Below are positions 1-64,000 of a stretch of 64,000 nucleotides of DNA, in pieces. Location: NCBI GenBank assembly GCA_964465145.1, contig CAYXJR010000006.1, positions 9,702 through 73,701 of the forward strand, read 5' to 3'. This DNA is from an uncultured Porphyromonadaceae bacterium. Its GTDB lineage: Bacteria; Bacteroidota; Bacteroidia; Bacteroidales; UBA12481. A program made the translations under genes and the position numbers. Each line of letters opens with the position of its first letter. The stretch's first letter is position 1. A model generated the notes under the pieces. The model did no database searches. It had not been told where the DNA came from and saw only the letters and a program-made list of their open reading frames with translations.

Positions 1-131
1 ATTTCGGCTGGCTTATCAGTGTGCCGGCAGCACAGACTGATAATATGAGGATCCAGGTAATTTTTTTTACCATAGCCAGAGGGTTTAGCAGGATTTTATT
101 CAAAAATACTACAAAAAGTAATAAGTCTGAA

Positions 132-998
132 TTATCCCTTCAACTCCCCTGATACCAAATAGCGATAAAAAATACCTGTTTTTTGAATTTTTAATAGAAA
201 CCTGAGCCAGACAAACAGCTGTTGAATGATGAACAACAAGAATATCATCAGCCCGCTGTCAATTGTCCAGTGCATCCTGATCCAATACAAGGCAATGAAA
301 AGAATCAGGGGTACTATTACCCACATAAGATACATGCCGAATAATCCGATAATCTTACGAAGACTAAATTTAAATGCTTTCCAGATTGTTTTTAATACTT
401 TCCTGTTGCCAGTTAGAAATATATAAAAGCGGGTAAATTCGGCAATCATGGTTCCCCAAATAAGAAGAAGCAGATGGATGGCTACCGCGATCATCACTGT
501 TTTTCCGATATAAGCATCTGATAGATTTTCCCTCCCAACAAGGAGGGATAGTGGCAAGTAAACCAGAATACCAAATATAACCTGTATGATTAGCGTATAG
601 AAGCTTGTTTTTATAAAGGGCCAGAAATACCGAAGGCAATTATTGATAAAACTACTGGAAGAAAACCTGCCTCGTGGATTACTAATCCAGGAGATTATAC
701 CTCCCTGGAAGAATGTTCCCAAAACCAAAAACAATATCAACCAGGGAAGCAAAGCTTTAAGAAAGAAGCTAAAAACCTTACCTCCTTCTCTCAGAAATTC
801 CCCAAATGCAGTTGCATCAAAATTACTGATCAATTCATCCGGCAAAAGACTATTTCCTGCTACGGAAACGAAAAGTCTATAAAATGGGATGACCAGCAGT
901 AGGGCCAGAATCAGGTAGCTGATATAAATCAGGCTGATCATTCTTTTAGAATTCAGGGAAACTGCCCATCCTTTTGTATATGATTTTAAAATTTTCAT
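132..998 (-). CDS. multi-pass integral membrane protein, function unknown
   Basis: 288-aa ORF with TAA stop. Several long hydrophobic segments (LIYISYLILALLLVIPF, LILFLVLGTFFQGGII, MIFLLFIIQQLFVWL). No catalytic motif recognised. Confidence 0.55.
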   Translation of the reverse strand: MKILKSYTKGWAVSLNSKRMISLIYISYLILALLLVIPFYRLFVSVAGNSLLPDELISNFDATAFGEFLREGGKVFSFFLKALLPWLILFLVLGTFFQGGIISWISNPRGRFSSSSFINNCLRYFWPFIKTSFYTLIIQVIFGILVYLPLSLLVGRENLSDAYIGKTVMIAVAIHLLLLIWGTMIAEFTRFYIFLTGNRKVLKTIWKAFKFSLRKIIGLFGMYLMWVIVPLILFIALYWIRMHWTIDSGLMIFLLFIIQQLFVWLRFLLKIQKTGIFYRYLVSGELKG

Positions 999-1007
999 AA
1001 TTTCCTA

Positions 1008-3047
1008 TTAATTAAAAATGCTTACAAACTGCATGAGGTTCTGTATCATAAAAAGAAATTTGCCTGAATACTTGGCTCCGCTCAATCTGGAGGGTTTCAT
1101 GGTATAAGAGTTATTCATTAGATTGGCATCCATCAGCATTTTCATTTCGGGATCGATCATGGCCCAGGCGACTTTATCAGGCTTTTCATAAATTAGGTCG
1201 TACGCCCTGCTTTTGCCGTCCCATTTTTCAATTATCTCTTCACCATTTTCAAAATGCACGAGAATCTCTACAGGGACGATGGCCTCCTCCAGCCTTTCGA
1301 GCCGAACTTCCGAGCGAAACAGCCCTTCCATTTTTTCCGATTCTCTATACTCCATGTTGTCATTGTCGCCATAAATCCCTCCTTTTTCCTTCATTTGTCG
1401 AACACTGATTCGTTCGATAGCATAATCCATCATTTTATCGCTTTTTAAAAACTGGTTAAAATACCAGTCCATCGATTCACCGAACTGATCTCCATGAAAT
1501 TCACTGACCGCCTCATTTACTATGTCTATAAAATCCTGAGTTGCAGGATGCTTAAAAGACCAGCGTTGGTAGAATCGCTTAAACACCTCATCAATAACCG
1601 GTTGACCAATCATTCTCTCCAGCATATTCAGCCATGTGGCAGTTTTCTGATAGATTAATGGTCCATAACTTCCATGCGGGAATTCCCATGCAGGCCTGAA
1701 CGAATCAGCAATTTTGGGGTTTGGGGAAAGCAAGTATGTTAAGCGGGAAAACTCCACATCTCCCATATTCAGGAATGGCAGATCAAACATGCTGGTCTTA
1801 TTTCCATAGGCATAGTCCATTATCCGGTTTTCCCAATAGGTATTCATCCCCTCATCCATCCAGGGTTCTTCAAACTCGTTTGTAGCCAGGATGCCCATAA
1901 AATAGGAGTGTCCAAATTCATGAACAGTAACCATTTCAGGCAACCTGATTCCATCCGGCAAGCCCCAGATTGTTCCTGCTGTAAACAGCGTTGTATATTC
2001 CATTCCATTGGCTCCTGAGCCCTTTTGCGGCGGGCCGATACATGTAACATAAGGCCATGGATAGGGTCCAACATGCTCAGTAAGGTATTCCAATGCATAT
2101 TTTATGGCATCTATATGGCGTTCGGCCTGGTAGGCATGTTCGGGATAACACAAAAACCGTATTTTCACATGTTCCCATTGGTCCTCAAAACCCTGGTATT
2201 CCTGGGATGCTGTCCAGGCAAAATCCACAATATCCTCTGCTCGCAGGAAGAGGGTTTTGGTTCCATCACCATGATTTTCCTCTTTCTGCAAAACTCCACC
2301 GCTGCCCACTACGTAATCATCAGGAAGGGTAAGAGCCACTTCATAGAGGCTGTGATTGGCATAAAATTCAGAGTTAGCATGAAACTGGTGGGCATTCCAC
2401 CCGCCCTTTTCTGCATAACGCATTCCCGCCGGTTCGTACACAGCGAGTTTAGGGAACCACTGTGCTACAAAAAAATAATCCCCCGCATATCCTGTCCGCC
2501 TGCGGAGTAATGGTAATTTGGAGGTGAAGGTAAGGCTGACCTCTGTTGTTTCCCCGGGTAAAACCGGTTTATCAAGTGGAATTGATAAAACAGTTTGATC
2601 CTTTTCCTGATCATCTTTCTGCCCAGGTAGTTCCTCTGGTACCCGGAGGTCCCTGTATGTTATAGGTTGGTCGGGACGAATATAGTTTATACCACCTGAA
2701 AGATCGGTTCCATCCTGATCTTTTATCGATTCTATCTCGACCCAGCTCCGGTCCTCCTCTTGGGGGCCGGACCTTGTTTCGCTCAAAAAAGTCGACTTGT
2801 CATTTTTAAATGCATTTAGGTACATGTGAAATTGAAGATCGCGAACAGTATCCTGTGAGGGATTAGTCCATTTGAGGATCATTTCGCCGTTGAGCTTTTT
2901 CGTTTCTGTATCCAGTTTAACCTGTATATTGTATTCCGTGACCCTTTCACTGAGTGGAGTTTTCAGGATTACCTGGGTTTGTGAATTGGTACCTGATAGC
3001 AGGAAGGTAAGAATGATGGCGGTTTGGGTGAATTTTTTATTTAGCAT
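1008..3047 (-). CDS. M1-family zinc metallopeptidase (aminopeptidase N-like), secreted
   Basis: 679-aa ORF with an N-terminal signal peptide. Gluzincin motif VHEFGHSYF...(18 aa)...E within HEFGHSYFMGILATNEFEEPWMDEGMNTYW. Confidence 0.85.
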   Translation of the reverse strand: MLNKKFTQTAIILTFLLSGTNSQTQVILKTPLSERVTEYNIQVKLDTETKKLNGEMILKWTNPSQDTVRDLQFHMYLNAFKNDKSTFLSETRSGPQEEDRSWVEIESIKDQDGTDLSGGINYIRPDQPITYRDLRVPEELPGQKDDQEKDQTVLSIPLDKPVLPGETTEVSLTFTSKLPLLRRRTGYAGDYFFVAQWFPKLAVYEPAGMRYAEKGGWNAHQFHANSEFYANHSLYEVALTLPDDYVVGSGGVLQKEENHGDGTKTLFLRAEDIVDFAWTASQEYQGFEDQWEHVKIRFLCYPEHAYQAERHIDAIKYALEYLTEHVGPYPWPYVTCIGPPQKGSGANGMEYTTLFTAGTIWGLPDGIRLPEMVTVHEFGHSYFMGILATNEFEEPWMDEGMNTYWENRIMDYAYGNKTSMFDLPFLNMGDVEFSRLTYLLSPNPKIADSFRPAWEFPHGSYGPLIYQKTATWLNMLERMIGQPVIDEVFKRFYQRWSFKHPATQDFIDIVNEAVSEFHGDQFGESMDWYFNQFLKSDKMMDYAIERISVRQMKEKGGIYGDNDNMEYRESEKMEGLFRSEVRLERLEEAIVPVEILVHFENGEEIIEKWDGKSRAYDLIYEKPDKVAWAMIDPEMKMLMDANLMNNSYTMKPSRLSGAKYSGKFLFMIQNLMQFVSIFN

Positions 3048-3062
3048 AGGTTTTGTTTTTTT

Positions 3063-3103
3063 AACCTGACAGTTTGGATATCGGGAACCTGACAGGTGGA
3101 TAT
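3063..3103. repeat. tandem direct repeat AACCTGACAG(T)NTGGATAT x2 between the M1 peptidase start and tRNA-Thr
   Basis: Copies AACCTGACAGTTTGGATAT (3063-3081) and AACCTGACAGGTGGATAT (3086-3103) start 23 nt apart. A partial third copy AAACCTGACGAG lies at 3199-3210. Confidence 0.5.
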
Positions 3104-3243
3104 TTCCTGGCCTGTTAATAAGCCCTAATTTACATCTTTATGACGAGGAAACAGATAATTTGGTTACAGTGATGGGCACTTTAATTATCAGATAATAGAA
3201 ACCTGACGAGGTTTAAGGCCTGACATGCCTGAGATGATTGTTG

Positions 3244-3314
3244 AGCCAAGACCGGGAATCGAACCCGGATCGGCGGTTTACGAAACCGCTGTTCTACCGT
3301 TTAACTACCTTGGC
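3244..3314 (-). tRNA. tRNA-Thr (anticodon CGU)
   Basis: The reverse complement folds as a cloverleaf. Acceptor is GCCAAGG/TCTTGGC, anticodon stem GCGGT/ACCGC with loop TTCGTAA (anticodon CGT), and T arm CCGGG-TTCGATT-CCCGG. Length is 71 nt and CCA is not encoded. Confidence 0.85.
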
Positions 3315-3459
3315 TTATCCAGGACACAAATATAGTTAGCAATTCTAATGATGTCAATATCAGATTATGAAAATGAAATAAATTATAAAATAATAACTTT
3401 GTTGGCTGAGGATCAAACCGGATCAATCAGTTGAAAATTAAACAATTAATGAAAGACAT

Positions 3460-3731
3460 TTGGAAGCCAGGTTGTTGCCGGTTATTCTATTGGAATTCGG
3501 GATGGTGATGATCCAGGCATTTAACGGTGCAGGAGATACCCTCACCCCAACCAAAATCAACTTAATAAGTTTCTGGCTTATTGAAATCCCTCTTGCTTAT
3601 GTGCTTGCTATAAAGTTTGGCATGGGGCAAAATGGTGTTTACACAGCGATTGTAATTTCCGAAACTACAATGACCATAATTGCTATAGTCCTGTTTCGCA
3701 GAGGAAAAAATGGAAAGGCAAAGAGGTATAA
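3460..3731 (+). pseudogene. C-terminal stub of a MATE-family efflux transporter (N-terminal ~350 aa missing, plus a frameshift)
   Basis: QAFNGAGDTLTPTKINLISFWLIEIPLAYVL...GVYTAIVISE matches the last TM helices of MATE/NorM proteins. The frame is open only from 3448. Restoring one A in the A6 run at 3705-3710 gives the typical tail RRGKKWKGKEV-stop (TAA 3729-3731). Confidence 0.7.
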
Positions 3732-3809
3732 ATCCAGGAAGGCTGCTCCAGTCAAGAGCAGCCTTCTATATTTTCTCAATAGAAGTTGTTCGCCTGAAAT
3801 TTGGTATGA

Positions 3810-4355
3810 TCAATCACGATATGCTGTAAACACAAGGACCAGATCGGAGCTTACATCCATAACCTCAGCAGCCAAGCCAACTTCAACACTTTTATCACGA
3901 TAGAGGAAAGCGCCATGATATGGGTTATTATCTACATTCCAATAATCATAACCCCGAACGGTTACAGGAACAGGACCCAACCAAAATTCCTGAATGGGAA
4001 TATCAAAGGTTATGGAATTATCATTCTCCTTTAAATTTACTGCCTGGAATAGAAAGTCGGAGCCCTCCCAAAAATCGATCATATCATTGTAGTCGGGATT
4101 TTTTATTAATTCGGCTTTACCTGTGACATCGTAGTGGCCAGGCTGATCCCCGATATATACCAGTCCATCTTGAGTATCCAGATACGCCTTTAATTCATAA
4201 TCATAGAATCCCAGCATCTGGTCACGAACATCAAAAGAGTCTTTCTCACAGGAGACAATTACAAATGGAAGTAACAGGATGGAAAGAACCAGGTATTTTC
4301 CGAATCGTAATTTCTTGTTTTTCATGGCATGGAAGTTATAAAAATGAACACTCAT
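3810..4355 (-). CDS. hypothetical lipoprotein
   Basis: 181-aa ORF with a signal peptide and lipobox (LLPFVIVSC). Its ATG overlaps the stop of the upstream gene (TAATG), suggesting translational coupling. Confidence 0.6.
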   Translation of the reverse strand: MSVHFYNFHAMKNKKLRFGKYLVLSILLLPFVIVSCEKDSFDVRDQMLGFYDYELKAYLDTQDGLVYIGDQPGHYDVTGKAELIKNPDYNDMIDFWEGSDFLFQAVNLKENDNSITFDIPIQEFWLGPVPVTVRGYDYWNVDNNPYHGAFLYRDKSVEVGLAAEVMDVSSDLVLVFTAYRD

Positions 4356-5188
4356 TACTGAGCCTCAGAGATCCCTAAAACCCGCAATTCTTTGCGATGC
4401 CGGGCAATCTTTTGCCTGAGGTCATTTAGCTCACTCAAAACCTGTGCCAACTCATAACCATCCCTCACAGCCTCCTTGTCAAACTTCTCCATAACAATGT
4501 AATAATGCTTCTTTCCAGTGAAGCGGACCTTGAGATTCCGGTCAAGGTTTTCAATAATAAATCCAACAACTCCACCATCTGTTCCATTTCGATAATCAAT
4601 GGTTTCCCATTTGTCGTCACCATCCTGGAGTTTTCTATTATCCGGATGATTAAGAGGTATTGTATCCGAGAAAACCTGCAGATTGTTATCATATACTTTA
4701 ATACAGAAATGATCCAGCCACTCCTTTCCGTAGTATTTCGATGATATCCAGAAGTCTCCATCCTCTGTTATGTTAACCTTCAAAAAACTTCGACTCCAGG
4801 AGTTCCTGACTGTCTGCCGTTTGTGCTCATAAATTCCTGGCCTGCTGGAATTTCCTTTAGTAAAGTAGAAATTTTTTGCCAATAATTCCACCTGAGGTTC
4901 AGTTTCCGCCAGTAACTGTGAGGCCTGCTTTATAAAAGAACCATGATATTCCAGGGCGACCGTTTTTTGCAGCTTCAATGCTTCTGCAAGAACAGAATAT
5001 TCTTCCGGGAACCAGGACTGTATGGAATCCAAAACGCGCAGGGATTGCTCATACTCCTTTCCCTCGTACATGGTCCTGGCTTGATCCAGTCGTTTTTCAG
5101 CCTGTTTTTGAGTTTCGGAGGTGCAGGAAGAGAAAATCATTAATATTCCAAGAAGGAAATACCATAAGCATATTGATCTTGCTTTCAT
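4355..5188 (-). CDS. hypothetical lipoprotein
   Basis: 277-aa ORF with a signal peptide and lipobox (MIFSSC). No motif recognised. Confidence 0.6.
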   Translation of the reverse strand: MKARSICLWYFLLGILMIFSSCTSETQKQAEKRLDQARTMYEGKEYEQSLRVLDSIQSWFPEEYSVLAEALKLQKTVALEYHGSFIKQASQLLAETEPQVELLAKNFYFTKGNSSRPGIYEHKRQTVRNSWSRSFLKVNITEDGDFWISSKYYGKEWLDHFCIKVYDNNLQVFSDTIPLNHPDNRKLQDGDDKWETIDYRNGTDGGVVGFIIENLDRNLKVRFTGKKHYYIVMEKFDKEAVRDGYELAQVLSELNDLRQKIARHRKELRVLGISEAQ

Positions 5189-5280
5189 AACACAATCTTT
5201 CCCGTAAAAATACGGAATTTTCTATCTTTAACAGCCAACAATAATTTGGGAACCATTGTACAACAACATCTGAAACCATT

Positions 5281-5601
5281 ATGGAAACTGCCGCCGACTA
5301 TCTCGAAATAGACGCAACGCTGGCCTCCCGGTCGCTCGTTCTTCTCTATTGTTCACAGCCTGCATGCAATGTATGCAAATCCCTACTGCCCAAGGTAGAA
5401 GATTTGTTGAAGAAGTATTCCAAAGTGGCAGCATTATATGTTAACCTGGATGACATCCAGGAATTTGCCGGTCAACACACCGTATTCTCTATACCCACAA
5501 TCCTGTTTTTTGCAGACGGGAAAGAACAATTCAGGCTGGTCAGGGTTTTCGGCCTAATGGAATTGGCCGAGAAGATCGATAAAATTTACAAGCACTTTTG
5601 A
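5281..5601 (+). CDS. thioredoxin-family protein
   Basis: 106 aa, with CxxC (CNVC) in a thioredoxin-like context (LLYCSQPACNVCKSLLPKVE ... FSIPTILFF). Confidence 0.7.
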   Translation: METAADYLEIDATLASRSLVLLYCSQPACNVCKSLLPKVEDLLKKYSKVAALYVNLDDIQEFAGQHTVFSIPTILFFADGKEQFRLVRVFGLMELAEKIDKIYKHF

Positions 5602-5684
5602 AATTTACACATATATCTAAACCCTTGGCCTTATCTTTGTATACCCGTGGAGGAATTGTAACTTCGTACTATCAAACTACCAGC

Positions 5685-6731
5685 ATGAGTGCAGACAGAC
5701 TTATACAAGGGATTATTTTATTACTGATCAGCACACTAGCCCTATCCTGCAGTAGCGATTTTGAGCCCCATATACTATCCAAACCAACCCCTGTAGTATA
5801 TGGTGTCATTAATCCTCAAGATAGCCTCTACCAGATAAGGCTTACCAAAAGCTTTATTGGACCCGGAAATGCTTATGATTATGCCTTGATATCAGATTCT
5901 TTGTTTTATGATAACGCCCGCATTTTTCTGGAAAGCCGTAATTATAAAGGAGTGGTTCTTGAAAAGGCCGAACTCATGCCTGTTGAAATTGATCCCCGGG
6001 AAAAGGGGATATTTGCCCGAGTTCCGAATACCGTTTACCAAACTGATTTCAATGCCATTAGTCTACGCCCGGAAGTCTTGGCCAGTCAGGGAATACCTTA
6101 TGAAATTGATCTTTTTTTATTGGTTGAGATTCCAGGTTACCCGGATTTTATCGAATCCCATACCCGGCTGAAAGTACCCCCTAAAATCATTAATCCTAAA
6201 GGGAGTTTTCAAAAGGTCTATTTTTATAGCGAAGAACCCTTTCGTATGGAATGGACTCATTCAAGTCCTGATACATATTTTGAAATTCAGGTAGTTCTCC
6301 ACTATAAAGAAGTTTTGGATGAAGGCGAAAGAGAAGCCGTCGTTGATTGGAACCTCACCGGGATAGAATTAAACGAGACTAATCTTCCTGGAGGGAGCAG
6401 AACCATATACACCTATTATTTCAGGCCAGAGAGATTCTATTCACAGCTAAGGGCCGCTATACCAATAAATCCGGAGGTTAAAAGCCGATTAATTAGAAAC
6501 GTTGATTTCATTATTCTTACCAGCGATGGGGCTATAGGGGAGTACAATGACATTGAACAGATTGCCGACGATTATAATGGAGCAAGTTTCACCAATATAC
6601 TAAACGGGCTCGGCCTTTTTGCCAGCTATAATACCCTTGGCATTTACGGACTTCGGCTGGGACAACGTGAACTCGACAGCCTTGCACTGGGTTCCTATAC
6701 CGGGCATTTAAATTTCCAGAGATGGGAGTAG
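5685..6731 (+). CDS. lipoprotein, DUF4249-like
   Basis: The ORF is open from 5598, but the ATG at 5685 gives a signal peptide and lipobox (LLLISTLALSC). The PVVYGVINPQDSLYQIRLTKSF pattern resembles DUF4249 N-termini. TAG stop. Confidence 0.5.
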   Translation: MSADRLIQGIILLLISTLALSCSSDFEPHILSKPTPVVYGVINPQDSLYQIRLTKSFIGPGNAYDYALISDSLFYDNARIFLESRNYKGVVLEKAELMPVEIDPREKGIFARVPNTVYQTDFNAISLRPEVLASQGIPYEIDLFLLVEIPGYPDFIESHTRLKVPPKIINPKGSFQKVYFYSEEPFRMEWTHSSPDTYFEIQVVLHYKEVLDEGEREAVVDWNLTGIELNETNLPGGSRTIYTYYFRPERFYSQLRAAIPINPEVKSRLIRNVDFIILTSDGAIGEYNDIEQIADDYNGASFTNILNGLGLFASYNTLGIYGLRLGQRELDSLALGSYTGHLNFQRWE

Positions 6732-6770
6732 AAGGTGTGGGTGTGTAATAAAAATATTAATTGAAAAACT

Positions 6771-9263
6771 ATGAAACCAAAATCAAATCTTAACAATTTC
6801 ATTATTTGTGCTTTATCAGCTACTCTATTCCTTTCGGGCTGTCAAACCAAAGAGAGCCTTAACTGGACTAAAAAAGAGGCTCCAATAATGACTCAGTGGG
6901 CTAGTCAGGTAGATCCTCTTAAGACATGGGATGTTTATCCACGTCCACAGATGAAACGGGCAAACTGGAAAAACCTCAATGGTGTCTGGGAATATGCCAT
7001 CACTGCGGTAGATGCTGATCGCCCACGCATGATGGATGGTACTATACTGGTACCATTCCCTATTGAATCAGCCCTATCAGGGGTAATGAAAAGGGTTGGG
7101 AAAGAGGACAAGATCTGGTATAGAAGAACCCTGCAGATCAATACCAGGTTAAAAACGGATCGCATTCTTTTAAATTTTGAAGCTGTTGATTGGCTGGCCG
7201 AGGTGTTTATTGATGACGCCAAAGTTGGCGAACACAAGGGTGGATATGATCCTTTCAGTCTTGATATTACTGATTATGTTAATGCTGGCGAAAAACATGT
7301 ACTTTGGGTGAGTGTTTGGGATCCTTCAACTGAAGGTTATCAGCCTGTAGGCAAACAGACTACTAATCCACGGGGGATATGGTATACTCCATCATCCGGA
7401 ATCTGGCAGACGGTTTGGTTAGAGAAGGTTCCGGGCAGTTATATCCGTGATTATGAGATTGTGCCGGATATTGACAAAAAACAAGTTTCCATACTCGTCA
7501 ATTGTGAGAATTTTCGACCATCTGATGAGATTGAAGTCAGCATTGGTGACGGAGCAAAGGTGATCGCCAATATTGTAGTAAACCCTGGAGAACCAAGCTC
7601 TATTGGAATCCCAAATCAAAAGCTCTGGTCTCCGGAAGAACCTTTTTTATACGACCTTGACATTAAGCTGGTTCGAAAAAAGGGCAAATTAGATAAGGTC
7701 AAAGGGTATTTCGGCATGCGAAAGACATCACTGGGTAAAGACGAGAAAGGAATCACCAGGATGATGTTAAACAATGAATTTGTTTTCCAGAATGGGCCCC
7801 TGGACCAGGGGTTCTGGCCAGATGGATTATACACTGCTCCAACAGAGGAGGCTATGGTTTACGATTTGACAGTTATAAAAGAGATGGGCTTTAATATGCT
7901 GCGGAAACATGTCAAAGTTGAGCCCCGGCGTTTTTACTACTGGGCCGATAAAATGGGTATCCTTATATGGCAGGATATGCCAAACGGGAGAAACAAGGAG
8001 CAAGAAACGGAAGGCGAAATTGTCGCCGGCACCATAGCAACGGATAACTTTGAGCGGGAACTCCGTGACCTGATCAATACACTGAGGAACCACCCTTCCA
8101 TTGTAATGTGGGTACCTTTCAACGAAGGCTGGGGACAATATGATACTGAACGAATTGTCGACCTTGTGAAAGGACTCGATCCTTCCAGGCTGGTAAATAA
8201 TGCCAGTGGATGGACTGATATGGGTGTTGGTGATGTCAACGACATCCACCACTATCCGGAACCACGTGCCCAGGAAGCCGAAGAAAAACGCGCCATTGTG
8301 CTTGGCGAATTTGGAGGATTGGGATTGATGGTCAAGGGCCATATGTGGCAGACAGAGAATTGGGGATACGAAAAAATGGATGACGCAGAGGCCCTGTTAA
8401 GTAAATATGAGAATTTCTACCAGCAGGTATTCAAGCTGGTGGAAAACCCAGGGTTAAGCGCTGTTATTTATACCCAAACTACGGATGTAGAAACCGAGAC
8501 AAACGGGTTGATGACCTACGACCGTTTCGAAGTCAAAATGGGCATTCAGAACATTGCCCGGGCACATGCCGGGTACCTGGCTCCCAGGCTGAGATCAGAG
8601 GTTACACAATTCATCGACAGCTACAAGGTAGATTTAAGTACCACGGCACGCGAATCGGAAATATTCTACAGCCTGGATGGTACAGACCCGGATGAAAATG
8701 CTCAGAAATTTTCTACTCCCTTCAGCATTACCAAAACAACCCCTCTGAAAGCTATTGCCATCTGGGCCGATGGGAACAAATCCCGGGTGGGTGAATACCA
8801 ATTGGAAAAGGTAACACCTAAACCAGCCACGCTGGCCCGAATTGCACCTGGTTTGACCTATCAATATTTCGAAGGGGTATGGGAAATGCTCCCCGATTTT
8901 TCGAAGGAGCGATCTGCCAGGACTGGTATTAATGATAAAATTGACCTTGGACCATCCCGGGAAAAATCATCTGATTTTGGCTTACGTTATACCGGCTATT
9001 TAAACGTTCCGGCCACTGGAGTGTATCTGCTGTTTATTTCCTCCGATGATGGTGGCAGACTCTACATTGACGGAGAACAATTAATCGACTATGATGGGAT
9101 CCATGGGATGGGAGAAAAAAAGGTCCTTGTCCCTCTGGAGATCGGATTACATCAGCTGGAATTTATTTATTTTCAACACCTTGGAGGCAAGGGTTTAAAT
9201 ATCTCCTGGGAATCGAACGAAATCCAAAAGGAGGAAATTGCCGGTAAATTTTTAGGTCACTAA
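6771..9263 (+). CDS. glycoside hydrolase family 2 (beta-galactosidase/glucuronidase-like) with C-terminal PA14 domain
   Basis: 830 aa with lipobox LSGC. GH2 sugar-binding region (FEAVDWLAEVFIDDAKVGEHKGGYDPFSLDIT). TIM barrel with acid/base NE (MWVPFNEGWGQ). An FYSLDGTDP domain, then a PA14-like GLRYTGYLNVPATGVYLLFISSDDGGRLYIDG. Confidence 0.85.
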   Translation: MKPKSNLNNFIICALSATLFLSGCQTKESLNWTKKEAPIMTQWASQVDPLKTWDVYPRPQMKRANWKNLNGVWEYAITAVDADRPRMMDGTILVPFPIESALSGVMKRVGKEDKIWYRRTLQINTRLKTDRILLNFEAVDWLAEVFIDDAKVGEHKGGYDPFSLDITDYVNAGEKHVLWVSVWDPSTEGYQPVGKQTTNPRGIWYTPSSGIWQTVWLEKVPGSYIRDYEIVPDIDKKQVSILVNCENFRPSDEIEVSIGDGAKVIANIVVNPGEPSSIGIPNQKLWSPEEPFLYDLDIKLVRKKGKLDKVKGYFGMRKTSLGKDEKGITRMMLNNEFVFQNGPLDQGFWPDGLYTAPTEEAMVYDLTVIKEMGFNMLRKHVKVEPRRFYYWADKMGILIWQDMPNGRNKEQETEGEIVAGTIATDNFERELRDLINTLRNHPSIVMWVPFNEGWGQYDTERIVDLVKGLDPSRLVNNASGWTDMGVGDVNDIHHYPEPRAQEAEEKRAIVLGEFGGLGLMVKGHMWQTENWGYEKMDDAEALLSKYENFYQQVFKLVENPGLSAVIYTQTTDVETETNGLMTYDRFEVKMGIQNIARAHAGYLAPRLRSEVTQFIDSYKVDLSTTARESEIFYSLDGTDPDENAQKFSTPFSITKTTPLKAIAIWADGNKSRVGEYQLEKVTPKPATLARIAPGLTYQYFEGVWEMLPDFSKERSARTGINDKIDLGPSREKSSDFGLRYTGYLNVPATGVYLLFISSDDGGRLYIDGEQLIDYDGIHGMGEKKVLVPLEIGLHQLEFIYFQHLGGKGLNISWESNEIQKEEIAGKFLGH

Positions 9264-9308
9264 ATAAAAACATAATCATGACCACAGGCACTGAATTACA
9301 AATACTAA

Positions 9309-10559
9309 ATGAATATGCTAAAATCAATGTATAGAATTCTTGTATTGTGTCTTTTAGCTTATTTAACGGCTTGTTCATACGATACCGATAAAAATAGTGA
9401 TGTTATCACAATTGATTTACTGGAAGCACTTAATAATACAAAAACCCTCAATCTAAGTGAACTTGTTGATGAAGTTGAATATGTCAAATTTGAAACTACC
9501 CCAGACTGTAGTTTTGGCCTAGCCCGATATTTGATAACAGACAATTACATTATTGTATATGAGCAATATAATCCTAAGATTTACATATTTGATCGCAATG
9601 GAAAATATATTCGCAAATTTGGAAAGGAAGGTAATGGCCCCGGAGAATTAAGTATTATCGAAAATATAATTGTTTTTCCTGCAGAAGATTACCTCATTGT
9701 CCATGACTTATCATTCAGAAAAATAATTAAATACCGTTTCAATGGTGAATTTTTAGAAGAAAAGAAATTTACCGTTCAAGGTGGTAATGATTTGGCGGGA
9801 ATATCAATGATTGGTCCAGAAAGATTTGCAATATTGTTTAAGCGACCAGTTACGGAACATAATAATTATCCATTGATTCAAATATGTAATAAGAGTTTTG
9901 AGATAGTTGAAAAACTTTATAATGTAAACAGTTCATCTTCTGAAGGTGCTTATTCTTCAAAAAGACATTCTTTTTATATAAAAAATGATAATATCCACTT
10001 CAGGGAATATTTCTTCGATACATTAAAGGAATATAATGGAGAGGTATTTATTCCCAAATATCATTTTTTCATAAAAGACAACAGGCCGGCATCCTACGCC
10101 CAGGACAGAAGTTCTCCCCCACAGTTTAATGAAATATGGCAACAATTTGAAATTGGAAAATATATTGTCTGTAATCTGGATATGCCAGGGGAAGAAGAAG
10201 ATGAGATTATAGGAAAGTGGATCTTTTTTGATAAACAAAATCAGAAGATGTTTACATTGACTGAACTTCCATGGTATATAAGGGAGTCTTCACTTGAACC
10301 GGCGATATATAATAATATTGACGGTATTTTTCACGTATATATGAATGATTACACAAATCATTTAAAAACTCATGTAACAGAGGACTTAATATATAAGGCA
10401 ACAGATATTATTGATTTAAAAACATATATAGAGAACAATCATCAATCAGACCATGAAGTGATTTTCCCGGAGAAACAAAAAGAACTAATAGATATGATTA
10501 AGAATAGTTCAGAAAACGATAATCCAATTCTGCAAATCTTCCACATAAAAACGGATTAA
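9309..10559 (+). CDS. 6-bladed beta-propeller lipoprotein (BF3164-like family), function unknown
   Basis: 416 aa with lipobox LTAC and the GKEGNGPGEL motif typical of this Bacteroidota family. Markedly AT-rich relative to its neighbours. Confidence 0.6.
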   Translation: MNMLKSMYRILVLCLLAYLTACSYDTDKNSDVITIDLLEALNNTKTLNLSELVDEVEYVKFETTPDCSFGLARYLITDNYIIVYEQYNPKIYIFDRNGKYIRKFGKEGNGPGELSIIENIIVFPAEDYLIVHDLSFRKIIKYRFNGEFLEEKKFTVQGGNDLAGISMIGPERFAILFKRPVTEHNNYPLIQICNKSFEIVEKLYNVNSSSSEGAYSSKRHSFYIKNDNIHFREYFFDTLKEYNGEVFIPKYHFFIKDNRPASYAQDRSSPPQFNEIWQQFEIGKYIVCNLDMPGEEEDEIIGKWIFFDKQNQKMFTLTELPWYIRESSLEPAIYNNIDGIFHVYMNDYTNHLKTHVTEDLIYKATDIIDLKTYIENNHQSDHEVIFPEKQKELIDMIKNSSENDNPILQIFHIKTD

Positions 10560-12796
10560 AACTCCAATACAATCTCTTCTCCGGCTGTCATTTCAAATTC
10601 GTCAATTGATTTCTTGTCCAAAGGATCCAGTAGTTTGCACCAACCATCAACCGTAGCTTTGACGGTAACTGAAACTACCTTGCCTTCCTTCATTTCGGCT
10701 GATACCAGGAAACCTCCTTCCGTTCTGAGTGTTTGGAAGGAAAGGTTTTGCCATTCCCTTGGTATAGACGGGAATATCCTGATAATTCCGGTATGAGATT
10801 GAATCAACATCTCCTGGATACCCGATGCAAAAGCGAAATTTCCTTCCAAAGTAAAAGGCCTGTACAGGAATTTTGATTTGCCAGCTTTGCATTGATCACC
10901 ATTCACATGAAAACTGCTTTTTAAACAGAAACAATTTGCAAAATCCCTGAGTGCGGCTGCCGCTTTTTCACCATCAAAGGCACGGGCATACAAATTCCCC
11001 AACCATGAATATGAATACCCTGTCCACCAATCCGGACCATATTTCTCCAGGCTAGCCAGGGTATTTTTAATAATCTCCTGATCCTCCGGGCCATTTCCCC
11101 AATCGATTAATCCCAGTGGATGCCATGCCATGAGATGGGAAAAATGGCGATGACTATTTGCATATGGCTCCCCTGGAGCAAAATTTAAACCCGTATCATC
11201 TATTGAATAATCGGGCCATTGATCGAGTACCTCTTGCCAATGTTCAGCATCTTTGCTTTTACCCAATTCAACGGCCATTTCGGCAGCTTTCGAAAAAGCA
11301 AAGTGAATAAGGGCCAGGTCGAAATTAGTGGTTTGAGAGAACCATGCTTGTCTGGAATTATCGTGAATCTCGGGTGATGAACTGAGCGGCAGTTTTCTTT
11401 TCCCTGCCTCATCCCAAACGGAGAACTCCTCCAGGAAAGTGGCCACATCACGGAGCCAAGGGTAAGCACGGGTTTCGAGAAATTCCCTGTCACGGGTATA
11501 TCGCCAGTGCAGGTAAAAATGCTGGCCAAGCCAGGCACTCACAGTGGGACCGCAGGAATATTGAATCCATCCTCCCATTGGCTCCCCCTCCAGAGTACTA
11601 ACACCTGGAACATTAAGGCCATTGGCCCCGAAATACCTCTTGGTATATTTTTCAGCCACCGGCTTGATTTCCCATAGCCAGTTTAGGAAACCTATTTCCA
11701 AATCCAGATGATTGCCACTGTATGCCGGCCAGTAACTCAACTGAGTATTCAGATCATGGTGAAAATCCCCTTTCCATGGGGGCATCCTTCCATTGTCGGC
11801 CGTCCAAACCGCTTGCAAGGAAATAGGAGGGGTATTGGAGCGAGCTGCTGAACCAAATTTGTATTGTTCCAAATACCATTGCTTTTCCAGTAAGGCATCC
11901 GGGATATTAATAGCTGATTTCGACCAGAACTCATCCCACCATGCCCTGTGATTTTTTAAGGACTGAGAGTAATCATTCTGCTCCTTTAAAACAGCCCCGG
12001 CATCCGGAATCCCCTTATTATGAGACAGGCTTGTCGACATCGACCATGAACCCTCGATACCTCCCCTGGAGTTTTTCCATTGAACTTTAACATCATAATA
12101 AAAATCACCCCAGCCCTTTTGATGATAGCTGATTTCATTGTTGCCGGCCAACACATTCCCCTGCTCATATCCCAGTCGTGTCAATTCCTGACCAGTTACC
12201 TCATCCACCATTTCATTTACCCCCTCTTTCTGATAAACTGGCGGAATAAGAGATATTTTTATGCCATCCAGAGGTCCTGAAAATTTAAACCACCCTATAG
12301 ATTGATCAGCCTGGATGAATGTTTCCAGCTCAATCCCATTTGCCCATTGAACCACACATCTTGCATCACTAAGGTTAAGTTCGGCCTTTACCACCGAATC
12401 CATACCCGGGAATTCAAATTCAAGGGCAGCCCCGGGAATTTTTGATGGAGCAATGCTTTGTGAATAGGCACCCGTATCAAACAAAGCTTGTACTTTGCCG
12501 TAATCGTCCTCCTCCCATTTCCTATACACCCAGTCGAAGCTAAATTCATCCTGAGACAGGTAGGAGATTGGCCGTAAATCCCAAAGGTCGGCACGGTCGA
12601 GAGAGAAACGTAAACGGCCTTCTTTTTGCCAGACCAAAGAACCCATTATACCATTTCCCAGAGGAATCGCTTCATCCCAAACAGTAGCCAATTCGGTAAA
12701 AAGTAAATTATGCCCCTGTTCGGGTCCTGGCTGATCGGATACCATGTTACATCTAACCAAAACTAATAGGACAATAAAAGGAATAATTATTTTCAT
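10556..12796 (-). CDS. glycoside hydrolase, GH95-like (alpha-L-fucosidase-type N-terminal domain)
   Basis: WDEAIPLGNGIMGSLVWQKEGRLRFSLDRADLWD matches the GH95/Glyco_hyd_65N_2 N-terminal signature. The ATG at 12796 gives the signal peptide MKIIIPFIVLLVLV. The ORF is open to 12829. Confidence 0.6.
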   Translation of the reverse strand: MKIIIPFIVLLVLVRCNMVSDQPGPEQGHNLLFTELATVWDEAIPLGNGIMGSLVWQKEGRLRFSLDRADLWDLRPISYLSQDEFSFDWVYRKWEEDDYGKVQALFDTGAYSQSIAPSKIPGAALEFEFPGMDSVVKAELNLSDARCVVQWANGIELETFIQADQSIGWFKFSGPLDGIKISLIPPVYQKEGVNEMVDEVTGQELTRLGYEQGNVLAGNNEISYHQKGWGDFYYDVKVQWKNSRGGIEGSWSMSTSLSHNKGIPDAGAVLKEQNDYSQSLKNHRAWWDEFWSKSAINIPDALLEKQWYLEQYKFGSAARSNTPPISLQAVWTADNGRMPPWKGDFHHDLNTQLSYWPAYSGNHLDLEIGFLNWLWEIKPVAEKYTKRYFGANGLNVPGVSTLEGEPMGGWIQYSCGPTVSAWLGQHFYLHWRYTRDREFLETRAYPWLRDVATFLEEFSVWDEAGKRKLPLSSSPEIHDNSRQAWFSQTTNFDLALIHFAFSKAAEMAVELGKSKDAEHWQEVLDQWPDYSIDDTGLNFAPGEPYANSHRHFSHLMAWHPLGLIDWGNGPEDQEIIKNTLASLEKYGPDWWTGYSYSWLGNLYARAFDGEKAAAALRDFANCFCLKSSFHVNGDQCKAGKSKFLYRPFTLEGNFAFASGIQEMLIQSHTGIIRIFPSIPREWQNLSFQTLRTEGGFLVSAEMKEGKVVSVTVKATVDGWCKLLDPLDKKSIDEFEMTAGEEIVLEF

Positions 12797-12973
12797 GAGG
12801 ATATAGAATTGATTGGCTGCAAGATACAAAAAAAGTGTTTTTCATTAGTCTTGGGTCCTGCCTCTTTATGGCTATATTTGGAATAGTATAAATTATCTGC
12901 AATTAGTAATACAAAGCACTGAATATTTGACTATTGTCATTTAAGCCACAATAAAAATCAAAATAATAAAATA

Positions 12974-13351
12974 ATGGAAATACCGGGAAAGAAATTCTCA
13001 ATAATCGCCCGTATCCGAAGTTTCAAATATGCTTTCAGGGGATTCATTCATCTTTTCCGTGACGAACACAATACCTGGATCCATGCTCTTGCAACGATTG
13101 TGGTGACTATAATGGGCTTTGCATTTAAAATCTCCAGCATAGAATGGATTATGATTCTAGCCGCTATAGCACTGGTGTTTATAACTGAACTAATCAACTC
13201 ATCCATCGAAAAGATAGTCGATCTTGTCCAGCCCGAACAAAATCCTCTTGCAGGTAAGGTAAAGGATTTAGCAGCCGCAGCTGTTCTTGTTGCTTCAATA
13301 ATAGCGTTAGTAATCGGGCTAATCATTTTTGGACCTAAAATATTCAGTTAA
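12974..13351 (+). CDS. dgkA: diacylglycerol kinase
   Basis: 125 aa with three TM segments and the conserved ELINSSIEKIVDLV motif. Confidence 0.85.
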   Translation: MEIPGKKFSIIARIRSFKYAFRGFIHLFRDEHNTWIHALATIVVTIMGFAFKISSIEWIMILAAIALVFITELINSSIEKIVDLVQPEQNPLAGKVKDLAAAAVLVASIIALVIGLIIFGPKIFS

Positions 13352-13404
13352 AAAATTATCTAAACTATTTATCTTCGCTCTATCACTCTAAATCATTTAA
13401 AAAT

Positions 13405-16209
13405 ATGAAAACAGCTTCAAAAATTCACACCCTGCTTGTGGCGATCCTGATTAGCATATCAGCAAACTCCCAGATAACCACCACTTTCCCTTTATCGCCG
13501 GATGTTAGGCATGGGGTACTCGAGAATGGGATGAATTATTATATCTTGCATAATGAAGAGCCAAAAGAAAGGGCCAGCTTCTTTTTTGTTCAGAATGTTG
13601 GAGCAATACTGGAGGAGGATAATCAGAACGGGCTTGCCCATTTCCTGGAACATATGGCTTTTAATGGCACCAAACATTTTGAGGGAAAGGGGATTATCGA
13701 CTTTCTCGAGAAACACGGGGTGCGTTTTGGATACGATATAAATGCTTACACCTCCCAGGACCAAACCGTATATAATCTCAGCAATATACCGATAAATGCC
13801 GGTGAGGGGCTCTTGGATTCATGCCTGTTAGTGCTTCATGATTGGTCGGGTTACCTGTTGTTAGAAGCCGAAGAAATTGAATCGGAACGTGGAGTAATCC
13901 ACGAAGAGTGGAGAACACGCAGGAATTCGCAATTCCGATTGAATATGCAGACCAGCAAGGTCCTTTTTAAGGATTCCAAATATGCTATAAGGGATGTAAT
14001 TGGGGACCTGGAGGTTATCGATAACTTCGACCACGAGACTCTCCGTGACTACTATAAGATGTGGTACCGGCCAGACCAACAGGCGGTGGTGGTTGTGGGT
14101 GATATTGATTTAGATGGGGTCGAATCCAAAGTGAAAGAATTATTCTCTTCGATCCCACTTAGGGAAAACCTGCCGGAAAGAAAATATTTTACTATTCCAG
14201 ATAATGATGAGTTACTTTTCTGCAAGGCCACTGACCCCGAGGCCCAATTTATGGCCATCATTTTGTTTTCTAAACATTTGGCTCCTGTTATCAGGGACGA
14301 GCAGACTTACCGGAATGAGATGGTAATAAATCTTTACACATCAATGATAAATACACGCTTCAGGGAACTATTGCAGGACCCTGAAAGCAACAGCCTGATG
14401 GCAATGACTGCTTTTATGCCTTTAACCCGGCTTATGAATGGATTTGTTCTCCAGGCAATACCTAAGGAAGGGAAAGGCAAAGAATCCCTGAAAGAGGTTG
14501 TTACTGGTGTTGAAAGGGTAAAAAGAGACGGTTTTGCCGAGGGTGAGCTTGAGCGAATCAAACTCCAAATGACCAGTCAGTATGAGAACTTCTACCAAAA
14601 CAGGGAGGAGATCACCCACGACAACTGGGCCACACAGCTGGGGAACCATTATCTAAAAGGGGAACCGGTTTTTAATCCTAAAACCGAGTATGAACTGGCC
14701 AAAGAGACTCTTGCATCCATAAGCCTTGATGAGGTTAATGCCATAGCCAATAGTCTCCAAATTGAGAACAATCAGATATTACTTTTGACTGGTCCCGATA
14801 AAGAAGGAATGGTTTACCCATCCAGGGAGGAATTAGAGGGAGTGATAGCGGAGGTCACTTCGGCCAGCATTGAAAAATATGAGGACAATATTGGTTCCGA
14901 ACCCCTGGTAAGCAGTGATCTTCCAGGCAGCGAAGTGGTGGATCAATTCACTTTACCCGGACTGGAGGCCAAAGGTTATGTTCTTGGCAATGGGGCCAAA
15001 GTAGTTATGATGCCAACTGAGCATGCGAAGGATGAGATCCTATTCAGTGCCTTCAGTTATGGAGGTTCTTCCCTGCTATCCGATGAAGATCTGCCCTCAG
15101 CAAATATTGCCACTACTATTGCCACACAATCAGGCATCGGGGAATTTGACATGATACAGCTGCAAAAGAAACTAACAGGTAAGATCGTAAGAATAAATCC
15201 TTCATTGAGCGAATTAACAGAGGGCTTTTCAGGTTCCTCCAATAAAAAAGACCTGGAGACTCTTTTACAACTATGCTACCTGAGTTTTGAGAAACCGCGC
15301 TTTGATGAAAAAGCTTACCAGGTTTTTGTCAGTCAGCTGGAGACTATTATGAGTAATCTGAAAGCCGACAATAATCAAGCCTTGCGGGATACTATTTCTC
15401 AGGTTTCATCCAATTATAGCTCAAGAACTTTTCTTCTTGATGATGAGTTTATGAATAAAATCGATTTTAAAAAGATTGAAGAAATCTATAAAGACCGATT
15501 CCGGAATGCAAGTGATTTTACCTTCATTTTGGTTGGGAATCTGGAAGTGGACAAGGTATTGCCCCTGATCCTGAAATATATCGGCAGTATTGGAACAACG
15601 GGCGAAACTGAAACCTTTGTGAATCATAATATCGGTCCTGCAAAAGGAGAATCGGTAGTGCATTTTGAACGGGAGATGTCGGTACCAAAAACAACAATTT
15701 ATACAAGCCTGACAGGCAAGATGAAATACAGCAGGAAAAATCAACTTTGCGTTTCTACCATCGGCAAATTGTTGGATAAAAGGTATATGGAAACTATTAG
15801 GGAGGAAGAAGGCGGAACATATGGAGTTAGTGTAGGTGCCTCTCTTCAGCGAATCCCAGAACCAGAATTTAGTCTGGTAATTCAATTTGATACCGATCCC
15901 GGGAAGAAGGAACACTTGCTGGGTATTGTCAGGAATGAAATCGAAAAGCTAAAGAAAAATGAACCGGATGCAGGTGATCTTGACGAAGTTAAGAAATCCC
16001 TTATCAAATTAAGGCTGGAACAGCTCGATAAAAACCAATTCTGGTTAGGCCAAATTCGTCAAAGCCTGATGTATGATGAAGCTTATTTATCAATGAGTGA
16101 ATATGAATCCCTGGTAAATTCTATCAGCGGACAGGATATAAAAAAGGCAGCAAAGAAGATGTTCACCAAGGCGGATATGGTTGAGGTAATTATGAATCCG
16201 GATAAATAA
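13405..16209 (+). CDS. M16-family zinc peptidase (pitrilysin/insulinase-like), secreted
   Basis: 934 aa with a signal peptide and the inverted zinc motif HxxEH in GLAHFLEHMAFNGT. Confidence 0.85.
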   Translation: MKTASKIHTLLVAILISISANSQITTTFPLSPDVRHGVLENGMNYYILHNEEPKERASFFFVQNVGAILEEDNQNGLAHFLEHMAFNGTKHFEGKGIIDFLEKHGVRFGYDINAYTSQDQTVYNLSNIPINAGEGLLDSCLLVLHDWSGYLLLEAEEIESERGVIHEEWRTRRNSQFRLNMQTSKVLFKDSKYAIRDVIGDLEVIDNFDHETLRDYYKMWYRPDQQAVVVVGDIDLDGVESKVKELFSSIPLRENLPERKYFTIPDNDELLFCKATDPEAQFMAIILFSKHLAPVIRDEQTYRNEMVINLYTSMINTRFRELLQDPESNSLMAMTAFMPLTRLMNGFVLQAIPKEGKGKESLKEVVTGVERVKRDGFAEGELERIKLQMTSQYENFYQNREEITHDNWATQLGNHYLKGEPVFNPKTEYELAKETLASISLDEVNAIANSLQIENNQILLLTGPDKEGMVYPSREELEGVIAEVTSASIEKYEDNIGSEPLVSSDLPGSEVVDQFTLPGLEAKGYVLGNGAKVVMMPTEHAKDEILFSAFSYGGSSLLSDEDLPSANIATTIATQSGIGEFDMIQLQKKLTGKIVRINPSLSELTEGFSGSSNKKDLETLLQLCYLSFEKPRFDEKAYQVFVSQLETIMSNLKADNNQALRDTISQVSSNYSSRTFLLDDEFMNKIDFKKIEEIYKDRFRNASDFTFILVGNLEVDKVLPLILKYIGSIGTTGETETFVNHNIGPAKGESVVHFEREMSVPKTTIYTSLTGKMKYSRKNQLCVSTIGKLLDKRYMETIREEEGGTYGVSVGASLQRIPEPEFSLVIQFDTDPGKKEHLLGIVRNEIEKLKKNEPDAGDLDEVKKSLIKLRLEQLDKNQFWLGQIRQSLMYDEAYLSMSEYESLVNSISGQDIKKAAKKMFTKADMVEVIMNPDK

Positions 16210-16243
16210 ATTATCCAGATTCAACAAACCTTTGCCAGGAACC

Positions 16244-18463
16244 TTATTGGATAGTTATTTCATCGCAAAACAACCAGGCTTTGCCGCCTTCACCTGCATG
16301 GCCTTTAGGGCAGTTCCCCATTGATTTAGCAGTGATCCGGACAAATCTAAACTGATTTTGTCCGGACACTCCAAACTCCCTGTGTTTTGCACTCGAAAGG
16401 TCCCAGAATTCTGAGTTTTTTTCTCTGCCCCAAACCTTGTAGTTTTTACCGTCAGTGCTAACCTCAAAGGTGACTTCTGTTGGAGGGAAAATCCAGCTGC
16501 CCTGATCATGAATAAAATCGGCGGAAGCCTTGCTAAAACTCTTTGTCTCATTGTAATCAATTGTCACAATCATATCTTCTCCTTCCCAGCCCAGCCATTC
16601 TCCTCCGGAAAAATCGAGTGATCCTTTTCTGCCATCCAGGAGTGTCAACTGATCCTTGCCAGGATATTTAGGGCTTGGAGGATATTTGTAACGAATAGAA
16701 AATGTTGCTTTGGTATATGTTCCTTGACGAATAAAACTTGGAACACCGCAGTGATCAATAGCCACGGCAAGAAGATTTGTCGATTTATTGAAGGACAATG
16801 GTTTGGTGTATTTCAAGCTATAGATATTTGGATCACTGCCATCAATGGTATAATAAATTTGATTACCCTCTTCAGGTGTGCTCATATCTACCTGAACCTC
16901 CTCAGAAAAAGCTCCACCAGCCGGATTAATTGTTAACTGAGGCATCCTTTTATAAAGTCCAAAAAAGCTGACAGTTGGAGTCCAGCGTGCCTGAAGAAGC
17001 CTCAGCCTGACTTTTTGAGCTGTTTGTGGCGAGAAACGCAGCATTCGCTTGTTTCCTATTGTGGTACTCCGGGTAATCTCTTTCCAACGTTCACCCGTCC
17101 ATATCTCAAGGGAGAACTGCTCTACCCTTTGGCCGAGTTCAATATTTTCCTGAATTACCAGACAATCAAAGGTTTTTTCCATGCCCATATCGAACTCCAA
17201 ATCAGCCTCGGTAACACCTTTCTTTGCCATCCAGTATTTTTCCCGGCCAGGTATGAATATTCCGGCAGGAGAATGCCCGGAGGAGGAGGAAGTAGATTTT
17301 AATGAAGCGTTTTCAAGAATATTATCTGTGAATATTGCATCCCGGATCTTCTTGAACTCCATCAATGTTTTAACATCATTTTCATTGATCAGGCCCTCTT
17401 TATCCGGTGGTACATTCAATAGGAGCAAAGAATTGCGCCCCACCGAGCTGAACCAGATATCTAATAATTTCTCAGGGGTTTTAACTAATTCATCCTGGGC
17501 AGGATGATAGAACCATCCCGGACGAATAGAAACATCCACTTCTGAAGGATACCAAACCAAAGATTGGGCTTTAAAAATTTTGCTTCTGCTACCAAGATCA
17601 GAACCCATTTTATCCCCCATTGGGATATATACCCCATCGGTTTCAGCCTGCTGTGAATTATCGGCAATGCCTTCCGTATCAGTATATTCATGTGGAACAA
17701 CCGACCATTCCATTACTCTCCCGTACCCGGATTCGGTACCCACCCAACGAACATCAGTGCCCATAATAGCGATAACAGCCTGAGGCTGCAATTCCCGAAT
17801 GGTTTTGAAATATCTCAGCCAATCATAAACTTGCTTTTTCCCATTTGGCCCTTCTCCACAAGCCCCATCAAACCAAACTTCATCAACAACTCCATAATTG
17901 GTTAACAGTTCAGTGAGCTGATTCACAAAAAAATCATTGTACTGTTCGGTACCATAACTTTGCTCGTGACGATCCCATGGGGATAGATACACACCAAACT
18001 TCATCCCGGCCTGTTGACAGGCATCAGACAAGGCTTTTACCACATCTCCCTGTCCATTAAGCCATGGAGAACTTTTTACGCTATGATCTGTCATGGCAGA
18101 GGGCCACAGACAAAATCCATCGTGGTGTTTTGCAGTAACAATTAACATTTTCATTCCGGCCTCAACAAAGGTGCTTACCCATTGCCTGGCATCGAAATTC
18201 CTGGGATTGAAAACAGCGGGATCCTCACTCCCCTACCCCCATTCACGGTCGGTAAAAGTATTAACCCCGAAATGGCAGAATGCTGTGAACTCCAGATCCT
18301 GCCATGCCAGCTGACGCTCGGAGGGTGTAACGTGGGCTGCCTTCCTGATGATCTCCCCGGGACTCTCTCCAGGTTCAATCACAACAAAATTATTACTCTG
18401 GTATTTTTCCTGGCAGCCCCAAAGAAGAGATGCTGAAAGCAGAAAATAAATCAATTTCTTCAT
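16244..18463 (-). pseudogene. GH29 alpha-L-fucosidase with F5/8-type C-terminal domains, interrupted by one in-frame TAG
   Basis: The N-terminal ORF (signal peptide, lipobox [30 protein letters not shown]) ends at TAG 18233-18235. The same frame continues GSEDPAVFNPRNFDARQWVSTFVEAGMKMLIVTAKHHDGFCLWPS into the 636-aa ORF. Confidence 0.8.
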
Positions 18464-18470
18464 GGTATTC

Positions 18471-20759
18471 CTATTTAACAATGATTTCATCAGTAAAGAT
18501 CCATGCCGGACTGCCGCTTCCCGGGTGCCAGGTAGGGCATTTCAGATAACTATCAGTTTTAAGTTTTAAGTACTCAATTTTTATAGGGGGATTAAATTTG
18601 GCTGTAAATTCCTGGACATTAACACCCTGGGCCTTTTGATCTTGTGTATTCGGAATTTCAGCCAGTAAAGTCCAGTTTTTATTATCCTCAGAGCCATAGA
18701 AGCTAACCATATCTGGAAAAAACACCCAGCTTCTAACATCCTGCAGCCAGCTGCTACTCACATATTTCACCTCCATCCTGTTCCCAAAATCGATGGTGGC
18801 TTCATATTCCTGGCCCTCAAATCCCAGCCAATTATAGCTAAATGTCAATTGCGGACCACGCAGTCCATCTGTTAACATAGCTATATTTCCGTTAGCATAT
18901 TTTTCACTGGCAGGTGAAGTAAGGGTAGTAGTTTTTTCATAAGCCAGATGTTCCTGCATATCGATCTCCCAGGTTCTCTCCAGGCTTGCCAGGTATTCAG
19001 ATGGTGTTGTGTTCCATTCTTTGAACCTTGTGACTCCCTGCTTATTGGCCCTTTCAACAAGAGCTTTGGCGGTAATTGGAATGATTTCGCGGACCATCCA
19101 CCGACCCGACTCATCCTTTACATACATCCCCCCGGGTGAGGTTCCCAGCCGCAAGGCTATTTCAACTTTCGCATATTCCAGGGGCATCCTGGCAATTCTC
19201 ACTCTTTCTAAAACCTCAGGATCATTTCTGACTGCCTTCTCTGCTTTATCAAAAATCTTCTCATACTCATTCAATTTATCCGGACGGAGCCAGGTTTGAC
19301 CGGCATTGGCAGGGTGGCCAAATATATTAAGGGGTTGGCCCGAGAGCGCCAGCTCGTCATGGATATTATCAATGTACTGACGTATGTATTTGCCAGCCTT
19401 ATCATAATATCCATTTAGGAAATCATCCATGACCTGGTCTATATTCAGATAGGGATCCCAAAGAAGCTTTGCAATTAGGTATCCTCTCAATTCAGCAAAT
19501 TCTCCCCCTACTTCCCTGTTAGCCTGCTGAAAATGCTTGTCGACATGATTTTCAACAAAATACTGCAGGTTGGGCTGCAAAACCCTGAGATTGGGAAAGG
19601 GACTTACAAGATTTTCAAACTGAATCACATAATCCCATAATAGAATATCATCCGTGATTTTTGCCCAATCCTCGAGGTCTTTTCGAAAAGAGGCTGAAGT
19701 GGGGTCATCCCGGATGGGTATACTTCTGTTTAATTCAATTGTGCACAACATGATATTTACATTAGCGGCAGGCTTTATACTTTTTGGTGCCTGCCGGGAA
19801 TATTGGTATGCCAGGGTTGAAATCACTTTATCAGGAAACTCACCGGCAATCCGGTTAATGAATTTTAGCAGAGACCCCATGGGTGTACCTTCTGCTTCAT
19901 CAATTTTCCTGCATTCATCACATTGGCAATAGGATACATTATCATTCTGACTAACCGACCAATAGGTTAGATCCGGTTGGTCATCCATGGCTTTACGAAG
20001 GTTTTTGAGGGTGATCTCAAACACATCTGGATTGGAAAGGCAGAGCTGTGTGGGTATCCGGGTGCCCTTAACCTCTGCATAGTATTCTGGATGCTCCTGG
20101 AAGAATTCCTCAGGAGGTACCAAAGTGTTAAAACTATGGCACCAATATCCCCAATCGGGATGACCCCCATCCTTATTATTATCAAGTTTATGCCAATCGG
20201 GAAAGGCTGTATTCCAAGTATCTCTATAGTGTGTTGACCTGAATTTAATAGGAGGATTATACAGCAGGTCAATTGATGCCGGAATCTCAAAACTTTTCCT
20301 CTCTGGTGTTGATTGAACACTTGAACTATAAACCCTGACTCCCAGATAATCCTCAAGGAAGCTTGTTGCTCCATACAAAGTCCCATTGTCGGACCCGCCG
20401 TAAATAAATAGCTTATCACCGATGGTCATAAGCCTGTATCCGTCCTCTTCCAGAACTTCAGGAGATTCTTCTATATAATCAACTTTCCTATTCGTGGGGC
20501 CAAGGCAGATCTCGTAATCGGTAACAGGTTCCCTATCCCTCATGATAGGAAGTTTAACCCCTGTAGATGAATGAACATAACGCTGCAATAATGATGCAGC
20601 CTTCAGTTCACTCATTTTGGCTTTGGAAGGCAGGATGATATAGTATTCACTTTCATGCCGGTCAACAATCTTCAATTTCTTCTTACAGGATGTTGTAAAG
20701 CCTATTAAAGCAAAGATTATCAGGCCAATAGAAAGCGTTCGGGCAAAGGTAAATTTCAT
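18471..20759 (-). CDS. DUF4838-type glycoside-hydrolase-like lipoprotein with C-terminal F5/8 type C domain
   Basis: The ATG at 20759 gives signal peptide and lipobox ([10 protein letters not shown]). Motifs include [38 protein letters not shown] and [11 protein letters not shown] stop lies 7 nt before the GH29 ATG. Confidence 0.6.
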
Positions 20760-20808
20760 GTTTCGAAAAGTTGGAAAGATAACATTCGAAAATACTAAAA
20801 TAAACGAA

Positions 20809-21882
20809 CTAATCTTCAGCCTCGTGAATATATTCAGCAATCCATTGACCTGCATCGGCTGTACCCACAGGCGATTCCGGGAAAAGGTCGGGTGTTCCCA
20901 CTTTTTGTTCCAAAGCCTTTTCAATGGCTTCCTCAATCAAACCAGCCTCTTCTTTCAAACCGAATTGCATATCCAGCATCAGAGCCACAGATCGGATCAT
21001 CCCGAAAGGATTAGCAATATCTTTTCCTGCTCCTTCGGGGAATGAACCGTGGATGGGTTCAAAAACAGCTGTTGACACTCCAAGGGAAGCACTTGGAAGC
21101 AAGCCTATTGAACCTGGCAAAACACTGGCTTCATCAGTCAGTATATCGCCAAACATATTCTCAGTTAGGATAACATCAAATTGGTTGGGCCTGAGGATTA
21201 GCTGCATGGCTGCATTATCGACAAAAAGATACTTAACCTCAATATCAGTATTCTCAGCTGCCAGAATCTGCATCTCCCTCCTCCATAGTTGTGAAGTCGC
21301 CAGCACGTTAGCCTTATCAACCATACATAATTTTTTCGACCTCTTCCGTGCTATATCAATGGCCATTAGGGCCACACGCCTGATCTCTCCAGTTGAGTAT
21401 GTACAGGTATCAAATGCTTGTTCACCGTTTTCTGACAAGCCTCTTGGCTCACCAAAATAAATCCCCCCCGTGAGTTCCCTAACAACGAGAAAATCAACTC
21501 CCTCCAGGCGCTCTGCTTTCAGTGGAGAATGAGAGTAAAGCGCTGGAAAAGTCTTAACAGGCCTCAGGTTGGCAAAAAGGCCCAGCTGTTTGCGCATAGC
21601 TAGCAATCCCTGTTCAGGCCGCACTTTCGCACTTGGATCATTATCATATTTTGGATCTCCTATTGCTCCAAAAAGAACAGCGTCAGCTTCAAGGCAAAGT
21701 TCATGAGTTTGCTGTGGATAGGGGGAACCAGATTTTTCAATGGCCATGCCACCAATGGGAGCAGATACTAATTCAAATACATGACCAAATACTGTTGAAA
21801 CGGCCCGGAGGACTTTCACTCCTTCTTTCATTATTTCGGGACCAATACCATCACCAGCCAGGAGGGCTATTTTTGCTTTCAT
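20809..21882 (-). CDS. leuB: 3-isopropylmalate dehydrogenase
   Basis: 357 aa. MKAKIALLAGDGIGPEI start, with the LVVRELTGGIYFG and NMFGDILTDEAS motifs. Confidence 0.95.
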   Translation of the reverse strand: MKAKIALLAGDGIGPEIMKEGVKVLRAVSTVFGHVFELVSAPIGGMAIEKSGSPYPQQTHELCLEADAVLFGAIGDPKYDNDPSAKVRPEQGLLAMRKQLGLFANLRPVKTFPALYSHSPLKAERLEGVDFLVVRELTGGIYFGEPRGLSENGEQAFDTCTYSTGEIRRVALMAIDIARKRSKKLCMVDKANVLATSQLWRREMQILAAENTDIEVKYLFVDNAAMQLILRPNQFDVILTENMFGDILTDEASVLPGSIGLLPSASLGVSTAVFEPIHGSFPEGAGKDIANPFGMIRSVALMLDMQFGLKEEAGLIEEAIEKALEQKVGTPDLFPESPVGTADAGQWIAEYIHEAED

Positions 21883-21884
21883 GA

Positions 21885-22487
21885 TCAGTTTGAAAAAGTT
21901 TTTTGTTCAAATTTTGTAATCTGCTCTTTCCTGGCCACAAGGAAATCCAGAAGGTCGAGACCATTCTGCAAACACTGGCTCCGGAATGGATTGATATGAA
22001 AACCATATCGAGCCTGTCCATTCCTGAATGAAAGATATTCTCCGGGCAGATCTACCTCCACCAGGGATTCTGGCTTTTGTAGAATTTCATTCAGTAAATC
22101 CTGATGTATATCTTCTGGCAGCGTAATAACCAGGATACCGTTATTCAAAGCGTTTGTTTTGAAGATATCAGCGAATGAGCGGGCCAGGACCACTCTGAAA
22201 CCGTAATCATAAAGAGCCCAGGCAGCGTGCTCACGAGAGGAGCCACAGCCAAAATTCCCGCCCGCCAGAAGGATTCGGGAATCCGCTGCATACTGGTTAA
22301 GGGCAAATTCAGGATTGGGCACCCCTGATGGTGTATACCTCCAGTCGGAAAAAAGTTTTTTTCCAAATTCTGCTTCCCGGCTGGTTGCCTTCAGAAAACG
22401 TGCCGGGATGATCTGGTCGGTATCAATATTGTCGACCGGAATAGGTATAACCGGGGAGGTAATAGTTTTTATAGGCTCGTATGCCAT
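21885..22487 (-). CDS. leuD: 3-isopropylmalate dehydratase small subunit
   Basis: 200 aa with DNIDTDQIIPARFLK and GGNFGCGSSREHAAWAL. Confidence 0.95.
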   Translation of the reverse strand: MAYEPIKTITSPVIPIPVDNIDTDQIIPARFLKATSREAEFGKKLFSDWRYTPSGVPNPEFALNQYAADSRILLAGGNFGCGSSREHAAWALYDYGFRVVLARSFADIFKTNALNNGILVITLPEDIHQDLLNEILQKPESLVEVDLPGEYLSFRNGQARYGFHINPFRSQCLQNGLDLLDFLVARKEQITKFEQKTFSN

Positions 22488-22571
22488 TTTTTCAATATTT
22501 CTGTATTTTCAGTTTCAGTTTGTTTTTTCATCTCTAATTTACCGGTTTCCCCAGACTGCAATAATATCCAT

Positions 22572-23972
22572 TTATAAATATTTCCGGGGATCGGTGATGA
22601 CCCCTGAAATTGCTGCCGCAGCAGCAGTAAATGGGCTGGCCAGCATTGTTCTGGCTCCTGGTCCCTGTCGGCCTTCGAAATTCCTGTTAGAGGTTGATAC
22701 GCAATATTTGCCGGCTGGGACTTTATCCTCATTCATGGCCAGGCAGGCTGAGCATCCCGGCTGTCGCAATTCAAATCCTGCTTTTGCCAATGCTTTATCA
22801 AGTCCTTCACGTCTTGTTTGCTCCTCCACCTGCTTTGATCCGGGAACGATAAAGGCGGTTATGTTATCGGCCTTTTTATGTCCTTCGATCAAGGATACAA
22901 AATCTCTGATATCTTCAATTCTACCATTAGTACAACTACCGAGAAAAACGTAATCGATGGGGAATCCCTCAAGTGTTTCCCCCTCTTCTAATCCCATATA
23001 TTTTAACGCTTTGACAAAATTACCTGTTTGTGAATCCTCCAGCTCTTCTGTCCTTGGTATCTGCCCGGTTACAGAGATACCCATTCCAGGATTAGTTCCA
23101 AAAGTAATCATGGGTGAAATTTGCATAGCATCGAAAGACCACTGTGCATCAAATGCGGCTTCCGGATCAGAAAACAGGGTTTCCCATTTTGCAATTGTTT
23201 TATCCCAACTCGAAGAATCAGGGCTGAACTCCTTGCCTTTGAGGTATGTAAAGGCTTTTTCATCTGGAGCCACCAACCCTCCCCGGGCCCCCATTTCGAT
23301 ACTCATGTTGCAGAGGCTCATCCTGCCTTCCATGCTTAGCCTGGAGATGGCTGATCCGGTAAACTCAATGAAATGCCCTGTACCCCCGTTGGTTCCTATC
23401 CTACTGAGAAGGAAAAGGGCAATATCTTTTGCTGTCACCCCTTTTCCCAGCTCCCCTTCTATCTTTATCTGCATTGTTTTAGGCCGGTGCTGCACAAGGC
23501 ATTGTGAAGCAAGCACCATTTCAACCTCGCTGGTTCCAATACCAAAAGCTATAGTCCCAAATGCTCCATGGGTAGAAGTATGACTGTCCCCACAAACTAT
23601 AGTCATCCCTGGCTGGGTCAGGCCCAGTTCCGGGCCGATTACATGGACTATCCCGTTCCATGGATGGTTAAGGGCATACAATGGGATTCCAAATTCTTTG
23701 GTATAGGACTCCAGGGCTAACAGTTGATTTCTGGATTCCATATCTTTTACAGGCACCTCCTGGTGGAGGGTGGGTACATTATGATCGGCCGTGGCAAAAG
23801 TCCTCTCCGGCCGGAACACTGGCAGTCCTCTTTTTATTAATCCTTCAAAAGCCTGGGGGCTTGTAACTTCATGAATATAATGCCTGTCTATATATAGGAC
23901 AGAAGAACCATCCTCCAGCAGCATCACCTCGTGCTTATCCCAGATCTTATCAAATAATGTTCTAGGCTGCAT
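22572..23972 (-). CDS. leuC: 3-isopropylmalate dehydratase large subunit
   Basis: 466 aa with aconitase-family motifs [27 protein letters not shown] and [10 protein letters not shown]. Confidence 0.95.
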
Positions 23973-23974
23973 CC

Positions 23975-25468
23975 TTAAATCGTTTTGGATAGGGCATCTG
24001 CCAGCGCAATAACCGATGCAGTTATGATATCAGTATCTGCCCCGTACCCATACCAGATTCTATCTCTGGCCTTAATTCTCACATGCACTTTTCCAACATC
24101 ATCGCTTCCCCGGGTAATAGCCTGGATCAGAAATTCGTCCAGAATAAATTCCTCGTCTACAAGCTTTTTTACAGCATTAATACATGCATCAATAGGACCA
24201 TTTCCCTCGGCTGTTGCAGCTTTCTCTTCTCCCATGATTTCCAGATGGACAGTAGCCATCGGGATGGTGGATTTCCCTGCAACTACCTGAAGAAGTTTAA
24301 GTTTTACAGACTGATCAGGGCGGGAACCGCTACCTGATAAGGCGATGATATCCTCATCAGTTACCTGCTTCTTCTTGTCGGCCATTAGCAGGAATTTATC
24401 ATAAATTTTATCCAGGCCCTTCCCCTCTGCGGAGCAACCCAAACGATCAAGGTGATGCCTTAGGGCCGCTCTTCCACTCCGGGCTGTAAGTACAATAGCT
24501 GAGGCATCAACTCCCACTGAAACAGGATCGATAATCTCATAATTCTCCCTGTTTTTGAGGACTCCATCCTGGTGTATCCCTGAGGAATGGGCGAATGCAT
24601 TTCGCCCGACAATAGCCTTGTTTGGTTGAACAGGCATGTTCATCAGGGAGGAAACCATGCGGCTGGTTTCCATGATCCTTTCGGTTTGAATGCCCGTTAT
24701 AACAGGGATATCTTTTCTGGTTTTCACGGCCATAACCACTTCTTCGAGGGAAGTATTTCCTGCCCTTTCCCCAATTCCATTTATAGTTACCTCTACCTGC
24801 CTGGCGCCGTTCATAACTCCGGCAAGGCTGTTTGCCGTTGCCATTCCCAGATCATTATGACAATGTGTCGACAGAATTGCCTTGTGCATTCCTTTAACAT
24901 TTTCCATTAGGTAGCGGATCTTTTCACCATATTCATTGGGCAGGCAATATCCGGTGGTATCAGGAATATTGATAACACGGGCCCCGGCCTTTATAACAGC
25001 CTCCACTACACGTGCCAGATAAACATTATCTGTCCGGCCTGCATCTTCGGCATAAAACTCCACCTCTTCCACCAGGTTGCGCGCCATCTTAACGGCTGCC
25101 ACCGCCCTTTCAATAATCTCTTCCTCGTTTGAATGCAGCTTCAACTTAATATGATAAGGAGAGGTTCCTATACCTGTATGAATCCTTGCTCGTTTGGCGT
25201 ATTTTAGGGCGGCTGCAGCCACCTCAATATCGCCTTTCACAGCTCGAGAAAGGCTACAAATAACAGGTTCTCTAATGTTCTTGCAGATTTGTTCCACCGC
25301 ATCGAAATCCCCTGGACTGGAAACAGGAAAACCAGCTTCAATGACGTCTACTCCAAGCAGTTCAAGGGCCTTTGCTACCTCAATCTTTTCGATTGTATTC
25401 AACTGGCATCCAGGCACCTGTTCACCATCCCGAAGGGTAGTGTCGAAAATGTATAACTTATTTGACAT
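23975..25468 (-). CDS. leuA: 2-isopropylmalate synthase
   Basis: 497 aa with [11 protein letters not shown] and [16 protein letters not shown]. Confidence 0.95.
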
Positions 25469-25507
25469 GTTCTTATTTTAGACTTTAGTTAGTCTTCGAA
25501 TTGAAAA

Positions 25508-26545
25508 TCAGGGACGAAGCTTTCTTACTTGCTTCCCGGTTTGCCACATTTCGGATTCCCGGATTTCCTTAAGTTCTTCTTCAAGCTTTTCGCGGTAGTT
25601 TTCCTGGCTACCGGCCTTAATGGCTATTTCCGCTTCCTTGCCTGAGGCAACGCGATCATATAAATCATCGAAGACCGGTTCAACAGCTTTGCGAAAGCGG
25701 TGTCTCCAGTCGAGGGCACCTCTTTGAGCCGTTGTGGAACAGTTAGCATACATCCAATCCATACCGTTTTCAGCTACCAGAGGCATAAGGCTTTGCGTGA
25801 GTTCCTCTACGGTTTCATTAAAAGCTTCGGATGGAGAGTGACCATTCTTTCGCAGACAATGATATTGGGCTTCAAACACACCAGCTATCGCTCCCATCAG
25901 AACTCCACGCTCTCCGGTTAGATCGGAGAATACTTCCCGTTTAAAATCGGTCTCAAACATATAACCTGAGCCAATGCCAATCCCCATGGCTTTGACCCGG
26001 TCCAGGGCATTTCCCGTGGCGTCCTGGTATACGGCATAGCTGGAATTCAATCCTTTTTGTTGAAGATAAAGGCGGCGGAGGGAGGTTCCTGAGCCTTTGG
26101 GAGCAACCAAAATCACGTCTATATCCTTGGAAGGTTTTATCCCTGTTTGTTCATGAAAGGTAACTCCAAATCCATGTGAGAAATATAGTGCTTTACCAGG
26201 AGTAAGGTGTTTCTCTATAGTAGGCCAAACTGCTATCTGTCCGGCGTCAGAAAGAAGGTTTGCCAGAATAGTTCCCTTTTGAGCTGCCTCATCCAGGCCG
26301 AAAAGGCTTACACCCTCAATCCAACCATCCTGAAGTGCCTTCTCCCAGGAAGCGGTTCCGGGACGCTGTCCTACGATTACCTTAAATCCACTATCTTTCA
26401 GGTTCAAAGCTTGTCCTGGTCCCTGTATGCCATAACCAAGTATGGCAATTGTTTCATTTTCCAGAACTTCCCTGGCTTTCTCCATGGGGAATTCCTCTCG
26501 CGTAGTCACTTGTTCAACCACGCCACCAAAATTAATTTTAGCCAT
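25508..26545 (-). CDS. ilvC: ketol-acid reductoisomerase
   Basis: 345 aa with ILGYGIQGPGQALNLKDSG and FSHGFGVTF. Confidence 0.95.
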   Translation of the reverse strand: MAKINFGGVVEQVTTREEFPMEKAREVLENETIAILGYGIQGPGQALNLKDSGFKVIVGQRPGTASWEKALQDGWIEGVSLFGLDEAAQKGTILANLLSDAGQIAVWPTIEKHLTPGKALYFSHGFGVTFHEQTGIKPSKDIDVILVAPKGSGTSLRRLYLQQKGLNSSYAVYQDATGNALDRVKAMGIGIGSGYMFETDFKREVFSDLTGERGVLMGAIAGVFEAQYHCLRKNGHSPSEAFNETVEELTQSLMPLVAENGMDWMYANCSTTAQRGALDWRHRFRKAVEPVFDDLYDRVASGKEAEIAIKAGSQENYREKLEEELKEIRESEMWQTGKQVRKLRP

Positions 26546-26561
26546 TATTTTTTTCTATTAA

Positions 26562-26855
26562 TTAAACTATTTGCTTTTGTATCTCCAATGAAGCAGCCCA
26601 TTCGGGTTGTTCAGTGGAATATGCCTGCATGACTTCCACTTGTTTTTCAATTTGCTTGACCACTTGTTTTATCGTCCGTGGATCTGTATTAACCACCATA
26701 GATATTTGTGCTATACCCTTCATGGCAGTTTCGGCAAGGGTGAGACTATTGATATTTATTCCTCGTCTGGAAAAAACCATAGCAATACGGCTTAACAAAC
26801 CAACCCTGTCCTGGGCCAGTGTCGTAACTAAATAATCCTTTGTAAAATGCATCAT
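26562..26855 (-). CDS. ilvN: acetolactate synthase small (regulatory) subunit, short ACT-only form
   Basis: 97 aa with ACT-domain signature LAQDRVGLLSRIAMVFSRRGININSLTL. Sits between ilvB and ilvC. It lacks the C-terminal half found in long IlvH forms. Confidence 0.75.
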   Translation of the reverse strand: MMHFTKDYLVTTLAQDRVGLLSRIAMVFSRRGININSLTLAETAMKGIAQISMVVNTDPRTIKQVVKQIEKQVEVMQAYSTEQPEWAASLEIQKQIV

Positions 26856-26869
26856 ATCTCTGTTTTCTT

Positions 26870-28618
26870 TTATTTACATTTTTTATCAGGCGATAATATC
26901 ATATCTGTTACCGCAGCGCCTGGAGGAACCATTGGAAAAACATTCTCCTCTTTCTCCACAACTACTTCAATCAGGATAGGGCCATCAGTTGAAATTCCCT
27001 TTTTCAATTGCTCAACCAGGTTTTCTCTGGAAGTTATCCGCATCCCAATTAAGCCGCAGGCGTCAGCAAGTTTTACGAAATCCGGCCCACTTAGAGTGGT
27101 ACTGGCATATCTCCCTTCGAAGAAAAGTTCCTGCCATTGCCTCACCATACCAAGGAAACCATTGTTTAATACAATTATTTTCACAGGAAGTTTTTCATGA
27201 GCAATAGTGACTAGTTCCTGCATGGTCATTTGGAGTCCCCCGTCACCAATAAAAGCAACTACGGTACGGTTGGGCTGACCAACCTGTGCGCCTAGTGCCG
27301 CCGGAAGTCCAAAACCCATAGTTCCCAGTCCGCCGGATGTTACGAGTGTACGGGCAGTTTTCAGTGGAAAATACCGGGCTGCTTTCATCTGGTGCTGTCC
27401 AACATCAGTAACAACGATTGCTTCCGGACCAACTATTTTGGCGACCTCATTAATTACTTGACCCATTAATGGCTTTCCCGAGATAGGGTGCAGATCCCGG
27501 TCAATTACAACCCGCTGCTCTTCAGTGCTTAATTCAGCAAAACTATCCACCCATTTATCATGGCGATTTTCCCTGACCAGTGGGATAATATTTTGTAAAA
27601 AAGCCTTTGCGTCAGCCTGGATTTCCAATTCGGTGACTATATTTTTGTCTAGCTCTGTGGGATCTATATCCACATGAATAATCCTGGCCTTAGGCAGATA
27701 GGTAGATACATTTCCAGTAACCCTGTCGTCAAACCGCATTCCTATGGCCAGAACAACATCTGCTTCACCGGTTTTCAAATTCGGAGCATAATTCCCGTGC
27801 ATCCCCAGCATGCCCATAAATAAAGGATGTCCGGCAGGCAATGCTGACAGGCCTAAAAGAGTTGCGGCAGCCGGAACACCTGATTTTTCAACGAAAGCGC
27901 GCAGCTCTTCAGAAGATTTTGACAAAATGATTCCCTGGCCAAACAAAACCATTGGCCGCTTAGCTGAATTAATCCAATCAGCTGCTTTTATCACCTGCTC
28001 AATGTCAGGCTGTATTATTGGTTTATAGGTTTGCAGTGAGTTGCATTTTGAATATCTGAATTTTATTTTCTCCGAAAAAACATTCTTAGTAATGTCAACC
28101 AATACAGGACCAGGCCTACCAGCCCGGGCTATATAGAAAGCCTTGGCCATCACAGCAGAGAGCTCCTCAGCACTACTAACTCTTGCGTTCCACTTTGTAA
28201 CAGCCATACTGATAGTCAATATGTCTGTTTCCTGGAAGGCATCCGTACCCACAAGATTATCCACTACCTGCCCGGTAATACAAACCAGGGGTGTTGAATC
28301 AAGGTAGGCATCAGCAATTCCAGTCAATATGTTAGTTGCTCCCGGGCCTGATGTAGCCAGGCAAACGCCAGTTTTTCCTGTAACCCGGGCAAAACCTTGG
28401 GCTGCATGTACAGCACCTTGTTCATGGCGAGTTAAAATATGACGGAAACAGTCCCCACTTTGGTGTAATGCATCATATAAAGGCATTATAGCCCCGCCAG
28501 GGTATCCAAACATGGTTTCCACTCCTTCTTCCAAAAAACAAAGCAATATCGCTTCAGCTCCAGTGATTTTTTCACCTGTAAGAATCCGTTCTTCCAATTT
28601 TTCTGAACAGTCTGTCAT
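26870..28618 (-). CDS. ilvB: acetolactate synthase large subunit
   Basis: ThDP-enzyme motifs GYPGGAIMPLYDAL and GLGTMGFGLPAALGA...GDGGLQM. The ATG at 28618 (MTDCSEKLEE) avoids overlap with ilvD. The ORF is open to 28690. Confidence 0.9.
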   Translation of the reverse strand: MTDCSEKLEERILTGEKITGAEAILLCFLEEGVETMFGYPGGAIMPLYDALHQSGDCFRHILTRHEQGAVHAAQGFARVTGKTGVCLATSGPGATNILTGIADAYLDSTPLVCITGQVVDNLVGTDAFQETDILTISMAVTKWNARVSSAEELSAVMAKAFYIARAGRPGPVLVDITKNVFSEKIKFRYSKCNSLQTYKPIIQPDIEQVIKAADWINSAKRPMVLFGQGIILSKSSEELRAFVEKSGVPAAATLLGLSALPAGHPLFMGMLGMHGNYAPNLKTGEADVVLAIGMRFDDRVTGNVSTYLPKARIIHVDIDPTELDKNIVTELEIQADAKAFLQNIIPLVRENRHDKWVDSFAELSTEEQRVVIDRDLHPISGKPLMGQVINEVAKIVGPEAIVVTDVGQHQMKAARYFPLKTARTLVTSGGLGTMGFGLPAALGAQVGQPNRTVVAFIGDGGLQMTMQELVTIAHEKLPVKIIVLNNGFLGMVRQWQELFFEGRYASTTLSGPDFVKLADACGLIGMRITSRENLVEQLKKGISTDGPILIEVVVEKEENVFPMVPPGAAVTDMILSPDKKCK

Positions 28619-28637
28619 ATTAATGATAAAAATTAAG

Positions 28638-30530
28638 TTAATCAACAATCCTAACGGCCCCCAGGTCTGCCGAACTGACAAATTTCGCATAGGCCCTCAA
28701 AGCAGTGCTGATTTCTCGTTCGCGAACTGGTTTATAGGCATCTTCTCCCTTATCCAACTCTTTTTTTCTTCTTTCTTTAAGTTCCTGGTCGCTGATTTTA
28801 AGATTAATAGAACGCTCAAGAATATTTATATCTATTTTATCACCCTCTTGAACCATTACGATATCTCCTCCTGCAGCTGCTTCAGGAGACACATGTCCGA
28901 TAGATAATCCGGATGTCCCGCCTGAGAAACGACCGTCGGTAATCAAGGCACAGGTTTGATCAAGTCCTTTTGATTTAAGGTAAGAAGTGGGATAAAGCAT
29001 TTCCTGCATCCCTGGACCACCCTTTGGCCCCTCAAACAATATTAATATAACATCACCGGGTCGGATCTGATCAGTAAGGATTGCGGTTGATGCCTCATCC
29101 TGAGAATGAAATATTCTCGCCGATCCGGTAAAAGAAAATAGGCTCTCTTTTACTCCGGCAGTTTTTACCACACATCCATTTTGCGCAATATTCCCGTAAA
29201 GGATGGCCAAACCACCCTCCTGATTGTAAGCATGTGGTATGTCGCGGATACAGCCCTCTTCCCTGTCAGTATCCAACTCGGGGTAGAATTTATTCTGGTA
29301 TGCAAATCCCTGCGACCGAGGCCCATATCCTGGTGCCGACAAGTATTTCTGGACTGCGGAAATAGTTACGTCCGGGGAAAGTATATCAAACTCCTTAATG
29401 GCTGCTTCCAGGTCATCGAAATCAAGGCGGCGGGCTTTGATGTTTAACAGTCTGCCTTTTGCCAATTCACCCATCAATGCCATGATCCCTCCGGCTCTTC
29501 CGAAATCCTGTATATGGTAGGAGGAACTAGGCGATAATTTGCACAGGTTGGGCACTTTTCTTGAAAGCGCATCAATATCATCCATTGTAAAGTCAACTCC
29601 GGCTTCGTGGGCAATGGCTAGTAAATGCAAAATAGTATTTGTTGAACCACCCATAGCTATATCCACTGTCATGGCATTCAGGAAAGCTGCCCTTGAGGCA
29701 AGATTTCGAGGAAGATATTTTTCATCCCCATCGAAATAATACTTATTGGCGATCTCAACAATTTTATGCGCAGATTCAACAAACAGCTTTTTCCGGTTGG
29801 CGTGTGTAGCAAGAATAGTACCGTTTCCAGGCAAAGCCAAACCCAGGGCTTCATTAAGGCAATTCATAGAGTTGGCGGTGAAGAGCCCGCTGCATGAACC
29901 ACAGGTGGGACAGGCATTTTCTTCGAGGGATTTTAGCTGATCATCCGAAGTAAGCGGATCACCAGCTGCCACCATAACATCTACCAAATCATGATCCTTA
30001 TTTCCGATACGTCCTGCCTCCATGGGCCCTCCCGACACAAAAATCACTGGAATATTTATCCGCATGGCAGCTAGCATCATCCCAGGAGTAATTTTATCAC
30101 AATTAGAGATGCAAATCATCGCATCCACACAATGTGCATTGCAAACATACTCAATGCTGTCAGCTATTAAGTCCCTGGATGGCAATGAATATAGCATACC
30201 TCCATGACCCATAGCTATTCCATCATCAATAGCAATAGTATTGAATTCAGGGGCAAAACAACCGTAAGATTCGATTTCAGCCTTGAGCATTTGTCCCACC
30301 TCGTGAAGGTGAGCATGGCCGGGAACGAACTGAGAAAAAGAATTTACCACAGCGATCACCGGATTACCAAACTGCTCTTGCTTCATCCCATTTGCCCGCC
30401 AAAGACTGCGCGCACCAGCCATACGACGACCCTGTGTGGCCGTATAACTCCTCAAAGGCAAAACCCATTTCCTGTCACCAGCAGAATATTTTATCTGTTC
30501 AGAGTTTGAAATATGCTCCTTTTCTGTCAC
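28638..30530 (-). CDS. ilvD: dihydroxy-acid dehydratase
   Basis: Motifs [25 protein letters not shown] and [11 protein letters not shown]. The longest ORF starts at GTG 30530. An in-frame TTG at 30461 ([18 protein letters not shown]) fits the usual N-terminus better. Confidence 0.9.
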
Positions 30531-30691
30531 GATAATTTTCTCCTCTATTACACTTATCCCTTTTTACTTCTAACTTCTCACCAACTTTTGCCATCTGCCC
30601 GGTCCCTGAGCTTGTCGAAGGGCTGCCCTCTGCACTAATAAGATCTAGAATCCGAGTATGCATTGCGCTTTTCATTCTTAAAAATTTGTCC

Positions 30692-30723
30692 AAAAAAAAC
30701 CCTTCTCTTAACGAGAAGGGTTT
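30692..30723 (-). terminator. intrinsic terminator of the ilv-leu leader attenuator
   Basis: Minus-strand RNA AAACCCUUCUC-GUUAA-GAGAAGGGUUU forms an 8 G/C-rich bp core extended to 11 bp, followed directly by U8. It lies between the leader ORF and ilvD. Confidence 0.7.
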
Positions 30724-30757
30724 ATGTTTTTTCCGTATTGGTATAATACCACCCTTC

Positions 30758-30820
30758 TCATTTTAGGTCCACGAGGACCAAAATAATAAGAATAGCGATA
30801 TTGAGATTACGGGTTATCAT
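30758..30820 (-). CDS. ilv-leu operon leader peptide (MITRNLNIAILIILVLVDLK)
   Basis: 20 codons plus TGA, with 12 of 20 residues Ile/Leu/Val, including the run IAILIILVLV. The stop codon is embedded in GAGAAGGGU, which duplicates the 3' terminator arm and can pair with the 5' arm ACCCUUCUC. Confidence 0.65.
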   Translation of the reverse strand: MITRNLNIAILIILVLVDLK

Positions 30821-30835
30821 GTCTTTTTCTGGCTC

Positions 30836-30868
30836 CAAAGGTAAGCGAGTAATTTTATATAATGCAAA
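30836..30868 (-). promoter_or_regulatory. candidate Bacteroidota sigma-A-type promoter for the ilv-leu operon
   Basis: On the minus strand, TTTG (30868-30865), a 21-nt spacer, then TACCTTTG (30843-30836), which matches TAnnTTTG. This lies 15 nt upstream of the leader ATG. Confidence 0.4.
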
Positions 30869-31064
30869 TAAATTGGTGTTTTTCTAAATTGGCCTTTAGC
30901 TAACAGCCTAATTTCAAGTTGATTAATTTTAATGTTAAGTATGAAATTTTGAAATCCAATTTTTCTGTTCGTTTATTAATAACTTGTTTGACAGTTTATT
31001 GTGACTATGGTGAACAAAACTTTTTATGATACATTTTGTTCTACTCTCAGATAAACAACAATTC

Positions 31065-31319
31065 ATGATTATGTTATTTGGATTATTAAATCGCAAAAAA
31101 ACCGTAAAATGCTGTTATGAACTTGAATGTCCTAACGCATGGGGTCATCAGAACTTCAACGGTGCATTTTATCGTCGAAGAAATGATAAACAAATTGATG
31201 TCAATAATAAATTGGTCAAGTATGGTTTCATTCAAGACTTCCAGGTAAATTACATCGATGGGATAAGGCTTAAAGGCCATGAAGTGGCAGGGTTCTGCAA
31301 ATCCTGCCATCACGTTTAG
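31065..31319 (+). CDS. small Cys-rich hypothetical protein (two Cys pairs, possible zinc ribbon)
   Basis: The ORF is open from 31026 and the ATG at 31065 is the likelier start. Contains KCCYELECPNAWGHQ...DKQIDVNN...IDGIRLK...CKSC. It resembles a conserved Bacteroidota small-protein family from memory only. Sits in an AT-rich, gene-poor stretch. Confidence 0.4.
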   Translation: MIMLFGLLNRKKTVKCCYELECPNAWGHQNFNGAFYRRRNDKQIDVNNKLVKYGFIQDFQVNYIDGIRLKGHEVAGFCKSCHHV

Positions 31320-31398
31320 ACCTCTATGAGTTATCTGCAAGAGCCTTAGTGCTCTTTATTGTGAAATGTTGTGTTATTTGAATAACAATCCCCTCGAA

Positions 31399-31437
31399 CA
31401 AAAAGAACTGCCGACAATCTTGGGGGACTGTCGGCAG
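31399..31437 (-). terminator. intrinsic terminator downstream of the sulfatase gene
   Basis: On the minus strand, CTGCCGACA-(12 nt loop)-TGTCGGCAG forms a 9-bp perfect stem followed by TTCTTTTTG. Confidence 0.55.
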
Positions 31438-31623
31438 ACCAGAATTTATGAAAAGTTGCGTTTATATAACGCTAGTTGACTGTTCTTTTGATAGTATGCT
31501 GTATTTTCTAATTATTTCTTGCCAGGCACTTAATAGTAAGACGCAATAAAGGGCAAAGTGTTACATGAATAAATGTTAAAAAAACCTAAAATCTTTCTTA
31601 TTGGTAAATTAGGCTGTCAAAAA

Positions 31624-33183
31624 TTATTTTTCTAAAGGTATTAGAGCCCTGGCTGCTTCTTCACTATCACCATACTGTTTCTGCAGTCGAGCCAACTCAG
31701 CCTTCATTTCAATGAGAATATCTGAGTAAGCCGGATCATTAAAAACATTGTTCATCTCTTTGGGATCTTTTTCAAGGTCATACATTTCCCATTCATCAAT
31801 ATTGTAGTAAAAATGCATAAGCTTATACCGCTCTGTACGAACTCCATAATGTCTCTTGACGGCGTGTGCACCCGGGTATTCATAATAGTGATAGTAAATT
31901 GATTTACGCCAATCCGGATTCTTATCAGGTTTGAAAAGTGGTACCATTGACACGCCCTGCATTTCCTCAGGGATGGGAGCACCTGCCAAATCCAAAAAGG
32001 TCTCGGCAAAATCCAGATGCTGTACTAGTGCATCTGAAGTTGTACCAGCTTCAGTCTCACCTGGTAATCTTATGAGCAACGGCATGCCCAAACTCTCCTC
32101 ATACATAAAACGCTTATCGAACCAGCCGTGCTCTCCCAGATAGAAACCCTGATCGGAGGTATAAAATACAGCTGTGTTATCAGTCAGGCCCTTCTCATCC
32201 AGGTAATCCAACAATCGCCTCACCTGGTCATCCACACTTTGAATGCATGCAAGATAATCCCGCATGTAACGCTGATATTTCCATATGGCAAGCTCTTTGC
32301 CTTCCATGTGGCGACTGTAAAAATCTTTGATAATTGGATCGTAATGAGCATCCCATGCTGAGCGCTGGTCAGGAGTCAAGCGATTCAGCTGTCCTTTCAC
32401 CCAGTTATCGCCAACCTGTATAACCGTAGTATCGGGGTTTAATGTCTTAAGGTCGTACCCTATCATCATATCCTTGATGATCGACATTTTTTGCTCTTTT
32501 GCGGCACTGCCCCTGTTTGAATAATCGTCGAAATAATTATCTGGAACCGGGAAAGTTATTTCTTCAAAATTGAAATATTTTGGTTCGGGCATCCAGTTAC
32601 GATGGGGTGCCTTATGATGCACCATCAGGAAAAAGGGTTTCTCATTTTCCCTATTATTCAACCAGTTCAGGGCTTCATCGGTGATTATTGTAGTGGCGTA
32701 GCCAGTATAATTACGAACTCCTGTGGAGTCCTTTAAGTCGGGATTATAATACGACCCTTGCCCCAATAGGATTTTCCAGAAATCAAAACCCGTGGGATCG
32801 CTCTTTAGATGCCATTTTCCAATCATTGCAGTTTCATAACCCGCCTCCCTGAGCAACTTGGGAACGGTTACCTGGCTGCCATCAAATGTTGAGTTGTTAT
32901 CGAGGTGTCCATTTACATGGCTAAACTTCCCTGTTAAAACAACTGCCCTGCTGGGAGCGCATATTGAATTAGTGCAAAACGCATTATTGAACCGAATCCC
33001 TTCATTAGCCAGACGGTCAATATTAGGTGTATGGTTAAGGCCATAACCGTAGGCGGATACAGCTTGATAGGCATGATCATCGGCCATGATATAGAGGATA
33101 TTGTATTGTTTACCCTGCTGACAGGAAGATATCAGCAGAAATAAAGAAAATAAGGAAATCAAGATTGCTGGAACTCGTTTCAT
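31624..33183 (-). CDS. S1-family sulfatase (formylglycine-dependent), lipoprotein
   Basis: 519 aa with lipobox LLISSC and the sulfatase signature CTNSICAPSRAVVLTGK (C-x-A-x-R). Confidence 0.9.
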   Translation of the reverse strand: MKRVPAILISLFSLFLLISSCQQGKQYNILYIMADDHAYQAVSAYGYGLNHTPNIDRLANEGIRFNNAFCTNSICAPSRAVVLTGKFSHVNGHLDNNSTFDGSQVTVPKLLREAGYETAMIGKWHLKSDPTGFDFWKILLGQGSYYNPDLKDSTGVRNYTGYATTIITDEALNWLNNRENEKPFFLMVHHKAPHRNWMPEPKYFNFEEITFPVPDNYFDDYSNRGSAAKEQKMSIIKDMMIGYDLKTLNPDTTVIQVGDNWVKGQLNRLTPDQRSAWDAHYDPIIKDFYSRHMEGKELAIWKYQRYMRDYLACIQSVDDQVRRLLDYLDEKGLTDNTAVFYTSDQGFYLGEHGWFDKRFMYEESLGMPLLIRLPGETEAGTTSDALVQHLDFAETFLDLAGAPIPEEMQGVSMVPLFKPDKNPDWRKSIYYHYYEYPGAHAVKRHYGVRTERYKLMHFYYNIDEWEMYDLEKDPKEMNNVFNDPAYSDILIEMKAELARLQKQYGDSEEAARALIPLEK

Positions 33184-33297
33184 AACTCCTGTATTTTGGT
33201 TTAAAGCCGAAAGTTAATAAAAGGAGAAGAAAAACTGCTAAGGAAATTTGCAAGTAATTCAGTGAGAGGTGAAAATTTACCAGGCTGAGATGCCAGA

Positions 33298-34086
33298 TCA
33301 TTTTCCCCAGGCTTTCAGATTTTCCTGAATATGGTTAATAACTGCCCGGTGTGCCTCTTTCCCAGAACCATTAACATCCATGGGTGGACCAAAATCCATA
33401 TAAATAGGGATATTCCGAATGATAGGCCCCAATTCCTTAATTCGTTTTCCATTCCCCCAGAAATCAGTTTTGACGGCAATTGGAAGAACCTGCACACCAC
33501 TTTTTAATGCCAGCTTTGTTCCCAAGGTGTTAAACTTCTCAGGATTAAATTCCACTTGCCTGGTGCTTTGGGGGAAAATAATCAATGAAATCCCATCATT
33601 AAGTAATTTTTGTCCCTGATCAAGGACTTTGATAAGGTCCTCCCTGGAGTTGGTGCGACTCACCGTGATTGGATCCCTGGAGCGCATAATAGGCCCAAAA
33701 ATCCTATTGCTAACAATACTTTCCTTGACTACAAAGGTTACCCGCATGACAGGGGCAATAAGAAAAGGGAAAACCATGGTTTCCAGGGTGCTCATATGAT
33801 TACTCACTAAAACCACGGGTCCCTGGCATTTCCTTAGGTTTTCCAACCCGGTAATGTGAAACCGGCCACCACATTTCTCTGTAAGCCTCATTACATCTAA
33901 AGAGGACCTGGCCCAGGCCTCATCATCATAAGTCCCTTTCAGCGCAACCCTCCTTTGAGCTAAAACAATTCTGAGATAATGATAATAAAACACCAGGCTG
34001 GATTTGGGAAAAAACCTGTCAAGCCAGTAGCGCCTAATATTTTCAGGTGTATTGTACCTGTCTCTTATGGTCAATGGCAGATTCAA
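33298..34086 (-). CDS. lysophospholipid (1-acyl-sn-glycerol-3-phosphate) acyltransferase family protein
   Basis: 262 aa with an HX4D/E-type block VLVSNHMSTLE and an FPQSTR block. There is no ATG, so a TTG start is inferred. Confidence 0.7.
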   Translation of the reverse strand: MNLPLTIRDRYNTPENIRRYWLDRFFPKSSLVFYYHYLRIVLAQRRVALKGTYDDEAWARSSLDVMRLTEKCGGRFHITGLENLRKCQGPVVLVSNHMSTLETMVFPFLIAPVMRVTFVVKESIVSNRIFGPIMRSRDPITVSRTNSREDLIKVLDQGQKLLNDGISLIIFPQSTRQVEFNPEKFNTLGTKLALKSGVQVLPIAVKTDFWGNGKRIKELGPIIRNIPIYMDFGPPMDVNGSGKEAHRAVINHIQENLKAWGK

Positions 34087-34311
34087 AATATCATCATAAA
34101 GGTTGAATTGTAAAGATACAAAATCCTTGTATTATCAAGTTAGGAATAAGCAATATAGAAGGGCGCTGTAGAAAATTCCGTTCCAGTAAGTAATACACGA
34201 ATCCTTGTCGCAGCCTATTATTTCTTTTAGCCTAGCTTAGCTGAATTGACAAACTCACCAAAGGAAAAATCCTGACGGATCATTAATAATTTAGATATTC
34301 AATGGTTCCTT

Positions 34312-36936
34312 TTACCAATTATGAGGGATTTCTCCGGGCTTTACGACCCATAATTGTTCTTTTTCAAATCCTTCACCTACCAGTTTCACTGCATATTCCC
34401 CTGGGGCCAGGTATTCCTTGAAATGGATGAAATAAGGTGAATCGCTAGTGTTTTCCTTTATAACTAGATCCCAGCGAAATTGGTTAATTCCTGATTTTCC
34501 TTCGATCTCCTTTTCAAATACTTTTTTATTTCCTTTGACAACTTTGAGTTTGACCACTTCCTGATTCGGCAGCCAAAATGAGAAACTGGTTCTCCTCACC
34601 GATCGCTGATTTACATCCCGATGGGTATCATTATACCAGGGGGCCCATCCATTCGGGGCCTTGAATAAACGAGGCCCATCTCCCAAAGAATCTTCAAGGA
34701 ACTCATGAATAGGGTTTAGGTTGATTTTATAAATACCACGTCCATGGGTGCCAGCAACCAGATCCATTTCTCTTTCCTGAATCACCAAATCGGAAATACA
34801 TGTGGCCGCCATGTTTGTCCCTAGGAGAGACCAGCTGCCTCCCCTGTCAATTGAGAGATACACACCCCTGTACATTCCCGCATATAGGACATTTTCCAGA
34901 ACAGGATCCTCCAGAATCACATTGGCAATCTCCCCTGGGAGATTTCCCTTAATGGGAATCCATTCTTTACCAAGATCTTCGCTGACAAATACATATGTAT
35001 TCAAATCGTCCTCGTTGATTCCCGTGGCTGCGAGATATACCCTTTCAGAATCAAATCGACTGGGGCAAATCGACCTGATATACTGATTTGGCAGTCCTGA
35101 AGACCGCTCCATCCATGATTTTCCATCATCTTCACTCAGCCAGACAGCTCCTTTATCAGTTCCAACAAACAATAAACCCGCCTGTATGGGAGATTCCGCT
35201 ATTGCCCCGGCCGCCACAGATACTTTTTCTGCTATAGATGAATTGGACAAATCAGGGCTAATAAGTTCCCAGTTATCCCCTTTGTCAGGGCTTTTAAATA
35301 CAAAATTTCCAGCATGATAAAGTGTGGTTGGATGATGTGGGGAAATAATATATGGGGCCACAAAATTATATTCCAGCCGATTGCCGGATCCCTTGGGCAA
35401 ACGAGGCTGTATGTGTTTCGATTTGTCGGCCAACATATCCTTTCGGAAAATTCCGCCATTTTGCGAAGAGGTATAGATTATATTTGGATCAAGCGGATCT
35501 GGAAGAGTAACACAACCATCCCCTCCGCTCCAGGCATCCACCCAAATATATCGCCATCCATCCGGGAAAATAGGATTCCATTCCTCCGACGGCCCGTAAA
35601 CGGAAGCATCATCCTGCACTCCTCCATAAACAAAATAAGGATCCTGGTTATCAACTGAGATATCATAGAATTCCCCAGCAGGGATATTGTTGTGGTGCAT
35701 CCATGTGTCACCTTTATCGTAGCTAATGTATACTCCTCCATCATTGGCAAGCATGAGATTTGCCGGGTAAAGGGGATTAATCCATAGTTCACACTGGTCG
35801 AGGTGCAAGGGATCAGCCTGACTGGGGTTAATATGAAAAATATCACCTCCAATCATTTCAAAAGTTTTCCCTCCGTCTTTGCTTTTAGCGGCCCTTACAC
35901 CCAGTAAATAAACTTCGTCATCATCCTGTGGATTCACATAACAATCTGTAAAATACCATCCTATACCCGGGAAAATGCTCAGGTCTTTATCGTGTGTCCT
36001 TGACCAGGAATTTCCTCCGTCCACACTTTTATAGCACTCAGCCGCCTTATTCTTATCATGATTCAGGTTATCAACCAGAGCATATATTTTATCAGGATCC
36101 TGGCAGGATACTGCCAGACCGATTCGGCCGGTTTTAGGGCCGGTGGGAAAACCATTTGGCAGCTTTGTCCAATTTGCTCCACCATCAGAACTGCGATACA
36201 CTCCACTTTCAGGCCCAAAAACTCCAGGGTAATTTTCCCACATAGAAGCATAGAGAATATTCGGGTCGGAGGGTGAGATAACTATATCATTCGCCCCGGT
36301 TTTTTCATCAACATAAAGAACATGTTCCCAGTTCAAACCCCCATCGAGGGTCCTGTACACACCACGGTTTTCATTGGAGCTCCAGAAATGGCCCAGTACA
36401 GCTACAAAAGCTGTGTCGGGGTGTTCGGGGTGGATCACTATCTCCCCGATATGCCAGGAATCGTGAAGGCCCAGATTTCGCCAGGTTTCTCCTCCATTAT
36501 CCGAACGAAATACTCCGGTTCCCGGCATGGTAAAATTCCGGGCTTTTTTCAAGCTTTCACCCGACCCCAAATAGATGATATCGGGATTTGATGGCGCAAG
36601 GGCAATGTCACCTATCCCAAGAGCTGATTGATTTTCGAAAATTGCTTTCCAGGTAAGACCATTATTTACTGTTTTCCAGAGGTTTCCGGAACCAAAAGCA
36701 GCATAAAAAACTCCGGGTCGGAAGGGATCTCCCTGTACAGATTCTGCCCTGGCTGAATTAACAACCGGACCAAGCTGAATCCACTGCATGCCAAAAGCTG
36801 TATTAGCCTTGTGCTCAAGATACTGAGGCCACGAGCCCAGGAGGGGGGATTTGTTAAGATCCTGGCTCACCAAGAGGTTGTTAATACAAATCCAACAAAG
36901 CACTGTTAACAAGACGAACTTATATTTCAATATCAT
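34312..36936 (-). CDS. BNR/Asp-box repeat beta-propeller protein (sortilin/VPS10-like), secreted
   Basis: 874 aa with a signal peptide and at least 10 Asp-box repeats S-x-D-x-G-x-(T/S)-W (SDNGGETW, TLDGGLNW, SSDGGANW, SVDGGNSW, SYDKGDTW, SEDDGKSW, SIDRGGSW and others). Confidence 0.75.
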   Translation of the reverse strand: MILKYKFVLLTVLCWICINNLLVSQDLNKSPLLGSWPQYLEHKANTAFGMQWIQLGPVVNSARAESVQGDPFRPGVFYAAFGSGNLWKTVNNGLTWKAIFENQSALGIGDIALAPSNPDIIYLGSGESLKKARNFTMPGTGVFRSDNGGETWRNLGLHDSWHIGEIVIHPEHPDTAFVAVLGHFWSSNENRGVYRTLDGGLNWEHVLYVDEKTGANDIVISPSDPNILYASMWENYPGVFGPESGVYRSSDGGANWTKLPNGFPTGPKTGRIGLAVSCQDPDKIYALVDNLNHDKNKAAECYKSVDGGNSWSRTHDKDLSIFPGIGWYFTDCYVNPQDDDEVYLLGVRAAKSKDGGKTFEMIGGDIFHINPSQADPLHLDQCELWINPLYPANLMLANDGGVYISYDKGDTWMHHNNIPAGEFYDISVDNQDPYFVYGGVQDDASVYGPSEEWNPIFPDGWRYIWVDAWSGGDGCVTLPDPLDPNIIYTSSQNGGIFRKDMLADKSKHIQPRLPKGSGNRLEYNFVAPYIISPHHPTTLYHAGNFVFKSPDKGDNWELISPDLSNSSIAEKVSVAAGAIAESPIQAGLLFVGTDKGAVWLSEDDGKSWMERSSGLPNQYIRSICPSRFDSERVYLAATGINEDDLNTYVFVSEDLGKEWIPIKGNLPGEIANVILEDPVLENVLYAGMYRGVYLSIDRGGSWSLLGTNMAATCISDLVIQEREMDLVAGTHGRGIYKINLNPIHEFLEDSLGDGPRLFKAPNGWAPWYNDTHRDVNQRSVRRTSFSFWLPNQEVVKLKVVKGNKKVFEKEIEGKSGINQFRWDLVIKENTSDSPYFIHFKEYLAPGEYAVKLVGEGFEKEQLWVVKPGEIPHNW

Positions 36937-37021
36937 TTCTAAGGAGGTTTATTTAGATTAATTATCATTAAACCAAAAGTATAATATTATTACAGTTATT
37001 GGATTGCAATAATACAGCCTA

Positions 37022-37267
37022 TTGTTTACTATTGTTACAAAAGAGAAGATTCAGGTATATCCTAACCCGGCCATCAATGAAGTTACGGTAAGAGGATTAT
37101 CCGAGGCCCGTCTTAGAATAATGGATCTGGAAGGTAGAGTCATCAGAGATATCCTTGTTACCGGTAACAGCAGTGTTCCAATAAATGATTTACAAGTTGG
37201 TGTATACCTGGTTCGAATGGATCATGAAGATCAAACCATGATCACCAAGCTTTTTAAAACCCGATAA
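37022..37267 (+). pseudogene. orphan T9SS type-A C-terminal sorting domain (cargo portion missing)
   Basis: The 81-aa frame consists only of a CTD: IQVYPNPAINEVTVRGL...RIMDLEGRVI...LQVGVYLVRM. It has no signal peptide or cargo domain and begins 85 nt from the divergent BNR gene. Confidence 0.6.
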
Positions 37268-37287
37268 CAATTTAGAAAGCAAACAAT

Positions 37288-37320
37288 AAAAGCCGCCTCC
37301 TCAACAGGGGCGGTTTTCTT
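37288..37320. terminator. bidirectional intrinsic terminator
   Basis: AAAAGCCGCC-(loop)-GGCGGTTTT, with T-runs on both strands. It lies between the convergent 37022-37267 (+) and 37326-37757 (-) ORFs. Confidence 0.6.
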
Positions 37321-37325
37321 ATGCC

Positions 37326-37757
37326 TTAAAAGGTTATATTAGGGTATCCCGCTTTTAAGTACTTGGTTAAAACAGTACCCATACCCTTCACATCTATTCC
37401 CAATTCTCCTAAATTATCCTGCACTCCGTACATCCGGGCACAAGACATGCAGGCTTCCATAATGATCCCTGTTTCTTTCATCTTTTTTATACTCCCCTGG
37501 AGTTTTTCATTCTCTGCTAACAGTTTGGCTGAAGGCCCCCAAACAATAAAAATAACTTCCTTGAACCATCCCTGTTTTTTAGCATTATAAGCATACATGA
37601 AGCAAACCTTCTCAGCAACCTCAGGATCTCCGCTTGACCAAACAACTAACAAAGTATCACTTGCTGCTGCTGCTGGAACAGGTGAAGTTTGTCCGAATGC
37701 AGAAGTTTGAGAAATAAACAGACTGGTAAATAGAAAAAATGTCAATAATGTTTTCAT
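37326..37757 (-). CDS. DsrE/DsrF-like family protein with signal peptide
   Basis: 143 aa with signal peptide MKTLLTFFLFTSLFISQTSAFG and a DsrE-like core LLVVWSSGDPEVAEKVCFMYAYNAKK...IMEACMSCARMYG. Confidence 0.5.
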   Translation of the reverse strand: MKTLLTFFLFTSLFISQTSAFGQTSPVPAAAASDTLLVVWSSGDPEVAEKVCFMYAYNAKKQGWFKEVIFIVWGPSAKLLAENEKLQGSIKKMKETGIIMEACMSCARMYGVQDNLGELGIDVKGMGTVLTKYLKAGYPNITF

Positions 37758-37863
37758 AGTATCTTAGGATTTAAAGGTATGAGCGTTTAAATAATATGGA
37801 ATGAATTGATAATTGTGTAATAATATGAATGTTATATGCGTGATGTATATAATTTTAAAGAGT

Positions 37864-39963
37864 TTAGGGGCCTTTTGTTGGTGTTGGATCACTCGGGGGA
37901 ATAAGTCCGCTTCGCTCCAGCAGTGCTTGTACTGAGGGTTCCTGTCCCCTGAATCTTTTATACAATTCCATCGGTTTTTCACTTCCTCCCTTCTCCAGCA
38001 GATTCCTTCTGAAAGAACCCGCAACATCCCTGTTAAATATACCCTTTTCCTTAAATAAGGCAAATGCATCAGCATCCAGTACTTCAGCCCACTTATATCC
38101 ATAATAACCAGCAGCATATCCACCAGCGAAAATGTGTGAGAAGGCTGTACTCATACAACTGCCGGGAACATCCGGGAATAACTCTGTCCTTTGCATAGCT
38201 GATTTTTCAAAAGCAATCACGTCACCCTCAAATGGTTTATCAATTGAATGCCAGGCCATATCATTCATACCAAAGCTCAACTGCCGCTCAGAAACATATC
38301 CGGCCTGAAAATTTCGGGCATCAATCAACTTATTTACTAAAGTCTCAGGCACCTTTTCACCAGTCTGATAATGCACAGCAACCTGATCGAGCCATTCCTT
38401 TTCAGTCAGCCAGTTTTCCATAATTTGAGATGGCAGTTCCACAAAATCCCGATATACGTTCGTACCGGAAACAGAAGGGTAAGTGCACTTTGACAACATT
38501 CCATGGAGAGCATGACCAAATTCGTGAAGAAAGGTATGTACCTCATTAAAAGTCAACAGTGATGGCTCCATCTCTGTGGGCCGGGTAAAATTGCAAACAA
38601 TAGATACATGAGGACGGGTATTACACTGATCCAAATTATTTTGCCCTCGAAAATCTGTCATCCAGGCTCCTCCCTGCTTCCCTTTCCGGGGAAAGAAATC
38701 CAGATAGAGCAGTGAAAGAAATTCCCCCTCCTCATCGAAGACCTCAAAAACCTGTACTTCTTGGTGGTACACAGGAACCTCGTCGGTTTCCCTAAATTCA
38801 ATACCATACAATAATTCAGCTAAATGAAATATTCCGCGAGTCACCTTTGATAATTCAAAAAAGGGTTTAACCTCCTCTTCCCTGACATTAAAATTCTTGA
38901 TTCTCAGGGCTTCACTGTAAAAGGCCCAATCCCATTTTTCCAGATCTCCTTCATGGCCCATTTCAGCAGCAAGTATTTTTACCTGCTCATATTCCTTCAA
39001 CGCAAAGGGTCGGGAGGCGATATTCAGAGATTCGATAAATTGGTTCACCTTAGCTGGATTTTCCGCCATTCGCTCTTTCAAAACATAGTGAGCATAATTC
39101 TTTTCCTCCATTATCCTGGCCAACTCCATTCTCAGGTTTACAATCTGTTTGATTAAGTCCTTATTATCAAACTCATTATCCTGGTTGCCTCTGAAACTGA
39201 AAGCCATGAACATTTGCTTTCTCAGCTCCCGCCTGGAAGAGTATTTCATGAATGGCACAAAACTGGGATTATGAAGGGTGAAAACCCATCCTTCCAACTT
39301 CCTGGATTTTGCTTCTTGTGCAGCGGCTTCCTTAACAAACCCGGGCAGGCCCTCCAGATCAGACGGGCTGGTGAGGTGCAGAACGAAGGCATTGGTTTCA
39401 GCCAGAACGTTGTCCCCAAATTGAAGTGTCAATTTTGATAAAGCTGACTTGATCTCAGCAAAACGTTTCTTATTATCTCCATTCAACTCAGCTCCATTAC
39501 GAAGGAAATTACGATAATAGTTATCCAGGACAGTTTTTTGCTCGGTTGTAAGTTTTTGATCCTTGTGGGAGTATCGCTCCAAATAAACATCTTTTACCCG
39601 TTTGAAAAGCTTAGGATTCATCAGCATACGACTAGAGAATTCGGAAAGTTTGGGTGACACTTCCTGAGCAATCTGCTGAAGATCAGGTGTGGTCTCAGCA
39701 TTGTTGAGGTTAAACAGAATCTCAATGGCCCTGTCTAATTTTTCCCCGTTTTTCTCAAGAGCCTCAATGGAGTTAATAAAGCCTGCTTGGTTGGGATTAT
39801 TCGCTATCCGGTTGATTTCCCGCTCTGCTTCTTCAATCAACTTGTCTATTGCCGGCGCAAAATGCTCCGTCTTAATCTGGTCAAAGGGTGCAGCTTCATA
39901 TTTTGTGCTAAATGGTTTTAGCAATGGATTATTCTCATTCATAGCCTCAATCTCGTATTCCAT
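37864..39963 (-). CDS. dcp: M3-family metallopeptidase (peptidyl-dipeptidase Dcp / oligopeptidase A-like)
   Basis: 699 aa with zinc motif FLHEFGHALHGM and typical M3 length and architecture. Confidence 0.85.
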   Translation of the reverse strand: MEYEIEAMNENNPLLKPFSTKYEAAPFDQIKTEHFAPAIDKLIEEAEREINRIANNPNQAGFINSIEALEKNGEKLDRAIEILFNLNNAETTPDLQQIAQEVSPKLSEFSSRMLMNPKLFKRVKDVYLERYSHKDQKLTTEQKTVLDNYYRNFLRNGAELNGDNKKRFAEIKSALSKLTLQFGDNVLAETNAFVLHLTSPSDLEGLPGFVKEAAAQEAKSRKLEGWVFTLHNPSFVPFMKYSSRRELRKQMFMAFSFRGNQDNEFDNKDLIKQIVNLRMELARIMEEKNYAHYVLKERMAENPAKVNQFIESLNIASRPFALKEYEQVKILAAEMGHEGDLEKWDWAFYSEALRIKNFNVREEEVKPFFELSKVTRGIFHLAELLYGIEFRETDEVPVYHQEVQVFEVFDEEGEFLSLLYLDFFPRKGKQGGAWMTDFRGQNNLDQCNTRPHVSIVCNFTRPTEMEPSLLTFNEVHTFLHEFGHALHGMLSKCTYPSVSGTNVYRDFVELPSQIMENWLTEKEWLDQVAVHYQTGEKVPETLVNKLIDARNFQAGYVSERQLSFGMNDMAWHSIDKPFEGDVIAFEKSAMQRTELFPDVPGSCMSTAFSHIFAGGYAAGYYGYKWAEVLDADAFALFKEKGIFNRDVAGSFRRNLLEKGGSEKPMELYKRFRGQEPSVQALLERSGLIPPSDPTPTKGP

Positions 39964-40237
39964 TCATTTTAAATAATGATCAAAGGTATTAAAACTGATC
40001 AGTTAAGCTTTTATGGTTTTTTTCTAAAGTATTAAGCTATAGAGTGGGAAAGAGGTAGACAAAAATCTTTCCCCCAGTGATGAAGCTCTTGCCCGGGCCT
40101 ATGAAAAAGGCACCGATATGAATATATATCTGGAAACCCTAACGGCAATAAATACCAATAGCAAAATGACTTCCCAACTCTCTTGCCAGTAATACAAGAT
40201 TTCGGTAATTTTCACCCCAAAAAAATAATTAGACAAC

Positions 40238-40951
40238 ATGAAACTTCTTACCTGGGTCGTACTAACTGCGAGCCTTTTATTCATACAGGCATGTAGTTAC
40301 CTGCCCGAAGAACAAATCGTCTCCGATGTTTTGGAAGTATATGAAACTCGTGATTACCTTGAAATTATTCCTAATTCAGGAAGTTTCTCCAAAACCGGTT
40401 TTGTTTTCTACTCTGGAGGTCTGGTGGATCCTCATGCTTACATTGAAACCTTGTCACGTTTTGCAGTATCTGGAATTGGACATGTGGTAATTATCGTTAA
40501 AATGCCAGGTAACATGGCAATATTCGACAGCAAACAAGGTGCGTACATGTTCGAAGACTTCCCATATGTGAGCCGTTGGGTAATCGGCGGACACTCTTTA
40601 GGTGGAGTAATGGCCTGTTCAGTTGTTGAAAAATATCCTGAGTATTTTGAAGGCCTGGTATTAATGGCTGCTTATCCAAAAGAGAAAACCGATCTCAGTG
40701 AATGGCCCGGCATGGTACTATCTATCAAAGGAGAATTTGACAAAATACTGGAACCACAAATCATAGAAAACAGAGCTGGTAATCTCCCTCCAAATACTGT
40801 TTATGAAATAATTGAAGGTGGGAATCATTCTCTTTTCGGAAAATACGGACTACAGGATGGAGATGGACAGGCATCTATCAGCCTCGAAGAGCACACAAAA
40901 ATTATGGTCAATTTAATCCAAGAATTATATACTAAAAATGGTTGGGACTAA
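40238..40951 (+). CDS. alpha/beta hydrolase lipoprotein
   Basis: 237 aa with lipobox IQAC and nucleophile elbow GGHSLGG. Confidence 0.7.
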   Translation: MKLLTWVVLTASLLFIQACSYLPEEQIVSDVLEVYETRDYLEIIPNSGSFSKTGFVFYSGGLVDPHAYIETLSRFAVSGIGHVVIIVKMPGNMAIFDSKQGAYMFEDFPYVSRWVIGGHSLGGVMACSVVEKYPEYFEGLVLMAAYPKEKTDLSEWPGMVLSIKGEFDKILEPQIIENRAGNLPPNTVYEIIEGGNHSLFGKYGLQDGDGQASISLEEHTKIMVNLIQELYTKNGWD

Positions 40952-41465
40952 ATTATTGAAGGGCTGTTTACTCGTCGCCTGTTTATTGCTGTTTCTAAAG
41001 ACTGGGAAGGCTCAGGAATTTGGGCTCTCTGTTTTAGCTTACCCCTCAGCCGGCTACAATCTTGTTTTGGAGCCAGGAATGAATGGTGGAGGTATGGCTG
41101 TCTTCTTTAACAGACAAAAGTACAAAAAACTAAATCTTAGCTTGTCGGGTGAGTATGCCTTGACGACTTGGGGGAATCAGGCATTCATTGGATTGGGAAT
41201 AAACAGGACCTGGTTATCCCTGAATCGTTTTGAAATGAATACCTATGGTCATCTCCTTAATGGTCTCGCTTTCTACAAACCCAAATCTCTATACGTATTT
41301 GGAGTAGATACCAGAATCGCAGCGAATTTCTACCTATTTAAAGACATTAAATTATTTTGTGGTATAGGAATTCGTTATACACTCTGCCTGGGTTACAGAC
41401 AATATGGGCTAATCAAAACATCCCTTGATCTCCCGATTGAGTTTGGGTTCAAAATCACCAGATAA
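40938..41465 (+). CDS. hypothetical secreted protein (possible small outer-membrane beta-barrel)
   Basis: 175 aa with a signal peptide (LLLFLKTGKAQ) and alternating hydrophobic beta-strand pattern. Overlaps the upstream hydrolase gene by 14 nt. Confidence 0.45.
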   Translation: MVGTKLLKGCLLVACLLLFLKTGKAQEFGLSVLAYPSAGYNLVLEPGMNGGGMAVFFNRQKYKKLNLSLSGEYALTTWGNQAFIGLGINRTWLSLNRFEMNTYGHLLNGLAFYKPKSLYVFGVDTRIAANFYLFKDIKLFCGIGIRYTLCLGYRQYGLIKTSLDLPIEFGFKITR

Positions 41466-41483
41466 ACACAGTAAGATAAAGCC

Positions 41484-41594
41484 CAGCCGTATTGATTCAT
41501 ATTCATCCATACCCAAACTCACTTCTTCCAAAAATCTCAGCGGCACACCCGCCGGCTTGTAATAGTTAACACCGGGGCTTGTATCAATATATCG
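41484..41594 (-). pseudogene. relic of a DUF134-family gene
   Basis: The minus-strand frame reads PGVNYYKPAGVPLRFLEEVSLGMDEYESIRL. This matches the conserved FKPxGxPxxxLExVxLxxDExEAxRL core of DUF134 proteins. It has no start codon and no C-terminal half. Confidence 0.45.
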
Positions 41595-41773
41595 CTAACA
41601 TTTTTTTCTGGGCATATGCTCAATATAAAACAACGATTACTGTGAGTTTTGAATTAATTAATATACATTAATCATTGGCTGCAGTAAGAGAAAGGATTTA
41701 GCCCCCGGAAGGACAGGATTTTCATTTCCAATTGTCCCAAATATTCCTGATTTTTACAAACAAAATTTCAGTG

Positions 41774-41926
41774 ATGATTGACATAAAAACCCCGAGAATA
41801 AAAATCTGCTGCATCCAAAGCCCGGCGGAGGCCAGATTGGTTTTTCAGTATGGTGTGGATGCCATTAAGGTTGATCTTGAAAAACTAAGCAGGTTCATTG
41901 AAAATGTGCGTAAAGGATGCTCGTAA
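41774..41926 (+). pseudogene. trpF: micro-relic of phosphoribosylanthranilate isomerase (internal deletion)
   Basis: 50-aa frame MIDIKTPRIKICCIQSPAEARLVFQYGVDAI (TrpF N-terminus, KICGI-type) joined directly to KVDLEKLSRFIENVRKG (TrpF-like C-terminus). About 150 aa of barrel are absent. Confidence 0.5.
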
Positions 41927-41989
41927 TACCTTGGGGCCCTTACAAGACACATAAGATGGATACATTTCTTTAATGCTAAAACAATTACA

Positions 41990-44331
41990 ATGACCATTTT
42001 AAAATCTTCTCAGATTAATAAGATAGGACTGATCATTTCATGCTTTATTTTCTTTACATCTTTGAATGTTTCAGCCCAGGAAATAAACGCCGACTTTCTT
42101 GAGCGGGTGGAAAAATACCAGAATCAAAACCCTCAAGAATTAGTATACCTTCATACCGACCGGGAAGTTTATGCTCCTGGTGATGAGATTAATTTCAAAG
42201 CTTATATAAGGGATCTATACCATCCATCATCATTGAGCATAAGTAAAAATCTCCATATAATTCTAGTGGATCAGTCCGGAAATGTTCAACAGGAGAAAAT
42301 CTTTCAATTGAAAAACAACCAGTCAGAAGGAGGATTTAAACTGATCAATGGTTTAATGGAGGGAGAACACAGTTTGATAGGGTGGACTGATGGCATGGAA
42401 ACCGGATCTGCTCAAAACGTTTTTCAAAAAAAGGTATTTATCAAGGAAAGATTTTTACCTGCGTTATTTATTAATCTTTCTGCAGGACAAACCCGCTATC
42501 TTCCCGGTGATCTTGCCCAGATTCAAGTAGGCTGGTGAGTACTATCGGAACCCCTCTAAAAAGAAAACAGTTCAGTTACAATGCCTGCTTTAATGGCACC
42601 TCCTTTGAAGCGAAAGAAGCCAGGACTAATAAGGATGGTAAAGCCAGTTTGGACCTTCCTCTGCCCGACAATAATGAACTTGGTATTATTATATTGGAAG
42701 TGGCCGTAGACCAAATGGGCAATACATTCCTTAACAGCATATTGGTCCCCACTTCACGAACACCTATATGGCTTGATTTCGCACCAGAGGGAGGACTTTT
42801 TGTAGATGGTTTTGAAACACAAATAGGGTTTCGGGCATATGATTATATGGGAAATGCGGTAGATATCGAAGGGCAAGTGCTTAACCAGGAAGGGCAGGTA
42901 GTAAAAAACATCCGAACCACCAACATGGGATTTGGGTCTTTCTCTGTTGAGGCCAAGTCCTCCGAACCAGTGAAAGTCAGATTAACAAAACCATCAGGTA
43001 TTGATATTGATTTCAACCTACCTGCAGTTCAGGAAAGGGGAATTCAATTGGCTTTGGCATCCAAAAGCGATACAAGCCTTGATTTTAAGATAAAATCTGA
43101 TATTGTCGATGCTGCAATCCCGCTGCATGCCGTAGGAGAAATGAACGGGATCCTGCTTTTTGAAAAGAGGTTCATCCTTAAAATAACCGATGAATTTAGT
43201 ATTCCAATATATCCAAAATGGCCTCCTGGTGTTTTTAAGATCAACCTTCTAAGCAGTACAGGTCAGGTTTTAGCCCATAGGTCGGTTTATTTATCCAGCC
43301 AACATCCGGTACTACATCAAAACCTTGACCAGCAAGGCAGCAGGGAGGCAAAACAGTTAATGATCGGTGCTAATATCCTTGATCCCAATGGAGTAACTAC
43401 ACCGGCAAATCTCAGTGTTTCTGTTATTGACAAACAGCTCGCTCCTGAGTGGAAACCCATCCAGGATATAATGTCATGGTTCCTCCTTGGCCCATCAGCT
43501 TCTTATGCTGCTTTTCCTGCAGGATTCCTGGTGAGTCCATCAATGGAGGATGAGAAAACCATAGATCATTACATGCTGTTCCAAATGAGCAATGATCTCG
43601 AATGGGAAAGAATAAAAACGGGAAAAATATCCAGGGCCGACAAAACCATATCAGAATTTAGAGAGGAACTCCAACAGATATACCAACCAGGTGACTTCGA
43701 ATTGCTAATTTCACAAATACGACAAAGCCAGTTTTTTAATCGTTATTATTTAGATGCCAACCCGGGATTTATGGATTTCATTATGGATAACAAAAGTGCC
43801 CTTGAAAACTTAGGCTATTTTCCGGTCAAATTAACTTCTGATGAACAGGTGCAGCGTCAATTAGCCAACGGCCAGTCGATCATGAATGTTCTGATGTCTA
43901 TCAAACCATACAAAATGATGGGCAATAAAATTGTTTTTAGGGGGGTAGACTCATTTAATTACCAGGGAGGAGTACTTATTGTTATCGATGGGGTACCCAG
44001 AGGTACTGACCCTGCAGTTTTTAATTCCATCAGTCCGTATGATATTGAAAGCATGAAAGCTTCGGCCAATATATCAGATATCCAAAAATATTCTGGCCTT
44101 AATTCAACAGGAGTAATAGAAATAAAAACTAAAAAAAGTTCAAACAGCACGGGAATGTTATCCGGACCAGGTGTTCTGTATCCAACGATTTATTGGGATC
44201 CGGATCTACATACTGATGACAAGGGAAATATTTCAATCAATTTACCGGAACTTCCTACGAAATCCTCACAAAAAACCATGATACAAGGTGTGGATACAAA
44301 TGGAAGTCTTCTGATCTGGACAAATAAATAA
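41990..44331 (+). pseudogene. MG2 (alpha-2-macroglobulin-like) domain protein with C-terminal TonB-plug-like domain, split by a frameshift
   Basis: ORF1 has a signal peptide and VYLHTDREVYAPGDEINFKAYIRD. ORF2 ends in IVFRGVDSFNYQGGVLIVIDGVPRG...GVIEIKTKK. Both frames are open across 42511-42538, and the second MG-type repeat RYLPGDLAQIQV | VSTIGTPLK continues across the shift. Confidence 0.65.
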
Positions 44332-44381
44332 AACCCTTTTGAGTTGGTGAGGCGTTTGAAGAAACCGTAAAGGCCTGTAAA

Positions 44382-45140
44382 TCACTCCGACCGCCTGGAT
44401 TGTTGGTTTTGCATCTTACTCAGCCTCCACTCTGCCAATTGTTTAATACGGGAAACCACATTTGCCGTAACACGGTTATGGATAGTCTGCCAAATCCGGT
44501 CAACAATTCTTAATCTGGATGACCAATCTTCCTTACCGTAAAAATTAAAACCTACTGTAAGAAATAACTGAGCCTGTTCGGTTTCACCCATATCTTCAAT
44601 TGAAGATCGGACATACATAAAAAATATCCCAATCGGGTACCCTCCGGAACATTCGTACAATAGATACCTGGCATTGTCAAAATCAAAAGGATCGGGTACA
44701 CATTTAATTCGAATAGCGTTCATATTGAACAGAGGAAGGAGCCTCAATCCAAAAAAGCTTTTGCGAAATCCCAGGGGGTATTTTTCTTTTCCAAAAAGCA
44801 ATACCCGAATATTTTCAAGATTATTATTCACCAGATGAATTTTTGCAATATAGTTTGGCCAACAAGTAGAATCACCATTCCATCGTAAAAGTTCATCAAA
44901 AACATAGCTTGGAGGAGCATCAACTCCAATCTTATGGATGTTTAATACTGAAAATTTTTCCGGATCTATTCCAAATCGTTGTACTATTCGCTTATTATAA
45001 TTCTCCCGATCTTCTTCCGTTTTAAATTTGATAAGAGTAGGTTTCTTAGGTTTGTGAAAAAAGAAATACCGGATATCGGTAATTATTCCTGAACTCCGGG
45101 TGGGAGGGCTTATTTCTTTTATATTCTTTGAAAAGGACAA
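44382..45140 (-). CDS. hypothetical cytoplasmic protein
   Basis: 252-aa ORF with no ATG near the 5' end, so a TTG start is inferred. No signal peptide. Family not recognised with confidence. Confidence 0.45.
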   Translation of the reverse strand: MSFSKNIKEISPPTRSSGIITDIRYFFFHKPKKPTLIKFKTEEDRENYNKRIVQRFGIDPEKFSVLNIHKIGVDAPPSYVFDELLRWNGDSTCWPNYIAKIHLVNNNLENIRVLLFGKEKYPLGFRKSFFGLRLLPLFNMNAIRIKCVPDPFDFDNARYLLYECSGGYPIGIFFMYVRSSIEDMGETEQAQLFLTVGFNFYGKEDWSSRLRIVDRIWQTIHNRVTANVVSRIKQLAEWRLSKMQNQQSRRSE

Positions 45141-45586
45141 AATTGGGCTTTTTTAAAGTGTGAAATTAGTATTTAATCCATACTGTTTAAAGCTATTTAC
45201 CGTTTTATAATATGTAAAATAAATAGGAGGTGAAAGTCTGTAATCAACACCGATCTAAATGCAAATAAATTGGCTCGATCTTGCCATGTTTCTCTAATAA
45301 TAAATAGCAGGGATATCCCTGGGAGTTCTTCTAAAAGGAGTTTTCATAATGCCTGTATGCATTCCCGCGACCAGCCTGGTGTTTTTCAATCGGAGATAAA
45401 CCTCATCTATTTCCCTCACATCCATGCGGCAACCACTCAGGACCAGGTATCCTGAAGACTTGTATGGAATATTTTCATCGTAACCCGGCAGAGTGAAACG
45501 CACAGATTCATCTCTGGGCTTAAAAAATAAGGACTCATGGCCTGACGGCGACAGAAGAGGGTACTCACACAGAGAGTCGTTTTCAA

Positions 45587-46966
45587 TTACAATCCGGGCT
45601 GGGCATCAAGCATAGCGCGTAGTGCTTCATCCGAAGGACGAGGTGCTCTTGGAGTAATGATTTTCCCTTCGGTGTTAACAAAAACGAAAGTAGGTATATA
45701 ACGAACCAGGTAATCGTCATTCATGTTGATTGAATCGTGCAACTGAATCCAGTCAAAGGCTTCTTCCTCCACCATTTTTTTCCATGCTGCCTTATCTTTA
45801 TCAACTGAAATACTCATAAAAACTACGTTTCTGCCTTTATAATCCGCTACTAATTTCCTGTAATGGGGAAATTCTGCTTTACACGGCCCGCACCATGTAG
45901 CCCAGAAATCAATGTAAACATACTTTCCAGCCAGGTCTGCCAAAGCAAGATTCTCTCCATGAATATTTGGTAAAGAAAAAGTTGGAGCCGGCTGCCCAGG
46001 AAGGATAACCGACCATGCGTCAGACTTCTCTTTAACAGTGGCTTTATTTTCCTCATTAAGTGAGGTATTAAGATAACCTCTAATTACACCCTCAATTCCG
46101 GTAGGGGGGCCTGCATCCATTTGCTGGTTAAGCAGATCGTAGGTGAAATACTCCTTCATCTCAGGAATTTCAATGTGTTTGTCAATATAGTCCATTTTGG
46201 CAATCAATAATTCTGGCTTACCCCACATATCACCTGAAAGGCCGGCCTCAGTCATGGCCCCCTCTTCTATCTCACCACTTATAAAATTCAGTGCTGCCGG
46301 CACATCTATTAACAGAGGATTATTAAAATCCAGGGATGCCTTGAAATTATTCCAGCCATCAGGAAGGATAACAGTATCTTTTTTGGCATAATACCGATAT
46401 GCACGCGGATAAACATTCAGGTCGCTGTACAAACCATATTCCAGGGTAAGCCTTTCCAGGTCAGCAAAGGATTTAGAAATGCCGTCTGCAAGGTAACTGT
46501 CAAGTAACCCGTTGTAAACCTTTTGCATGGAATCCCGGCTCATCTTATAGTCCATAGGTTCTAGAACAAATTTATCTTTGGCTTTACTTTGCCATTCACG
46601 GGACAAGCTTGCTTTCTCCAGTATATAGTTATTCTCCTGGGTTAAATCCCCGGAAAAGCTTTGGGAGTTTTTCCAATCAGCAACATCAACCATAAAATCA
46701 ACGGTTTTGCCAGGCGCAATATAAACACTGGCACTGTTCCGTCCATATAGAAACATTATGGTCATGGGTTTTTCTGACTCCTTTTCAAAAGTAAAAGCCC
46801 CACCCTCATTGAGATCAATGGTATCCCTTACCCGATTGATGTAAGACATAAAAACAGTGGAATCAGGGTTGAGAATAGTTCCTGTCACACGACACAGATT
46901 ACTAGGGGTTTGTTGACATCCAGCCAGGATTATCAGACTGGTAAAGAACAAGAGTAAATTTTTCAT
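45587..46966 (-). CDS. TlpA/redoxin-family thiol-disulfide oxidoreductase lipoprotein
   Basis: The ATG at 46966 gives MKNLLLFFTSLIILAGC. The C-terminal thioredoxin fold carries FWATWCGPCKAEFP. Confidence 0.8.
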   Translation of the reverse strand: MKNLLLFFTSLIILAGCQQTPSNLCRVTGTILNPDSTVFMSYINRVRDTIDLNEGGAFTFEKESEKPMTIMFLYGRNSASVYIAPGKTVDFMVDVADWKNSQSFSGDLTQENNYILEKASLSREWQSKAKDKFVLEPMDYKMSRDSMQKVYNGLLDSYLADGISKSFADLERLTLEYGLYSDLNVYPRAYRYYAKKDTVILPDGWNNFKASLDFNNPLLIDVPAALNFISGEIEEGAMTEAGLSGDMWGKPELLIAKMDYIDKHIEIPEMKEYFTYDLLNQQMDAGPPTGIEGVIRGYLNTSLNEENKATVKEKSDAWSVILPGQPAPTFSLPNIHGENLALADLAGKYVYIDFWATWCGPCKAEFPHYRKLVADYKGRNVVFMSISVDKDKAAWKKMVEEEAFDWIQLHDSINMNDDYLVRYIPTFVFVNTEGKIITPRAPRPSDEALRAMLDAQPGL

Positions 46967-47046
46967 TGTTTGAGTTTTTTTAGTAAGATTATTATTTCTT
47001 TTTCTATTCTGTTTTTTTGGTAATCCTATCCTAAAATTGTATTTCA

Positions 47047-49059
47047 CTAATTATCATTCCAGTTGTCAGTGCGGAATGGGCCTGCTGGTAAACCTTCGAA
47101 ATTAAAAAGATTAGTTTGATCGGTAGATCCCCATCCAAACCTTACAGCCATGGGATTTTTAACTTCCGGACTGTAAACAATCAGGGTCTTTCCTTCAATT
47201 TCTGCACGTGCAGGTACAAATACACGGTCCCGCCCGGCGATCAGGAAATGAATCAGTTCAGGCCCGTCCATTTTAAGGCCCTCACCCACATTATCAAAAA
47301 TGATCCTGATCTTTGAAACTTCCTTTTTGTATTCTTTATAAAGGGGACCGGAAAATGGTATACCCTCCATCTGGTAATCTTTTGCCAGTGCCCAATAAGC
47401 CAGCCTCTTACCCACATCCTCTTTGTTTGGCGGATGAATGGTTACCAGGTCTCCAATGTCCATAGTCACCACCATTCCTGTATTTGGTAATTTCATTGCA
47501 TGATGTTGTGCTTCCCTGAGCAAACCTGTGCTGAGCTCATCCCGATAGGTATAAGGAGCGATCTGTACGTAGTAAAATGAGAAATCGCCCTGTCCCCAGT
47601 CATTTCGCCAGTTGTTAATCATATTTGGGAAAATCTGGCCATACAATTGACCGTCATACCTGTTTGATTCCCCCTGGTACCAAATTGCCCCTTTAATCCG
47701 AAAAGGGATTAACGGACTTATCATCCCATTGTAAAGGGTGGTTGGGGTATTAGGTTCCCCGCAATTGTCGCAATAAGGCATATCAACCACCTCTCCATAG
47801 CTAATACTTTTCCTGGCTTTCCATTTTCCCTTAAGAATTTTAAAGGAGGCGTCATTCCCAACAGGAAATATTCGGAGCTGATTTGCCTCTCCGAAGATAC
47901 CGCCTGCACCACTGGTATTTCCAACCTGGATTGCAATAGTATTATTCCCTGGCTTAACTATTCCAGCCGGGATCTTATAGATTCTTGGTGTAGCCCAGCT
48001 GTATGGATTGGGATGGGAGGCAACCTGAACTCCGTTTACCCAGGTGATATCTATTTCATCAATAGGGCCTAACTCGAGTTGGATTTCTTTACCCGACCAT
48101 TTCCTGGGAACCTTAAAACTAAGTCGGAATTCTACCATTCCGGAATAATTACCCAACCGAGTATTCTCCCATTTTGCTGGGACTTCAATCTTTTCCCAGT
48201 ATTTATCCTGGAATCCCGGTAAAACCCAATCAGGGGCCTTCTCTAAACCTGGTAAGAAACCTAAATTACCAAGCCACTTATCCTGAACTATCTGATATGC
48301 ATCAAGTTTTACCTGCCTGAACTCCTGAGAATCACACTCCCCCGGATAGGTTTGAAAATAGGGTATACGGCTAATAAATTCTTTGCTGGTCCATGCCTCA
48401 GCTGGAGTCCCTCCCCAGCTTGAATGAATAAGTCCAATCGGAATCCCCAGTTTTCGATACAGCTCTAATCCGAAAAAATAGCCGGCTGCACTGAAGTCCG
48501 GCATCTGTTCCGGGGAGCATTCTGTCCAATTCCCTTCACAATCATTCAGAGGTTCAAAGGAGGTTTTTCTAGCCACAGTAAATAAGCGGATTTCAGGATA
48601 ATCAGCAGTGGCAATGACTTGCTCTGATTCGGTTACAGGCTGACCTGCCCATCCTTTTACAGGCATCTCCATATTACTCTGACCGGAACAAAGCCATACT
48701 TCACCAACCATCACATTATTAAGGACAATATCTTTGCTCCCTGAGATGGTAAGTTCATACGGTCCTCCTGCCTTTGGGGTAGGCACATCAATCCTCCATT
48801 CACCATCTTTATTGCTCCGGGCTTTAACAGGAGAATCGAGCCATGAGGCTGACAGGTCGACTGTCTGACCTGGAGTATCCCAGCCCCAGAGAGGGACTAT
48901 GACTTGCTGTTGCAGAACCATATTGCTGCTAATGATAGCAGGTAATTTGGTTTGCGGATAGGCATTAGAAGTGGTAACTATAAATATACTGACAACCAAA
49001 AACCGAAGTGGGAATTTTACATTAAATGGCATATGTATCAAGTTATCGGGGTTTTCCAT
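47047..49059 (-). CDS. sialate O-acetylesterase-like SGNH esterase, secreted
   Basis: 670 aa with a signal peptide and the GEVWLCSGQSNMEMP (GQSNM) block characteristic of 9-O-acetylesterases. TAG stop is followed immediately by an in-frame TGA. Confidence 0.8.
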   Translation of the reverse strand: MENPDNLIHMPFNVKFPLRFLVVSIFIVTTSNAYPQTKLPAIISSNMVLQQQVIVPLWGWDTPGQTVDLSASWLDSPVKARSNKDGEWRIDVPTPKAGGPYELTISGSKDIVLNNVMVGEVWLCSGQSNMEMPVKGWAGQPVTESEQVIATADYPEIRLFTVARKTSFEPLNDCEGNWTECSPEQMPDFSAAGYFFGLELYRKLGIPIGLIHSSWGGTPAEAWTSKEFISRIPYFQTYPGECDSQEFRQVKLDAYQIVQDKWLGNLGFLPGLEKAPDWVLPGFQDKYWEKIEVPAKWENTRLGNYSGMVEFRLSFKVPRKWSGKEIQLELGPIDEIDITWVNGVQVASHPNPYSWATPRIYKIPAGIVKPGNNTIAIQVGNTSGAGGIFGEANQLRIFPVGNDASFKILKGKWKARKSISYGEVVDMPYCDNCGEPNTPTTLYNGMISPLIPFRIKGAIWYQGESNRYDGQLYGQIFPNMINNWRNDWGQGDFSFYYVQIAPYTYRDELSTGLLREAQHHAMKLPNTGMVVTMDIGDLVTIHPPNKEDVGKRLAYWALAKDYQMEGIPFSGPLYKEYKKEVSKIRIIFDNVGEGLKMDGPELIHFLIAGRDRVFVPARAEIEGKTLIVYSPEVKNPMAVRFGWGSTDQTNLFNFEGLPAGPFRTDNWNDN

Positions 49060-49182
49060 TCAACAACTTATGGCTGACCAAAATACGAATTTTTTACCGG
49101 TTTCTGATACAGCCAATATCGAGATCTGCTAATATTAGGAATTCAAAGAAAACGACCAGGCTCCCTCCATTTATAAGGTTAG

Positions 49183-49908
49183 TTATCTGCTAATCAATAC
49201 TTTTCTTCTGATTTGAAGGCCGTCTGGGTTTGAAATTTCCAGAATGGCACAAGAAGCGGACAGATTTCCAAGGGTAAAACTAAGTTCCCTGGCCATTGAA
49301 TCAGAAATAAGTTCTTTGATTACCTGTCCATTTAAACTCAACAACCTCATGGAATATGGTTTTTCCTGCACCTCCTGGAAATGGATAGTGAGCTGATCGA
49401 CGACGGGATTAGGATAAATACTAACAATGTTGCTATTTATCCTGATGTCTGGGATCCCAGCTGATCCAACCTGGTAAAAGCTTGTTACCCCAACCGAATC
49501 CTTATCATCTTGAGAGTTGAAAAATGTATAGCAGATTATAGAAGTTCCCTCCATCCCGTATGGTTCAAAATCACCAGCAATGGAAGAGAAATCCGATCCA
49601 AAAGCGGGGATTTTGATGGATACTGGAGAAACATATACCGTTGGCATAAAGCAACTTCCCCAGCAAAATGTATTCACTGTGTTTTCAACCAGGGAAATTT
49701 CTGTTTTTTTAACTTTTACTTCTATTTCTTTATCGGTAAGATTCTTTACAGTGATGTGTAATTCCATCAAATCGTCTGTAACAGCCCCTGATAGGTACAC
49801 GCTATCATTACTGATAACCTCATCATGGAATTTTAGGCTGAGGCTCTAAGCAAACACCTGACACGAGAACAAAAACAGAATCGAAGAAGTTATTGCAATC
49901 CTTATCAT
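49183..49908 (-). pseudogene. T9SS-sorted secreted protein interrupted by one in-frame TAG right after the signal peptide
   Basis: The ATG at 49908 gives MIRIAITSSILFLFSCQVFA, then TAG (49846-49848). The same frame continues SLSLKFHDEVISNDSVYLSG... to a type-A CTD (VSIYPNPVVDQLTIHF...LEISNPDGLQ). Confidence 0.65.
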
Positions 49909-49917
49909 TTTCCAAAT

Positions 49918-50754
49918 TTACTTTATTAATATCTCTCTGGTACATTGAATTACTTCCATGATGCCGGCCTCGTACAAAAATACAACCAAAGAACAATTTT
50001 CCGGTACCCATGAAGGCTCCAGGACCAAAAATTTTTCAATCTGGACATTTGCGCCAACCGAACAATCTGATTTTGAAAGCGTTTCACCCCAAACAGATCC
50101 CACCGAAGTTCTGAAAACATGATTGTGTACATAATTCTCAATATCGATTGGATCCATATCTTCATCCTTTTGCCAGGATATGATCCCGTCCTCGAGCAGG
50201 TAAACAGCCAACCTCACGTCCCCGTCAAGAGTTGAGTTATTAATTAACTTAATTGTAAGCTGCACTTCTCTACTATTTTCATGGTAATCAATGGTGGTCA
50301 TCAGTTCAACAGTAGCCTCATCATTCATCACGGCATCAACCTCAGTGGGCCAGGAGGAATAGGATGACAGACTGGCTTTATCCAGATTCCCAACCAGGCC
50401 TATAGGGAAGGATTCGAATTCATAATAACTTTCCAGTTCTGCGCCCTGAATGGTACGGAAATCTTTGGTGAATTTGTCGCCGGAAAGGGGACGTGCAAAG
50501 TATCCAAGATGGAAAGCCACAGGAATTACTCTATCACCGTATAAATCACTTAATTGATCGATAGTTCTATGGGCTTTGGGACAAGACTTGCAAGTATGGC
50601 CAGTAAAATCCAAGATCAAAACATTGATAAGATTTTTTTCTCCTATCACCCCGCCATCATCATGCTCCTCGAGATAGGGACCCTCAATCACATCACAGGC
50701 TCCAAATATTAAACTACTGGTGACAATCAAAAAAAATAGAGAAATTCTTTTCAT
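49918..50754 (-). CDS. Omp28-related thioredoxin-like outer-membrane lipoprotein
   Basis: 278 aa with lipobox IFGAC and ILDFTGHTCKSCPKAH (CxxC in the Omp28-related context). Confidence 0.55.
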   Translation of the reverse strand: MKRISLFFLIVTSSLIFGACDVIEGPYLEEHDDGGVIGEKNLINVLILDFTGHTCKSCPKAHRTIDQLSDLYGDRVIPVAFHLGYFARPLSGDKFTKDFRTIQGAELESYYEFESFPIGLVGNLDKASLSSYSSWPTEVDAVMNDEATVELMTTIDYHENSREVQLTIKLINNSTLDGDVRLAVYLLEDGIISWQKDEDMDPIDIENYVHNHVFRTSVGSVWGETLSKSDCSVGANVQIEKFLVLEPSWVPENCSLVVFLYEAGIMEVIQCTREILIK

Positions 50755-50763
50755 TCCGGGTGA

Positions 50764-51709
50764 TTAAAAAATACTGGTTATTGAAATAGTGAACCCATTC
50801 ATGGCCGGGACATTCCGACAAACGCCGCCAACACATAATATTCCCTCCCTTTGTTTCCCATAGCTCAGCTGAATCCGATTGGCATTGCGAACATAACCAA
50901 ATGATCCGTATAGGTAATGTTTCCGACTGGATTCATCCGGGTTCCCAAAATTATATTGGTCGGAAAGAGAGAAAAACCAATGGGGGGAGACAGAATATTC
51001 TGCCAGAATCATAGCCCATTTACCTTTGTCATCATCAGTCCATAAACTTTGCATCTCCATTCGCAAAGCATGCTTCGGGACGATTCTCCACGTAAGGTCC
51101 AAAATAGCGATATCGGCACTAACCATATCTCCCTTGCCCTCCAAAACCATCTGGTTATACTTAAGATGTTGATACAAGGCTGAAAATTTCCATTTCGCAT
51201 TTAGTTTCCTTGTAACTTCAACATTAAAATCCCGGTAAAAAATCTCTTTCCCGAGTTGGAAAAAATCTGAATAATATCCCAGAGTACCTGGTCTCCCGAT
51301 TGGAATGGTATCATTTATATTCTCGTGGTTGATATCATTAACAAGGGAAAAGTTAAAACTTATCTGTGTGCCATATTTACCACCTGCCCAGCTACCTCGT
51401 TTAATCAAGTAAGAAACCTCACCCTGCATGCCCATTTCTCCCTTCGGCTGTGAAGCATAAGGATAAAGGCTCATCAGACTATAGGAATAATTTTTTGATA
51501 TTGGAGGAAGGTAATTGATCATCAGGTTGGGTAAACCCGATTATCTAATATCATTTTCAATCTCTCATAATCCTGGAGAATTTTCGACAGCCTCAGACAG
51601 GTCCAATACCGGTAAGTATAAAATCCGGTGCATTTCCACTTCCATCGAGCTGAGCCATTGAATGAACAGCACCCAACATTAACAGTGGTGTTCCACCAAG
51701 AAAGACCAA
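50764..51709 (-). pseudogene. outer-membrane beta-barrel protein (DUF6029-like), N-terminally decayed
   Basis: The 252-aa ORF ends in an OMP-type terminus FTISITSIF. Upstream, the same frame carries in-frame TAA (51541-51543) and TGA stops. A signal-peptide-like stretch (LLVFLGGTPLLMLGAVHSMAQ) sits in another frame. Most of the expected N-terminal half is absent. Confidence 0.5.
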
Positions 51710-51742
51710 TAATCGTCCAGGAGTTCAACTCCACCGGAATTA

Positions 51743-53536
51743 CTAGTCCATTTTAAGCTTTTTCCAGTACCTGGTAAGCAAGAAAATAGTAACCGAAGCT
51801 GCGGCTGTAAGGGATATGGCCGGCAAAAGGTTCCCATAAATGAAATAGCCTGTAGCAAAAAGTAAAAAATACACTGAGAAGGATCCTAACAATAAACACA
51901 GAATTCCCGTTGGTACATCCCATGCCTGGCTGCCTTCAGGCTCGACAGATACTCCATCTTTCCCGGCTTCTGTAATAACTTTTTTCCATCCTGGGCCGCC
52001 TGGATGAACCAAGCGGTAAAAACTCCTCAGGGTATCTTTTGGAACTGGCTTGGTCAGCAAAGTTACTGAAAGCCAGGCCACCGTTGTGATTCCAACACCT
52101 ATCAATAATTCCCAATGCGACTCCAGCTCAACCATCCCCGTGTACTTGTGAATAAATTCAAAATACAGGGCAACAGCAAAGGAAACCATCATACCAGTGA
52201 TCTCTGTATATGCATTGATCCGCCACCAAAACCACCGTAGGATATAAATCAAACCAGTACCTGCACCAATCTGCAGGAGTATATTAAACGCCTGCAAAGC
52301 ATTCTGAAGAATAAGTGCAAAAAGTCCGGCTAAAACCATCAAAACCACTGTGGAGATTCTCCCGGCTGTTACCACTTGTTTTTCGGTAGCACTGGGGTTC
52401 AGGAACCGACGATAAAAATCATTTGCAATATATGATGATCCCCAATTCAACTGAGATGCTGTGGTGGACATGTAAGCAGCAATCAGAGAAGCAACCACAA
52501 GCCCCAGAAATCCGCTGGGGAGCTTGGAAAGCATAGCTGGGTAGGCAAAATCATTTTTAACAATATTCGGATCAATATCAGGGAAAGCATCACGTAAAGA
52601 TGCTATGTCAGGAAAAACAATAAGGGAAATAAGTGCAACCAGAATCCATGGCCATGGACGTAATGCGTAGTGTAATGTATTAAACAGCAGCGTGGCTTTC
52701 ATTGCTCCTGTTTCGTTTTTCGCGCTCAGCATTCTCTGGGCGATGTAACCTCCGCCTCCTGGTTCGGCACCGGGATACCACACACTCCACCACTGAACAG
52801 CAAGAGGCATAATCAATAAAATAACTACCATTCTGGTGTCACTGAAATCAGGAAGTAAGTTTAGTTTGGGAATAACGGCCTCATGCTCTAGCAAATTAGC
52901 AAGTCCTCCCACTTCAGGCAATTTCAAAAGTATAATGGCGGCACCAATAGCTCCTATCATTGCAATTCCAAATTGGAAAAAGTCGGTTATCAGGATACTT
53001 TTTAAGCCGCCAACCGTAGAGTATAAAAGGACAACCACAGAAGCAACGATCAGGGTTTGCTCTGCTGACCAATGCAGCATCACTGCCCCTATCTTTATCA
53101 GGGCAAGGGAAACTGTGGCAATAACCATGATATTGAAGAATGCCCCAAGATATATGGCTCTGAAACCCCTCAGGAAAGCAGCTAACCGGCCACTGTACCG
53201 GATCTCATAAAACTCAAGGTCCGTCATTACTTTCGATCGGCGCCACAATTTGGCATAAATAAATACTGTTACCATCCCAGTCAACAGGAAAGCCCACCAT
53301 GCCCAGTTACCTGCCACACCATTCTGCCTGACAATATCTGTCACCAGGTTTGGGGTGTCACAGGAAAAAGTTGTAGCAACCATAGAAACTCCAAGGAGCC
53401 ACCAGGGCATATTTCTTCCCGAGAGGAAGAAATCTTTGGCCGAACGACCTGCGTTCCTCGAAGCAATGAAGCCAATGGATAAAAGAATTACAAAGAAAAC
53501 CCCCAGTATTATCCAGTCAATCGTTTTGAGTACCAT
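51743..53536 (-). CDS. sodium:solute symporter (SSS) family transporter
   Basis: 597 aa with about 13-14 TM segments and SSS-type blocks (FFLSGRNMPWWLLGVSMVATTFSCDTP, GGGYIAQRMLSAK). TAG stop is followed immediately by an in-frame TAA. Confidence 0.85.
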   Translation of the reverse strand: MVLKTIDWIILGVFFVILLSIGFIASRNAGRSAKDFFLSGRNMPWWLLGVSMVATTFSCDTPNLVTDIVRQNGVAGNWAWWAFLLTGMVTVFIYAKLWRRSKVMTDLEFYEIRYSGRLAAFLRGFRAIYLGAFFNIMVIATVSLALIKIGAVMLHWSAEQTLIVASVVVLLYSTVGGLKSILITDFFQFGIAMIGAIGAAIILLKLPEVGGLANLLEHEAVIPKLNLLPDFSDTRMVVILLIMPLAVQWWSVWYPGAEPGGGGYIAQRMLSAKNETGAMKATLLFNTLHYALRPWPWILVALISLIVFPDIASLRDAFPDIDPNIVKNDFAYPAMLSKLPSGFLGLVVASLIAAYMSTTASQLNWGSSYIANDFYRRFLNPSATEKQVVTAGRISTVVLMVLAGLFALILQNALQAFNILLQIGAGTGLIYILRWFWWRINAYTEITGMMVSFAVALYFEFIHKYTGMVELESHWELLIGVGITTVAWLSVTLLTKPVPKDTLRSFYRLVHPGGPGWKKVITEAGKDGVSVEPEGSQAWDVPTGILCLLLGSFSVYFLLFATGYFIYGNLLPAISLTAAASVTIFLLTRYWKKLKMD

Positions 53537-54064
53537 AGGTGTTATTTAATTTATTTATAAGATTTTATAATTCTATTCATTTATTGAAATCGGAAAGCAA
53601 AGAAATGTTGGATTCCTATTATCTCCAACCTCCCGACTATGACTACAAGCACTTAACATGCTTACAATCAAACCATTTGCAAATATTATTGAAAATGGTT
53701 TTCGTTTCATCGAATGCTTAATTTGATCAAATATAGAAATTATCAGGTAGAAATTCTGTTCATTAATTTATAGCTTAAAACACAGGCCTGATAATTATTA
53801 TTATGCTTGTTATGAAAACAAGCTTGTGGTTCGTTTCATTTGAAAATTTCTATATGTTTGTGCATTAGTGCTTTTCTAAGGCAATTTTTTTTATTTACAT
53901 TAGACAGGATGTTTTTGGGGTGGGTTTGTTGGGTATTGTGGTTAGACTTAGGGTTACGAAGAACAAAAAGATACAAAACTTCCAGTATTCAATGCTGGTC
54001 AAATGTTGGCTGAGTTACTGAAATAGATATTTGAAATGATTTAAGTTTTAAACCTGACTCAAAA

Positions 54065-56248
54065 ATGGAAGAAAAAATGAAGCTAAATTCTAATCCAAGG
54101 ACATGTATTAATTTCATAATAGTTCTATTAGTAGGACTGTCTTTTCACGGTTTCGCTCAGACCGCTGATCTTAGCTATCGGATTACCGATCAAACCACAG
54201 CAACCACTCCAATTAGTCCATTGCTTTACAGTCATTTTATTGAAATTGGTTTTGGCTACCAGATTGCACCGATGCAAGCGGAGCGTTTTTTTAACCGTAG
54301 TTTTGAACCGTTTACACCTTATAATGGTAATACTAAAAATTCGTTTGGCTTACTGCTGAAGGGGGGCAATTATATTACTGACTGGAGTGGCGAAGCCTGG
54401 TATCATAGTGGCTATGAACACAATAGCTGGTTTGCTGCTCCAGGCGATGCAAATAATCCGGCAATCATAACGGACGAATCCACGTTTTTTACAAATGAAT
54501 CACCTATGATCGATGTCCTCCTTCTACCAGAGAAAGGTGGGTGCGGTCACGGAGTGCAGAGTGTCCGTGTAATTAATAGTGAGCGCAAAAAATGGGGAGG
54601 ATTGGCTCAGGAGGGGAAGTATCTGGAACAAGGAAAGACATATCATTTTAGCGGCTATCTGAAATCTATTTCCGGCAGTAAAAAGGTTGAAATCCGTCTA
54701 TATCCTGAAGGGAATTGGGAACAACCTCTGTTCTCAAAAAAAATCACTCTGACCAAGGAATATAAAAAGTACACATGTGAGATTCCTTATACAGGATCGA
54801 CAGCCCAAGTGACTTTTGCAGTTTTCATCGCAGCTCAAAGCAGTATTGAGGCGGACGCCTTTTCTCTAATGCCTGTAGATAATTATTATGGATGGAAAAA
54901 ATCGACAGTCGAAGCGGCTGCAAGAGCTAATCCCGGTTTAATAAGGTTTCCTGGCGGGTGTTTTGCCTCATTTTATAACTGGAAAAACGGAGTGGGAGAA
55001 AAGGATTTGCGTCAGCCTGAACCCTCCTTTTATTGGGGTGGTCAGAATGATAATGACCTGGGGACTGATGAACTCGCCATGTTGTGCAATAAAATGGGCA
55101 CTCAGATGATGTTTTGTGTGAATCTCTATCACCCGAAAAAAAGGGAATACCTCAACATTGAGCAATATAAAAATCAGTATCCATCCTTTGAACTATCCCA
55201 ATTTACTGATCCCGAACAGGGTGCCCGGAGTGCCGCGGATTGGGTGGCCTATTGCAATCTGAAGGAGGGTGAACATCCTATGGCTGATTGGCGGGTGAAA
55301 AATGGATATAAAGAACCCTTTGATGTGAAATATTGGGAGATGGACAATGAACCCGGGCGCTGGTTTTCTGGGGTGGACTATGCTAAAGAAATTGTCATGT
55401 ATTCCAAAGCAATGAAGGCAATTGATCCTACTATAAAAATTGGCATGGCAACATATGATTATGACAAAGAAATTCATGAAATGTTGGAAATTGCAGGGAT
55501 GTATATCGATTTTTTTGCTGACAGAGACGACGAAGAAGATGGTCGTCTGGATCGAATGCTAAATGTTATTAATGATTTTAACACTGCCAATGGTACTGAT
55601 ATTAAGTATTGCAATACCGAATGGCAGGTTCATTTATATGGAGCAAAGAACCCGAAAGAAACGGTCGATGAACGCTTCCTGTATGGACATAAAACCCAGA
55701 TTAAAAGATCTATGGTATTGGGAACATGGTTTTGTGGCTTAAAGGCCGCAGGATATCTTTTGGATTGGCAAAGAAAAGGTAGTATTGTTGATTTCATTAA
55801 TTTCAATAACTTCTCAAATACACACGGACAAGCTATTATAGAAACACCCAAGGAAGGGGCCTATCTTACGGCTCCGGGTAAGGTTTATGAATTATTATCC
55901 CGAACACCTGCTCGCCGGCCACTTGAAATCGAGAAATACCGGGCACATCGTGATGACATGTTTCAGGTCCAGGCGGCCTATAGTATAAATAAGGACACTC
56001 TGGTGGTTTATGCACTCAATCGAACCGATTCGGCCAAAGTAATTGAGTTTGATTATTCTTTACTGAACAAAGATTTTCCATCGGTTGCACTATCAATGCT
56101 TGATGCCGATGATATTTTTGCTCGGAATAAGATTGATATGACAAATGAAATTCGCAGGAAAGACTGGATAGAAAAGCTAAGTGGCAAAAAATTACTCATT
56201 CATTGTTCACCACGTTCATTTATTCAAGCTATTTTACTGCCAAAATAA
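54065..56248 (+). CDS. clan GH-A glycoside hydrolase, GH51 (alpha-L-arabinofuranosidase)-like, secreted
   Basis: 727 aa with a signal peptide. LIRFPGGCFASFYNWKNGVG resembles the GH51 RxPGG..Y.W.DGIG block, and YWEMDNEPG is the candidate acid/base NE. Family assignment is tentative. Confidence 0.5.
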   Translation: MEEKMKLNSNPRTCINFIIVLLVGLSFHGFAQTADLSYRITDQTTATTPISPLLYSHFIEIGFGYQIAPMQAERFFNRSFEPFTPYNGNTKNSFGLLLKGGNYITDWSGEAWYHSGYEHNSWFAAPGDANNPAIITDESTFFTNESPMIDVLLLPEKGGCGHGVQSVRVINSERKKWGGLAQEGKYLEQGKTYHFSGYLKSISGSKKVEIRLYPEGNWEQPLFSKKITLTKEYKKYTCEIPYTGSTAQVTFAVFIAAQSSIEADAFSLMPVDNYYGWKKSTVEAAARANPGLIRFPGGCFASFYNWKNGVGEKDLRQPEPSFYWGGQNDNDLGTDELAMLCNKMGTQMMFCVNLYHPKKREYLNIEQYKNQYPSFELSQFTDPEQGARSAADWVAYCNLKEGEHPMADWRVKNGYKEPFDVKYWEMDNEPGRWFSGVDYAKEIVMYSKAMKAIDPTIKIGMATYDYDKEIHEMLEIAGMYIDFFADRDDEEDGRLDRMLNVINDFNTANGTDIKYCNTEWQVHLYGAKNPKETVDERFLYGHKTQIKRSMVLGTWFCGLKAAGYLLDWQRKGSIVDFINFNNFSNTHGQAIIETPKEGAYLTAPGKVYELLSRTPARRPLEIEKYRAHRDDMFQVQAAYSINKDTLVVYALNRTDSAKVIEFDYSLLNKDFPSVALSMLDADDIFARNKIDMTNEIRRKDWIEKLSGKKLLIHCSPRSFIQAILLPK

Positions 56249-56295
56249 TTATAGAGAACGGCGAAATATTCATATGGCTAATTAGGCTTAAGAAA

Positions 56296-57663
56296 ATGAG
56301 CAGAAAATTTAATTATAAGAAATCTTGGATCCATTTTTTTGTCGGAGTAACTTTTAATGCTTTGCTGGCCTGCTTCGCTCTGATAATTTTATCGTGTAAT
56401 GTGAGTTGTAAAAGGCATAAAGAAAAGGATGTCAACACTCATGAACTAACGATATCCGTTGATAACAGCACAACAAAATACTTCCCCCCGATCGGGCAAC
56501 AAAAAATTGGGGACTGTACTTGCTGGTCATCATGTTATTATTATAACACCTATACTCAGGCGCGGGATCATGATCTGGATGCATCGACCGGTGAGCCTGA
56601 AGTTGTCTGCAGCCCACGTTTTTTGTTCTCTCTGATTTCCCAGGGAACAAGGGGAGCCGAGTGTACTGAACATGCCATGGAATGCCTTTCAGATGTAGGC
56701 TGTGCATCGGTTTCGAAATACTCCATGGATTCGCATTGGGCGGAATGGCCCGGCGAGGAGGCGAGGGTTGCTGCTCTCAGGAATCGTACCGGTCAACTTC
56801 ACAAGATTCGTGTCGATAATACCGAGGGACTGGAAACAGTAAAACAACATATAGCCAATGGCGGATGCGCCGTCACAAGGGCATTGTTTAGGGCGAACTA
56901 TCTGGCTTATAGAGCCAGTGCCTCCGGAGCCGGGATCGACAATGGCGTCATGTACGCGAAAGTGGGGGAGAATTGGCTGCGACACTCGTTGTGCATCTGT
57001 GGTTATGACGATGAACGGTCGTACGTTGATGATAGAGATGGACAGACCTATTCAGGCGCCTTCCTCATTGCAAACAGCGAGGGACAGGACTGGGGTAGCT
57101 ACAACAGCACCGGAACTGGCACCAAAGGTTTTCTCTGGGTCGCTTATAATATGTTCATTGAAGGTGAATTCGGCTTATATGACCACGATGATAATCCTTA
57201 CACGGATTCTTGTTTTGACAACCCCCCTTATCCGACAATTTATTACCACGATGATCGACCGGATTACATACCGTCGCTGTATGCGGTTGTTGGTATCAAT
57301 CATAGTAAAAGGAATATGCTTAGACTTACGGGTGGTATTGGTTCGGTTGATTCACCAGATTTCGTTGGTCCGGAAGTGATGGAACTAACCGATTCCGGAG
57401 AAATCCCCATTTGTGATACAAATCGCGTTGTTATTGATTTGTCGGATGGTACCCATTTTATTGAAAGCGGGATTCGGATAAAGGTGTTTGTTGAATTATA
57501 TGTAAAATCTTCAGCAGATAGTAATGCTGCGATTACAAGTGCGGACTTTTACTACGCTCCTGAAGGTGATGGTAATTACACTAAATATTCTTCAAAAGAT
57601 CCGATTATAACTGTAATACCCGGCAATAAGGGCTTCGCTGCTATAGAAATTAATATTCATTAA
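56296..57663 (+). CDS. papain-like (C1-family-like) cysteine peptidase with C-terminal beta-rich domain
   Basis: The ATG at 56296 gives a TM/signal segment. QQKIGDCTCWSS is the candidate Gln/Cys block, HSLCICGYDD the His block, and FLIANSEGQDWG...GFLWVAY the Asn/Trp block. Spacing deviates from canonical papain. Confidence 0.5.
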   Translation: MSRKFNYKKSWIHFFVGVTFNALLACFALIILSCNVSCKRHKEKDVNTHELTISVDNSTTKYFPPIGQQKIGDCTCWSSCYYYNTYTQARDHDLDASTGEPEVVCSPRFLFSLISQGTRGAECTEHAMECLSDVGCASVSKYSMDSHWAEWPGEEARVAALRNRTGQLHKIRVDNTEGLETVKQHIANGGCAVTRALFRANYLAYRASASGAGIDNGVMYAKVGENWLRHSLCICGYDDERSYVDDRDGQTYSGAFLIANSEGQDWGSYNSTGTGTKGFLWVAYNMFIEGEFGLYDHDDNPYTDSCFDNPPYPTIYYHDDRPDYIPSLYAVVGINHSKRNMLRLTGGIGSVDSPDFVGPEVMELTDSGEIPICDTNRVVIDLSDGTHFIESGIRIKVFVELYVKSSADSNAAITSADFYYAPEGDGNYTKYSSKDPIITVIPGNKGFAAIEINIH

Positions 57664-57970
57664 CCTGGGCAAGCTAGAACCAAAAAGGAAAAAAGTTGTA
57701 ACTTTTCCTTCTGGAATTATCGACAACAACACATGCCAGTGAAACAATGATGGCGAATAAAAACACAATATTCTAAATGGCTCTAGCAACCTTAAGGGAG
57801 CACTGGACAAATCTCAGGACGAATCTTGTTCATGTCACCGAATAGTTCACCACGGCTCCCTCCGGTTTAATTAATAGTGATACTAAGGTACAAACAACTT
57901 GTTGGTACAAAAAAAGAAACCAATTGTGGAGTTGTAAATGCCTAAATAAAACCAGATGCTAATCTAAAGG

Positions 57971-59992
57971 TTACCGGGCCTCTGATTCTCTGATCACCTC
58001 AACCTTCTCAATCACGTCCCCAACCTCCAGCTGGTGGACAATTTCTATTCCACTGACCACGAATCCAAAATTAGTGTACTTTCCATCGAGGTGTGGTGTT
58101 GCTGAATGGGTAAAATACCACTGGCTGCCTTCTGTATCTTTCCCGGCCGAGGCCATGCCGAGGGTTCCCTCCATGAAGGGCGCGGGGGTGAATTCAGAAC
58201 GAAGGGTGAAAGGCGGGCCACCCCAGCCATCGCCCCGGGGACAGCCGTCCTGGACAACAAAATTTGGCACAACCCTGTGTATAACCCCATTGTTGTAAAA
58301 CCCCGACTCAACGAGTTCCAGAAATGCCGAAACTGTTCCAGGGCACCAGTTCACATTCAGTTGTACCACAATTTCTCCCTTGCTGGTGACAAATTCCACC
58401 AGTTGTTTCGGCGGAATATTCATGACCCGCTCCCAGTCAATCGGATGATTATATGCGGGTGCTGCTGTATATCCGCTTTTCTTGCCGGAAAAATATTCCA
58501 TGCTCGAGATCAGCTCACCGCGGGCTTCCGCCATTTCGGGTGAGCCGGCTGCCTTCAGGGCTTCTTCAATAAATCCGATGTCTTTGATCAGCTCTTTGTA
58601 ATTCAGATCAGGATCCCTTAAAACTGATGCGGCCATGGATACGATAGCCAAATCTCCCGACCGGATTCCTGTCTTAAATATTCTTAAGAACTCCTCATCC
58701 AGATCAATATCCTGCAAAATCAAGTTATCGCTGGATTTCTCAAAATTCAGGCTCTTTCGCATGAGTGTGAGGGTTTCCATAGCATAGGTGGAAACCATTT
58801 GGGGCCCGCTTTTCATCTGGGCTTCAACAAATCCGTATTTCTCCGGGTCAGGTGCAAGGCATTTTAATAGGCATGCTTTCTCAGCCACATTTTCAGTTCC
58901 ATTATAAAGTGCAATTATCCTTTTTTCAATTTTTCCGGGCAGGTTTTTTTTGGTTGTGGATATTTCCATGGCCTTCCCGAGAAGCAAAGCCCTGGCTCTC
59001 CAATTCTTCGTCTTTTTCGCCGCCCTAATATGATTTCGCAAATCCGATTCACTTGCAAGTCGCTGAATCGACTCAGCTGCCGCAATGGCCTGATTCGGAT
59101 CTTGCCCGCAGGCAATCTCATACATTAATTTTCCAGCCTTTTCCCAGGATTTGTGAGACAGGCTTTGGATAATATTGACTTTCACCCTGTAATCGGCATC
59201 CGATTTAAGGGTAGCTTCTGCAAGTGGCCAGGCTTCCTTACCCCGGGCTTTTATGATAGCCTTAATAATGTTTGACCGAACCATTTCATCTCTTTCTCCG
59301 AAATACAATTCTTGCAAATCTTTTGCATGATTTGCAAGCCACAGTGAATCGGCATATCTCCCCAGATGATATGAGGCATAGGTCACCCCAACGGTACTGC
59401 TGCCCTCTTTGATGATCTCCAGCATTTTTTCATTGCCCTCCGGAACCACAAGGCCACGTAGTGCAAAGCGCAGAATCCCCTGGGCCTGGCCTTCCGATTC
59501 TTGAAATTCTGCCTTTTGAGTGGCAAGCCATAAAAGATTTGACACATCCCCTGTTTTCCCAAGGGCATCAAATAACATCCCTTTTACAAGTTTTACAGTG
59601 TCTTTCTCTAAGGCTGATATTAATAACGGAACTGCCGAAGGATGAAAGGTCTGGCCCAGGGCAAAAGCGGCAGCCATCCGGATCCCATTCATTTCTGAAT
59701 CCAGAGCAGGGGCAATACTGTCTATAATTCCGATAGACTGCAAGCTACCCAGGCACATCAATGCTTCCCCCCTGTAATTTGGATTGGAATCCCTGAGAAA
59801 AGGAAGTAGAGCCAGAGAATCCCGCCTGTCAGCCAGATCGTGAATCTCCCGTAGAACAGGATCTGAGAATTTGTTAATTGAATCCTGGGAGAAGCTGCTT
59901 CCTGTTGTGAAACTATAGAGTAGAACAATGAATGCGAACAATAATACCCGTGGGGCACTTTTAAAAAATTGCTTAATCGGGATCGGTCTCAT
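57971..59992 (-). CDS. HEAT-repeat protein fused to cyclophilin-type peptidyl-prolyl isomerase
   Basis: 673 aa with a signal peptide and an alpha-helical repeat region. The C-terminal cyclophilin core is FYNNGVIHRVVPNFVVQDGCPRGDGWGGP. Confidence 0.8.
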   Translation of the reverse strand: MRPIPIKQFFKSAPRVLLFAFIVLLYSFTTGSSFSQDSINKFSDPVLREIHDLADRRDSLALLPFLRDSNPNYRGEALMCLGSLQSIGIIDSIAPALDSEMNGIRMAAAFALGQTFHPSAVPLLISALEKDTVKLVKGMLFDALGKTGDVSNLLWLATQKAEFQESEGQAQGILRFALRGLVVPEGNEKMLEIIKEGSSTVGVTYASYHLGRYADSLWLANHAKDLQELYFGERDEMVRSNIIKAIIKARGKEAWPLAEATLKSDADYRVKVNIIQSLSHKSWEKAGKLMYEIACGQDPNQAIAAAESIQRLASESDLRNHIRAAKKTKNWRARALLLGKAMEISTTKKNLPGKIEKRIIALYNGTENVAEKACLLKCLAPDPEKYGFVEAQMKSGPQMVSTYAMETLTLMRKSLNFEKSSDNLILQDIDLDEEFLRIFKTGIRSGDLAIVSMAASVLRDPDLNYKELIKDIGFIEEALKAAGSPEMAEARGELISSMEYFSGKKSGYTAAPAYNHPIDWERVMNIPPKQLVEFVTSKGEIVVQLNVNWCPGTVSAFLELVESGFYNNGVIHRVVPNFVVQDGCPRGDGWGGPPFTLRSEFTPAPFMEGTLGMASAGKDTEGSQWYFTHSATPHLDGKYTNFGFVVSGIEIVHQLEVGDVIEKVEVIRESEAR

Positions 59993-62942
59993 TTTTATTT
60001 TCTATTGCATTATAAAAAGTCTCCAGGATACTAGACCGAATATTCAGATCATACAACTTTGTATTGTCTCGTGTTGGATAAACCCTGTTTGAGAAAAAAA
60101 CATAGAGAATCCCCGAAACGGGGTCAGCCCAGACAAAAGCTCCTGTATACCCGGAATGCCCAAAGCTGGCTGAACTGACACTATGAGCCGGATAGGCATC
60201 AATTGGATCCATGGTATCATTTCTAACTAGGGGCTTGTCGAATCCAAGCCCTCGCCGGTTTCCTTCATCACAGTACTGACATCGTGTAAATTCTCCAATT
60301 GCAGCCTTGGAAAGGAACCGCTCTCCACCATATTGCCCACCCCAAAGATACATCTGGTGTAGTTTTGCCAGATCTTCAGCGGTTGAAAATAAACCGGCAT
60401 TTCCTGAAACACCACCCATCATCGCAGCTCCCTCATCATGAACAAAGCCCCTGAGTTGTTCCATACGAAAAAAATCATCATTCTCTGTTGGCACAATTCT
60501 TTCAGATGGAAACCACCTGAGTGGATTATATACTAATGTCCAGGCCCCTAGAGGCCGGTAAAATTCATTGTATAAATATTCCTCGTAATCATAACCTGTT
60601 AGATTCTCAATTACCCGCGGGTAGATATAGGAAAGCAAGCCGGAATAAATATATTCCTTTTTCTCAAGCATTGGAGAATCTGTAGTCTGGTTATAGATCG
60701 ATTGATGGTATTTTTTATTCACCCACAGATTCTCTGAAACCCTGCCAGAGAATCTTCGGGAAGAGTCCTGCTTAATGGTCCCCCTTTTAAAAGAGCCATC
60801 CTCTTTGGCTATCTCTTTCCAAAATGCGATCCAGGCGGCCAGACGGGCATAATGGGCCAGCCCTTCCCTAAGGGTAAAATCTTCTTTGTCGGTTCTCTTA
60901 AATTTTGGCCAATAAGTTGAAAAGGGCTCATCTAATCTGATTTTACCCTCATCGTATAAGCGTATAATGGGAGGCAAAGGCCCTGTAACCTTGGTTATCG
61001 AAGCAAGGTCAAATATATCTGAACTTCGAACTACCTGTTCCTTTTCATAGGTGTGGAATCCGTAGCATTCATGAAAAAACACCTTTCCATTTCTGGCAGC
61101 GAAAACCTCACATCCAGGGTAAGCCGCTGAATCTAAACCTAATTGACAAATAGAGTCAATCTTTTTTTTAAGAAAAACATTATCCATTCCCACTTCCTCG
61201 GGCAGAACATAAGAAAAACGTATCCCTCCCTCAATATTCAAACCATTACCCACCTGGAATTTTTCATTAACATCCACCGGTAAACGTCCATCAGCACCAA
61301 TTCCACCGAAAATTAGTTGGGCAGCGAAATCCTGAGCTAAGAAATTTTCATAATAGGCTATTATTAAACCTGAAGCCTGCTCAATTCCTGGAATAACACC
61401 CAGGGAATAGGGATTCCCAAATAGGCTTACCACGGTCTTTTGCCTGGCAGTAATTTTTTTAATAAATGCTATCTCACTGGAGGTCAGACCAAAATTCATT
61501 GAAGCCCTCATATCCATGTTATGAACACCAATTATTACCAGGTCATAATCTGCAAGTTTGACCATCAGGGAATCAAATTCTACCGAATCGGCATCCCTGT
61601 CGATAGAATAGGCATCCAACCGGGTATAATTATCCAACCTGTTTTGAAAACTGCTTTTCCTGTCGCGCCCCAGGCATACAGAAGCAATCTCAGTGGATTC
61701 CAGGTTCTTAATTGGAATGATCTCCTCTTCATTACGCAAAACGCTAAGTGAGGCCCTGGTCAGCTCCCTTAGGAGTACCTGAGCTGAAGCCGGGAATAGT
61801 TTTTGATCCAGGTCGATAGTATCAAGTTCTCCGGCATATGCCAACCCGGTCCGGTATTTGACCCCCAGAATCTTTTTACAACTTTCTTCAAGGTCCTCCT
61901 CCATGATCCTGCCATGCTGTATGGCATTTATAATGGCTTCAACCGCTATTTTTACATCCTCCACATACACCAGCATATCATTACCGGCCATCAGAGCCCT
62001 AACCTCAATTTCTCCAGGAGGAAAATGATCGGCTACACCTTTCATATTTAGCGTATCAGTAACTACCAGGCCATTAAAACCCATTTCATTTTTGAGTTGT
62101 CCCCTGATCACCGGGGCAGATAAGGTGGTGGGTATATCAGGTTCCGGATCCAGGGCAGGAATATTCAGGTGGGCAACCATTATACCACTGAGTCCGTTGT
62201 TTATTAACTGTTGGAATGGAAACAACTCTATCTCTTCCAAACGCTGCCTGTCATGCCGGATCACTGGAAGAGTAAGATGGGAATCAGTACTTGTATCGCC
62301 ATGACCGGGAAAGTGTTTCGCCGTTGGAATGATATTCTCATCCTGTAAGCCCTTCATGTAGGCAGTACCTTTTTGAGCTACACGGTACTGATCGGATCCG
62401 AAGGAACGATAATTAATAACCGGATTTGCCGGATTGTTATTCACATCAACCACCGGGGCAAAATTCATCTGAATTCCCACGGCACGCAACTGGCGACCTA
62501 TCTCCCTGCCCATAAGGTATATCAGGGAGTCGTTCTGGATTGCACCCAATGCAATCTGGTAAGGGAAACGCATAGTGCTGTCGAGACGCATACCAAGTCC
62601 CCACTCAGCATCAATGGCCATCAAAAGGGGAACCTTACTTATGGATTGCAAGTGATTAATAATTTTGATCTGGCGATTTGGACCCCCCTGAAAAAAAGCA
62701 ATCCCCCCTATCTTATAATCCCTAACCAAATTCTCCAGCTCCTGTTCATGTTCTATTCCCATATTTGACCAGGCAGGAACCATAATCAATTGAGCAATTC
62801 TTTCCTTTTGACTTAAAATATTGTAAACTGAATCTACCCAAGCGTACTCAGCCAGGCTTGGATGAGTTTTTGAGTTATCCTGGGCAGCACCGGTAAAAAC
62901 CGATAAAGCCAGCAATACCAGAGTATAAATGATTTTCGGCAT
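59973..62942 (-). CDS. GH3 beta-N-acetylhexosaminidase (NagZ-like) fused to class-C-type serine hydrolase/beta-lactamase domain
   Basis: 989 aa with a signal peptide. GH3 block KHFPGHGDTSTDSH. C-terminal S-x-x-K in FDLASITKVTG. Confidence 0.85.
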   Translation of the reverse strand: MPKIIYTLVLLALSVFTGAAQDNSKTHPSLAEYAWVDSVYNILSQKERIAQLIMVPAWSNMGIEHEQELENLVRDYKIGGIAFFQGGPNRQIKIINHLQSISKVPLLMAIDAEWGLGMRLDSTMRFPYQIALGAIQNDSLIYLMGREIGRQLRAVGIQMNFAPVVDVNNNPANPVINYRSFGSDQYRVAQKGTAYMKGLQDENIIPTAKHFPGHGDTSTDSHLTLPVIRHDRQRLEEIELFPFQQLINNGLSGIMVAHLNIPALDPEPDIPTTLSAPVIRGQLKNEMGFNGLVVTDTLNMKGVADHFPPGEIEVRALMAGNDMLVYVEDVKIAVEAIINAIQHGRIMEEDLEESCKKILGVKYRTGLAYAGELDTIDLDQKLFPASAQVLLRELTRASLSVLRNEEEIIPIKNLESTEIASVCLGRDRKSSFQNRLDNYTRLDAYSIDRDADSVEFDSLMVKLADYDLVIIGVHNMDMRASMNFGLTSSEIAFIKKITARQKTVVSLFGNPYSLGVIPGIEQASGLIIAYYENFLAQDFAAQLIFGGIGADGRLPVDVNEKFQVGNGLNIEGGIRFSYVLPEEVGMDNVFLKKKIDSICQLGLDSAAYPGCEVFAARNGKVFFHECYGFHTYEKEQVVRSSDIFDLASITKVTGPLPPIIRLYDEGKIRLDEPFSTYWPKFKRTDKEDFTLREGLAHYARLAAWIAFWKEIAKEDGSFKRGTIKQDSSRRFSGRVSENLWVNKKYHQSIYNQTTDSPMLEKKEYIYSGLLSYIYPRVIENLTGYDYEEYLYNEFYRPLGAWTLVYNPLRWFPSERIVPTENDDFFRMEQLRGFVHDEGAAMMGGVSGNAGLFSTAEDLAKLHQMYLWGGQYGGERFLSKAAIGEFTRCQYCDEGNRRGLGFDKPLVRNDTMDPIDAYPAHSVSSASFGHSGYTGAFVWADPVSGILYVFFSNRVYPTRDNTKLYDLNIRSSILETFYNAIENKNETDPD

Positions 62943-63201
62943 CAGGGCTGATTCAAAGCTGTTTTACAATTTTCAAAGGTACAATTTATCATGATTGATT
63001 GCCATTTGTGATTTGATGCAGATTTCCACTATTATGGTCAATTCCTGCCTGGTTAGCAGTTCACGATATTTATGTATCCGCTCAAGAGGAAATAATTAAA
63101 ATACTGACTTTCAATTTGTAAACGCGTTAGGATTTTTAGTATCGCGTTCATTGATTCGTTTATCATTTCGTAAATTTGCACTACTAAAACAAGAAGTGAG
63201 T

Positions 63202-63726
63202 ATGAGAACACATATTGTTTTTGCAGGAATTGTCCTGTTTATTTTATTTTCATCACTCAGCCTGCATGCTCAGAATAAAACCCCCGTATGTCCCTGCTGT
63301 ACTGAAGAATACCGACAATTTGATTTCTGGGTCGGAGATTGGGTGGTTTACGCCAAAGGGAAAATGGCTGGCTTCAATAAAATAACCAAGATTGAGGGCG
63401 ACTGTATTATTCGGGAAAATTGGAAATCTGTTGAAAGTTCATATATCGGAACCTCTTACAATTTTTATGACAAAACAGATAATAAATGGAAGCAGGTATG
63501 GATTGATAACCTGGGAACCGTACTGGAATTGAAAGGTGAATTCAAGGACAACAAAATGATCCTTGAAAGTGAAGAGAAAACAGATCAGAATGGGAACAGG
63601 ATAATCAACAGAATTACCTGGTACGAGAATGAAGATGGAACAGTACGACAATTATGGGAACAATCAGGCGATGGCGGACTTGCCTTTACCACTTCATTTG
63701 ATGGACTTTACCGCAGAAGAAAGTAG
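63202..63726 (+). CDS. hypothetical secreted protein
   Basis: The ATG at 63202 gives the signal peptide MRTHIVFAGIVLFILFSSLSLHAQ. Contains an FDFWVGDWVV motif. Family not recognised. TAG stop lies inside the downstream palindrome. Confidence 0.5.
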   Translation: MRTHIVFAGIVLFILFSSLSLHAQNKTPVCPCCTEEYRQFDFWVGDWVVYAKGKMAGFNKITKIEGDCIIRENWKSVESSYIGTSYNFYDKTDNKWKQVWIDNLGTVLELKGEFKDNKMILESEEKTDQNGNRIINRITWYENEDGTVRQLWEQSGDGGLAFTTSFDGLYRRRK

Positions 63727-63750
63727 AGACGCATGATCATGCGTCTCTAC
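63723..63750. terminator. perfect 28-bp palindrome (putative bidirectional terminator)
   Basis: GTAGAGACGCATGA|TCATGCGTCTCTAC lies between convergent ORFs. There is no strong T-run on the plus side and TTTCTTCT on the minus side. Confidence 0.5.
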
Positions 63751-63760
63751 AATGCCTGGA

Positions 63761-63946
63761 TTATTTGTTCCCAATCGTAAACCGGGTCAATTGTTTCGCC
63801 TTTTCAGCGATGATAGCCCTAAGATTATCAGCATTATCATGAGCATTCTTTTTGGTAAATTCTATATCAATAGTATGAGGACTTTGCGCAGCACAAAGGC
63901 CAATCTCCCGCGTAAGCACCTCACATGCAATGAGTTTCAGTTTCAT
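63761..63946 (-). pseudogene. N-terminal stub of a DUF1638-family gene
   Basis: MKLKLIACEVLTREIGLCAAQSPHTIDIEF...NADNLRAII matches the start of DUF1638 proteins (normally over 200 aa). The ORF stops after 61 aa, just before the palindrome. Confidence 0.4.
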
Positions 63947-63962
63947 CCTTTTCTTAATAAAT

Positions 63963-64000
63963 CCCTGTTCCCCGTTAACTGTTCCCTGTTAACTGTTCCC
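63963..64000. repeat. 14-nt tandem repeat running off the window edge
   Basis: GTTAACTGTTCCC occurs at 63974-63986 and 63988-64000 (period 14), with a partial TGTTCCC at 63966-63972. The unit contains the GTTAAC palindrome. Confidence 0.6.

Follow-up and report, generated by a model that had tools for sequence, protein, structure and literature searches.

A probable leader-peptide transcription attenuator preceding a fused ilv-leu gene cluster in an uncultured member of the Bacteroidales

Leader-peptide attenuators control the enterobacterial ilvGMEDA (ilvL), ilvBN (ivbL) and leuABCD (leuL) operons, for which the trp operon is the paradigm. A curated Rfam family presumably exists for the trp leader of Bacteroidetes. 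The comparative attenuation papers of Vitreschak et al. 2004 and Lopatovskaya et al. 2010 are said to mention Bacteroidetes as well. Classical attenuation has been modelled (PMC1183508), and leader-peptide systems have been described for branched-chain amino acid (BCAA) genes in other phyla, including a three-hairpin attenuator of Corynebacterium glutamicum ilvBNC (PMC11857589) and a leucine-rich attenuator peptide of Staphylococcus aureus ilv-leu (PMC5794164). Among the closest described systems is that of Flavobacterium psychrophilum, where a leader-peptide attenuation element was annotated on the ilvE-ilvD-ilvB mRNA (Guerin et al. 2021, PMC9723704, SI D9, Table S7) and the ilvE 5' region has support from a transcription start site and transcript mapping. 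That report annotates only the first peptide, of 25 aa, and does not describe alternative ilv pairings; his and pheA leaders are also proposed for F. psychrophilum, and the SI refers to a trp peptide-leader RNA identified previously in silico in Bacteroidetes genomes. The trp, his and pheA leaders serve other amino acids and differ in sequence from the leader described here, and with them Bacteroidota already has recognised cases of amino-acid operons under leader-peptide attenuation. The BCAA attenuator is likewise a textbook device that is conserved in Bacteroidota and has been noted before, as part of a phylum-wide family that is uncurated.

The element that we describe lies within a 64-kb window (the whole stretch of DNA analysed, 64,000 nucleotides) and is very probably a ribosome-mediated, or leader-peptide, transcription attenuator in front of ilvDBNC-leuACDB (Table 1). 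An earlier sequence-only reading of the window had pointed to a 20-codon minus-strand ORF with 12 Ile, Leu or Val (ILV) residues behind a TTTG-21 nt-TACCTTTG promoter candidate, and both are present. The 12 residues comprise five Ile, five Leu and two Val. What had been read as ten consecutive ILV codons is the run IAILIILVLV, which is there but includes one Ala, leaving ILV at nine of its ten positions. Gene callers miss the leader ORF.

Table 1. Positions of the attenuator elements and neighbouring genes in the window
Feature	Position	Strand	Remark
-33-like TTTG, Bacteroidota-type promoter	30865-30868	minus	pattern TTTG-N21-TACCTTTG spanning 30868-30836
-7 motif TACCTTTG (TAnnTTTG)	30836-30843	minus	ends 15 nt before leader ATG; putative promoter function
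Leader ORF MITRNLNIAILIILVLVDLK, 20 codons + TGA	30758-30820	minus	ATG 30820-30818, TGA 30760-30758
Region 1, codons Asn7 into Ile13 (ORF nt 19-36), pairs with region 2	30785-30802	minus	MFE folds
Apical hairpin GGUCC-UCGU-GGACC, tip of 1:2 structure, 3' part of leader ORF	30766-30779	minus	
Region 2, AAUGAGAAGGGUGGUAUU, stop codon included	30745-30762	minus	pairs with region 1, or with region 3 via 30762-30751
Small hairpin GGUA-UUA-UACC, stacked on antiterminator helix	30740-30750	minus	nascent-transcript folds, ribosome masked
Region 3, terminator 5' arm AAACCCUUCUC at 30723-30713	30710-30723	minus	antiterminator uses 30721-30710
Region 4, terminator 3' arm GAGAAGGGUUU	30697-30707	minus	9 nt at its 5' end identical to 30759-30751
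U8 tract of intrinsic terminator, predicted attenuated 3' end	30692-30699	minus	
Spacer, terminator to ilvD start, ~160-165 nt	30531-30691	minus	fold z = +2.2
ilvD	28638-30530	minus	NCBIfam equivalog
ilvB	26870-28690	minus	NCBIfam equivalog
ilvN	26562-26855	minus	NCBIfam equivalog
ilvC	25508-26545	minus	NCBIfam equivalog
leuA	23975-25468	minus	NCBIfam equivalog
leuC	22572-23972	minus	NCBIfam equivalog
leuD	21885-22487	minus	NCBIfam equivalog
leuB	20809-21882	minus	NCBIfam equivalog

Matches to the TTTG-N21-TACCTTTG pattern number five in the 64-kb window against 3.2 expected, which alone is not significant. The promoter motif recurs, though, in the related leaders introduced below: 36 of 43 have TAnnTTTG within the 90 nt that precede the leader ATG, mostly at 15-35 nt, and many have TTTG ~19-21 nt 5' of the -7 motif. 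A sigma-70 promoter scan gave counts at chance level and is uninformative for Bacteroidota. No Shine-Dalgarno (SD) sequence precedes the leader ORF. The sequence 5' of the leader ATG is instead A-rich (54% A and 11% G, versus a background of 46% A), which fits SD-less initiation without discriminating. According to two reports (PMC6847099, PMC7797042), ribosomes of Bacteroidia do not make use of SD sequences. In F. johnsoniae, prfB frameshifting apparently proceeds without SD pairing.

The terminator hairpin that the sequence-only reading had recognised, AAACCCUUCUC-GUUAA-GAGAAGGGUUU, occupies 30723-30697 and has an 11-bp stem, a 5-nt loop and a predicted energy of -16.6 kcal/mol, with the U8 tract at its end. 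That reading had also seen that a 9-mer near the stop codon repeats the terminator 3' arm. The 9-mer, GAGAAGGGU at 30759-30751, is indeed identical to 30707-30699, although its position had been given one nucleotide off (30752-30760), and the stop codon does not sit inside it as had been claimed but overlaps it only through the G and A of UGA. The region 2 box opens with the three bases of the UGA. Pairing of this stop-codon box with the terminator 5' arm, the antiterminator that had been postulated, extends over 12 bp (30762-30751 with 30721-30710) and excludes the terminator. A comparison of the two energies had been suggested, and at -15.1 to -17.8 kcal/mol the antiterminator brackets the value for the terminator.

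Missed in the earlier reading was a 1:2 hairpin between the ILV codons and the stop-codon box, which completes a classical four-region attenuator. Its energy is -29.5 kcal/mol, versus -16.7 kcal/mol in codon-order shuffles (z = -4.1, 0 of 100), and the 156-nt leader as a whole has an MFE of -51.1 kcal/mol, versus -28.7 +/- 3.9 kcal/mol for shuffles (z = -5.7, 0 of 200). The small hairpin that had been noted inside the leader ORF, GGUCC-UCGU-GGACC, is present at the tip of this structure; it may act as a pause hairpin, and comparable apical hairpins appear in per-sequence folds of most related leaders.

The purine box GAGAAAGG of regions 2 and 4 was also considered as an SD-like site for the 3' tail of 16S rRNA, which CCUUUCU resembles. 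This is unlikely, because the anti-SD of Bacteroidia is sequestered and because of the frameshifting behavior of F. johnsoniae prfB mentioned above. The ILV codons (CUC, AUU, CUU, GUC) make region 1 pyrimidine-rich, and complementarity passes the bias on to regions 2-4, so ILV-codon bias is the simpler explanation of the box.

How might these structures respond to the supply of BCAAs? We propose that transcription starts a few bases 3' of TAnnTTTG, if this promoter is used, and that the leader ORF would be translated first. With BCAAs plentiful, the ribosome would reach the stop codon and cover region 2, so that the 3:4 terminator could form and RNA polymerase would stop at U8. Scarcity of any of the BCAA-tRNAs would stall the ribosome within codons 8-16, where it would hold region 1 and leave region 2 free to pair with region 3 before region 4 exists, thereby blocking the terminator and permitting transcription of the operon. 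Without translation, 1:2 and 3:4 should both form and transcription should terminate. The attenuator would thus sense charged tRNA-Ile, -Leu and -Val and set read-through into ilvDBNC-leuACDB. In folding calculations that assumed a ribosome footprint size, the nascent RNA folded into the antiterminator when the ribosome was masked at P-site codons 8-16, and the antiterminator was impossible (-1.1 kcal/mol) when it was masked at codon 20 or the stop. At equilibrium, masking the ribosome is not enough to keep the full-length RNA from favoring the terminator. The model therefore needs kinetic, co-transcriptional folding and tight coupling of transcription and translation.

The genes downstream of the element are those expected to be regulated in this way. 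The sequence-only reading had assigned them to a fused eight-gene BCAA cluster, and NCBIfam equivalog models identify all eight (E 1e-17 to 1e-299) on one strand with gaps of at most 84 nt; their products are enzymes of Ile, Leu and Val biosynthesis. Terminator-like sites within the ilvD-leuB stretch (20809-30530) number 13 versus 13.8 expected by chance, and none is a strong internal terminator, which suggests that ilvD to leuB form a single transcript. Most relatives have a shorter spacer between terminator and ilvD, with ~35-110 nt separating the terminator from the beginning of the IlvD match. The spacer in the window was examined as a second, decayed attenuator or other structured RNA and rejected, being less structured than its shuffles (Table 1), and a 64-aa ORF that gene callers place there is probably spurious.

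An alternative view is that the hairpin is a common terminator, either bidirectional or marking the end of a gene, which shields ilvD from neighbouring transcription, with the complementarity of the boxes and the ILV-rich ORF arising by coincidence. In favor of this view, the hairpin has a symmetrical structure that is also terminator-like by score on the plus strand, and small ORFs rich in ILV are not unusual in AT-rich DNA, as illustrated by the 25 found when both strands of the window were scanned. Only one of the 25, however, has a nearby terminator, and the combination, unique in the window, recurs at orthologous positions. The upstream minus-strand gene, which encodes a sulfatase, has a 12-bp terminator of its own (31437-31408), and on the plus strand no coding gene runs toward the hairpin, only antisense ORFs within ilvD. 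Moreover, a terminator situated between a promoter and the first gene of its operon has no insulating role. Insulation is the least probable of the explanations that we considered.

Recurrence of the element was assessed in 80 IlvD loci from other genomes by scanning the 500 nt upstream of ilvD for units, each defined as an ILV-rich leader ORF with a downstream terminator. The check for a conserved mini-ORF that the earlier reading had recommended turned out in its favor: 43 units were found in 40 of the 80 loci, among Bacteroidales, Marinilabiliales and relatives. Unit density was ~300-fold higher upstream of ilvD (43 in 39 kb) than elsewhere in the same loci (3 in 859 kb). Culturable carriers of the unit include Dysgonomonas mossii DSM 22836, Anaerophaga thermohalophila DSM 12881, Labilibacter marinus and Marinifilum fragile JCM 15579, and exact-protein matches showed an identical leader on metagenome contigs. 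Most of the checked Bacteroidota loci that lack a unit have a long same-strand open frame reaching to ~10-300 nt from ilvD, and ilvD is therefore perhaps not the first gene there. The 43 leader ORFs begin with ATG, encode 16-29 aa and carry an ILV run at an equivalent position; both the peptides outside this run and the nucleotide sequence of the ORFs diverge.

Small membrane peptides are frequent and often lack annotation, and it could be argued that the mini-ORF encodes such a peptide, with the hairpin as its plain or leaky terminator and no amino-acid sensing involved. The predicted peptide is hydrophobic and about as long as a transmembrane helix. The pooled composition of the 43 leader peptides is nonetheless unlike that of transmembrane segments, since Ile, Leu and Val make up 56% in roughly equal shares whereas Phe, Met, Ala, Trp, Gly and Cys together contribute just 9% (Ala 1.3%, Gly 2.3%, Phe 3.6%). 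Peptides with little conservation outside the ILV run, the tie of the unit to regions upstream of ilvD, a stop codon that sits on the antiterminator box and a codon order biased toward pairing with the region 2 box also speak against a membrane function, which we judge extremely unlikely.

The bias in codon order is seen beyond the window. Because the register of 1:2 pairing shifts between lineages, this hairpin was evaluated with per-sequence folds against codon-order shuffles; over 42 leaders the mean z was -1.9, with z < -1.64 in 25, and a Wilcoxon test gave p = 5e-8, the sequences being non-independent. The other two helices were evaluated in an alignment of 39 leaders, and here the earlier reading's call for covariation in both pairings had a divided answer. 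The terminator helix is 92.3% paired and 10 of its 12 pairs show compensatory change, a level that 0 of 500 shuffles reach, and RNAalifold predicted it independently as the sole helix recovered. The antiterminator is also conserved as a pairing, with 82.3% of cells paired versus 44-55% in slid controls, but its covariation is modest (double changes in 13 cells, a count attained by 10 of 500 shuffles), and mismatch is common at alignment columns 98/162. Support for the antiterminator comes largely from conservation of both boxes. The antiterminator duplex has an average per-sequence z of -2.8. The region 2 box, UGAGRAWGG, corresponds to alignment columns 91-101, and in most of the 43 leaders it begins at an offset of 0 to +12 nt relative to the stop codon.

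Terminator/antiterminator pairs are the means by which many non-ribosomal regulators act, and the leader ORF is predicted from sequence, with an initiation efficiency that is unpredictable for the SD-independent ribosomes of Bacteroidia. A genuine switch could in principle be triggered by an RNA-binding protein, uncharged tRNA (T-box), a small-molecule riboswitch, or an influence of NTPs or ppGpp on RNA polymerase, in which case the ORF would be incidental. Matches to Rfam offer little encouragement for such a trigger. A cmscan search of 29500-32000 at E <= 10 returned sub-threshold, terminator-driven matches only (Phe_leader, MCS4 and rnk leaders), the best being Phe_leader at 27.7 bits versus a threshold of 55; no T-box, no riboswitch family and no leader family of the amino-acid type other than Phe_leader appeared. 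None of the Rfam leader families (Leu, Thr, His, Trp, Phe, leu/phe and Bacteroidetes trp) nor the T-box reached the gathering threshold, and in scans of 20 related loci at gathering thresholds no leader family was found, Bacteroidales SRP RNA being the sole match. Outside the ORF there is little leader sequence (~35 nt from region 2 to region 3), it is poorly conserved, and an aptamer would have little room. Furthermore, 43 leaders have kept an ORF of 16-29 codons that begins with ATG and includes an ILV run, despite nucleotide divergence, and the position of the stop codon relative to region 2 is conserved. A non-ribosomal trigger is very unlikely in view of these features, and a translating ribosome is the preferred sensor. 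The earlier reading had suspected that no curated model covers such an element in this lineage. As far as Rfam is concerned this was correct; the novelty for the lineage was overstated, as an ilv leader had been proposed for F. psychrophilum (PMC9723704).

The resemblance to the F. psychrophilum ilv leader goes beyond phylum and pathway. As in the window, an ILV- or Ile-rich leader ORF is followed by a terminator box, AAGCCUUUCUCA ... UGAGAAAGGCUU-U tract, and the UGA lies within a GUGAG...GG box, the pairing partner of the terminator 5' arm. In the published F. psychrophilum sequence, GUGAGUCAGGCUG at the stop codon pairs with AAGCCUUUCUCA at -12.6 kcal/mol. A UGAG...GG stop box and a CCWUUCUCA terminator arm are common to the window, the 39 aligned leaders and F. 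psychrophilum, and the family can be described by a stop-codon box, UGAGRAWGG, and by terminator boxes, CCWUUCUCA / UGAGAAAGG. An N-terminal M(R)KFN motif is shared by the F. psychrophilum leader and four of the related leaders (L025, L026, L041 and L047). The two systems differ in the first gene of the operon, which is ilvE in F. psychrophilum and ilvD in the window, and in the number of units. By our reading, the published 437-nt F. psychrophilum sequence contains three tandem units, one with a mixed I/V leader and two with near-identical Ile-only leaders, versus a single unit in the window, in which Ile and Leu are equal; Marinifilum has two units in tandem.

Tandem units differ in codon content, being Ile-only or mixed I/L/V. 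One possibility, to which we give slightly less than even weight, is that these leaders belong to an uncurated BCAA family of modular units that spans at least Bacteroidia and Flavobacteriia, and that tandem units could be serial gates sensing Ile, Leu and Val separately. If this modular reading is true, the family would provide direct, assayable evidence of tight transcription-translation coupling in a phylum that ignores SD sequences. Leader-peptide attenuation requires the first ribosome to be close behind RNA polymerase, and its conservation therefore argues for coupling in Bacteroidota; the attenuator could serve as a simple reporter for such coupling where initiation is SD-independent.

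How Bacteroidota regulate amino-acid biosynthesis has been poorly characterised, and their BCAA leaders are without a curated RNA model. The locus described here and ~40 relatives constitute a ready seed alignment, and a model built on it would improve the annotation of gut and environmental Bacteroidales genomes. Since the mechanism itself is textbook, the advance is incremental.

Viewed against better-known attenuators, the window element combines a familiar architecture with lineage-specific components. The C. glutamicum and S. aureus systems are unrelated to it in sequence, come from other phyla and rest on mutational evidence, whereas the window element is predicted from its sequence; what they share with it is leader-peptide-dependent transcription attenuation of an ilv or ilv-leu operon. 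S. aureus is similar in placing a single leader before a combined ilv-leu operon, and differs in combining attenuation with CodY repression. Compared with enterobacterial ilvL, ivbL and leuL, the window leader has no detectable sequence or covariance-model similarity, carries a putative TTTG/TAnnTTTG promoter of the Bacteroidota type in place of a -35/-10 type, lacks an SD sequence before the leader ORF, and serves one fused ilv-leu cluster of eight genes instead of separate ilv and leu operons. Despite these differences, both have a short leader ORF in which the amino acids made by the pathway are abundant, four segments that form 1:2, 2:3 and 3:4 hairpins with 3:4 as an intrinsic terminator with a U tract, a stop codon placed so that the terminating ribosome blocks region 2, and BCAA genes downstream. 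In its predicted multivalent sensing of Ile, Leu and Val, the window leader resembles ilvL.

The element in front of the ilvDBNC-leuACDB cluster is very probably a ribosome-mediated branched-chain amino acid (BCAA) attenuator, judging from its sequence, and textbook attenuation is the best-supported reading. The analysis shows directly which elements are present, how stable and how conserved they are, and where they lie relative to the stop codon. The promoter-like TTTG-21 nt-TACCTTTG that the sequence-only reading had placed before the leader is present at 30868-30836 (minus strand), and the leader ORF encodes the 12 Ile, Leu and Val (ILV) residues claimed for it (5 Ile, 5 Leu and 2 Val). The small hairpin described in this ORF was also found. 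The 9-mer GAGAAGGGU is an exact copy of part of the terminator 3' arm, as had been noticed, with coordinates (30752-30760) that were one base off; the UGA stop codon merely overlaps the 9-mer instead of lying inside it.

Features of the candidate BCAA leader and the basis on which each was assigned
Feature	Position	Strand	Basis or remark
TTTG, promoter-like	30868-30865	minus	pattern match, 21 nt before TACCTTTG
TACCTTTG, promoter-like	30843-30836	minus	pattern match; followed by 15 nt, A-rich, to leader ATG
Leader ORF, 20 codons, peptide MITRNLNIAILIILVLVDLK	ATG 30820-30818 to TGA 30760-30758	minus	strand reading
Region 1, Asn7 into Ile13 codons	30802-30785	minus	minimum-free-energy fold
Small hairpin GGUCC-UCGU-GGACC	30779-30766	minus	tip of 1:2 structure in minimum-free-energy fold
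Region 2, stop-codon box and flank	30762-30745	minus	minimum-free-energy fold
9-mer GAGAAGGGU	30759-30751	minus	exact copy of terminator 3' arm bases 1-9 (30707-30699)
Small hairpin adjoining antiterminator helix	30750-30740	minus	fold
Terminator hairpin AAACCCUUCUC-GUUAA-GAGAAGGGUUU	30723-30697	minus	strand reading, fold
U8 tract	30699-30692	minus	strand reading

The 156-nt leader folds at -51.1 kcal/mol compared with -28.7 +/- 3.9 kcal/mol in dinucleotide shuffles (z = -5.7). Pairing of region 1 (ILV codons) with region 2 (stop-codon box) had been missed by the sequence-only reading, which is otherwise supported and here extended; folded alone, this 1:2 structure reaches -29.5 kcal/mol versus -16.7 kcal/mol with shuffled codon order (z = -4.1). 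Region 2 alternatively forms a 12-bp helix with 30721-30710, which covers the terminator 5' arm (region 3) and part of the loop, and this is the antiterminator that had been proposed. With its adjoining small hairpin the antiterminator (2:3) comes to -15.1 to -17.8 kcal/mol, and the terminator (3:4, region 4 being the 3' arm) to -16.6 kcal/mol. Thus, with the region 1/2 fold, the alternative 2:3 helix and the terminator, all four classical attenuator segments are present.

Ribosome masking was modeled on nascent RNA before region 4, the mask reaching 15 nt past the first base of the P-site codon, a footprint size that is an assumption. The antiterminator forms with the masked ribosome at codons 8-16, is only partial at codon 17, and cannot form at codon 20 or the stop codon (-1.1 kcal/mol). 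We infer that the promoter is used, that the leader is translated, that ribosomes stall on it, that the alternative folds compete kinetically and that BCAA supply is what the system responds to. When charged tRNA-Ile, -Leu and -Val are plentiful, the leading ribosome would get to the UGA and mask region 2, the 3:4 terminator would form, and transcription would stop at the U8 tract. If any of the three charged tRNAs were scarce, the ribosome would stall in codons 8-16 and open 1:2, upon which region 2 would take the emerging region 3 and the polymerase would continue into ilvD. Were translation absent, 1:2 and 3:4 would both form, resulting in termination. By analogy with trp, the hairpin at the tip of 1:2 may be a pause signal that synchronizes ribosome and polymerase.

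On both strands of the 64-kb window, the leader is the sole match to an ILV-rich ORF with a terminator (ATG ORF of 8-45 codons, at least 6 of 8 ILV residues, terminator within 110 nt). The Bacteroidota promoter pattern has 5 matches in the window versus 3.2 expected, which alone is not significant. A scan with the N-terminal 300 residues of IlvD, one genome per species, gave 80 related loci, mostly from Bacteroidales, Marinilabiliales, Paludibacteraceae, Dysgonomonadaceae and Marinifilaceae with some from Desulfobulbaceae and spirochaetes; since the best identity was 77%, the source species is absent from them. Units of this kind (ATG ORF of 10-40 codons, at least 6 of 8 ILV, terminator within 110 nt) number 43 in the 39 kb within 500 nt upstream of ilvD versus 3 in the other 859 kb of the same loci, both strands counted, a roughly 300-fold enrichment that bears out the conservation looked for in the sequence-only reading. 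Half of the 80 loci have no unit by these strict criteria, and the non-Bacteroidota among them are unsurprising. In most of the checked Bacteroidota loci without a unit, a long open frame on the same strand stops about 10-300 nt short of ilvD, so that another gene may come first there, and a few others have an ILV-rich ORF outside the criteria (e.g., a GTG/TTG start or a weaker terminator). Of the 43 leaders, 36 have TAnnTTTG in the 90 nt preceding their ATG, mostly at a distance of 15-35 nt and often with TTTG ~20 nt farther upstream. One related locus, L022, from a MAG, carries a Bacteroidales small SRP RNA (RF04183, 104 bits) at 2070-2177 (plus strand), ~170 nt upstream of its ilv leader ORF.

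Both pairings with the terminator 5' arm are conserved in an alignment of 39 distinct leaders. The terminator helix, which RNAalifold recovers independently, is 92.3% paired (slid controls, 38-68%), with compensatory changes in 10 of 12 pairs, a count matched by 0 of 500 column shuffles. The region 2 box (consensus UGAGRAWGG, columns 91-101) complements CCWUUCUCA, the terminator 5' arm, and 82.3% of cells pair versus 44-55% in slid controls. Covariation in the antiterminator is modest: double changes occur in 13 cells, a count that 10 of 500 shuffles equal. Co-varying pairs seen in individual leaders are, for instance, UGAGAAUGG with CCAUUCUU, CCGGAAA with UUUCCGG, and GGGAAGACGUGC with GCGCUCUUCC. 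Taken leader by leader, the best duplex with the terminator 5' arm averages z = -2.8 relative to dinucleotide shuffles, and in most leaders it begins at 0 to +12 nt, counted from the stop codon's first base. In 21 of 40 leaders the box supplies its own UGA as the stop codon; in Marinifilum and two other loci (L036, L039) the ORF extends across the box, an arrangement that fits the attenuator model equally well. The 1:2 hairpin is present in nearly all individual leader folds, and against codon-order shuffles its mean z is -1.9 (z < -1.64 in 25 of 42; Wilcoxon p = 5e-8, which overstates independence because the leader sequences are related).

An alternative is that the ORF encodes a functional membrane peptide followed by an ordinary terminator. 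Pooled leader peptides contain 19% Ile, 18.5% Leu and 18% Val but little Ala (1.3%), Gly (2.3%) or Phe (3.6%), a composition that fits the need of a three-amino-acid sensor and differs from that of a membrane helix. Beyond the ILV run the peptides are divergent, and this poor conservation, the stop-codon geometry and the codon-order bias likewise contradict a membrane peptide. Another possibility, that a protein, tRNA or metabolite is the trigger in place of a ribosome, is disfavored, since a translatable ILV ORF is kept though its nucleotides diverge, an aptamer would have no space, and T-box and riboswitch matches are absent. For the attenuator, region 1 is pyrimidine-rich because the preferred codons are AUU, CUC, CUU, GUC and GUG, and we infer that complementarity passes this bias on to regions 2-4, which would account for the unusual cross-family sequence conservation of the terminator stem (CCUUUCUC / GAGAAAGG).

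The eight downstream ORFs are ilvD, ilvB, ilvN, ilvC, leuA, leuC, leuD and leuB by NCBIfam equivalog models, all on one strand with gaps of at most 84 nt, in agreement with the operon assigned earlier; terminator-like sites within the cluster are no commoner than chance. The ilvN product (26562-26855, minus strand) is a short 97-aa acetolactate synthase small subunit with a Pfam ACT match, whose alignment spans just positions 1 to about 80 (the ACT region) of a roughly 160-residue profile. The longest ilvD ORF has a GTG start at 30530 (minus strand), the start being uncertain within 30464-30530; residue 26 aligns with NCBIfam profile position 4, and the ~22-25 residues preceding the profile start may be a real extension, since several relatives match it by tblastn. 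Directly downstream of leuB is an 821-aa ORF (18471-20936, minus strand) that has no NCBIfam match at E <= 1e-10 and whose longest version, begun at a TTG, would overlap leuB by 128 nt; translation probably begins farther downstream. The terminator-ilvD spacer (~160 nt) is unusually long compared with relatives and unstructured (fold z = +2.2). It is occupied by a 64-aa TTG ORF (30499-30693, minus strand) that overlaps the ilvD start, has no Pfam match and is probably spurious; gene callers annotated it on metagenome contigs with the identical locus and missed the 20-codon leader.

On the other side of the leader, an arylsulfatase-like gene (31624-33183) is followed by a strong 12-bp terminator (31408-31437, minus strand) and then ~540 nt of AT-rich, apparently non-coding sequence (30869-31407) before the candidate promoter of the ilv leader. 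Read from the plus strand, the symmetrical hairpin of the attenuator resembles a terminator as well (tail ATGTTTTTTC), which looks incidental because no plus-strand gene converges on it. The idea of an insulating or bidirectional terminator is contradicted by the sulfatase gene having its own terminator, and it misfits the element's location, after a candidate promoter and ahead of the operon's first gene.

No Rfam 15 family reached threshold in the window or in 20 related loci, as the sequence-only reading had expected; the best window match at E <= 10 was Phe_leader (27.7 bits versus a threshold of 55), which was terminator-driven. By curated models, the element is thus outside the described leader families and the T-box. 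BCAA leader attenuation in the phylum is nevertheless an idea already in print. Attenuators in the Bacteroidetes/Chlorobi group are reportedly mentioned by Vitreschak et al. in 2004 and by Lopatovskaya et al. in 2010. Guerin et al. (PMC9723704) annotated the leader of the Flavobacterium psychrophilum ilvE operon as a leader-peptide attenuation element and proposed his, pheA and trp leaders as well, a trp leader having been identified earlier in silico in Bacteroidetes. Their THC0290_N_0324 is the TSS-mapped, 437-nt 5' region of Flavobacterium psychrophilum ilvE (Table S7); of its peptides, Table S7 and SI D9 list just the first, of 25 aa. In our reading of the published sequence there are three tandem units (nt 10-84, 158-211 and 287-343). 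Units 2 and 3 encode MTTNTIIIISIIIRSFE and MTTNTIIIIISIIIRSFE, two Ile-only leaders that are nearly identical (MTTNTIIII(I)SIIIRSFE), each having its UGA within GUGAGUYAGGCUGG and then the terminator AAGCCUUUCUCA-UUCACU-UGAGAAAGGCUU-U8. The relatives gathered here share these boxes, and the window element therefore belongs to a family that covers at least Bacteroidia and Flavobacteriia and that is uncurated but already noticed in Bacteroidota, with one member published, in part only.

Marinifilum spp. (L007 at about 2137-2432; also L010 and L052) have two complete tandem leader-ORF and terminator units upstream of ilvD, each with its own antiterminator box within the ORF; unit 1 encodes MRLSTVIIINVIILVLLGHRTGLCMFK, of mixed I/V/L, and unit 2 MLSFNVIIIVIIISIVIIRMRIREDVHIQ, almost only Ile and Val. 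It is possible that these are serial gates differing in amino-acid specificity. Aligned with its relatives, the element could directly seed an RNA family that curated collections lack, and it speaks for coupled transcription and translation in a phylum whose initiation does not depend on SD sequences; the tandem architectures of one, two and three units among relatives add to its value. In function, the element would be like the enterobacterial ilvL, ivbL and leuL attenuators, and like the ilv attenuators of Corynebacterium and Staphylococcus (PMC11857589 and PMC5794164).
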